DNA of 64,000 bases from an uncultured Holophagales bacterium (GCA_963842525.1 CAWJGT010000003.1:512001-576000), one strand, 5' to 3'. Positions 1-64,000 are shown, counted from the stretch's first letter. Translations and numbers: made by a program. The notes: generated by a model not told the origin, from the letters alone.

Positions 1-3000
1 GCCCTGCGAGCCGCCCTGTGCGGGGTGGCGGCACGCCACGAGACCCTGCGCACCACCTTCGGCGATCTCGCCGGGGAGCCGGTGCAGCGCATCGCGCCGC
101 CGGTGCTGATCGCGGTGGCGCTGATCGACCTGGCGGATCTGCCGGCCGAGGCGCTCGAGGCCGAAGCCCGTCGCCTGATCGCCGAGGAGGAGAGGCGCCC
201 GTTCGATCTGACCCACGGACCCCTGCTGAGGGTCGAGCTGCTGCGGCTGGACGAGCAGGAGCACGCCCTGCTGCTGACTCTCCACCACATCATCTCGGAC
301 GGCTGGTCGATGGGGGTGCTCATCCGCGAGCTGGCGACCCTCTACGCAGCGCACATCGCGGACCGCCCATCTCCGCTGCCTCCGCTGACCGTGCAGTACG
401 TCGATTTCGCGCTCTGGCAGCGGGAGTGGATGCGCGGCCAGGTGCTCGAAGGCCAGCTTCGCTACTGGCGCGAGAGGCTGGAGGGAGCCCCTCGGGTGCT
501 GGAGCTGCCCGCCGACCGCCCTCGGCCAGCCGTCGCGAGCGGGCAGGGAGGATTGCGCTCCTCATATCTACCCGCCGAGATCGCCGGGTCTCTCTCGGCC
601 CTGGCGCAACGGCAGGGCGCCACGCTGTTCATGATCGCGCTCGCCGCCTGGAAGGCCCTCCTCTCGCGTCTCACGGGGCAGAACGATCTGGTGGTGGGGA
701 CTCCGATCGCCAATCGCAACCGGTCCGAGGTTGAGGCTCTGATCGGCTTGTTCGTCAACACTCTTGCCTTGCGCACCGAGCTGCCGCCAAGTCTCGACTT
801 CCTCGCTCTGGTGCGCCGCATCCGCGAGGCGACGCTCGGGGCCCTGGCTCACCAGGACCTCCCTTTCGAGCGCCTGGTCGAGGAGCTGTCGCCCGAGCGG
901 AGCCTGGCCCATACGCCGCTGTTCCAGGTGATGCTGGCGGTGCAGAACGCCTCCCACGAGGTCTTGGATCTGCCCGGCCTGACCCTCTCGCCGCTCCGCG
1001 TCGAGATGACCACCGCCAAGCTCGATCTGTCGCTGACTCTCGGCGAGACGCCGGCCGGTCTCGCCGCGCACCTGGAATTCAACCGCGATCTGTTCGACGC
1101 CGCCACGGCCGACCGGCTGCTCGGCCATCTCGAGACCCTGCTTGCCGCCGCTGTCGACGATCCCGGCTGCCGCGTCGTCGACCTGCCGCTGCTCCGCGAG
1201 GCGGAGCGACGTCAGCTCCTGGCCGCCGGGCGAGCGGCGGCCCCGGTCGACCTGCAGTCCTGTCTGCACGGGCTCTTCGAGGCCCAGGCGAGGCGCGAGC
1301 CGGATGCGGTCGCGGCCGTCTGTGAAGGACGGAGTCTGAGCTACGGTGAGCTCGACCGCCGGGCCACGCGCCTGGCGTACCGGTTGCGGCGGCTCGGAGT
1401 GGGGCCGGAGGTCCCGGTGGGCGTCTGCCTCGCATCCTCTCTGGAGCTGGTGACGGGGCTGGTCGCCGTGCTCGCGGCCGGCGGCGTGTACCTGCCGCTC
1501 GATCCGGCCTATCCCCGCGAGCGCCTGGCCTTCATGCTGAAGGACGCGGGCGCGCCGGCGGTGCTGACCCTGGAGCGCCTGGCGGAGAGCCTGCCTGGCG
1601 AGGCCGCGCGCCTCCTCTGCCTCGATGCGCCTGTGGACGCAGACGCGGAGGATCTGGCGGCGCCACGCCACAGCGCCGCTCCGCAGAGCCTCGCCTATCT
1701 GATCTACACCTCGGGCTCCACAGGGCGGCCCAAGGCGGTCGGGGTCGAGCACGGGCCGGCCGCTGGTCACATGCTGGCCGCCGCGCGGCTCTTCGGCCTC
1801 GACCGCGGCGACCGGGTGCTCCAGCTCGCGTCGCCGAGCTTTGACACGTCCCTGGAGGAGATCCTGCCGGCCCTCATCTCCGGCGCCGTCGTGGTGCTGC
1901 GCGGTCCGGAGCTTTGGGAGCCTGCCGCCTTCCTGGACAAGCTGGCGCAGCTTGGCATCACCGTGCTCGACATCCCCACGGCCTACTGGCACCAATGGGT
2001 GGTGGAGTGCGAGGGGATGGATCGACCCGCCGACCTAGGGCTGCGCACCGTCGCCGTGGGCGGCGAGGCCATGTCGCCTGAGGCGGCGCGCCTCTGGTGG
2101 CGGACGCCGCTCGCGGACATCCCCCTGCTCAACACCTATGGGCCGACTGAGGCGATCGTCACCTCCACCTGGCTGCGGGTGGACCGCGAGGCCGCCTCCT
2201 CCGCCGCCGGCTCGGTCCGTATCGGCCGTCCGCTCGCCGGCCGCGACGCCCTCGTGCTGGATCGCGCGGGGAGCCTCGCGCCTGTGAACGTGCCCGGCGA
2301 GCTGTACCTGGCCGGTCTGCTGCTGGCGCGCGGCTATCGGGGCCGGCCGGATCTCACGGCCGAGAGGTTCGTGCCTGATCCGTACGCCTCCCTGCCTGGC
2401 GCCCGGCTCTACCGTAGCGGCGACCTCGCGCGCTGGCGTCCGGACGGGACCCTGGAGTTCCTCGGCCGCGCCGACCAGCAGGTGAAGATCCGGGGGTTCC
2501 GCGTGGAGCCGGGGGAGATCGAGGCCGCTCTTGCCGGGCATCCGAAAGTGCGCGAATCCGTGGTTCTGGCTCGCGAAGACGTTCCCGGCGAAACGCGCCT
2601 CGCCGCCTATCTAGTGGCGCGCCCGGAAGCGCTTCTCACGGCGGCGGAGCTTCGCGACCACCTGCGGCGGAGTCTGCCGGAGCACATGATCCCTGCGGCG
2701 TTCGTGGTGCTCGATGCGCTGCCGCGCACCTCGAATGGGAAGCTCGACCGCAAGGCCCTGCCGGCGCCGGGCGAGCCCCGGGCCGGAGAGCGCGGAGCCT
2801 CTTCACCACGCACGATCACCGAAGAGATCCTGGCGGGCCTCTGGCAGGAGATCCTGCGGCTCGACTGCACTGTCGGCATCCACGAGAGCTTCTTTGAGCT
2901 CGGAGGACACTCCCTGCTGGCCACCCGGATGCTCTCGCGGATCCGGGGGGTGTTCGAGGTCGACCTCCCCCTGCGCACCGTATTCGAGTCGCCCACCGTT

Positions 3001-4500
3001 TCCGGTCTGGCCGCCCTCGTCGAGGAGGGGAAGAGAACGGCCCGCGGCATGCGGATCCCTCCCTTCGAGCCCGTCGCGGCGCGCGTGGAGGTACCCCTCT
3101 CCTTCTCCCAGCAGCGCCTCTGGTTCATGGACCAGTTGGAGCCTGGAAATCCTTTCTACAATGTCGCCGCAGCCTTCGACCTGGAGGGGCCGCTGGATTT
3201 GGCGGTCCTGGAGCGGTCCCTCAGTGAGATCGTGCGCCGGCAAGGCTCTCTGCGCACTGTTTTCGCGAGACGGAGCGGCCAGAACGTGCAACGGGTGCAG
3301 CCGCCCGCGCCGGTGATCCTGCCGATCGCCGACCTGTCCATCCTGGGCGAGGAGGCGCAGCAGGCCGAGGTACGGAGACTGGTCTCCCAGGAGGCGCGGG
3401 CCTCCTTCGACCTCGCGCGTGGGCCGCTCTTCCGCATCCGGTTGCTGCGGCTTGGCGAGAGCCGGCACGTCTTCCTCCTGACCCTGCACCACATCATCAC
3501 CGACGGCTGGTCGACCGACGTGCTGACCCGCGAGCTCGTGGAGCTGTACGAGAGCTTCTCGCGGGGCGAAAGCTCGCCGCTGGCGGACCTCCCCCTCCAA
3601 TACACGGATTTCGCCGTCTGGCAGCAACAGTGGCTGCGCGGGGAGGCCCTGGAGACCCAGCTCGCCTACTGGCGCAGGCAGCTCGCTGATGCGCCTGCGG
3701 TCACCCGGCTCCCCACGGATCGCCCGCGGCCCGCGGTCCAGAGCTACCGGGGAGGCCGGCAGAGGTTCGAGCTGTCGGCCGAGCCGTGCCAGCGGCTGCG
3801 TGAGCTCAGCCGGCGGGAGGGAGTGTCCCTGTTCATGACCGTGTTGGCCGCCTACCAGGCCTTCCTGTCCTCCTGCGCGGGAGAGGAGGTCGTGATCGTG
3901 GGGTCTCCGGTCAGCTATCGCAATTGGGCGGAGGTCGAGGGGCTGATCGGCTTCTTTGCCAACACGCTCCTGTTCCGCGGTGATGTCGCCGGAAACCCCA
4001 GCTTCCGGGAGCTGCTCGGGCGGGTCCGCAAGATGGCGCTGGATGCGTTCGCCCACGAGCACGTGCCGTTCGACAAGCTGGTCAGCGAGCTGCGCCCCGA
4101 GAGAAACCTGGGCTACAACCCGCTGTTCCAGGTGGGTTTCGCGTTCCAGACGGCTGCCGAGACCAGCCGCGGGAGATCCGATCTCCTCGTACGCCCGTTC
4201 GGATTCGAGCTGGAGACAACCCAGTTCGATCTCAACCTGGCCGTGATCGACACCGGCGCGAAGCTGGTAGGCGACCTCCAGTTCAGCCGGGACCTTTTCG
4301 AAGAGATCACCGTCGACCTGATGCGGGAGCAGCTCCAGGAGCTGATGCAGAGGGTGGGAAGCGATCCGGAGATCCGGATGAACGATCTGAGACCCCTTTT
4401 GGCCGAGGTGAGCAGACGGCGGCTGGGCGCGTTGAAGCGGGAAGCAGCCAGACCACCACACCGGGCCTCAGGAGTGGAAGACGACAGGCTGTCGTCGTGA
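1..4500 (+). CDS. NRPS-1, 5'-truncated by the window: C(LCL)-A-T-C(terminal). A-domain code read by eye DTEDAGTVTK, suggesting a basic residue (Lys/Orn/Arg-like). The true stop may be TAA at 4509-4511.
   Basis: ORF 25..4500 is open from the window edge. Motifs: [58 protein letters not shown], and a second C (HHIITDGWS). The last ~20 codons are out of frame relative to the paralogous end of NRPS-2. Confidence 0.95.
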   Translation, partial: ALRAALCGVAARHETLRTTFGDLAGEPVQRIAPPVLIAVALIDLADLPAEALEAEARRLIAEEERRPFDLTHGPLLRVELLRLDEQEHALLLTLHHIISDGWSMGVLIRELATLYAAHIADRPSPLPPLTVQYVDFALWQREWMRGQVLEGQLRYWRERLEGAPRVLELPADRPRPAVASGQGGLRSSYLPAEIAGSLSALAQRQGATLFMIALAAWKALLSRLTGQNDLVVGTPIANRNRSEVEALIGLFVNTLALRTELPPSLDFLALVRRIREATLGALAHQDLPFERLVEELSPERSLAHTPLFQVMLAVQNASHEVLDLPGLTLSPLRVEMTTAKLDLSLTLGETPAGLAAHLEFNRDLFDAATADRLLGHLETLLAAAVDDPGCRVVDLPLLREAERRQLLAAGRAAAPVDLQSCLHGLFEAQARREPDAVAAVCEGRSLSYGELDRRATRLAYRLRRLGVGPEVPVGVCLASSLELVTGLVAVLAAGGVYLPLDPAYPRERLAFMLKDAGAPAVLTLERLAESLPGEAARLLCLDAPVDADAEDLAAPRHSAAPQSLAYLIYTSGSTGRPKAVGVEHGPAAGHMLAAARLFGLDRGDRVLQLASPSFDTSLEEILPALISGAVVVLRGPELWEPAAFLDKLAQLGITVLDIPTAYWHQWVVECEGMDRPADLGLRTVAVGGEAMSPEAARLWWRTPLADIPLLNTYGPTEAIVTSTWLRVDREAASSAAGSVRIGRPLAGRDALVLDRAGSLAPVNVPGELYLAGLLLARGYRGRPDLTAERFVPDPYASLPGARLYRSGDLARWRPDGTLEFLGRADQQVKIRGFRVEPGEIEAALAGHPKVRESVVLAREDVPGETRLAAYLVARPEALLTAAELRDHLRRSLPEHMIPAAFVVLDALPRTSNGKLDRKALPAPGEPRAGERGASSPRTITEEILAGLWQEILRLDCTVGIHESFFELGGHSLLATRMLSRIRGVFEVDLPLRTVFESPTVSGLAALVEEGKRTARGMRIPPFEPVAARVEVPLSFSQQRLWFMDQLEPGNPFYNVAAAFDLEGPLDLAVLERSLSEIVRRQGSLRTVFARRSGQNVQRVQPPAPVILPIADLSILGEEAQQAEVRRLVSQEARASFDLARGPLFRIRLLRLGESRHVFLLTLHHIITDGWSTDVLTRELVELYESFSRGESSPLADLPLQYTDFAVWQQQWLRGEALETQLAYWRRQLADAPAVTRLPTDRPRPAVQSYRGGRQRFELSAEPCQRLRELSRREGVSLFMTVLAAYQAFLSSCAGEEVVIVGSPVSYRNWAEVEGLIGFFANTLLFRGDVAGNPSFRELLGRVRKMALDAFAHEHVPFDKLVSELRPERNLGYNPLFQVGFAFQTAAETSRGRSDLLVRPFGFELETTQFDLNLAVIDTGAKLVGDLQFSRDLFEEITVDLMREQLQELMQRVGSDPEIRMNDLRPLLAEVSRRRLGALKREAARPPHRASGVEDDRLSS

Positions 4501-4550
4501 CCGGGAAGTAAGCCAGCGGAGATAGCACATGGAGAAGGTCGTCGAAGGTT
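2515..4550 (+). repeat. Direct repeat copy 1 (~2.0 kb): Asub-T-C(terminal)[28 protein letters not shown]
   Basis: Near-identical to 13024-15063 (offset ~10.5 kb), with a more divergent patch at about 3190-3450. Confidence 0.93.
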
Positions 4551-4590
4551 AGAGACGAGCCCTCGTCAATACGAAACGGATGGATATCAG

Positions 4591-7500
4591 TTGATCAGAG
4601 ATGAAGTCCAGGAGAAGCACGAGGTCGGCTCCCACGAGGCGTGGTGGGAGAAGGAGGCGGCCTACTGGTCGCAGAAGCTGGCCGACCCGCCTGAGGCCGT
4701 GGGGCTCCCGCTCGACAGGCCCCGCCCTCTTGTCCCGGGTTTCCGGCAGGCTCGCGTGGAGGTCGGCGTCGCAGAGGAGGTCCAGAGGGGTTTGCTGCAG
4801 CTCTGCCAGGGCAACGACACGCTTCTCCTGGTCGCTTTCGTGGCCGTGGTCAAGACCTGGCTGCACAGATCCACGGGCGCCGAGGACATCATTGTCGGTA
4901 CGACGATCCACCGGCGCTACGCGGAGCTCGCCTCGTTCAACAAGGTCTTGTGCCTGCGCAACCGCGTGACCAGCGCCTCGACGCTCAAGGACCTCCTGCT
5001 TCAAGTCAAGGAGACGATTTCAGAAGCGTACGCGTACCAGAAGCTCCCCTTCGATCGGCTGCGCAAGCTCCTGGCACCCGCGCTGCCGGATCCTGTTGGG
5101 CCCCTGTTCCGGGTTGCCGTCCTGATGGAGCAGATCAATGACGTCGCGAGCCTCGAGCGCCTGCTCCCCGATGTGACATGGATCGTGAGCCGGACCGACG
5201 AACGGATCCACTGCCGGATCGAGTACAACGCGGAGCTTTTCCAGGCAGCTTCCGTCCGGGCGTCCGGCGAGGCCTGCATCCGGATCGCATCGGCGCTGGT
5301 CGCGGACCCAAGAGCCCGGATCGGGGAGCTTGCGCTCCTGGCGTCGGAGCGGGAGCGAGAGCTGCTGCACGATTTCAATGCGACCTGTCGGGAGTATCCC
5401 CGGGACTGCACGATCCACGAGCTCTTCGAGCGCGAGGCCGGGCGCTGCGGTGAAAAGACGGCCCTCCTCTGCAGCTCCCTGGAGCTCTCCTACCAGGAGC
5501 TGAACCGCCGGGCCAACCGCCTCGCCCATCACCTGCGCCGGCTGGGCGTTGCAGCGGGTGCGCGGGTGGGGGTCCTGCTCGACCACTCTCCAGAGGCGGT
5601 GATCGCAATCCTCGCGGTGCTCAAGGCCGGAGGGGCCTATGTGCCCTTCGACCCCTTCGCCCCGGCAGAGCGCCTGGCCTTCATGATGGCGGACGCGCAG
5701 ATCGCAGTGCTGCTGACCCAGGACCGGCTGGCGCAGCAGTGCAGCGCCGGCGAAGCCGTGGTCCTCCGCCTCGATGCGGACCGTCAGCTCTTCGCCCAGG
5801 AGAGCACCGAAAAACCGCCGGCCGGCGCCATGCCGCAGGACGTGGCCTACATCATCTACACCTCGGGATCCACCGGGCGGCCCAAGGGGGTCCTGATCTC
5901 GCATTCGTCTCTGGTGAACTACATCTGGTGGTCGAAGGATGTCTATCTGCGCGGCGAGGCGCTGGCGTTTTCCCTGTACTCCTCGCTGGCCTTCGACCTG
6001 ACGATCACATCGCTCTTCACTCCTCTGGTCACGGGCAACCAGCTCGTCATCTATCGCTCCGAGGAGGGCAGGACGCCGGTTCTCGACGTCGTGCGGGACG
6101 ACCTGACAGAGGTCCTCAAGCTGACTCCCAGCCACCTCGCTCTGATCCAGGAGCACGACAACCGAGGGTCGCGGATTCGCCGGCTGATCGTCGGCGGCGA
6201 GGCCCTGGAGACCCGGCTGGCGAGACGAGTGTACGAGAGCTTCGGAGGCAAGATCGAGATCTTCAACGAGTATGGCCCCACCGAGGCCACGGTGGGCTGC
6301 ATGATCTACCGGTTCGATCCTGAGGCGCAGGACCGTGCGTTCGTGCCCATCGGCCGGCCGGCGGCCAATACGCGGATCTACCTCCTCGACGAGGACCACA
6401 AGCCTGTGGGGATGAACGCGCCGGGAGAGCTGTACATCTCCGGGGACGGCGTGGCGCAGGGATACTGGCGCCGCAACGATCTAACGGCCGAGAGGTTCGT
6501 GGCCGACCCCTTCCACGCGGGCGGCCGGATGTACAAGACCGGCGACCTGGCCCGCTGGCTGCCGGAGGACGTGATCGACTTCCTCGGGCGCAAGGACGGA
6601 CAGATCAAGTTCCTCGGGCATCGGATCGAGCTCGACGAGATCCGCTGGGCGTTGGGCCAGCATCGAAAAGTGCGCGACAGCGTGGTCTCGGCCACCGAGG
6701 ACGAGAACGGCAATCGGGTCCTTCTGGCCTACTACGTGGCCCGCGAGGCATTGGACGTCGCGGAGCTGCGGAGCTTTCTTTCGAGCTACATCCCCGAGGA
6801 GACGATCCCAAGCTTCTTCGTTCACATGAAGCGGCTGCCGCTGACGCTCAACGGCAAGTTGAATCATCAGGCTCTGCCATCCCTGAGCGAGGCGAAAAAG
6901 CAGCTCCGGCAGGAGATCGTGGCTCCCCGCAATGCAACGGAGCTGCGGGTCGCGGAGATCTTCCGGCAGGTCCTCGGCCTCCAGCAGGTCGGCATCCACG
7001 AGAGCTTTTTCACCCTGGGCGGCCACTCGCTGCTGGCCACGCAGGTGACATCGCGCGTGCGCGACGGCTTCCACCTGGAGCTGCCGTTACGGGCGTTGTT
7101 CGAGGCCCCGACGGTCGCGGATCTTGCGGCGAAGATCGACGCGGCGAGCCATGCGGGGCATGAGCTCAAGCTGCCGCCTCTGGTGCGCTGTCGGCGTGAC
7201 GGCGACCTGCCGCTCTCCTTTGCCCAGCAGAGGCTCTGGTTCATCCATCAACTGGAGCCCGAGAGCCCGGCCTACAACATCCCGGTTGCGGTGCGCCTGA
7301 CCGGCAAGCTCGACCGGAGGGCCCTGCGAGCCGCCCTGTGCGGGGTGGCGGCACGCCACGAGACCCTGCGTACCACCTTCGGCGACCTCGCCGGGGAGCC
7401 GGTGCAGCGCATCGCGCCGCCGGCGCAACTCGCCACACCGCTCATCGATCTGACGGACCTGGCGACCGCGCAGCGCGAGGCAGAGACACGCCGGCTGGCG

Positions 7501-10500
7501 ATGGAAGAGGAGAGGCGCCCCTTCGATCTGGCGTGCGGTCCCCTCGTGCGCGTCGCTCTGTTGCGTTTGGCTTGCGAGGAGCACGTCCTGCTGTTGACCC
7601 TGCATCACATCGTTTCCGACGGCTGGTCGACGGGCGTGCTGATCCGCGAGATCGGAGCGCTCTACAGGGCCTTCCACGAGGGCCGGCCCTCGCCGTTGCC
7701 GCCGCTTGCGATCCAGTACGCCGATTTTGCTCTCTGGCAACGGACATGGATGTCGGGAGAGGAGCTGGCCACCCAGCTCTCCTATTGGCTGGACCGGCTG
7801 GAAGGCATTCCGGCCGAGATAGGGCTGCCTACGGATCATCCACGGCCTGCGGTGCCCAGCGGGCGTGGCAGCTCCCGGTGGCTCCGGCTGCCCAAGGGTC
7901 TGTCGGATGCGCTGGCGGTGCTCGGCGCGCGGCACGGTGCCACGCTGTTCATGACGCTGCTTGCGGGCTGGAAGGTGCTGCTCTCCCGCTACAGTGGCCA
8001 GACCGACATCGTGGTGGGAACGCCCATCGCCAACCGGAACCGGACCGAGTTGGAGCCCCTGATCGGCTTCTTTGTCAATACCCTCGTTGTGCGGACTGAC
8101 CTTTCGGGCAACCCCGGCTTCCGAGAGCTGGTCGGTCGTGTGCGGGAGGGAACGCTCTCGGCATATACCCACCAGGATCTGCCTTTCGAGAAGCTGGTCG
8201 AGGAGATGGTGCCGGAGCGGGCCTTGGCCCGAACGCCGATCTTTCAGGTGGTGTTCGCGCTGCAGAACGCTCCTGTCGGCATCCTCGATTTGCCCGGTCT
8301 CACCCTGTTCCCGCTTGTTCTCAAAGGAGGCACGGCCAAGTTCGACCTGACGCTCTCCCTCGCCGAGAGCGGGGCTGGGCTGGGGGGCATCCTGGAGTTC
8401 AGCAGTGACCTGTTCGATCCAGTGACCGCGGCGCGTCTCGCCTCTCACTTCGAGACTCTGCTCGCCGCTGTGGCTTTCGATCCGGCGCACCGGATCGAGG
8501 AGCTGCCGCTGCTTGGCCCGGCGGAGCGGAGCCAGTTGCTGCTGGAGTGGAATCAGACGGCTGCGGACTACCCGCACGACGCGACCCTTCCCGAGCTGTT
8601 CGAGGCCCAGGTGCTAAGGACACCGGAGGCCATCGCGATGGTCTATGGCGACGAGGAGCTCACCTACCGCGACCTGAGCCGCCGGGCCGATCGCGTGGCA
8701 CACAGGTTGCGCGCCTGCGGCGTCGGTCCGGAATCGCTTGTCGGGCTCTGCGCCGACCGCTCCGCGGACCTGGTGACGGGCATGCTGGGTATCCTCAAGG
8801 CCGGCGGCGCCTACGTCCCGCTCGACCCGTCGTACCCGCGGGAGCGGCTGGCCTTCATGCTGGAGGACGCCCACGCTTCCATCGTGCTCGCGCACGAACG
8901 GTGGGCCGGTGCGCTGCCCCTGGGCAAGGCGGAGCTGTTGCTCCTCGACGAGGCCGTGCGCGAAGAGGTCATGGAAGGCCAGGGGGAGAGGCTCGCGCCA
9001 GCCGGAGCCATGGCGGAGAGCCTTGCCTATGTGATGTACACCTCGGGCTCGACGGGGCGACCGAAGGGGGTGGCAGTTTCTCATCGCGCCATCGTCCGCC
9101 TGGTCCGCGGCACGGATTACGCCCAGTTGGAGCCTGCGGACCGGATTGCGCAGGTCGCGAGCTCCTCGTTCGACGCGGCGACGTTCGAAATCTGGGGAGC
9201 CCTCCTGAACGGCGCCTGCCTGGTGGGCATCGAATCGCCGGTGGCCCTCTCACCGGGTGCCCTGGCCACCCGCATCGCGGAGCAAAGGATCAGCGCTCTG
9301 TTCCTGACCACGGCGCTCTTCCAGCAGATTGCCCGGGAGGCTCCAGAGGTATTCCGGCCGTTGCGCCATCTGCTCTTCGGCGGTGAGGTGGTGGATCCGC
9401 GATGGGTGCGCGAGGTACTGAAAAAGGGCGCTCCCGAGCGGCTCCTTCACGTCTACGGCCCGACCGAGAGCACGACCTTCTCGTCCTGGTACTTGGTTGA
9501 GCAGGTCCCGGAACGCGCGGCGTCTGTGCCGATCGGTCGCCCAATCCGGAACACCCGGGCCCATGTGCTGGACAGGCATCTGCGCCCCGTCCCCATCGGG
9601 GTGATTGGGGACTTGTACCTCGGCGGAGACGGGCTGGCCCGCGGCTACCACAACCGGCCGGATCTGACAGCGGAGCGCTTCGTGCCTGACCTGTCGGGCT
9701 ACGAGCCGGGAGGGCGGTTCTACGGGACCGGCGATCGGGCGCGCCATCTCGCGGACGGCACGATCGATTTCTTGGGCCGGCTGGACCATCAGGTGAAGCT
9801 GAGGGGGTTCCGGATCGAGCTGGGTGAGGTCGAGGCGGCTCTGGCCGAGCACCCCGGAGTCCGGCAGGTCCTGGTGACGGTCTGGTGGCAGGGAGGACCG
9901 GATGGGAGCGCCGACAGCCGACTGGTGGCCTACGTCGTGGGGGAAGAGGAGAGCGGAGAGCTGCGGCGGCATCTCGAAGCCAGGCTGCCGAGCTTCATGA
10001 TTCCATCCGCCTTCGTCAGGCTGCCGTCGTTCCCCCTGACCTCGAACGGCAAGGTGGACCGGCGATCTCTGCCCGCTCCGGAGTGGGGGAAAGCGGAGGC
10101 GGAGGTCAACTTGAAGGCACCGTGCACACCGGTGGAGGATTTGCTCGCCACACTGTGGTCCGAGGTGCTCGGCGTCGACCGAGTGGGGAACCGAGACGAT
10201 TTCTTCGAGCTCGGAGGGCACTCGCTGCTCGCTACCCGGCTCGTCTCCCGCATTCGGGCCGCTTTCGGGATCGACCTGGCGCTACGAGATCTGTTCGAAC
10301 AGCCCACGATCGCTTCTCTGGCCCCTCTCCTCGAAGACCAGCTCACCAGAGGAAGGAGCTCCGCGGCTCCTCCCATCCGGCCGACTTCGCGAACTGAAGG
10401 CGCTCCGCTCTCTTTCTCTCAGCAAAGGCTCTGGTTTCTCGATCAGCTCAAGCCCGGCAACGCGGCCTACAACATCCCCCAGGCGATGCGTCTGGTCGGA

Positions 10501-13500
10501 CAGCTCGACGAGGCGGCGCTTGCCCTCGCCTTGAAGGAGATTGTGCACCGTCACGAGGCCCTGCGCACCACGGTGTCCGACGCCTCGGGCGAGCCGCAGC
10601 AGGTGGTCGCCTCGGAGGAGGCCTTCTTCCTGCCTCGCATCGACCTCTCGGGTCTTTCCCGCGAGACGCGGCAGCGAGAAGAGAAGCGGTTGATCGAGCA
10701 GGATGCATTGCGATCTTTCGATCTCGCCCGGGGGCCCCTCTTCCGGCCGATGCTGATGAAGCTCGCAGCCGAAGAGCACCTGATGACGGCGACCATGCAC
10801 CACATCGTCAGCGATGGCTGGTCCATGGAGGTGCTCGTCAACGAGACCATCGCCTTCTACCAGGCCTACAGCGCAGGCCTACCGTCACACCTGCCCGAGC
10901 TCCCTGTCCAGTACGCGGACTTCTCCGTATGGCAGCGGGAGTGGCTCGCTGGAGCGGTATTGGAGTCGGAGGTGGACCACTGGAGACAGCGCCTGGAGGG
11001 AGCACCCGCAGTGCTGGAGCTACCGACGGACCGGCCGCGGCCAGCAGAGTGGAGCGGTCGCGGGGCGCAAGCGCTTCTGGTGCTGCCTCCATCGCTCTCG
11101 GGAGCGCTCCGCAGCCTTGCCCGCCGGCAGGCCGTCACTCCATTCATGCTCTTGCTGGCCTGCTTCCAGGGCCTGCTCCACCGGCATTCCCGCCACACCG
11201 ATGTATGTATCGGCACGCCGATCGCCGGACGTAACCGCCTGGAGATCGAGGGGGTGATCGGATTTTTTGTCAACACTCTGGTAATGCGCGTTCAGCTCGC
11301 GGGCGACCCTGAGCTGGCGGAGGTCCTGCGACGGGTGCGCGAATCGGCGCTCGATGCCTACGCTCATCAAGACCTCCCCTTCGAGAGACTGGTCGAAGAG
11401 CTCAAACCGGAGCGGAGCCTCGCCCATTCGCCGCTGTTCCAGGTGATGTTCGCCCTCCAGCCCCCGCCTCGCGGGAAACGTCTCGTACCCGGTCTCTCTG
11501 CCGCTCCGGTTCGGGTCGAGAGCGTGGGGGCCAAGTTCGATCTCAGCCTTCTGATGATCGATAGCGGGGAGGGCTTGGCCGGCGGGCTCACCTATGCCAC
11601 GGACCTCTTCGATGAGACGACGGTCAAGCGTCTGCTGGCACGCTTCGAGACGCTGCTCACGGTACTCGCGGCCGATCCCGGGCAGCGCCTCTCCGAGGCC
11701 GCGTTGATTCCCGCGGCCGAGCGGCAGCAGGTGATCGCCGAGTGGAACGACAGTCAGGCCGAGTGGCCGACCCCGCAGGGGCTTTGCCTGCACGAGCTGT
11801 TCGAACGCCAGGTGGAGAGGGGCCCCGATTCGGTGGCCGTGGTCTTCAACAAAGAGCAGCTCACCTACCGGCAGCTCGACCACAGGGCGAGCCAACTCGC
11901 CCACCACCTCCGCAGGCTAGGCGTGGGGACCGAAGCACGGGTGGCCGTCTGCGTCGAGCGCTCGTGCGAAATGGCCGTGGGGCTGCTGGGTGCGCTCAAG
12001 GCCGGAGCGGCTTATGTGCCCCTGGATCCGGACTATCCCCGGGAGCGTCTGGCCTTCATGATCGAAGATTCGGGAGCCTTGGTCCTGCTGACGCAGGAGT
12101 CCCTCGCCTATGCTGTTTCGCCGGGCGGCACCCGGACGGTCTGCCTGGACGGCGAATGGTCCACCATCGCTGAAGAGCCTGTGGACAGGCCTGTCGGCGG
12201 CGCCACGCCGGAGAGCTTGGCGTACGTGATGTACACCTCTGGATCCACCGGCAGGCCCAAGGCGGTGATGGCGCACCACGCCGGCATTGTCAACCGCCTG
12301 CTCTGGGCACAGCTCACATATCCCGTCACTGAGGCGGATCGGGTGTTTCAGATCGCATCGTTCTCTTTCGATTTCTCGGTCTGGGAGTTCTTCGCGCCTC
12401 TCGCGGCAGGGGCCTGCCTGGTCCTCGCTCTTCCTGGCGGGCATCGAGACAGCACCTATCTGGTGAGGAAGATCGCCGAGGAGGCCGTTTCGATCGTCCA
12501 TTTCACGCCCTCCATGCTGCAGGTGTTCCTGCTGGAGGAGGGGATCGAGAAGTGCCGCAGCCTGCGCCACGTCCTGTCTGGCGGCGAGGCCCTCTCGCGG
12601 GAGGTCGAAGCCCTCGTCTTCTCTCGCACGACGGCGGTCTTGCGCAACCAGTACGGTCCGACCGAGGCATCGATCGATGTGACGGCACGGCTCTGCCGGC
12701 CGGACGATCGCCCGCACCGGACCGTCTCCATTGGCCGGCCGATCGCCAATGGCGAGGTCTATGTTTTGGATGGACACCTGCAGCCCGCGCCGGTCGGGGT
12801 GCGTGGAGAGCTGTATCTGGGTGGTGTGGGTGTGGCGCGGGGATACCTCGGACGGCCTGGCCTCACGGCGGAGAGATTCTCTCCCAACCCGTTCTGTGCG
12901 CGGGCGGGTGGCCGGCTCTACCGGACCGGGGATCTGGCGCGCTGGCTGGCAGACGGCGAGATCGAGTTCCTGGGGCGGCTCGATGACCAGATCAAGATTC
13001 GGGGGCTTCGCATCGAGCTGGGAGAGATCGAGGCTACTCTTGCCGGGCATCCGGGAGTGCGCGAATCCGTGGTTCTGGCTCGGGAAGACGTTCCCGGCGA
13101 AACGCGCCTCGCCGCCTATCTAGTGGCGCGGCCGGAAACGCTTCTCACAGCGGCGGAGCTTCGCGACCACCTGCGGCGGAGTCTGCCAGAGCACATGATC
13201 CCTGCGGCGTTCGTGGTGCTCGATGCGCTGCCGCGCACCTCGAATGGGAAGCTCGACCGCAAGGCCCTGCCGGCGCCGGGCGAGCCCCGGGCCGGAGAGC
13301 GTGGGGCCTCTTCACCACGCACGATCACCGAAGAGATCCTGGCGGGCCTCTGGCAGGAGATCCTGCGGCTCGACCGCACTCTCGGCATCCACGAGAGCTT
13401 CTTTGAGCTCGGAGGACACTCCCTGCTGGCCACCCGGATGCTCTCGCGGGTCCGGGGGGTGTTCGAGGTCGACCTCCCCCTGCGCACCGTATTCGAGTCG

Positions 13501-15024
13501 CCCACCGTTTCCGGTCTGGCCGCCCTCGTCGAGGAGGGGAAGAGAACGGCCCGCGGCCTGCGGATCCCTCCCTTCGAGCCCGTCGCGGCGCGCATCGAGG
13601 CACCCCTCTCCTTCTCCCAGCAGCGCCTCTGGTTCATGGACCAGTTGGAGCCTGGGAATCCTTTCTACAATGTCGCCGCAGCCTTCGACCTGGAGGGGCG
13701 GCTGGATCCGTCGGTGTTGGAGCAGGTCCTCGGCGAGGTCGTGCGCCGGCAAGGCTCGCTGCGTACCGTTTTCGCGAACCGGAGCGGCCAGCCCGTGCAG
13801 CAGGTTCAGCCGTCCGCGCCGGTAACCCTGCCGGTCGTCGACCTGTCCACCCTGGGGGAGGGGGAGCAGCAGGTCGAGGTCCGGAGGCTGGTCGTCCAAG
13901 AGGCGCGGGCCCCCTTCGATCTCGCGTGCGGGCCGCTCTTCCGCATGCGGCTGCTGCGTCTTGGCGGGAGCCGGCACGTCTTCCTCCTGGCCCTGCACCA
14001 CATCATCACCGACGGCTGGTCGACCGGCGTGCTGATCCGCGAGCTCGTGGAGCTGTACGAGAGCTTCTCGCGGGGCGAGAGCTCGCCGCTGGCGGACCTC
14101 CCCCTCCAATACACGGATTTCGCCGTCTGGCAGCAACAGTGGCTGCGCGGGGAGGCCCTGGAGACCCAGCTCGCCTACTGGCGCAGGCAGCTCGCCGATG
14201 CGCCTGCGGTCACCCGGCTCCCCACGGATCGTCCGCGGCCTGCGGCCCAGAGCTACCGGGGAGGCCGGCAGAGGTTCGAGCTGCCGGCCGAGCCGTGCCA
14301 GCGGCTGCGTGAGCTCAGCCGGCGGGAGGGAGTATCCCTGTTCATGACCGTGTTGGCCGCCTACCAGGCCTTCCTGTCCTCCTGCGCGGGAGAGGAGGTC
14401 GTGGTCGTGGGGTCTCCGGTCAGCTATCGCAACTGGGCCGAGGTCGAGGGGCTGATCGGCTTCTTTGCCAACACGCTCCTGTTCCGCGGTGATGTCGCCG
14501 GAAACCCCAGCTTCCGGGAGCTGCTCGGGCGGGTCCGCAAAATGGCGCTGGATGCATTCGCCCACGAGCACGTGCCGTTCGACAAGCTGGTCAGCGAGCT
14601 GCGCCCCGAGAGAAACCTGGGCTACAACCCGCTGTTCCAGGCGGGTTTCGCGTTCCAGACGGCTGCCGAGACCAGCCGCGGGAGATCCGATCTCCTCGTA
14701 CGCCCGTTCGGATTCGAGCTGGAGACAACCCATTTCGATCTCAACCTGGCCGTGGTTGACACCGGCGCGAAGCTGGTGGGCGACCTCCAGTTCAGCCGGG
14801 ACCTCTTCGAAGAGATCACCGTCGACCTGATGCGGGAGCAGCTCCAGGAGCTGATGCAGAGGGTGGGGAGCGATCCGGAGATCCGGATGAACGATCTGAA
14901 GCCCCTTTTGGCAGAAGTGAGCAGGCGGCGGCTGGGTGCGTTGAAGCGGGAGCTCGGCCAGGCCACCACCACACCGGGCCTCAAGAGCGGGAGACGACAG
15001 GCTGTCGTCGTGACCGGGAAGTAA
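4591..15024 (+). CDS. NRPS-2, 3 modules: half-C-A(Asn)-T-C-A(Ile)-T-C-A(Ser-clade, atypical)-T-C(terminal). Start uncertain: TTG 4591, or ATG 4529 if one T is missing near 4550.
   Basis: 3477-aa ORF with three A domains (YTSGSTG, YGPTE, GDL/GDR, K.RG/K.LG), three GGHS T domains and three HHxxxDG C domains. Codes: DLTKIGEVGK (Asn), DAFFLGVTFK (Ile), DFWHLGQIDK (non-standard). Confidence 0.95.
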   Translation: MIRDEVQEKHEVGSHEAWWEKEAAYWSQKLADPPEAVGLPLDRPRPLVPGFRQARVEVGVAEEVQRGLLQLCQGNDTLLLVAFVAVVKTWLHRSTGAEDIIVGTTIHRRYAELASFNKVLCLRNRVTSASTLKDLLLQVKETISEAYAYQKLPFDRLRKLLAPALPDPVGPLFRVAVLMEQINDVASLERLLPDVTWIVSRTDERIHCRIEYNAELFQAASVRASGEACIRIASALVADPRARIGELALLASERERELLHDFNATCREYPRDCTIHELFEREAGRCGEKTALLCSSLELSYQELNRRANRLAHHLRRLGVAAGARVGVLLDHSPEAVIAILAVLKAGGAYVPFDPFAPAERLAFMMADAQIAVLLTQDRLAQQCSAGEAVVLRLDADRQLFAQESTEKPPAGAMPQDVAYIIYTSGSTGRPKGVLISHSSLVNYIWWSKDVYLRGEALAFSLYSSLAFDLTITSLFTPLVTGNQLVIYRSEEGRTPVLDVVRDDLTEVLKLTPSHLALIQEHDNRGSRIRRLIVGGEALETRLARRVYESFGGKIEIFNEYGPTEATVGCMIYRFDPEAQDRAFVPIGRPAANTRIYLLDEDHKPVGMNAPGELYISGDGVAQGYWRRNDLTAERFVADPFHAGGRMYKTGDLARWLPEDVIDFLGRKDGQIKFLGHRIELDEIRWALGQHRKVRDSVVSATEDENGNRVLLAYYVAREALDVAELRSFLSSYIPEETIPSFFVHMKRLPLTLNGKLNHQALPSLSEAKKQLRQEIVAPRNATELRVAEIFRQVLGLQQVGIHESFFTLGGHSLLATQVTSRVRDGFHLELPLRALFEAPTVADLAAKIDAASHAGHELKLPPLVRCRRDGDLPLSFAQQRLWFIHQLEPESPAYNIPVAVRLTGKLDRRALRAALCGVAARHETLRTTFGDLAGEPVQRIAPPAQLATPLIDLTDLATAQREAETRRLAMEEERRPFDLACGPLVRVALLRLACEEHVLLLTLHHIVSDGWSTGVLIREIGALYRAFHEGRPSPLPPLAIQYADFALWQRTWMSGEELATQLSYWLDRLEGIPAEIGLPTDHPRPAVPSGRGSSRWLRLPKGLSDALAVLGARHGATLFMTLLAGWKVLLSRYSGQTDIVVGTPIANRNRTELEPLIGFFVNTLVVRTDLSGNPGFRELVGRVREGTLSAYTHQDLPFEKLVEEMVPERALARTPIFQVVFALQNAPVGILDLPGLTLFPLVLKGGTAKFDLTLSLAESGAGLGGILEFSSDLFDPVTAARLASHFETLLAAVAFDPAHRIEELPLLGPAERSQLLLEWNQTAADYPHDATLPELFEAQVLRTPEAIAMVYGDEELTYRDLSRRADRVAHRLRACGVGPESLVGLCADRSADLVTGMLGILKAGGAYVPLDPSYPRERLAFMLEDAHASIVLAHERWAGALPLGKAELLLLDEAVREEVMEGQGERLAPAGAMAESLAYVMYTSGSTGRPKGVAVSHRAIVRLVRGTDYAQLEPADRIAQVASSSFDAATFEIWGALLNGACLVGIESPVALSPGALATRIAEQRISALFLTTALFQQIAREAPEVFRPLRHLLFGGEVVDPRWVREVLKKGAPERLLHVYGPTESTTFSSWYLVEQVPERAASVPIGRPIRNTRAHVLDRHLRPVPIGVIGDLYLGGDGLARGYHNRPDLTAERFVPDLSGYEPGGRFYGTGDRARHLADGTIDFLGRLDHQVKLRGFRIELGEVEAALAEHPGVRQVLVTVWWQGGPDGSADSRLVAYVVGEEESGELRRHLEARLPSFMIPSAFVRLPSFPLTSNGKVDRRSLPAPEWGKAEAEVNLKAPCTPVEDLLATLWSEVLGVDRVGNRDDFFELGGHSLLATRLVSRIRAAFGIDLALRDLFEQPTIASLAPLLEDQLTRGRSSAAPPIRPTSRTEGAPLSFSQQRLWFLDQLKPGNAAYNIPQAMRLVGQLDEAALALALKEIVHRHEALRTTVSDASGEPQQVVASEEAFFLPRIDLSGLSRETRQREEKRLIEQDALRSFDLARGPLFRPMLMKLAAEEHLMTATMHHIVSDGWSMEVLVNETIAFYQAYSAGLPSHLPELPVQYADFSVWQREWLAGAVLESEVDHWRQRLEGAPAVLELPTDRPRPAEWSGRGAQALLVLPPSLSGALRSLARRQAVTPFMLLLACFQGLLHRHSRHTDVCIGTPIAGRNRLEIEGVIGFFVNTLVMRVQLAGDPELAEVLRRVRESALDAYAHQDLPFERLVEELKPERSLAHSPLFQVMFALQPPPRGKRLVPGLSAAPVRVESVGAKFDLSLLMIDSGEGLAGGLTYATDLFDETTVKRLLARFETLLTVLAADPGQRLSEAALIPAAERQQVIAEWNDSQAEWPTPQGLCLHELFERQVERGPDSVAVVFNKEQLTYRQLDHRASQLAHHLRRLGVGTEARVAVCVERSCEMAVGLLGALKAGAAYVPLDPDYPRERLAFMIEDSGALVLLTQESLAYAVSPGGTRTVCLDGEWSTIAEEPVDRPVGGATPESLAYVMYTSGSTGRPKAVMAHHAGIVNRLLWAQLTYPVTEADRVFQIASFSFDFSVWEFFAPLAAGACLVLALPGGHRDSTYLVRKIAEEAVSIVHFTPSMLQVFLLEEGIEKCRSLRHVLSGGEALSREVEALVFSRTTAVLRNQYGPTEASIDVTARLCRPDDRPHRTVSIGRPIANGEVYVLDGHLQPAPVGVRGELYLGGVGVARGYLGRPGLTAERFSPNPFCARAGGRLYRTGDLARWLADGEIEFLGRLDDQIKIRGLRIELGEIEATLAGHPGVRESVVLAREDVPGETRLAAYLVARPETLLTAAELRDHLRRSLPEHMIPAAFVVLDALPRTSNGKLDRKALPAPGEPRAGERGASSPRTITEEILAGLWQEILRLDRTLGIHESFFELGGHSLLATRMLSRVRGVFEVDLPLRTVFESPTVSGLAALVEEGKRTARGLRIPPFEPVAARIEAPLSFSQQRLWFMDQLEPGNPFYNVAAAFDLEGRLDPSVLEQVLGEVVRRQGSLRTVFANRSGQPVQQVQPSAPVTLPVVDLSTLGEGEQQVEVRRLVVQEARAPFDLACGPLFRMRLLRLGGSRHVFLLALHHIITDGWSTGVLIRELVELYESFSRGESSPLADLPLQYTDFAVWQQQWLRGEALETQLAYWRRQLADAPAVTRLPTDRPRPAAQSYRGGRQRFELPAEPCQRLRELSRREGVSLFMTVLAAYQAFLSSCAGEEVVVVGSPVSYRNWAEVEGLIGFFANTLLFRGDVAGNPSFRELLGRVRKMALDAFAHEHVPFDKLVSELRPERNLGYNPLFQAGFAFQTAAETSRGRSDLLVRPFGFELETTHFDLNLAVVDTGAKLVGDLQFSRDLFEEITVDLMREQLQELMQRVGSDPEIRMNDLKPLLAEVSRRRLGALKRELGQATTTPGLKSGRRQAVVVTGK
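7321..7423 (+). repeat. Near-exact copy of window positions 1-103 (start of a C domain)
   Basis: gccctgcgagccgccctgtgcggggtggcggcacgccacgagaccctgcg... occurs at both 1 and 7321. The match probably extends left of the window. Confidence 0.9.
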
Positions 15025-15063
15025 GGCAACGGAGATAGCACATGGAGAAGGTCGTCGAAGGTT
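13024..15063 (+). repeat. Direct repeat copy 2 (~2.0 kb)
   Basis: Near-identical to 2515-4550, including the intergenic gap and the first 7 codons of the next gene. Confidence 0.93.
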
Positions 15064-16300
15064 TCAAGCTCTCTCCCCAGCAGCTCCATGTATGGGCGCT
15101 GCAACGCGGTGCGCAGAGCAGGCCGTATCGTGCCGCATGCGTGGTCCGGATCGAGGGAGACCTCGATCCGGAGGCTCTCGAACGGGGACTCGCCCGCGTC
15201 GTCGAGCGGCACGAGATCCTGCGCACGACGTTCCAGCAGCTCCCGGGCCTGGAGATCCCGCTGCAGATCCCGGGTGAGCTGGCGTCCGTCGCCGTGCAGC
15301 TTCACGACCTGATCGGCGCAACGCCCGAGGGACAGCAGAGCGGGATCGACGCCCTCCTTGAGGAGATGGGGCGGACCGCGGTCGACCTGGGAACGGGGCC
15401 GCTGCTGCAGGCCTCGCTGGTTCCCTTGGCCGCCGGGAAGCACGCGCTCCTGCTCGATCTGCCTGCGCTCTGCGCCGACGCGGGTGCGCTCGCGAGCCTG
15501 GTTCGCGATCTGGAGATCTCCTACCGCGGCGAACAGGCGGCCGAGCCCATGCAGTACGCCGATATCGCCGGCTGGCAGAACGACCTCCTCGATGCGCGGG
15601 ACGAGGTGGCGCGCAAGTATTGGGCGACCCAGAGCTTCACCTCTTCGCTGGACGCCTCGTTGTTCTGCGAGCGCGCAGAGGATCCGCTGGGGAGCTTCGC
15701 GCCCCGCCGCCTGGACCTGGGCCTGTCTACGGCGCTCGCGAAGGCGGTGGATGAGCTGGCCCGTCGCCTGGAGACCTCGGCCGAGGTGGTTCTGTTGAGC
15801 TGCTGGCACGCCCTGGTGCGGCGTCTTTCCGGGCGCTCCGATGCGGTCCTCGGCGTGGCTTGCGATGGACGCAAGCTCGCGGAGCTCGAAGGGGCGCTCG
15901 GCCTGCTCGCCCGCTATCTCCCGCTGCGTTGCGAGCTGGATGGCCGCGCGACCTTCGAGGAGTCGGTCCGCGAGGTCCAAGGGATGATCAGTGACCTCCG
16001 CGAGTGGCAGGAGCACTTCACGTGGGAGGCGTTCCCGCCGGCGCAGCAGACGCCCCGCTGGTTCCCGCATGCCTTTGAGTACGGGGAGCTGCCAGCGGAT
16101 CGGGAGGGCTCCGGAGTGTCGTTCTTCATGGACCGCTTGAGCGTTTGCACCGAGCGCTTCCGGCTGAAGCTCTCGTGCCTGCGGCGGGACGGCATTCTGT
16201 CGGCCGAGCTCGTCTATGACGGAAGCGTCTACCAGCGGGAGGACGCGCTCCGCCTCGCAGGGTGGTTCCGGACATTGCTCGAGGGGGCAATCCAGCAGCC
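15042..16300 (+). other. N-terminal catalytically degenerate condensation-like (interface-type) domain
   Basis: Starts [14 protein letters not shown] and has C-like motifs RHEILRT and [10 protein letters not shown], but LPALCADAG stands where HHxxxDG is expected. Confidence 0.75.
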
Positions 16301-19300
16301 GCACGTCCGGGTCTTGGAGCTGGAGATCCTGAGCGCGGCCGAGAGACGCCGCCTGCTCGAGGACCTGAGCGGCCCGCAGGCCGATTGCGGGCCGCTCGCG
16401 ACTCTCACCGCGCTGTTCGAGGAGCAGGTACGCCGGGCTCCCGGTGAGACCGCCGTCGTCTTCCGGGATCTGCGCCTGACCTACGGCGAGCTCGCCGCGC
16501 AGGCCCGCCGGCTCGCCCGGAAGCTGCGCGCCATGGGCGTGGGTCCCGAGGTGCGGGTGGCCCTCTGTGTAGAGAGATCCCTGGACATGATCGTCGGCAT
16601 CCTCGGCATCCTCGAGGCCGGGGGGGCCTGGGTCCCGCTCGATCCCGCCTACCCCGCGGACCGGTTGGCGTTCATGCTGGAGGACGCCCGGGCCTCGGTG
16701 GTGCTGACCCAGGAGCGGCTGCTCGCGGAGCTCTCCCTGCCGGCTGTGAAGGTTCTTTGCCTGGACCGTGACTGGCAGCCCGTCGCCCAGGAGAGCCCGG
16801 AGCCTCGCTCCGGCGGCGCGGGACCTGACAACCTGGCCTATGTGATCTACACCTCCGGCTCGACGGGGAGGCCGAAGGGGGTGATGGTCTCCCACCGGGC
16901 CATCGTCAACCGCCTGCTCTGGATGCAGCGGGAGCTGCCCCTGACAAAAGAGGATCGCGTCCTCCAGAAGACCCCCTACAGCTTCGATGCGTCTATCTGG
17001 GAGATCTTGCTGCCGTTGCTGACGGGAGCCCGCCTCGTGATCGCCGAGCCCGGAGGGCACAAGGACTGCTCCTATCTCCTCGCCGCCGTGGCCGCGCAGG
17101 GCGTGACAATCCTGCAGCTCGTGCCTTCGCTGTTCTCGGTGTTCCTGGCGGAAGAGGGATTGCGCGAGCGTGGGCGCAGCTTGCGGCGGGTCTTCTGTGG
17201 CGGCGAGGCCCTGCCCGCCGAGGCTGTGGAACGTTCCCTCACCCTGCTGGAGGCCGAGCTCTGCAACCTCTACGGCCCGACCGAGGCGGCGATCGATGCG
17301 ACCTTCCTGTCCTGCGGGTCGGAGCGGCGCGAGGGCATCGTGCCGATCGGCCGTCCGCTCGACAACGTCCGGGTCCGCCTCCTGGACGCCAGCCAGCGGC
17401 TCGTGCCCGCGGGTATGCCGGGAGAAGCTCTGCATTGGCGGCACCGGCCTGGCCCGCGGCTATCTCTTCCGGGCGGACCTGACCGCCGAGCGCTTCGTGC
17501 CCGACCCCTGGGCGCCGGGCGAGCGCCTCTATAGGACCGGCGACCTGGCGCGCCTGGGCCCGGACGGCACCCTCGAGTTCCTGGGGCGGATCGACGGCCA
17601 GGTCAAGATCCGGGGCTTCCGGATCGAGCTGGGAGAGATCGAGGCCGTCCTGTCGCGGCACCCGGCGGTGCGGGAGGTTGTGGTCGTGGCGCGGGAGGAC
17701 GCGCCCGGGGACCGGCGCCTGGTGGCCTACGTGGCCTGCCGCCGCGAGGACCAGGCCGGCGCCGGTGAGCTCCGCGCATTCCTGACCCTGACGCTGCCCG
17801 AGTTCATGGTGCCGGCCGCGTTCGTCCTGCTCCCGTCCCTGCCCCGGCTGCCCAACGGCAAGCTGGACCGCCGCGGCCTGCCGGAGCCCGAGCGCGCCCC
17901 GGCCGGCCGGAAAGGGGCCGTGGCGGTTCCCCGCACTCCGGTCGAGGAGCTCATCGCAGGGCTCTGGGCTGAGCTGCTCGGCATGGACGGGATCGGGGTC
18001 GACGACAACTTCTTCGAGCTGGGAGGGCACTCCCTGATGGCGACCCAGCTCACCTCGCGCATCCGCGAGCTGTTCCGGGTCGAGCTCAAGGTGCGGGTCG
18101 TGTTCGAGGCCCCCACCATGGCCGGTCTCGCGGAGAGGATCGCGGCCGCGCAGCGGGACGAGAGAGAGACGCCGGAGGCGCCCTCGATCCAGCCAGTCCC
18201 GCGCGAGGGCTCTCTGCCCCTGTCCTTCGCACAACAACGGCTCTGGGTGCTCGACCAGATCGCTCCGGGCTCGGCAGCCTACAACCTGCCGGTCGCGGTG
18301 CGCCTGGAAGGGCTCCTGAATGCGGCGGCTCTCGCGGCGAGCCTCGCGGAGATCGTGCGACGCCACGAGGCTCTGCGCACCGTCTTTGCCGCTGCGGGAG
18401 GAGAGCCGGTCCAGGTCGTGCGGCCGGCCGATGCGTTCTTCCTGCCCGCGGTCGATCTGTCCGGGCTCGGAGAGCGGGCGGAGGAGGAAGCGCGGAGCTT
18501 GGCACTCGCGGATGCGCACCGGCCGTTCGACCTGGAGCAGGGCCCCCTCTTCCGCCCCACCCTGTTGCACCTCGCTCCCCAGACCCACGTCGCCCTGGCG
18601 ACGATGCACCACACCGTGAGCGACGGCTGGTCGCGAGGAGTGCTGATCCAGGAGCTGACGTCCCTCTACGCCGCCTTCGGCCGGGGTGAAGCTCCATCGT
18701 TACCCGCGCTGCCGGTGCAATACGGCGACTACGCCGTCTGGCAGCGCCGCTGGCTGTCGGGCGATGTCCTGGCCGCGGAGATCGACTACTGGCGGCGCCA
18801 TCTGGCCGGGATGCCGGCCCGGCTCGAGCTGCCGACCGACCACCCGCGGCCGGCTCTGCGGACCGACGCGGGCTCCACGCGGTCGCTGGTGCTCGGGGCG
18901 GAGCTCACGGCCAGCTTGCACGGCCTCGCCCGCGGCGAGGGCGCGACTCTCTTCATGGTCCTCCTGGCAGGGTTCCAGACGCTCCTCTCGCGCTATGCGG
19001 GACAGGAAGACCTCGCCGTGGGCACACCGATCGCCGGCCGCAACCGGATGGAGATCGAGCACCTGATCGGCTTCTTCGTCAACACCCTGGTTCTGCGCGC
19101 GCAGATCCCCGGCTCGTCGAGCCTCCGCGACCTCCTGCGCCGGACCCGGGCGGAGACCCTGGAGGCCTACGCCCATCAGGACGTGCCGTTCGAGAAGCTG
19201 GTGGAGGAGCTGGCGCCGGAGCGCAGCCTCTCCTACTCGCCGCTCTTCCAGGTGCTGTTCTCGCTCCAGAACGCCCCGGTCAGGGCCCTCGAGCTGCCCG

Positions 19301-22300
19301 GTCTCTCTCTGACCCCCTTGCGCCTGGAGGGGGCGACGGCCAAGTTCGACCTCACCTTCATTCTGGGCGAGACGGCGCAGGGGCTCGCCGGAGCGCTGGA
19401 GTACAGCACCGACCTGTTCGAGGGCCCGACCGTCGACCGCCTGCTTGCCCACTTCCGGAGCCTGCTCACGGCCATGACGGCCGATCCCGGAGCGCGCCTG
19501 GCGGAGCTTCCGCTGCTGTCCCCCGCGGAGCGGCATCAGATCGTGACCGACTGGAACGACACCCGGGCTCCCTTTGCCGCCGGCGCCTGTCTCCACGACC
19601 TTTTCGAGGCGCAGGTGGCGCAGGCTCCGGGCGCGACGGCGGCGGTCTGCGCGGAGTTGGTGCTCACCTACGCGCAACTGAACGGCAGGGCCAATCAGTT
19701 GGCGCACCACCTGGTGAGCTGCGGAGCGCGGAGGGGATCCCTGGTGGCGATCTACCTCGAACGCTCGCCGGAGATGCTCGTGGCGGTGCTGGGCGTCCTC
19801 AAGGCCGGCGCGGCCTACGTGCCCCTGGATTCGGCCTGGCCGGAGTCGCGCATCGCCTGGATCCTGTCGACGTTGGGAATCCGGCAGATCCTCACGCAGG
19901 GCTCGCGGCTCGCGGCGGTCCAGAGCTTCTGCTCCGAAACGGAGCTCGCGGACGTCGTCTGCCTCGACGAGGTCGCCACGGAGCAGGTCAAGGGGCTCCG
20001 GATCCAGGACCGCTCGCACCTGGACCGGCTCTCTACGGAGAATCCGGACCGGCGGGCCGACGCGGACGACCTCGCCTACGTCATCTTCACCTCGGGGACC
20101 ACGGGGACTCCCAAGGGCGTCATGGTCTGCCACCGGCCCGTGATCAACCTCATCGAGTGGGTCAACCGGTCGTTCGCGGCCGGCCCCTCCGACCGGCTCC
20201 TGTTCCTGACCTCCCTGTGCTTCGACCTCTCCGTGTACGACATCTTCGGCATCCTCGCCGCGGGAGGCAGCGTGCGGGTGGCGACGGGAGCGGAGGTGCG
20301 GGACCCCCGGCAGCTCCTCGACATCCTGCTGCGGGAGCCCATCACCTTCTGGGACTCCGCTCCCGCGGCGCTGCAGCAGTTGGTGCCGTTCCTGCCAGCT
20401 CGCCCGGAGCCCGGCAGCGGTGACCTCCGGCTGGTGTTCCTGAGCGGCGACTGGGCCCCGGTGACCCTGCCCGACCGCATCCGGCAGGCCTTCCCGAAAG
20501 CCCGGCTCATCAGCCTGGGCGGCGCCACCGAGGCGACGGTCTGGTCCAACTTCCATCCCATCGCCGTGGTGGAGCCGGGCTGGGTGAGCATCCCCTACGG
20601 CCGGCCGATCCAGAACGCCCGCTACCACATCCTGGACTCCGAGCTGGCGCCCGCGCCCGTGGGCGTGCCCGGGGACCTCTACATCGGCGGCGACTGCCTC
20701 TTCTCGGGGTATGCCCAGGAGCCCCGGCTGACCTCCGGGAAGCTGATCCCCGATCCCTTCGGTGAAACGGGAGCGCGGCTCTACAGGACCGGTGACCGCG
20801 CCCGCTACTGGCCGGACGGGACCATGGAGTTCCTCGGCCGCCTGGACCATCAGGTCAAGATCCGCGGCTTCCGCATCGAGCTGGGAGAGATCGAGGCGAC
20901 CCTGGCCCAACATCCGGCGGTGAGCGCGGTGGCCGTCCTGGCACGGGAGGACCGCCCCGGCGACAAGCGCCTGGTCGCGTACGTGGTCGCCAGGCCGGAC
21001 CAGCCGCTGGGAGCCGGAGATCTGCGCGCCTTCCTCCAGGAGGTGCTGCCGGCGTACATGGTCCCGGCGGCATTCGTCTTCCTCTCGTCCCTGCCGGTCA
21101 CTTCCAACGGCAAGCTGGACCGCCGCGCCCTCCCGGCGCCGGAGCTCCAGCGCTCCGCGCCGGAGGCAGCCCCCGTCGCGCCGCGGACACCGGCCGAGGA
21201 AATCCTTGCCGCGGTCTGGATCGAGGTGCTGGGGGTCGACGAGGTCGGAGTGGCCGACAACTTCTTCGAGCTGGGCGGCGACTCCATCCTCAGCATCCAG
21301 GTCGTGTCACGGGCGAGCCGGCGCGGCCTGCGCCTGACCCCCAGGGACATGTTCGAGCACCCGACGATCGAGGGCCTGGCCGCCGTGGCCCGCAGAGGAT
21401 CCGACAGCCGCGACGAGGTGGGCCCGGTGACCGGCCCGGTCCCTCTGACCCCCATTCAACTTTGGTTCTTCGCGCAGCAGCTCCCGCACGCCGAGCACTT
21501 CAACCAAGCCCTGCTGCTCGAGATGCGGGATCCGGACGGGGGTGCGGTGCAGTCCTCCCTTCTGCGCCGTGCAATCCTTCTCCTGCAGGCCCATCACGAT
21601 GCGCTGCGTCTGCGCTTCGAGCCCCCCTCGCCGGAGCGGCCGTTCTGGACGCAGGTGAGCGGCGAGGTGCCCGCGGCGGCCTCCTTCCTGCACATAGACC
21701 TGGCGGCTCTGCCCGCGGAGCTGCGAGCGAAAGCCCTGGAGGCTTGTGCGGCCGAGTTGCAGGAGAGCCTGATCCTTGGCGTGGCTCCTCTGCTGCGGGC
21801 CGCCCTGTTCACGGCGGCTTCCGGGCAGCCCGACCGTCTGCTCCTCATCCTCCATCACCTGGTGGTGGACGGCGTCTCCTGGCGCATCCTGCTCGAGGAC
21901 CTGGAGGCTGCATACCGGCAGCTCGGCCGCGGCGAGGAGGCCGACCTGCCGCCGCGGACAGCGCCGTTCCTGCTCTGGGCGCAGAGGCTCGCGGAGCACG
22001 CGCGCACCCCCGCGGTCCAGGAGGAGGCGAGCTACTGGCAGACCCGGCTTCGAAGGGCGCCGTCACCCCTGCCCGTGGACCTCGACGCCGGCCCGGACGA
22101 CGTGGGCTCGACCCGCAGCGTCGAGGTCTCCCTCGATGCCGAGGGGACGCGCGCCCTGCTCCAGGAGGTGCCGCGAGTCTACCGGACGCGCATCAACGAC
22201 GTCCTCCTGACGGCTCTCGCGGCGGCCTTCGCAGGCTGGACAGGGAGCCGCCGTCTGCTGGTGGACCTCGAAGGGCACGGCCGGGAGGAGCTCTTCGAGA

Positions 22301-25300
22301 ACCTGGACATCTCGCGCACGGTGGGGTGGTTCACGACCCTGTTCCCGGTGCTCCTCGACTTGGACGGGGCGGCGGAGCCGGGCCAGGCCTTGAAGTCGAT
22401 CAAGGAGCAGTTGCGCGCGGTTCCTGACGGCGGGATCGGCTTCGGGCTCCTCGCGCGGGAGCCGGACGCGTTGCCGCGGGCGCAGGTGGTGTTCAACTAC
22501 CTGGGACAGCTCGACCAGGCCGTGGCCGCGGACCGGCTCTTCCGGCCGACTCGCGAGAGGAGCGGGGCCACGCGCCACCCCGCGCAGCCGCGGTCCCACC
22601 TTTTGGAGATCGGCGGCAGCGTGAGCGGCGGCAGGCTGTGCATGGTCTGGGGCTACAGCGGGAACCGGCACCTGCGCTCGACGATCGAGGAGCTGGCCCG
22701 GGGGTTCCTGGGCGCACTGCGGGCCCAGATCGCACACTGCCTCGCCGCCATCGAGAGGGGCGAGCTCGGCTCCACGCCGTCGGATTTCCCGCTGGCCGGC
22801 ATTGACGCGGCGGGTCTCGACCGCATCGCCGCGGCGGCGGGCGGATCGATCGAGGACCTCTATCCCGCGTCGCCGGTCCAGGAGGGGATGCTCTTCCACA
22901 GCCTCCATGCCCCGGAGTCGGGGGTCTACCTGGAGCAATTGAGCCTCGCTCTCGGCGGCGACCTGCACGTGGCGGCCTTCGAGCGCGCCTGGGAGCTCCT
23001 GGTCCAGCGCCATCCGATCCTCCGGACCGCGTTCCACTGGCAGGGCCTGGACCGGCCTCTCCAAGTGGCCGTGCCCCGGGTGCCGCTGGCCTGGGACCGG
23101 CGGGACTGGCGGGGGCTCCCGGCCGAGGAGCAGCGGGGCCGGCTGGCGTCCTTCCTGGAGGAGGACCGCCGCCGCGGGTTCGATCTCGCCTCGCCGCCCC
23201 TCCTGCGGCTGGCGCTGATCCGGCTGAGCAACGACGCCTACCGGTTCGTCTGGAGCCATCACCACATCCTCCTGGACGGCTGGTCGCTGCCGATCCTCCT
23301 GCGCGACCTCTTCGCCTTCTACCAGGCCTCTCTCCGCGGCGAGGAGGCCCGCCTCGGGCACGCCCGCCCCTATCGGGACTACATCGCCTGGCTGGAGCGC
23401 CAGGACCTCGGCGAGGCGGCGGGCTTCTGGCGGCGGACGCTCCAGGGGTTCGCGGCCCCCACACCCCTGGGCGGCGAGCGCATCGCCGGCCCGCCGGACT
23501 GGGCGCACCAGGGGACGCACCAGACCGCGCTGCCGTCCGCCGCCACCGAGGCGCTGCGGGCGTTCGCCCGCCAGCACCAGGTGACGCTCAACAGTCTGGT
23601 GCAGGGAGCCTGGGCTCTGCTCCTGGGCCGCTACAGCGGCGAGACGGACGTGGTCTTCGGCGCCGTCACCTCGGGCCGTTCGGTCCCGCTCGACGGTATC
23701 GAGGGCATCGTCGGGCTCTTCATCAACACGCTGCCGGCCCGCATCGGGGTAGCTCCGGAGGCGGAGCTCCTGCCCTGGTTGCGGGAGATCCAGGACCGCC
23801 AGGCCGAGCTGCGCCAGTACGAGTTCAGCCCTCTGTCCCAGGTCCAGGGCTGGAGCGAGGTCCCGCGCGGGCTGCCGCTCTTCGAGAGCATCCTGGCCTT
23901 CGAAAACTATCCGGTGGACCAGTCGGTCCACGAGCAGGCCGGGCGGGGGCTGCGGATCTCCGAGGCCGAGGGCAGGGAGCAGACCAACTACCCGCTCACC
24001 CTGGTGGCGGGGCCCGGCTCGCGCCTGGGCCTGCGCGTGCTCCATGACGCCCGCCGGTTCGACGCCCCCTACATCGGGAGGATGCTGCGCCACCTGGAGA
24101 ACCTGCTCACCAGCATGGCGAACGATGCCGCTCCACGGCTCGGCGCGCTGGCGATGCTGGCCGGGAGCGAGCGGCATCAACTGGTCGTGGACTGGAACGA
24201 CACGGCAGTCCGGTATCCAGGCACGGAGCTCCTCCATCACCGCATCCAGGCCCAGACGGCCCGCACCCCGGACGCCGTGGCGGTGAACTGTGAAGGGGCA
24301 TCACTCAGCTATTCCGCCCTCGTGACCCGTGCCCGCCGGCTCGCCGGCCACCTGCGGCGGCTCGGGGTGGGCGCGGACGTGCCGGTGGGGATCTGCATGG
24401 GGCGCTCGCTCGACATGGTGGTCGGATTGCTGGCCATCCTCGAGGCCGGCGGGGCCTACGTCCCCCTCGACCCGTCCTACCCTGCCGAGCGCCTCGCGTT
24501 CATGCTGGAGGACGCCCTGGCAGCGGGTGCGCCCGTGCTCGCCCAGAGCCACGCCGCGGAGCGCATCGAGCCTCTCCTCCCGCCGGGCGTGCGCCTCGTC
24601 CTCCCGGAGGCGGGAGAGGCCACGATCGGTCTGCCGGAAGAGCCGGAAGCCCTCTCTCCCGACCATCTGGCCTACGTCATCTACACCTCGGGCTCTACGG
24701 GTAAGCCCAAGGGGGCGATGAACACGCACCGGGCGATCGTCAACCGCCTGCTCTGGATGCAGGAGACCTACCGGCTCACGGCGTCGGACGCGGTCCTGCA
24801 GAAGACCCCGATGAGCTTCGACGTGTCGGTCTGGGAATTCTTCTGGCCCCTGATGGTGGGCGCCCGGCTGGTCCTGGCGCGTCCCGAGGGGCACAAGGAC
24901 CCCTCCTATCTGGCCGGCCTCATCGAGGAGCAGGAGGTCACGACCCTGCACTTCGTCCCCTCCCTGCTGCAGATCTTCCTTACGGAGGAGGGGCCGGAGA
25001 GGTGCCGCTCCCTGCGCCGGGTGATCGCGAGCGGCGAGGCGCTCCCCGGCGAGCTGCGGCGGCGCTTCTTCGACCGCCTGCGGCCCGTCGAGCTGCACAA
25101 CCTCTACGGCCCCACCGAGGCTGCAGTGGACGTAACCTTCCATGCCTGCAACCCTGGCGAGAACGGCCCCACCGTGCCCATCGGCCGGCCGGTCGCCAAC
25201 GCCGGCATCCACCTGTTGGATCGGGACCTGCAGCCGGTGCCCATCGGCGTGGCAGGTGAGCTGCACATCGCCGGCGTCGCCCTGGGACGCGGCTATCTGG

Positions 25301-28300
25301 GCCGGCCGGGGCTCACGGCGGAGAGGTTCGTGCCGGATCCGTTCGCGGCGCATCCCGGTGATCGCCTGTACCGGACCGGCGACCTGGCTCGCCGCCGGCC
25401 GGACGGAGAGGTCGAATACCTCGGCCGCGTCGACCATCAGGTCAAGATCCGCGGTGTGCGGATCGAGCTGGGGGAGATCGAGGCGCTGCTCGCCCGGCAC
25501 CCCGGTGTCCGCGAAGCAGTGGTGCTGGCCCGGGAGGACCAGCCCGGCGAGCCGCGGCTGGCCGCGTACGTCGTCCCGCGAGGCGAGGGGGCCGCTCCCG
25601 AGGATCTGCGGCGCTTCCTGGGGGCTCACCTGCCGGAGGCCATGATCCCGGCGTCCGTAACCTTCCTGGAGGCGCTGCGACTGCTGCCGAACGGCAAGGT
25701 GGACCGCAAGGCCTTGCCCGCCCCCGAGAGAGCAGCTCCCGCGGGCTTCCAGGCGCCGCGGACGCCGGTCGAAGAGATGCTGGCAGGGATCTTCTGCGAG
25801 CTCCTGCGGGTGGAGCGGGTCGGGGCGGAGGATGGCTTCTTCGAGCTGGGCGGGCACTCGCTGCTGGCCATGCAGCTCGTCTCCCGGATCCGCGGCGCCT
25901 TCGACGTCGAGGTGCCGGTACGGGTGGTCTTCGACGCTCCTGCGGTCCGCGACCTGGCCGACCGGGTGGAGCAGGCCATGCGGGCGGCGGAGGGCGGCCT
26001 GCTGCCGGCCATTGCGCCGCAGGTCCGGGGAGGGGAGGCGCCCTTGTCTTTCGCGCAGCAACGGCTCTGGTTCCTCGACCAGCTCGATGCCGGCAGCGCC
26101 GCCTACAACCTCCCGCTGGTGCTGCGGCTGGAAGGAGCTCTCGACGCCGCGGCGCTCGCGGCCTCTTTCCAGGAGATCGCACGCCGCCATGACACCCTGC
26201 GGACTACGTTCATCCTGGCCGGTGGAGAGGTGGTCCAGAGCATCGCGCCCCAGGGCCCATTTCCGCTGCCGGCGGTTGACCTGAGCGGTCTGGCCGGCCC
26301 GCGGCGTGGATTCGAGGCACGGCGCCTCGTCCGGGAGGAGCTGCGGCGCCCCTTCGATCTCTGGCGCGGTCCGCTGCTGCGCGCCGCGTTGCTCGCGCTG
26401 GCGGCCGAGGACCATCTCGTCCTGCTCAACATGCATCACATCAGCAGCGACGGCTGGTCGATGGGGGTGCTGGTACGGGAGCTGGGGGCCCTGTACGGCG
26501 CCTTCTCCCGCGGCCTCCCGTCGCCTCTGCCCGAGCTTCCGATCCAATACGCCGACTTCGCACGCTGGCAGCGCCACTGGCTCGCGGGAGACGTGCTGGA
26601 GAACGAGCTCGGCTACTGGCGCGAGCGGCTGCGCGGCTTGCCGCCGCTGCTGGAGCTGTCCACGGACCGGCCGCGTCCGGCGGTCCAGACGTTCGCCGGC
26701 AGGAGCCGGTCCTTCGACCTGGGCGAGGGGCTGCTCGGCAGGGTCCTGGACCTTTCGCGCCGCCAGAGGGCGACGCTGTTCATGACTCTTCTCGCGGCGT
26801 TCCAGGCCCTGCTCTCCCGTCACACGGGCCAGGACGACCTGGTGGTGGGCACGCCCATCGCGGGCCGCAACCAGCTCCAGACGGAGGGGCTCATCGGGTT
26901 CTTCGTCAATACGCTGATGCTGCGGGCCGATCTGGCGGGCGACCCCCGGTTCGCCGATCTGGTGGGCCGCGCCCGGGAGGCCGCCCTCGGCGCCTATGCG
27001 CACCAGGAGCTGCCGTTCGAGAAGCTGGTGGAGGAGCTGCGGCCGGAGCGCAGCCTCGGCCACTCGCCGCTGTTCCAGGTGATGTTCGGCATGCAGAACA
27101 CGCCGGCGGAGGCGCTGGTCCTGCCAGGCCTCGCGGTCAGCATGCCGCGGACCGAGGACGAGACCGCGAAGTTCGACCTGAGCCTCTTCCTCGGCGAGGC
27201 GGCAGGGCGGTTGGCGGCCTCCTTCAACTACAACACCGACCTGTTCAACGGCGTCACCATCGAGCGCCTGTGGAACGGTTTCGGGCGGCTGCTGACGGCC
27301 GCGGTCGAGGCCCCCGAACGGCGGGTCTCGGAGCTGCCCCTGCTCGGCGAGGCGGAGCGTCATGAGCTGCTGGTGGAATGGAACGATACCGGCTCTCCTT
27401 ATCCCGCCTCGGCGAGCCTGCAGGAGCTGTTCGAGGCCCAGGTCCGTAGCACCCCGGATGCCCCCGCCCTGCTGTTCGCGACGAGCGCCGGCGAGAGCAC
27501 GACCTCGTATGGCGAGCTGAGCCACCGCGCGAACCGCCTGGCGCACCGCCTGCGCGGCCTCGGCGTCGGGCCGGAGAGCCGCGTCGGCCTCTGCTTCGAG
27601 CGGTCGCCGGAGATGGTGATCGCGCTGCTGGGGATCCTCAAGGCGGGCGGCGCCTACGTCCCTCTTGATCCGGACTACCCGGGCGAGCGTCTGGCCTTCA
27701 TGATGGAGGACTCCGGGCTGCGCTGGCTGATCGGGGACGAGCAGACGGTGACTCGTCTCCCTCACCGCCTGATGGACGGGATGGAGCTGATCCTTCTCAA
27801 GGGCTCCTCCAGCGATGTCCTCGCTTTTTCCGCGAACAATCCGCCGGTGACGACCGCCGGCAGCAGCCTGGCCTACGTGATGTACACCTCGGGCTCCAGC
27901 GGCCGGCCGAAAGGAGTGGGTGTGCCCCACCGGGCCGTGGTGCGGCTGGTCCACAAGACCGGCTATGCCGACTTCGGACCCGGCCAGGTCTTTCTGCAGC
28001 TCGCGCCCATCTCATTCGACGCCTCGACGCTGGAGATCTGGGGAGCTCTCTTGCACGGCTCTCCGCTGGCGCTCATGCCCGCCCATGCCTTCTCGCTGGA
28101 AGAGCTGGGACGGGCCCTCGAGCGGTATCGTGTCACGACCCTCTGGTTGACCGCAGGGTTGTTCCACCAGCTCGTCGAGCACAATCTCGAGCTCCTCCGG
28201 CCCGTGCGGCAGCTCCTCGCCGGTGGCGAGGCGCTCTCGGCGCCCCATGTGCGGAGAGTGCTCTCCGAGCTGCCGGATACCCGTCTGATCAACGGCTACG

Positions 28301-31300
28301 GCCCGACCGAGAACACCACCTTCACCTGCTGTTACCCCATGCAGGGGCCGGAGCGCATCGGCTCCTCCGTGCCGCTCGGGTGGCCGATCGCCAACACCCA
28401 GGTCCAGATGCTGGACCCTCATGGCCAGCACGTCCCGATCGGGGTCGCGGGCGAGCTCTGTACCGGCGGCGCCGGGCTGGCGCGCGGCTACCTGGGCCGG
28501 CCCGATCTCACTGCCGAGCGGTTCATCCCGAACCCCTTTGGAGAGCAGGGAGGACGCCTGTACAGGACCGGTGACCGCGCGCGCTCCCTGCCGGGCGGCG
28601 AGATCGAGCTCCTGGGGCGCATCGACCAGCAGGTCAAGATCCGCGGCTTCCGCATCGAGCCGGGAGAGATCGAGTCCCTCCTGGCGGAGCACCCGGAAGT
28701 GAGGGCGGCGGCGGTCGTCGTCCGGGAGGATCTGCCCGGCGGGAGAGGGCTCGTGGCCTATGTGGCTCCCGCAGCAGGCGCCGCTCCCGAGGCCGCGGCT
28801 CTGCGTTCCTTCCTGCGGACCCGGCTGCCGGAGCACATGGTGCCGACCCACGTGGCCTTCCTGGAGGGCCTGCCGTTGACCCCCAACGGCAAGGTGGACC
28901 GCCGGGCGCTGGCCCAGGCGGCTCCGGCGCCGGGCCTCGGCTCCGAGGCTCCCGCCGTGGCCCCACGGAGTCCCATCGAAGAGCTGCTGGCGGGGATCTT
29001 CGCCGAGTTGCTCCGCGCGGAGCGGGTGGATGTGGAGGAGAGCTTCTTCGACCTGGGCGGGCATTCGCTGCTCGCCACGCAGCTCGTCTCCCGCGTGAGG
29101 GACGTCCTGGGCGTGGAGATCGCGGTCCGGGGCGTCTTCGAGACGCCGACCGTGACGGGTCTCGCCGCGGCGGTGGAGCGGGCGCGGCTGGCGGGGGAGG
29201 AGACACGGATGCCGCCGATCACGCCGGCTCCGCGGGACGCGGACCTGCCGCTCTCCTTCGCCCAGCAGAGGCTCTGGTTCCTCGACCGGATGGCGCCGGG
29301 CAGCGCGGCCTACAACGTCCCGACGGCTGTCCGTCTGGAAGGGCCGCTCGACACCGCGGCCCTGGCGGCGAGCCTTGCCGAGGTGGTGCGGCGGCACGAG
29401 GCGCTGCGGACCACGTTCGCCGCGGTGGCCGGCGAGGCCGTCCAGGTGGTGGCCGCCGGCGCCGCGGTCCGCCTGGCCGTGGTCGACCTCTCCGGATCGC
29501 CGGGAGCGAAGGAGGACGAGGTCCGGCGCCTGGCCCGCGAGGAGGCGCGGCGGCCCTTCGACCTCTCCCGCGGCCCCCTGCTGCGGGCGACCCTGGTGAC
29601 GCTCGGCCGCGAGGAGCACGTTCTCCTCCTGACCCTGCACCACATCGCCGGCGACGCCTGGTCGATGGAGGTGCTGGTCCGGGAGCTGACCACGCTCTAT
29701 GCGGCGTTCTCCCAGGGCAGGCCCTCGCCCCTGCCGGAAGCTCGCGGTCCAGTACGCCGACTTCGCGTGCTGGCAGCGGCGCTGGCTCACGGGGGAGGTG
29801 CTGGCCGCCGAGATCAGCTACTGGCGGGAGGGGCTACGGGGGCTGCCGCCGAGCCTGGACCTGCCCGCGGACAGGCCGCGGCCGGTTGTCCAGAGCTTCG
29901 CGGGAGCGGGCTGCCCGTTCCGCCTGCCGGAGGAGGTGGTGGAGGGGCTCCGGGTGCTCGCCCGCAGCCGGGGAGTGACGCCGTTCATGGCGCTGCTCGC
30001 CGGGTTCCAGACCCTGCTCGCGCGCTGCTCCGGCCAGGACGACCTCGCCGTGGGCACGCCGATCGCCGGCCGCAACCACGTCCAGACCGAGGGGCTGATC
30101 GGCTTCTTCGCCAACACCCTGGTGCTGCGCACCGGCTTCGGCGGCAGACCGACCACCGTCGACCTCCTGCGCCAGGTGCGCGCGACCACGCTCTCGGCCT
30201 ACGACCATCAGGACCTGCCGTTCGAAAAGCTGGTCGAGGCCCTGAACCCGGCACGCGACCTCGAGCCGCTCCCCGCTGTTCCAGGTGATGCTCGCGCTGC
30301 AGAACGTCCCGGCCGCGGGGGCGGCTCTCCCCGGCTTCCGGCTGAGCCCGCTCAGCGTCCGCCGCGAGATGGCGAAGTTCAACCTGACCCTGGAGATGGC
30401 GGAAGGCGGCCACGGCATGGCCGGCACGATCGAGTACAACCGCGACCTGTTCAACCGCTCGACGGTCCTGCGCCTGCTGGCCCATTTCGAAAGGCTCCTG
30501 GAGGGGATGGCGGCCGTGCCGGAGATGGCGGTCGGCGAGCTGCCCCTGCTCAGCGAACGCGAGCAGGCCCAGCTCCTGGAATGGAATGACACGGCGCGGA
30601 CGGCGCGGGAGGTCCCGCCGGATGCGACGCTCCACGGCCTCTTCGCCGAGCAGGCGAGGCGTTCTCCGTCCGCCCTGGCGGTCGTCTTCGGCCGCGAGGT
30701 GATGACCTACGGCGAGCTCGACGACCGCGCCAACCGCGTAGCCCGTCATCTCGGCGAGCTTGGGGTCGGACCCGAAGCGCGGGTGGGCATCGCGATGGAA
30801 CGCTCGCTCGAGCTCGTCGTGGCTCTGCTCGCCACTCTGAAGGCCGGAGCCGCGTACGTGCCTCTCGATCTCTCCTATCCCGCGGAGCGGCTGGCCGCCA
30901 TGGCCGAGGATGCCTTCGGCGGGCTCGAGCGGCCTGTGCTGCTGGTGCAGTCCGCGCCGGCCGCCCTGCCGGCGGCGCTCCGCGCGCAAGGTGTGCAGGT
31001 GGTCTCCATCGACGACATCCCCGAGCCCGCCGGCGGCAGCAGGGATGACGATCCGGCCGGGGCCGCCAGTCCGGACGGCCTGGCCTACGTGATCTTCACC
31101 TCCGGGACGACCGGCCGGCCCAAGGGTGCGATGAACACCCACCGAGCCATCGGCAACCGCCTGCTGTGGATGCAGGATTCCTACAACCTCGGAGCCGGCG
31201 ACCGCATCCTCCAGAAGACGCCCTTCAGCTTCGACGTCTCGGTGTGGGAATTCTTCTGGCCCCTGCTCACCGGCGCCCGCCTGGTGCTCGCGCTGCCGGG

Positions 31301-34300
31301 CGGCCATCACGACCCGTCCTACCTGGCGCGCCTGATCGCCGAGGAGGGGGTGACGACGGTGCACTTCGTGCCCTCGATGCTCCGGCTCTTCCTGGAGGAG
31401 CCCGCCGTCGCATCCCTCGCCAGCCTGCGCCGGGTGATCGCGAGCGGCGAGGCCCTGCCGGCCGACCTCGCGGCCCGGTTCCATGCCCGCATGCCGGAAA
31501 AAACCGAGCTGCACAACCTCTATGGTCCGACGGAGGCGGCAGTCGATGTCACCTCCTGGCCGTGCGGGCACGGCGATGCGCGGACCTCCATCCCGATCGG
31601 CCGGCCCGTCGCGAACACCCGCATCCACCTCCTCGACCGCGGCTGCCTGCCGGTGCCGGCCGGAGTTGCCGGGGAAGCTCTATATCGCCGGCGTCCAGGT
31701 CGGACGCGGGTACCTCAACCGCCCGGGGCTGACTGCGGAGCGGTTCGTCCCCGATCCCTGGCCGGGCACGTCGCCGGGAAGCCGCCTCTATCGGACGGGC
31801 GACCTGGCTCGCCGGCTGTCCGACGGCACCCTGGAATACCTGGGGCGGATCGACCATCAGGTCAAGGTCCGCGGCCACCGGATCGAGCCGGCGGAGGTCG
31901 AGGCGGCCCTGCTGCGGCATCCCGGCCTTCGGGAGGCCGCGGTCGTGGCGCGCACCCGGGGTGGTGAGACCTCTCTGGCCGCCTATGTGGTCGCCGCGGA
32001 CGGGCCGGTGCCGGACGCCCTGGCGGTGCGGGCCTTCCTGCGCGAGCTGCTGCCGGAGCCGATGGTTCCGGCCTGGATCGTCCCCCTGCCGGAGCTGCCG
32101 CTCACCGTCAACGGCAAGCTGGACCGGCGGGCCTTGCCGGAGCCGGAGGCCGGGGTCCGCGAGACGGCCCGGACCGTGCCCGCGAGCGAGCTCGAGCGGA
32201 CCATCGCCGCGATCTGGTGCGAGGTGCTGGGCCTCGACCGGGTGGGGGTCGGGGAGAGCTTCTTCGATCTGGGCGGCCACTCGCTGCGGCTGGTCCAGGT
32301 GCAGGCGCGGCTGCGGCAGGCCCTCGGACGCGAGCTCTCGGTGGTCGAGCTGTTCCAGTACCCGACCGTCGCCGCCCTCGCCCGTTTCCTCGACGACGGC
32401 CGGCGGGAGGAGGGCCGCCCGGCGCCGCTCGCGCGGACCGCTCCGGCATCCCTGGTGGCCGAGGGCCGGTCCCGGGACATCGCGGTCATCGGCATGGCCG
32501 GCCGCTTTCCCGGCGCGCGCGATGTCCAGGAGCTGTGGGACAACCTGCGCCAGGGCGTCGATTCGCTCACCTTCTTCTCCGACGAGGAGCTCCTGGCCGC
32601 CGGCATTCCTCCGGAGCGGCTCGCTTCGCCCGACTACGTCAAGGCGGGCCGGGTGCTCGAGGGCATCGACCTCTTCGACGCCGGGTTCTTCGGCTTCAGC
32701 CCGCGCGAAGCCGAGCTCTTGGACCCGCAGCAGCGGCTGTTCCTGGAGTGCGCATGGCAGGCGCTCGAGAGCGCCGGCCACAGCCCGCGGGGCTGCCGGG
32801 GCCGGGTCGGCGTCTATGCCGGCGCGCGGATGAGCAGCTACGCCTTCAACATCTTCTCGCGCCCGGACATCCTGGAGTCGCTGGGCGACATCGCCGTGCA
32901 GGCGGCCGTCGACAAGGACTACCTGGCCACCCGGGTCTCCTACGAGCTCGACCTCAAGGGGCCGAGCCTCACCGTGCAGACCGCCTGCTCGACCTCCCTG
33001 GTGGCGGTGCACCTCGCCTCCCAGTCCCTCGGCTCCGGCGAGTGTGACATGGCCCTCGCCGGCGGCGTCGCGGTGCAGACGCAGCAGCGCACCGGGTACA
33101 TGTACCAGCCGGGGAGCATCCTGTCCCGCGACGGCCGCTGCCGCACCTTCGACGCCCAGGCGAGCGGCACGCTCAGCGGGGACGGAGTCGGTGTGGTCGT
33201 CCTCAAGCGGCTGCAGGACGCCCTGCGCGACGGCGACACCATCCATGCCGTGATCAAGGGATCAGCCATCAACAACGATGGCGCTCTCAAGGTGGGCTAC
33301 ACCGCCCCGAGCGTCGAGGGGCAGGCGCAGGTCATCGCGGCGGCCCAGGAGGCGGCCGGCGTCTCCGCGGACAGCATCACCTATGTCGAGGCCCACGGCA
33401 CGGCCACGCCCCTGGGGGACCCGATCGAGATCGCCGCCCTGACCCAGGCCTTCCGCAAAGGGACCGACCGGACCGGCTTCTGCGCCGTGGGATCGGTCAA
33501 GACCAACCTCGGCCATCTGGATGCCGCGGCCGGGGTCACCGGCCTCATCAAGACCGCTCTTGCGCTCCGGCACCGCCAGATTCCGCCCAGCCTCCACTTC
33601 GCGGCGCCCAATCCGAAGATCGACTTCGCGGCAAGCCCGTTCTACGTCAACACGAAGCTCGCGGAGTGGCGGAGCGAAGAGGGGCCGCGCCGGGCCGGCG
33701 TGAGCTCCTTCGGGATGGGCGGTACGAACGCGCACGCCGTTCTCGAGGAGGCTCCCGCGGTCGAGCCCTCCGGGCCCTCGCGCGCTTGGCAGCTCCTCCA
33801 GCTCTCGGCCAGGACGCCCGAGGCCCTCGAGGAGGCCACCGCGAACCTGGCCCGCTTCCTCGCCCACAATCCCGGCGTCAGCCTGCCCGATGTCGCCCAC
33901 ACGCTCCAGGTGGGGCGGGTGGCCTTCGAGCACCGGCGCATGCTGGTCTGCCGCAACGTCGAAGAAGCCGTCGCCGGCCTGGAAGGAGGCCTCCCGGGAC
34001 GCCTCCTCTCGCGGCACACCGAGCCCGCCCACCGCCCGGTCGCCTTCCTGTTCCCCGGGCAGGGCGCGCAGCACGTGGACATGCTGCGCGGGCTTTACGA
34101 GACCGAGCCGGTGTTCCGGCGTGAGCTGGATGCCTGTGCCGAGCGGCTCCTGCCGCGGCTGGGACGTGACCTGCGCGATCTCCTGCATCCCGCGGCGGAG
34201 CGGCGCGAAGAGGCCAGGTGTGACCTGCGCCGGACCCGCTTCGCCCAGCCGGCCCTGTTCGCTGTCGAGCTCGCCCTCGCCCGCCTCTGGATCTCCTGGG

Positions 34301-37300
34301 GGATCCGGCCCTGGGCCCTGATCGGCCACAGCGTCGGCGAATATGTCGCCGCCTGCCTGGCCGGCGTCCTCTCCCTCGACGACGCCCTGCTGCTGGTCGC
34401 CGCGCGCGGCGAGCTGATGCAGGGGCTGCCGGCCGGGGCGATGCTCTCCGTCGACCTCGCGGAGAGCGAGCTCCTGCCGCTGCTCGGCCCCGACCTCGCC
34501 CTGGCCGCCGTCAATGGGCCATCCCTGTGCGTGGCGTCCGGTCCCGAGGAGACGATCGACGTGCTCGAAGCCCGCCTCGCGGAGCGCGACGTCCCCTGCC
34601 GCCGGCTCCACACCTCCCATGCCTTCCACTCCGGGATGATGGACCCGGTCCTCGCGCCCTTCGAGGAGACCTTGCGGCAGGTAGCTCTCAAGCCGCCGGC
34701 GATCCCCTACCTGTCCAACCTGACGGGGACCTGGATCACGGCGGCCGAGGCCACCGATCCCGCCTACTGGGTGAGACACCTGCGAGAGACCGTCCGCTTC
34801 GGAGAGGGGATCGCCCATCTGCTCGCCGAGCGGAGCGCCGTGCTGCTCGAGGTCGGCCCCGGACGGACGCTCGGCAGCCTGGCCCGGCGGCAGGCCGAGC
34901 CCGGCACCGGCCGCACCGTCGTCGCCTCCGCCCGTCATCCCCAGGACGGCGAGCACGACGCGGCCGTGCTGCTCGAGGCCGTCGGCCGCCTCTGGCTCGC
35001 CGGTCTCGAGATCGACTGGAGCGCCTTCCGCGCCGGCGAGCGCCGGCTGCGGCTCCCGCTACCCACCTACCCCTTCCAGCGTCGTCGCTTCTGGATCGAT
35101 CCGGCCCGGCCGGGGAGCGCTCCGAGCACGGCGAGCCGGTCCGCTGCCGAATGGTTCTACGAGCCGTCCTGGAAGGCTGCGGCCAGCGCCGTCGCGGACG
35201 CCTTCGTGCGCTCCCACAACGAGAGCCACCAGGTGCCCTGGCTGCGGGCGAGCCTCGAGGAGTGGCTCTCCGGCGAGGAGGGAGCCGGGGTGCTGCGCCG
35301 TCTCCTCACCCTGGATCCAGCGGCGCGCGTGATCGTCCCGGCCGTTCGGCCGGAGGACAGGACGGCTCTCGCCGTCGAGGCCGGCAGCGATTCACCGGTC
35401 CGCCGGGAGGAGGCGCTCCTGCCCGGCCATGCGCGCCCGGACCTCGCGACCCCCTACCAGGCTCCGGAGGGCGAGGTGGAGAAGCAGCTCGCCGGGATCT
35501 GGCAGGAGCTCCTGGGTGTCGAGCGCATAGGCGCCTGCGATGACTTCTTCGAGCTGGGCGGCCATTCGCTCCTCGCCATCCGCCTGCTGTCCCGCATCCG
35601 GCAGACGCTGAGCGCGGAGGTCTCCCTGGACGCCATTTTCGAGGCGGCCACGATCCGGGAGCTGGCCACCCTGGTGGCGGCCGCGGGGAGCGACGATCGA
35701 AAGCTACGGATGCCGGCCATCCTGGCGGTCCCGCGCGACGGGGCCCTTCCCCTCTCCTTCTCCCAGCAGCGGCTGTGGTTCCTCGACCAGCTCGATCCCG
35801 AGAGCTGGGCCTACAACATTCCCCTGGCGGTGGGGGTCCGCGGAGCCCTCGACGCAGCGGCTATGGAGAAGGCCCTGCGCGAGATCGTGCGCCGGCACGA
35901 GGCCCTGCGGACGACGTTCTGGACCGTCGAAGGCGAGCCGGTGCAGAGGATCGCGCCCGAGCTGTCGCTCCGCCTGCCGGTCGTCGACCTGTCGGGTCTG
36001 CCCGCGCCGGCGCGGAATACCGAGTCCCGGGTCCTGGTGCGCCGAGAGGCGCGTCAGCCTTTCGACCTTGCCGCAGGGCCGCTGCTGCGCTCGACCCTGG
36101 TCGAGCTCGGCCGGGAGGAGCGCCTCGCGTTCTTGACGATGCACCACATCGTCGGAGACGCCTGGTCGATCGGCCTGCTCGTGCGCGAGCTGGGGATCCT
36201 GTACGAAGCCTTCTCGCAGGGCCGTCCCTCGCCCCTTCCGGAAGCTCGCGGTCCAGTACGCCGACTTCGCCTCCTGGCAACGGCAGTGGCTCTCCGGCGC
36301 GGTGCTCGAGGAGGAGCTGGCCTACTGGAGGGAGCACCTGGACGGCTCGGCTCCGGCGCTGGACCTGCCCTTCGACCGGCCGCGGCCGGCGGTCCCGACC
36401 TTCGTGGGGGACAGCCGCCCGTTCTATCTGCCGGAGGAGCTGGCCGGCCGCATCCGCGCCTTCTCCCAGGAGCAAGGGGCGACGCTCTTCATGACCCTGC
36501 TGGCGGCCTTCCAGGTGCTCCTCTCCCGCACCTGCGGGCAGACCGACATCTCGGTCGGGACTCCTGTCGCGGGCCGCAATCATCTGCAGACCGAGGACCT
36601 GATCGGGTTCTTCGTCAATACCCTGGTGCTGCGGACCGACCTCGCCGGCGATCCCACCCTGCGGGAGCTGCTGGGCCGGGTGCGGAGCGTGGCCCTGGGG
36701 GCCTACTCCCATCAGGAGCTGCCGTTCGAGCTGCTGGTCGAGGAGCTGCAGCCGGTGCGCAGCCTCAATCAATCACCCCTGTTCCAGGTGATGCTCGTCC
36801 TGCAGAACGCGCCGGCCGCGACGCTCCAGGCCCGGAGCATCACCCTGGAATCGCTGCCGCTGGAGACGGGGACGGCCCGGTTCGACCTCACGATCGCGGT
36901 GGTCGAGACGCGCGGCGGCGTCTTCGGGTCCCTGGAGCACAACACCGACCTGTTCGACGGCACCACGGCGCAGCGCATGGTGCAGCACTTCGAGGCTCGC
37001 GTTGCGGGGCCTGGTCGAAGGCCCGGAACGCCGGCTCTCGGAGCTGCCGCTGCTGACGGAAGGTGAGCGGGCGCAACTGCTCGCGGAGTGGAACGACACC
37101 GGCGCCGAGCCGGCCTGGGAGGGTCCCGTCCACGAGCTCTTCGCACGATGCGCCGAGCGGTATCCGACCACCGAAGCCCTGATCTTCGAGGGGACGACGC
37201 TGACGTACGGCGAGCTGAGCCGAAGGGCCGGGCGGTTGGCCGCCTGGCTGCGCGTTCAAGGCGCGGGCCTCGAATCGCGGGTGGGTGTGTGCGTCGAGCC

Positions 37301-40300
37301 GTCGCCCGAGATGATCGTGAGCCTGCTGGGCATCCTCAAGGCAGGAGCCTCCTATGTGCCGCTCGACCCGGCCTATCCGCGGGAGCGCCTGGTGAGGATG
37401 CTTGAGGACTCCGGCGTCGAGCTGCTGCTGACCCAGGAGCGCTTCCGGTCCACCTTGCCCGGCAAGGCGGCCCTGCTGTGCCTGGATTCGGAGTGGGGCG
37501 TGGTGGAGGCGATGGGGCCTGAGATGGCCCAGACGGAGCAGGTGACGGCGAAGAGCGCGGCCTACATGATCTACACCTCCGGCTCCACGGGCACGCCCAA
37601 GGGTGTAGTGGCGGTGCACGGCGGCCTGGCCAGCTTCACGCGCTCCATGGTGGAGGCCCTGGCGCTCGCGCCCGGAGACCGGGTGCTCCAGTTCGCCTCG
37701 CTGAGCTTCGACGCTTCGGCGGTGCAGATCTTCCCGACCCTGGCGAGCGGAGCGGCCCTGGTGCTGCACCGCAACCCGCGTGCCCTCTCCACGCGCGAGC
37801 TCCTGGAGCTCTGCTCGGCGACGAGGGTGACGGTGCTCGACCTGCCGGCCGCCCTGTGGCGCCAGTGGGTCGGCGAGGGGATGGAGAGCGAGATCGCGGC
37901 TCCGATCCGCATGTACATGACGGGAGGCGAGGCGGTGCCGGCGCCGGTGCTGCGGGCCTGGGCGAGCCGGATGGAGCCAGCGGTGGGTTTCCTCAGCTCC
38001 TATGGTCCGACCGAGGCGACCGTCACTTCCACGGTCTTCCAGACGACGAGCGGCGAGGTGGACCGGCTCGCCCTCCCGGAGGTGCCGCTCGGCCGGCCGC
38101 TGCCCGGGACCGGGCTCTATCTGTTGGACGGCGGCCTCCAGCCTGTCCCGGTCGGCGTCCTCGGCGAGGTCTTTCTCGCCGGGGCAGGGGTGACGAGGGG
38201 ATACCTCCATCATCCGGGCCTGACGGCAGAGCGCTACCTGCCGGATCCATGGTCCGGGGAGCCCGGAGCGCGCGTGTACCGCGCGGGAGACCTGGCGCGC
38301 CGCCTGCCGGACGGGAGCCTTCAGTTCGCCGGGCGCCGCGATCAGCAGGTCAAGTTGCGCGGGTACCGGGTGGAGCTGGGAGAGATCGAGGCCTCCCTCG
38401 GGGCCTGCCCTGGGGTCCGGGAGAAGGTGGTGGTAGTGCGCGGAGAGGCGGCAGGAGACAGGCGCCTGGTGGCCTATGTGGTGCCGGAGCGACCGGACGA
38501 GCTGTCGGCGGAGGATCTGCTCGCCATGCTGCGGACGATGCTGCCGGCCCATATGGTCCCATCGTCCCTCGTCCTGCTCCCCCAGCTACCGCTGACGCCG
38601 AGCGGCAAGATCGACCGCAAGGCGCTGCCCGCTTTCGACGCCTCTTCGCTGCCACAGCAGCGGCAGGAGATCGGCCCGGTAAGGACGAAGCAGGAGATCG
38701 TCCCGGCACAGACGCAACTGGAGCTCGATCTCGTCCATCTCTGGGAAGAGCTGCTGGATGTGCGGCCGATCGGGATCCATGACAACTTCTTCGACCTTGG
38801 CGGTCACTCGCTCCTCACCGTGCGTCTCGTGGCCCAGATCGGGAAGAAGCTCGGCCGGCGCGTCCCCCTGGCGGTGCTCTTCGAAGGACCGACGATCAGC
38901 CACCTCGCGCGGCGGCTTGCGGCCGAGGAGGTGGCCCCGGCCTGGTCGCCGCTGGTGGCGATCCAGCCCGCGCACTCATTCTCGAAGCCGCCCCTGTTCT
39001 TCGTTCATCCCCTCGGCGGTGAGGTCCTGGCCTATTACCACCTGGCCCGGCACCTGGGCACGGACCAGCCGTTCTACGCCCTCCAGGCCGCGACGCTGCA
39101 CCACCAGGGAGGCGAGCCGCACCCCTCCATCGAGGAGATGGCGGCTCGCTATCTCGCGGAGGTGCGGAAGGTCCAGCCGCAGGGCTCCTACATGCTGGGA
39201 GGCTCCTCGTTCGGTGGTCTGGTCGCCTTCGAGATGGCCCAGCAGCTCCGCGGGCAAGGAGAGAAGGTTGCCCTTCTCGCCATGCTCGATACCCCGGTTC
39301 CGGTGAACGAGCCCGAGCTCTTCGACCTCGACTCCGCAGCCCTCATCCCCGCGCTGCTGCGCCAGCAGGCTCGGGGCCACGGCCGAGAGCTCCGCCTGAC
39401 CCCCAACGAGCTGCGAGGCCTTCTCCTGGAAGAGCAGGTCGATCTGGCTCTGGGGAGGGCGAAGGAAGCTGGAATCCTTGGCGGGGAGATCGACGCGGCT
39501 CTGCTGCACCGCTTCATCCGGGGCTACGAGCCGAGGATGCGGGCGATGCAACGCTACCGGGCCCGCCCCTATCCGGGCTCGATCGACCTGTTCCGTCCCC
39601 ATGAGTTGGACCCCGAGGAGCTGAGACACGCTTCCGCCGAGCGGCGGAAGCGGCTCGCGGACCCGGCCCTCGGCTGGGGTGCGTTCGCCGCCGGGGGGGT
39701 GGAGGTCTGCTACGTCCCCGGCCAGCACGAGACCATGACCGCCGAGCCTCACGTTCGCGAGCTCGCCAAGGCCCTGAAATCCCGCATCGGGCAGGTTGCC
39801 GAGGCCGAGGCCGCAGCCCCGAGGCTCTCTTTGACAGAGCAGAGGCGCAGGGGATCGACCCGCAGCTCGAGTCCTGAGGGGCTTAACAGCATCAAGAAGA
39901 TCGGAATGATCAACTGCTTTTTTGGCGCATGGCCGGGGTGGGCTGATCTGTTCATCGAAAGCTGTCGGTTCAATCCTACAGTCGATTTCTTTCTGGTCAG
40001 CGATTGTGCAGCCCCCCGGTGGGGAATTCCCCCCAACGTCAAGATCATCGACCTCGATCTGCAACAGTTCAGCAGGCGCGCGTCGGAGAGGCTGGGCCTG
40101 GAGATCCATCTCTCCAAGCCTTATAAGTTGAACGATTTCAAGCCATTCTGGGGAGTCATCTTCGAAGAGTACATCAAGGATTACGACTTCTGGGGATTCT
40201 GCGACCTGGACATCATCTTCGGAGACATTCGTGCATTCATGACCGACGAGCTCCTGGACAAGTACGACGTCATCGCGAGCCGGCGGGAGTTCATCACCGG

Positions 40301-40886
40301 ACACTTCCTGCTCTTCAGGAATACCGATGAGATCAGGCATCTGTATAAGAGGAGCTCGGACTGGCAGTGGGTCGCCACGAGCGAAGAGTTCTTGGTCTTT
40401 GAGGAATGCGGAATAGGACTTCATCCCAGACTCCTCCAAGGGGCCAGCTTTTCTGACCTGGCACCCGAGGGAGTCGTCGACAGCATGATGCACGTTCTCG
40501 CGCGTTCTCCTGAAATCCGTGTCCACCGGGAAACGATCTGCGGTGAACAGTTGTTCATATTAATCGGTGGCAATGCGGACAAAGCCCTGAAGATCCGTTG
40601 GGAGAGTGGAAAGATCTTTGATCTCATGGCCGATAAGGAGCTCATATACTTCCACTTCCTGTACCTGAAGTCTGAGGGCAGGCTCTTCCTTCCGCAATGG
40701 GAGACTATGCCTCCTGTCTTTCTGCTGACCCGGCGGGGGTTTTTTTGGGTAGGTCAACAAAAGCTGGGGCAGCGCCTCGAAAGCTCTTTCGATCGTGCTC
40801 TCTACTTTCTCCGGCGGTCTCTCCCGCTTGCGCCGAAACTTCTCAAGCGGCGGTTCTACAGGATCCTTGGAGGATTGAAGAAATGA
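15042..40886 (+). CDS. Hybrid NRPS-PKS megasynthetase (~8,600 aa if six single-base insertions are removed): I/C*-A(Gln)-T-C-A(Cys-clade)-T-E-C(DCL)-A(Ser)-T-C-A(Val)-T-C-A(Ser)-T-KS-AT-ACP-C-A(unknown)-T-TE-DUF6625-like
   Basis: ORFs 15042, 17170, 29699, 30285, 31483, 36302 and 37002 each advance the frame by +1. The breaks fall inside domains and mostly inside conserved motifs ([17 protein letters not shown] twice, RDLSRSPLFQ, GELYI). RBS GGAG precedes ATG 15042. Codes: DAWQFGLIDK, DLYDFSLVWK, DVWHISLVDK, DALWLGGTFK, DVWHISLVDK, DAVDMGSVTK. Confidence 0.88.
21440..22790 (+). other. Epimerization (E) domain followed by a DCL-type C domain
   Basis: Upstream T has GGDSI. Motifs [49 protein letters not shown]. 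The downstream C has HHILLDGWS and FENYP. Confidence 0.92.
32475..35680 (+). other. Embedded type I PKS module KS-AT(malonyl)-ACP with no intact reductive domain
   Basis: [21 protein letters not shown] (catalytic Cys), EAHGTAT, KTNLGHL; AT GHSVGE and HAFH; carrier GGHSLL. Confidence 0.93.
38990..39790 (+). other. Type I thioesterase domain
   Basis: [16 protein letters not shown] nucleophile elbow and C-terminal PGQHETM, directly after the last T domain. Confidence 0.92.
39891..40886 (+). CDS. DUF6625-like, DxD-motif glycosyltransferase-like protein or domain. In frame with the NRPS TE as assembled, but possibly a separate gene.
   Basis: [16 protein letters not shown]...[10 protein letters not shown]...[35 protein letters not shown] resembles, from recall, DUF6625 proteins of polysaccharide loci. 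The region is visibly more AT-rich than the NRPS. The family call needs HMM confirmation. Confidence 0.7.
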
Positions 40887-43297
40887 GAGATTTGCTGCAA
40901 GACGCCCGCTACGGATTGCGCAGGCTGTGGCAAGCTCCGGGGTTTACCGGGGCCGTGATGCTGGTGCTGGCTCTCGGCATTGGCGCCACGACGGCGATCT
41001 TCAGCGTGCTCGATGCCGCCCTGCTGCGGCCGCTGCCCTACCCCGAGCCCGAGCGACTGGTCGCGGTCTACGACCTGCAAGGGCAGGAGGAGGCGCCGGC
41101 CTCGTCCGCCGAATACCTCGACTGGAAGCGGGACACGGAGGTCTTCAGCGACTTCGGCGCGTACTTCATGATAGCGCTTGCGCTGACCGGTGAGGGTGAG
41201 CCGGAGATGGTCCGGGTCGTGCGGATGTCGGCCAGCGTGCCGCGGATGCTGGGCGCCCTGCCGCGTGTCGGGCGCGCGTTTGCGCCGGGCGAGGATGCGC
41301 TGGAGGCCGAGCGCGTCGTGATGTTGAGCGAAGCGCTGTGGCGGCGCCGCTTCGACGGCGACCAGAAGATCGTCGGCCGTGCCGTCACACTGGGAGATGA
41401 ACCGTACACGGTGATCGGCATCATCCCCCCAGGCCGGCGTTCGACCGTTCCGGCCGACCTGGCGGCGGCGCAGGAGATCGATGTATGGATTCCCCTGCGG
41501 CTCGAGCCGGAACGCATGCCGCGTAACCTGCACTTCATCAACGTGGTCGGACGGCTGCGCCCCGGGCTCGCCCTCGCGCAAGCCGAGGAGCGCATTGCGG
41601 CGTTGGCTCACCGGCTCCGGGAGAGCAAGGTGACGGACCATGGTATCCGCCTCGTCCGGCTGGAACGTATCGTGATCGGCGACGCGCGGCCGCTCCTCGC
41701 CGCCCTGGCTGGCGCGGTGGGCATGGTGCTCCTCATTGCCTGTACAAACGTGGCGAACCTGCTGCTGGCGCGCTCGGCGGTACGGCGGCGCGAGATCGCC
41801 ATCCGCGCGGCGCTCGGCGCGGCGCGCGGCCGCCTCGTACGGCAGCTCATGGTCGAGAGCCTTCTCCTGGCGTTGCTCGGCGGCGGTGCCAGCGTGCTCG
41901 TCGCATGGGGCGGCGTGGCCGCCCTCCGCAGGCTTGGCCCCGCCGGTATGCCGCGGCTCGCCGAGGCCGCGGTGGATGCGCGCATGCTGGGTTTCGCGCT
42001 GCTCCTTGCGCTGGTCACCGGCCTGCTCTTCGGCCTGCTCCCCGCGTGGCGCGCCTCGCGCGCCGACCTCGCCGAGGTGATGAAGACCGGCGCGCCGGGC
42101 GCCAGCGGAGGCCTCGCTCGCAGCCGTCTGCGCGGCGCGCTCATCGTGGCCGAGGTGGCGCTCTCGTTCGCTTTGCTCATCGGCGCCGGCCTGATGATCC
42201 GCAGCTTCGGCCGGCTGCTCGCGGTCGACAAGGGCTTCAACGCTGAGCGCGTGCTCAGCACCTCGGTCTCCTTGCCGTTCACCCGCTATCCCGAGCCGTA
42301 CCAGCAGGCCGCGTTCTTCCGCGAGCTCTGCGAGCGCGTAGCGGCGCTTCCGGGAGTCCAGTCTGCGGCCTTTGCCAGCAGCGTGCCCCTGGCGGGAGAT
42401 GTCAGCGGCGTAGTCCTCATCGAGGGCCGCACCTTTCCGCCGGACGCGCGACCGGTCGCCCAGAAGCGGATCGCCTCGCCGGGCTACTTCGCAGCGCTGC
42501 GCACACCGGTCCTCTCCGGGCGCGTCTTCGAGGACAAGGACGCCGCCGGCGCGCCGCCGGTGGTCGTCATCAACCAGGCCTTCGCGCGACGCTACTTCCC
42601 CGGCGAGAGCCCGCTCGGCAAGCGGGTCGATTTCGCGTGGGAGACCACCGGGATGGGGATGCAGGAGATCGTCGGCGTGGTCGCGGATATGCGGGAGCTG
42701 GCGCTCCACGAGCCGGCCGAGCCGACGATCTACATCCCGCAGGCGCAACGCCCGTCGAGTTGGGGCTATCTCATTGTGCGTACGACCCGAGATCCCATGG
42801 GCATGGTCTCCGCACTGCGCCGGGCGGTGACCTCGCTCGATCGCAACCTGCCGATCGCCCAGGTGCGCACGTTGGAGGAGCTGGTGGCCCAGGGGCTCGC
42901 GGAGCGCCGGCTCGCGATGTCCCTTTTCGGCGTCTTTTCCGCATTGTCGCTGGTGCTCGCCGCTTTAGGTCTTTATGCCGTCATCAGCTACATGGTGATG
43001 CAACGGCGGCAGGAGATTGGCATCCGGATGGCGCTCGGCGCGCGCACCGAGCACGTTCTGCGCGGGGTGCTGGGCCAGGGGCTGGCGCTGATCGCGGCCG
43101 GTGCGGCCCTCGGCGCGCTCGCCGCCCTATGGCTCGGGCGATTCCTCTCTGGGCTCATCTTCGGCGTCGGCACCACCGACCCCGCCACCTTCGCGGGTGT
43201 AGCGCTCCTGCTCGTGGCGACCGCTCTCCTGGCGAGCCTGGTGCCCGCGCTGCGCGCCGCCCGCCTCGATCCGGCGAGCGTGTTGCGTAGCGAGTAG
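40883..43297 (+). CDS. ADOP-family (acidobacterial duplicated orphan permease; MacB/FtsX-like) ABC transporter permease, 804 aa
   Basis: [61 protein letters not shown], and a second FtsX repeat [16 protein letters not shown] 40883 overlaps the upstream TGA (ATGA) and has GGAGG upstream. Confidence 0.92.
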
Positions 43298-43330
43298 ACC
43301 CCTATCCGCGCGTGCGCCCTGATGGCTTCG

Positions 43331-43658
43331 TGACTCGCGGTCCCGGCGATTGGGGCCGCGGTCCGCGCGACCGGGACCGCGAAACCGCACTGTGGACCTG
43401 CGGTCCCTGCCAAGCGGACCTCGGGTCCTACCAGATGACCTGATGCCCTGCGTTGCGGGCCGCGGTCCCTCTGACAGGGACCCCCGGTCCGCACAGGAGG
43501 ACCGCGGTCCCTCTCACACGGACCGGAAGTCCAGGGCCGCGTTTTTCAAAACCGCTGATGGGGACCGCGGCCCGCGCGACTGGGGCCTTCGGTCCGCGCC
43601 GGGGGCTCGCGAGCCCACAGGCTCCGGCATCGCTGGCTTCGACACGGCGCGCGGTCCG
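43331..43658. repeat. Intergenic tandem array, ~21-bp period, degenerate palindromic core GGGACCGCGGTCCC, about 16 positions
   Basis: Cores start near 43331, 43352, 43373, 43394, 43415, 43436, 43456, 43477, 43498, 43519, 43561, 43582, 43603 and 43645, with ~7-nt variable linkers. The array lies between two convergent stop codons. Confidence 0.85.
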
Positions 43659-43682
43659 GTCTCTGGAGCGGCGGCTCTGTTT

Positions 43683-64000
<20,318 letters not shown>

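Follow-up and report, generated by a model that had tools for sequence, protein, structure and literature searches.

The locus raises the question of whether a nonribosomal peptide synthetase (NRPS) can carry a glycosyltransferase (GT) at its own end, joined to the thioesterase (TE) that releases the product, and what such a domain would do there. In the window, meaning the whole 64,000-nucleotide stretch analysed, the ORF at 37002-40886 on the + strand runs for 1294 codons without a stop, and Pfam places in it adenylation, thiolation and TE domains (A-T-TE), followed by a 32-aa linker and a 331-aa DUF6625 domain (Table 1). The read-through described in the initial annotation is thus confirmed, and its landmarks are correctly placed: PYKLNDFKP at 40119-40145, DFWGFCDLD at 40185-40211, GAGGCTC at 39821-39827, TGA at 39832-39834 (in the frame lacking one G), GAGGGG at 39876-39881, ATC-AAG-AAG at 39891 and ATG at 39906. 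The assignment to DUF6625 is equally clear. In the whole ORF the match spans residues 969-1221 (197.6 bits against a cut-off of 27), and 39891-40886 alone scores 202 bits against the same cut-off (E 2.1e-59) over positions 1-241 of the 267 in PF20330. The domain occupies residues 964-1294 of the NRPS protein.

Table 1. Window coordinates of the features at the NRPS terminus and of the contigs that bridge the TE-DUF6625 junction
Feature	Position	Strand	Evidence or remark
Condensation domain end and C-A linker	37002-37139	+	prolongs ORF 31483-37056 past a +1 frameshift, GAG[G]CTC 36992-36998
Adenylation domain (AMP-binding and AMP-binding_C)	37140-38609	+	PF00501, E 4e-80, residues 47-402; PF13193, residues 461-536
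Thiolation (PCP) domain	38730-38918	+	PF00550 (PP-binding), E 8.6e-15, residues 577-639
Type I thioesterase	38991-39794	+	PF00975, residues 664-780, 93.7 bits against a cut-off of 26.4
Linker, 32 aa, [32 protein letters not shown]	39795-39890	+	own domain limits; Ser/Arg/Ala/Glu-rich
GAGGCTC, suspected 1-nt insertion error	39821-39827	+	same form as the confirmed frameshift 36992-36998
TTGA, in-frame TTG as possible internal start	39831-39834	+	GAGG 6 nt upstream; sequence reading
GAGGGG, SD-like hexamer	39876-39881	+	9 nt before ATC 39891; sequence reading
ATC (Ile964), column of the homologues' start codon	39891-39893	+	alignment A2
DUF6625 domain, predicted GT-A fold	39891-40883	+	Pfam E 2.1e-59; AF2 pLDDT 95.1
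DxD motif D105-L-D107 (domain numbering), in CDLD 40200-40211	40203-40211	+	both Asp invariant, 85/85
Glu172 (in FEEC)	40404-40406	+	invariant in alignment A1
His255	40653-40655	+	invariant in alignment A1
Two C-terminal cationic amphipathic helices, domain residues 292-310 and 314-330	40764-40880	+	AF2 model
GGAGGA, permease SD inside the GT coding end	40869-40874	+	8 nt upstream of ATG; sequence reading
ADOP-family duplicated MacB/FtsX-type permease	40883-43297	+	TIGR03434, 927.5 bits against a cut-off of 622.3; MacB_PCD and FtsX domains
Bridging contig X1, 635 nt	39728-40362		10 mismatches, 0 gaps
Bridging contig X2, 184 nt aligned	39750-39933		7 mismatches, 0 gaps
Bridging contig X3, 394 nt	39720-40113		8 mismatches, 0 gaps

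At the upstream end of the ORF, tblastn with a paralogous module as query locates the frame switch at 37008-37027, and paralogue peptides (HFETLL..) agree with [14 protein letters not shown] in the frameshift region. The TE carries GGSSFGG (GxSxG), AMLD and PGQH (the GQH near its end), from which the Ser-Asp-His set is assigned by motif position, and four TE homologues share 51-58% identity with it. The alignment of five homologous TEs reaches window positions of about 39779-39827, and natural TE tails extend 5-36 aa past the last helix in five homologues, a range that includes the linker length. The linker, previously put at about 35 aa, comes to 32 aa with the present domain limits, and its GC content is host-like (68% over 39790-39890).

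The DUF6625 domain is confidently predicted to fold as a GT-A glycosyltransferase. The AF2 model (pTM 0.90) is a single alpha/beta/alpha Rossmann-like GT-A domain, and all 50 matches listed by VIA-align are GT-A-fold nucleotide-sugar enzymes (Z 9.0-12.0), namely 48 sugar or sugar-phosphate transferases and two IspD cytidylyltransferases. Among the highest-scoring entries are GlyE (Z 12.0, rmsd 4.1, 210 aligned), PBCV-1 A64R (11.9), BoGT6a (11.5) and LgtC (10.9). Foldseek returns 170 matches at E <= 0.001, the best listed being GT6 ABO transferases (E 7e-6), and the protein atlas, used for feature-based leads only, points to DUF6492 (0.90) and to Nucleotid_trans and Glyco_transf_8 (0.88). No GT-B (two-Rossmann-domain, GT1) fold occurs among the 50 VIA-align matches listed, a list that need not name every similar family. 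The GT-A-like fold initially proposed is found by modelling, fold search and structural alignment alike. The known enzymes with which the domain can be compared are mainly retaining: GT8 (GlyE 5gvv, LgtC 1g9r, glycogenin), GT6 (ABO GTA/GTB, BoGT6a), GT24 (UGGT) and GT34 (XXT1), together with Stealth/GlcNAc-1-phosphotransferases (CpsY 8j2n). The domain shares with them a single Rossmann-like domain and a DxD followed by a later His, with Z 10-12 over 190-215 residues and Foldseek E values of about 1e-5. It differs in sequence: since identities in the structural alignments are only 6-16% and no sequence-profile match exists, the likeness to GT6 and GT8 is one of fold, not of family membership. 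A profile built from 85 DUF6625 sequences finds no solved structure among all PDB chain sequences at E <= 0.1; up to E <= 1 it picks up a single ribosomal protein, which is unrelated, and no GT.

Conservation within the family is consistent with this assignment. D105, D107, G111, N144, E172 and H255 are invariant in 85/85 aligned sequences (the window's own and 84 chosen from 150 representatives by near-full-length match), which upholds the DxD noticed earlier in DFWGFCDLD. In GT-A enzymes a later His can serve as metal ligand beside the DxD, and by this analogy His255 is a candidate third ligand (DxD...H); Glu172 is a candidate catalytic or acceptor-side residue. The two C-terminal helices show the highest hydrophobic moments of the domain (muH 0.62 and 0.54), with net charges of +2 and +6. 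The family itself is large, taking in 3,689 representative clusters at E <= 0.001; the genome has a single copy. A literature search on DUF6625 and PF20330 found no paper and no member with tested activity.

The position of the domain is atypical, the family being nearly always standalone: the DUF6625 match begins within the first 46 residues in 146 of the best 150 representatives, and 11/11 of the closest homologues (336-349 aa, 45-66% identity) are standalone. The present domain resembles standalone members in its HMM match, in all invariant residues, in size and in its C-terminal helices, and differs from them in lying at NRPS residues 964-1294, where Ile (ATC) occupies the position of the initiator Met. 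The family tolerates fusion at its N-terminus, as illustrated among the 150 representatives by GT2-DUF6625 in P0030 and P0086 and LRR-DUF6625 in P0114. Another TE-DUF6625 protein is found neither among these representatives nor in a 'longer' search of 5.8 billion proteins, where only the window's own appears; the initial annotation had likewise known of none.

Such a rare architecture may be an assembly artefact, in which the true sequence at 39821 is GAGCTC, the TE ends at APSSL-TGA and DUF6625 is a coupled separate cistron starting from TTG 39831. With one upstream G taken as spurious, TGA 39832-39834 would terminate the TE, and the TTGA overlap with its upstream GAGG would be an ordinary coupled start, in line with the standalone habit of the family. 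The caution voiced earlier about this motif is well founded, as GAG[G]CTC at 36992-36998 is identical in form and belongs to the four +1 frameshifts confirmed in NRPS domains of the window (about 17425, 30264, 31672 and 36995), all of them at GAGCTC-like sites. Genome-wide, codon-phase shifts at GAAGCTC number 115 for +1 against 41 for +2 (1389 usable sites), with control motifs balanced (e.g., GACGCTC, 38 against 37). These systematic errors call for caution in annotating the large gene clusters of this assembly. GAGGCTC itself, however, shows no +1 excess genome-wide (45 against 39, 822 usable sites), its 35 copies in the window compare with 36 expected by chance, and the copy at 39199, inside GGSSFGG, is plainly correct. 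Moreover, a start at TTG 39831 would add 20 residues that are absent from every close homologue. Three further metagenomes of soil or rhizosphere, belonging to three studies, supply contigs that bridge the junction and are 96-98% identical to the window; 3/3 of these contigs have equal length and 0 gaps with respect to the window over 39720-40113, against the GAGCTC reading. Because these three metagenomes bridge the junction without an indel, the continuous TE-DUF6625 frame is probably real, and an artefact is very improbable. The bridging contigs are compared by length and gaps; a stop made by substitution may therefore occur in those strains.

Farther into the GT part, the X2 variant differs from the window only by frame-preserving indels: 2+1+3 nt are absent at 40573-40579, +1/-1 changes lie at 40785/40791, and 36 nt without a stop replace 3 nt at 40866-40868. 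This pattern suggests selection on the GT part. A further run, X4, is identical to the window over 39447-39637 and over 40423-40573 (0 mismatches), with the junction outside both pieces. Among 31 candidate protein fragments of 72-230 aa (query 39720-40112), none spans the junction at E <= 1e-10. The related loci provide no close relative for a second look, either at 19 loci in genome contigs (best identity 44%) or at 80 loci, kept of 86, in metagenome contigs (best full-length identity 38%), and a DNA search of 92 family genomes retrieves only TE paralogues, 65-69% identical, with no ancestral TE stop for comparison. The GC3 phase plot shows phase 2 on both sides of the linker and a tie with phase 1 across 39810-39884, and is not decisive. 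Likewise, the AF2 prediction of TE-linker-GT (631 aa, from an alignment with only five TE homologues; pLDDT 26-67 for the TE and 71-98 for the GT) is silent on the linker and on packing, and the complex prediction of the TE (268 aa) with the GT domain, scoring 0.00 twice, is evidence neither way.

The start region indicates how the fusion could have arisen. Met stands in the column of ATC 39891 in 7/11 closest homologues and is residue 1 in six of them, as expected if the domain once had a gene of its own whose start was then lost; GAGGGG at 39876-39881 may be the vestigial ribosome-binding site of that gene. ATG 39906 was rejected as the native start: initiation there would trim strand beta-1 of residues present in all close homologues, so that the independent start envisaged in the initial annotation is unlikely. 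Internal starts at TTG 39831 or ATC 39891 are possible, and since SD-like motifs precede both, a free GT could also be made. Accordingly, the frame may be real while the working enzyme is mostly free, produced from TTG 39831 or, weakly, from ATC 39891, with the fusion as a tolerated by-product of a recent insertion. The two SD-like motifs, the separate state of all close homologues and the low GC content, which suggests recent arrival, are compatible with this reading. Against it, the ancestral start position is now ATC, which initiates very poorly in those bacteria where this has been tested, ATG 39906 would delete part of strand beta-1 and, without a stop, each ribosome that finishes the TE must go on to translate the GT. 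A predominantly free enzyme is on balance unlikely. G031, from another genus and at 60% identity the nearest genomic homologue, is encoded separately and has GGAGA 6 nt upstream of a TTG start.

The composition of the domain points to a foreign origin. GC content is 0.66-0.73 up to about 39800 against 0.51-0.57 over 39800-40900, and 39891-40886 has 53.6% GC against 70.3% for the window, in keeping with the AT-richness noted at the outset. Because of this low GC content, the domain was probably acquired horizontally. The gene might then be a passenger that acts on a cell-envelope glycan or lipid and has no NRPS role, its position and fusion being accidents of the insertion. Capsule/EPS loci had been named as the usual setting of the family, which holds in part: polysaccharide genes are direct neighbours in 2/5 distant loci sampled (EpsG/GT1 in L015, GT2 in L012), and 2 of the best 150 representatives are GT2 fusions. 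The third-closest genomic homologue (G037, 43% identity) also lies outside an NRPS cluster, and amphipathic C-terminal helices like those predicted here are typical of GTs with membrane-bound acceptors. Other observations speak against a passenger. No polysaccharide genes are seen among the ORFs scanned in the 64-kb window, and G031 again lies within an NRPS/NRPS-PKS cluster, its neighbours being an NRPS ending in a TE, a halogenase-like flavoenzyme, an ADOP permease and an NRPS-PKS. This setting is unusual for the family, NRPS or ADOP matches occurring at 0/99 loci of more distant relatives (930 kb). The adjacency of GT and permease at G031 could be coincidence, since the two permeases are only 32% identical and ADOP genes are numerous in the genomes of this family. 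In addition, the gene retains its invariant residues, its frame is open across strains, and it is translationally locked between NRPS and exporter. A passenger role is considered quite unlikely.

The coupling to the exporter is readily apparent from the sequence. The NRPS-GT stop codon TGA 40884-40886 overlaps the permease ATG at 40883 (ATGA), in agreement with the overlap first reported. The TIGR03434 match covers positions 1-803 of 803 and begins at residue 66 of ORF 40697-43297, three residues past that ATG, and DNA similarity to paralogous permease genes starts at 40869. A scan of 39400-41100 gives one weak promoter-like site (9 of 12) against 0.3 expected and three terminator-like sites against 1.6, and is not informative.

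Taking these observations together, we give about an even chance to an assembly-line-tethered GT-A tailoring domain at the NRPS end, and we infer that the domain works as a glycosyltransferase with the NRPS product as its acceptor. A DUF6625-family GT-A gene would have arrived from lower-GC DNA, settling behind the stop codon of the terminal A-T-TE module and ahead of the ADOP permease start; in this lineage the disordered C-terminal tail of the TE would have come in-frame with the transferase, whose start codon decayed to ATC, so that the megasynthase would end in TE-linker-GT. Production of the fusion polypeptide, membrane association and the order of steps are likewise conjectural. The TE would free the peptide-polyketide. 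The tethered GT-A, its DxD/His and a divalent metal holding an NDP-sugar, would pass sugar or sugar phosphate to the product, on one of its hydroxyls or amines, during release or shortly afterwards. The cationic amphipathic helices may anchor the end of the assembly line to the inner membrane face, and the translationally coupled permease would then export the product. A more far-reaching proposal is that the fusion works as a bifunctional terminus, glycosylating at TE release while its helices pin the megasynthase beside the MacB-type exporter in a release-glycosylate-export relay. This would be the first assembly line with a built-in GT and the first function for DUF6625, with a subclade (the window and G031) acting on small molecules, not polysaccharides; we regard it as tentative, with odds clearly below even.

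Known systems resemble the tethered GT-A domain only in part. GtfA-E of the vancomycin-type glycopeptides are separate GT-B (GT1) enzymes that decorate a released scaffold; they too are encoded in an NRPS cluster, whereas fold search places the present GT with the GT-A enzymes, its family is uncharacterised, and a covalent link ties it to the TE. In CurM of the curacin pathway, a sulfotransferase lies ahead of the TE and modifies the chain while it is still bound to the carrier. There, as here, a tailoring activity stands in cis with the releasing TE, but the present domain follows the TE and is glycosyltransferase-like. In the oleandomycin producer, OleI/OleD with the OleB exporter achieve self-protection by glycosylation followed by export, through GT1 enzymes and an ABC-F/ABC exporter; the genetic coupling of a GT to the exporter of the same product is shared, as an analogy only. 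A literature search for NRPS-GT fusions and for glycosyltransferases of acidobacterial NRPS pathways, judged by title or abstract, brought up no relevant paper. The GTs known to tailor non-ribosomal peptides are stand-alone enzymes, and a TE-welded GT-A, if true, would be a new route to assembly-line glycosylation and a ready-made engineering part. It also offers a testable functional lead for DUF6625, and suggests that the released product is a hybrid peptide-polyketide, presumed glycosylated, from a little-studied soil lineage, which the ADOP permease family, as the sole indication, marks as probably acidobacterial. The megasynthase as a whole has a length of roughly 8,600 residues.

The ORF at 37002-40886 runs for 1294 codons without a stop, and Pfam places along it, in order, AMP-binding, AMP-binding_C, PP-binding, Thioesterase and DUF6625 domains. 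GC content falls from about 70% to 51-57% across 39800-40900, and the DUF6625 part has 53.6% GC vs 70.3% for the whole window. The Shine-Dalgarno-like motif GGAGGA lies 8 nt upstream of the permease ATG, and the downstream gene encodes a duplicated MacB/FtsX-type permease of the ADOP family (TIGR03434, 927.5 bits vs 622.3). The open frame, the Pfam matches, the GC drop and the ATGA overlap confirm the initial annotation, in which the thioesterase (TE) was seen to read through into a more AT-rich, DUF6625-like domain overlapping the permease start; all of its motifs and coordinates proved correct on reading the DNA. Two hybrid NRPS-PKS lines converge within the window, and the 9.95 Mb source genome (34 contigs) has a single DUF6625 copy. 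In the minus-strand line, C, A, T, KS and AT domains lie in the last 3999 residues, which close with an NAD_binding_4 reductase; its release is therefore reductive and not via a TE. Opposite this line, an ORF of 1481 codons on the plus strand (43350-47795) without a Pfam match most likely represents a shadow frame in high-GC sequence.

Coordinates of features in the window, in contigs aligned to it and in a related locus of genome G031 (inserted bases in square brackets)
Feature	Position	Strand	Remarks
Plus-strand NRPS-PKS line	1-40886	+	many C-A-T modules, one KS-AT-T module; ends in the TE-DUF6625 stretch, then permease
Second NRPS-PKS line	43683-63998	-	open at window end; terminal reductase domain
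Thioesterase domain	within ORF 37002-40886	+	Pfam 93.7 bits
DUF6625	residues 969-1221 of ORF 37002-40886	+	Pfam 197.6 bits vs cut-off 27
Stop TGA of NRPS-DUF6625 ORF	40884-40886	+	overlaps permease ATG 40883 (ATGA)
Frameshift 1	17404-17428 (about 17425)	+	GA[A]GCTC, inside GELCIGG
Frameshift 2	30262-30274 (about 30264)	+	CTC[G]AGC
Frameshift 3	31669-31676 (about 31672)	+	GA[A]GCTC, inside GELYIAG
Frameshift 4	36992-36998 (about 36995)	+	GAG[G]CTC, after HFE
X1 bridging contig	39728-40362		635 nt, 10 mismatches
X2 bridging contig	39750-39933		184 nt aligned, 7 mismatches
X3 bridging contig	39720-40113		394 nt, 8 mismatches
X2 indel	40573-40579		6 nt left out
X2 indel pair	40785/40791		+1/-1
X2 replacement	about 40866-40868		stop-free 36 nt for 3 nt; C-terminal GT tail, directly before permease SD
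NRPS ending in TE	L119 (G031:C482) 14-5464
Trp-halogenase/FAD-binding-like gene	L119 (G031:C482) 8521-9981	-
660-aa protein, no Pfam match	L119 (G031:C482) 10635-12617	-	just downstream of standalone DUF6625 gene

The C-terminal 331 residues by themselves (39891-40886) match DUF6625 at E 2.1e-59, and structure prediction returns a GT-A fold, both as the initial annotation had expected. In an alignment of 85 sequences (the window's protein and 84 of the 150 best representatives, chosen for near-full-length matches), D105 and D107 of the DxD motif, G111, N144, E172 and H255 are invariant, and every invariant residue is retained in the window's protein. The AlphaFold2 model built from this alignment has a pLDDT of 95.1 and a pTM of 0.90. 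Against the PDB, the best Foldseek matches are GT6 ABO transferases (E about 7e-6, TM 0.31-0.44), and all 50 entries listed by VIA-align, a Foldseek-independent fold search, are GT-A-fold nucleotide-sugar enzymes, namely 48 sugar or sugar-phosphate transferases and two IspD cytidylyltransferases. At the top stand GlyE (GT8; Z 12.0, rmsd 4.1 over 210 residues), PBCV-1 A64R (Z 11.9), BoGT6a (11.5), UGGT (11.3), LgtC (10.9) and CpsY (10.4). A sequence-profile search for a solved relative found none, and the literature searched contained no mention of DUF6625 or PF20330. Since the fold matches and the DxD...H signature are accompanied by no profile relative, the DUF6625 part is predicted to be a GT-A-fold protein outside any characterised CAZy family. 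Its two C-terminal helices, with net charges of +2 and +6, exceed the rest of the domain in hydrophobic moment, which suggests, on the model, peripheral membrane binding. The favoured reading, to which we give about an even chance, is that of a GT-A tailoring domain, presumably tethered to the TE, that would add a sugar to the peptide-polyketide at or after release, and that the translationally coupled ADOP permease beside the TE-GT end would act as exporter. Assembly lines with built-in tailoring domains are already known, as are NRPS clusters that encode glycosyltransferases.

The initial annotation had warned that the GAGGCTC at 39821-39827 might be an assembly error. In a frameshift scan with a paralogous NRPS module as probe, the inserted bases being fixed from the DNA and the paralogue peptides, four +1 frame jumps were found inside NRPS domains of the window, each consisting of one inserted base at a GAGCTC-like site. 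These look like a systematic assembly error; a basecalling error tied to a methylation motif may, at a guess, lie behind them. Should all four be assembly errors, a single gene of about 8,600 codons would span 15042-40886. Codon-phase shifts at the 1389 usable GAAGCTC sites of the whole genome number 115 for +1 and 41 for +2, whereas control motifs are balanced. The warning was well founded, because the junction motif is identical in form to the fourth error; with one G removed, the TE would stop at a TGA (39832-39834) overlapping TTG 39831. However, contigs from three other soil or rhizosphere metagenomes (X1, X2 and X3, from three studies) bridge the junction at equal length with 0 gaps. Being 96-98% identical to the window, they represent different strains, distinct from the assembly of the window itself, and many records of 151 nt suggest that the data are short-read. 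A spurious G in the window would be expected to leave a 1-nt gap in all three; the contigs were compared by length, gaps and mismatch counts, so that these strains may still carry a stop codon created by a substitution. Furthermore, GAGGCTC shows no genome-wide +1 excess (45 vs 39 among 822 usable sites), and its 35 copies in the window compare with 36 expected by chance. The fusion is thus upheld by all three bridging contigs, although +1 frameshifts, one of them of the same form, are confirmed nearby; the reading frame is very probably continuous across the junction, and an assembly error there is very unlikely.

In the X2 strain, the GT part carries only frame-preserving indels, as read by eye. 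When 38904-39711 is set against 39712-40822 in runs X1 and X2, the X1 contig over the TE (39261-39622) differs from the window at 33 of 362 positions, whereas the contigs across the junction and GT domain do so at only 10 of 635 and 9 of 373 positions. One possible reason is stronger conservation, or more recent sharing, of the transferase part relative to the TE; another is that the divergent X1 TE piece originates in another organism.

Each of the 11 closest DUF6625 homologues (45-66% identity) has a length of 336-349 aa, and a Met lies opposite Ile964 (ATC 39891) in seven of them, as residue 1 in six. In only 4 of the 150 best representatives does the domain begin after residue 50; besides the protein of the window itself, these are fusions of DUF6625 to GT2 (two) or to LRR (one). 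A search for the domain in proteins of 581-2000 aa returned the window's protein alone, in agreement with the earlier statement that no described TE-DUF6625 architecture is known, and neither this nor any NRPS-GT-A fusion was found in the literature and databases searched. The 32-aa linker has a host-like GC of 68% and looks like a natural disordered TE tail, five homologous TEs having 5-36 disordered residues after the last helix. In the simplest history, a low-GC transferase gene would have entered at the stop codon of the TE, whose tail now runs in frame into the transferase, and the start codon of the transferase would have decayed. The homologue in G031 starts with TTG, 6 nt past GGAGA, and in the window GAGGGG stands 9 nt before the ATC. 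Internal initiation yielding a free enzyme, for which TTG 39831 and ATC 39891 are possible starts, is rather unlikely. ATG 39906 was rejected as a start because it truncates strand beta-1.

The DUF6625 family is rare among relatives, occurring in 5 of 92 family genomes (E <= 1e-20) and 3 of 401 phylum genomes (E <= 1e-50). Its closest genomic homologue, in G031 of another genus, is a standalone gene with 60% identity, and its neighbours are an NRPS ending A-T-TE, a halogenase-like flavoprotein, a 660-aa protein that is hydrophobic on reading, a divergent ADOP permease and an NRPS-PKS. This gene again has a lower GC (61% vs 69% in its surroundings), and the same locus (L119, 1-20000) also holds an ORF of 999 codons that Pfam does not match. 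Because the G031 permease is only 32% identical to that of the window and ADOP genes are abundant in the bacterial family, permease adjacency is weaker evidence than the NRPS context. The homologue in genome G037 (43% identity) lies outside any such NRPS cluster, polysaccharide genes are immediate neighbours in two of five sampled distant loci, and no NRPS or ADOP match was found near distant relatives in 99 loci (930 kb). A passenger envelope glycosyltransferase would suit the G037 and polysaccharide settings, but the G031 homologue within an NRPS/NRPS-PKS cluster argues against it, and we consider it distinctly unlikely. At another locus of the same bacterial family (L124, G016:C3), what looks by eye like an ADOP-type permease N-terminus follows within 150 nt of an NRPS TE stop; a TE followed by an ADOP permease may be a recurrent arrangement.
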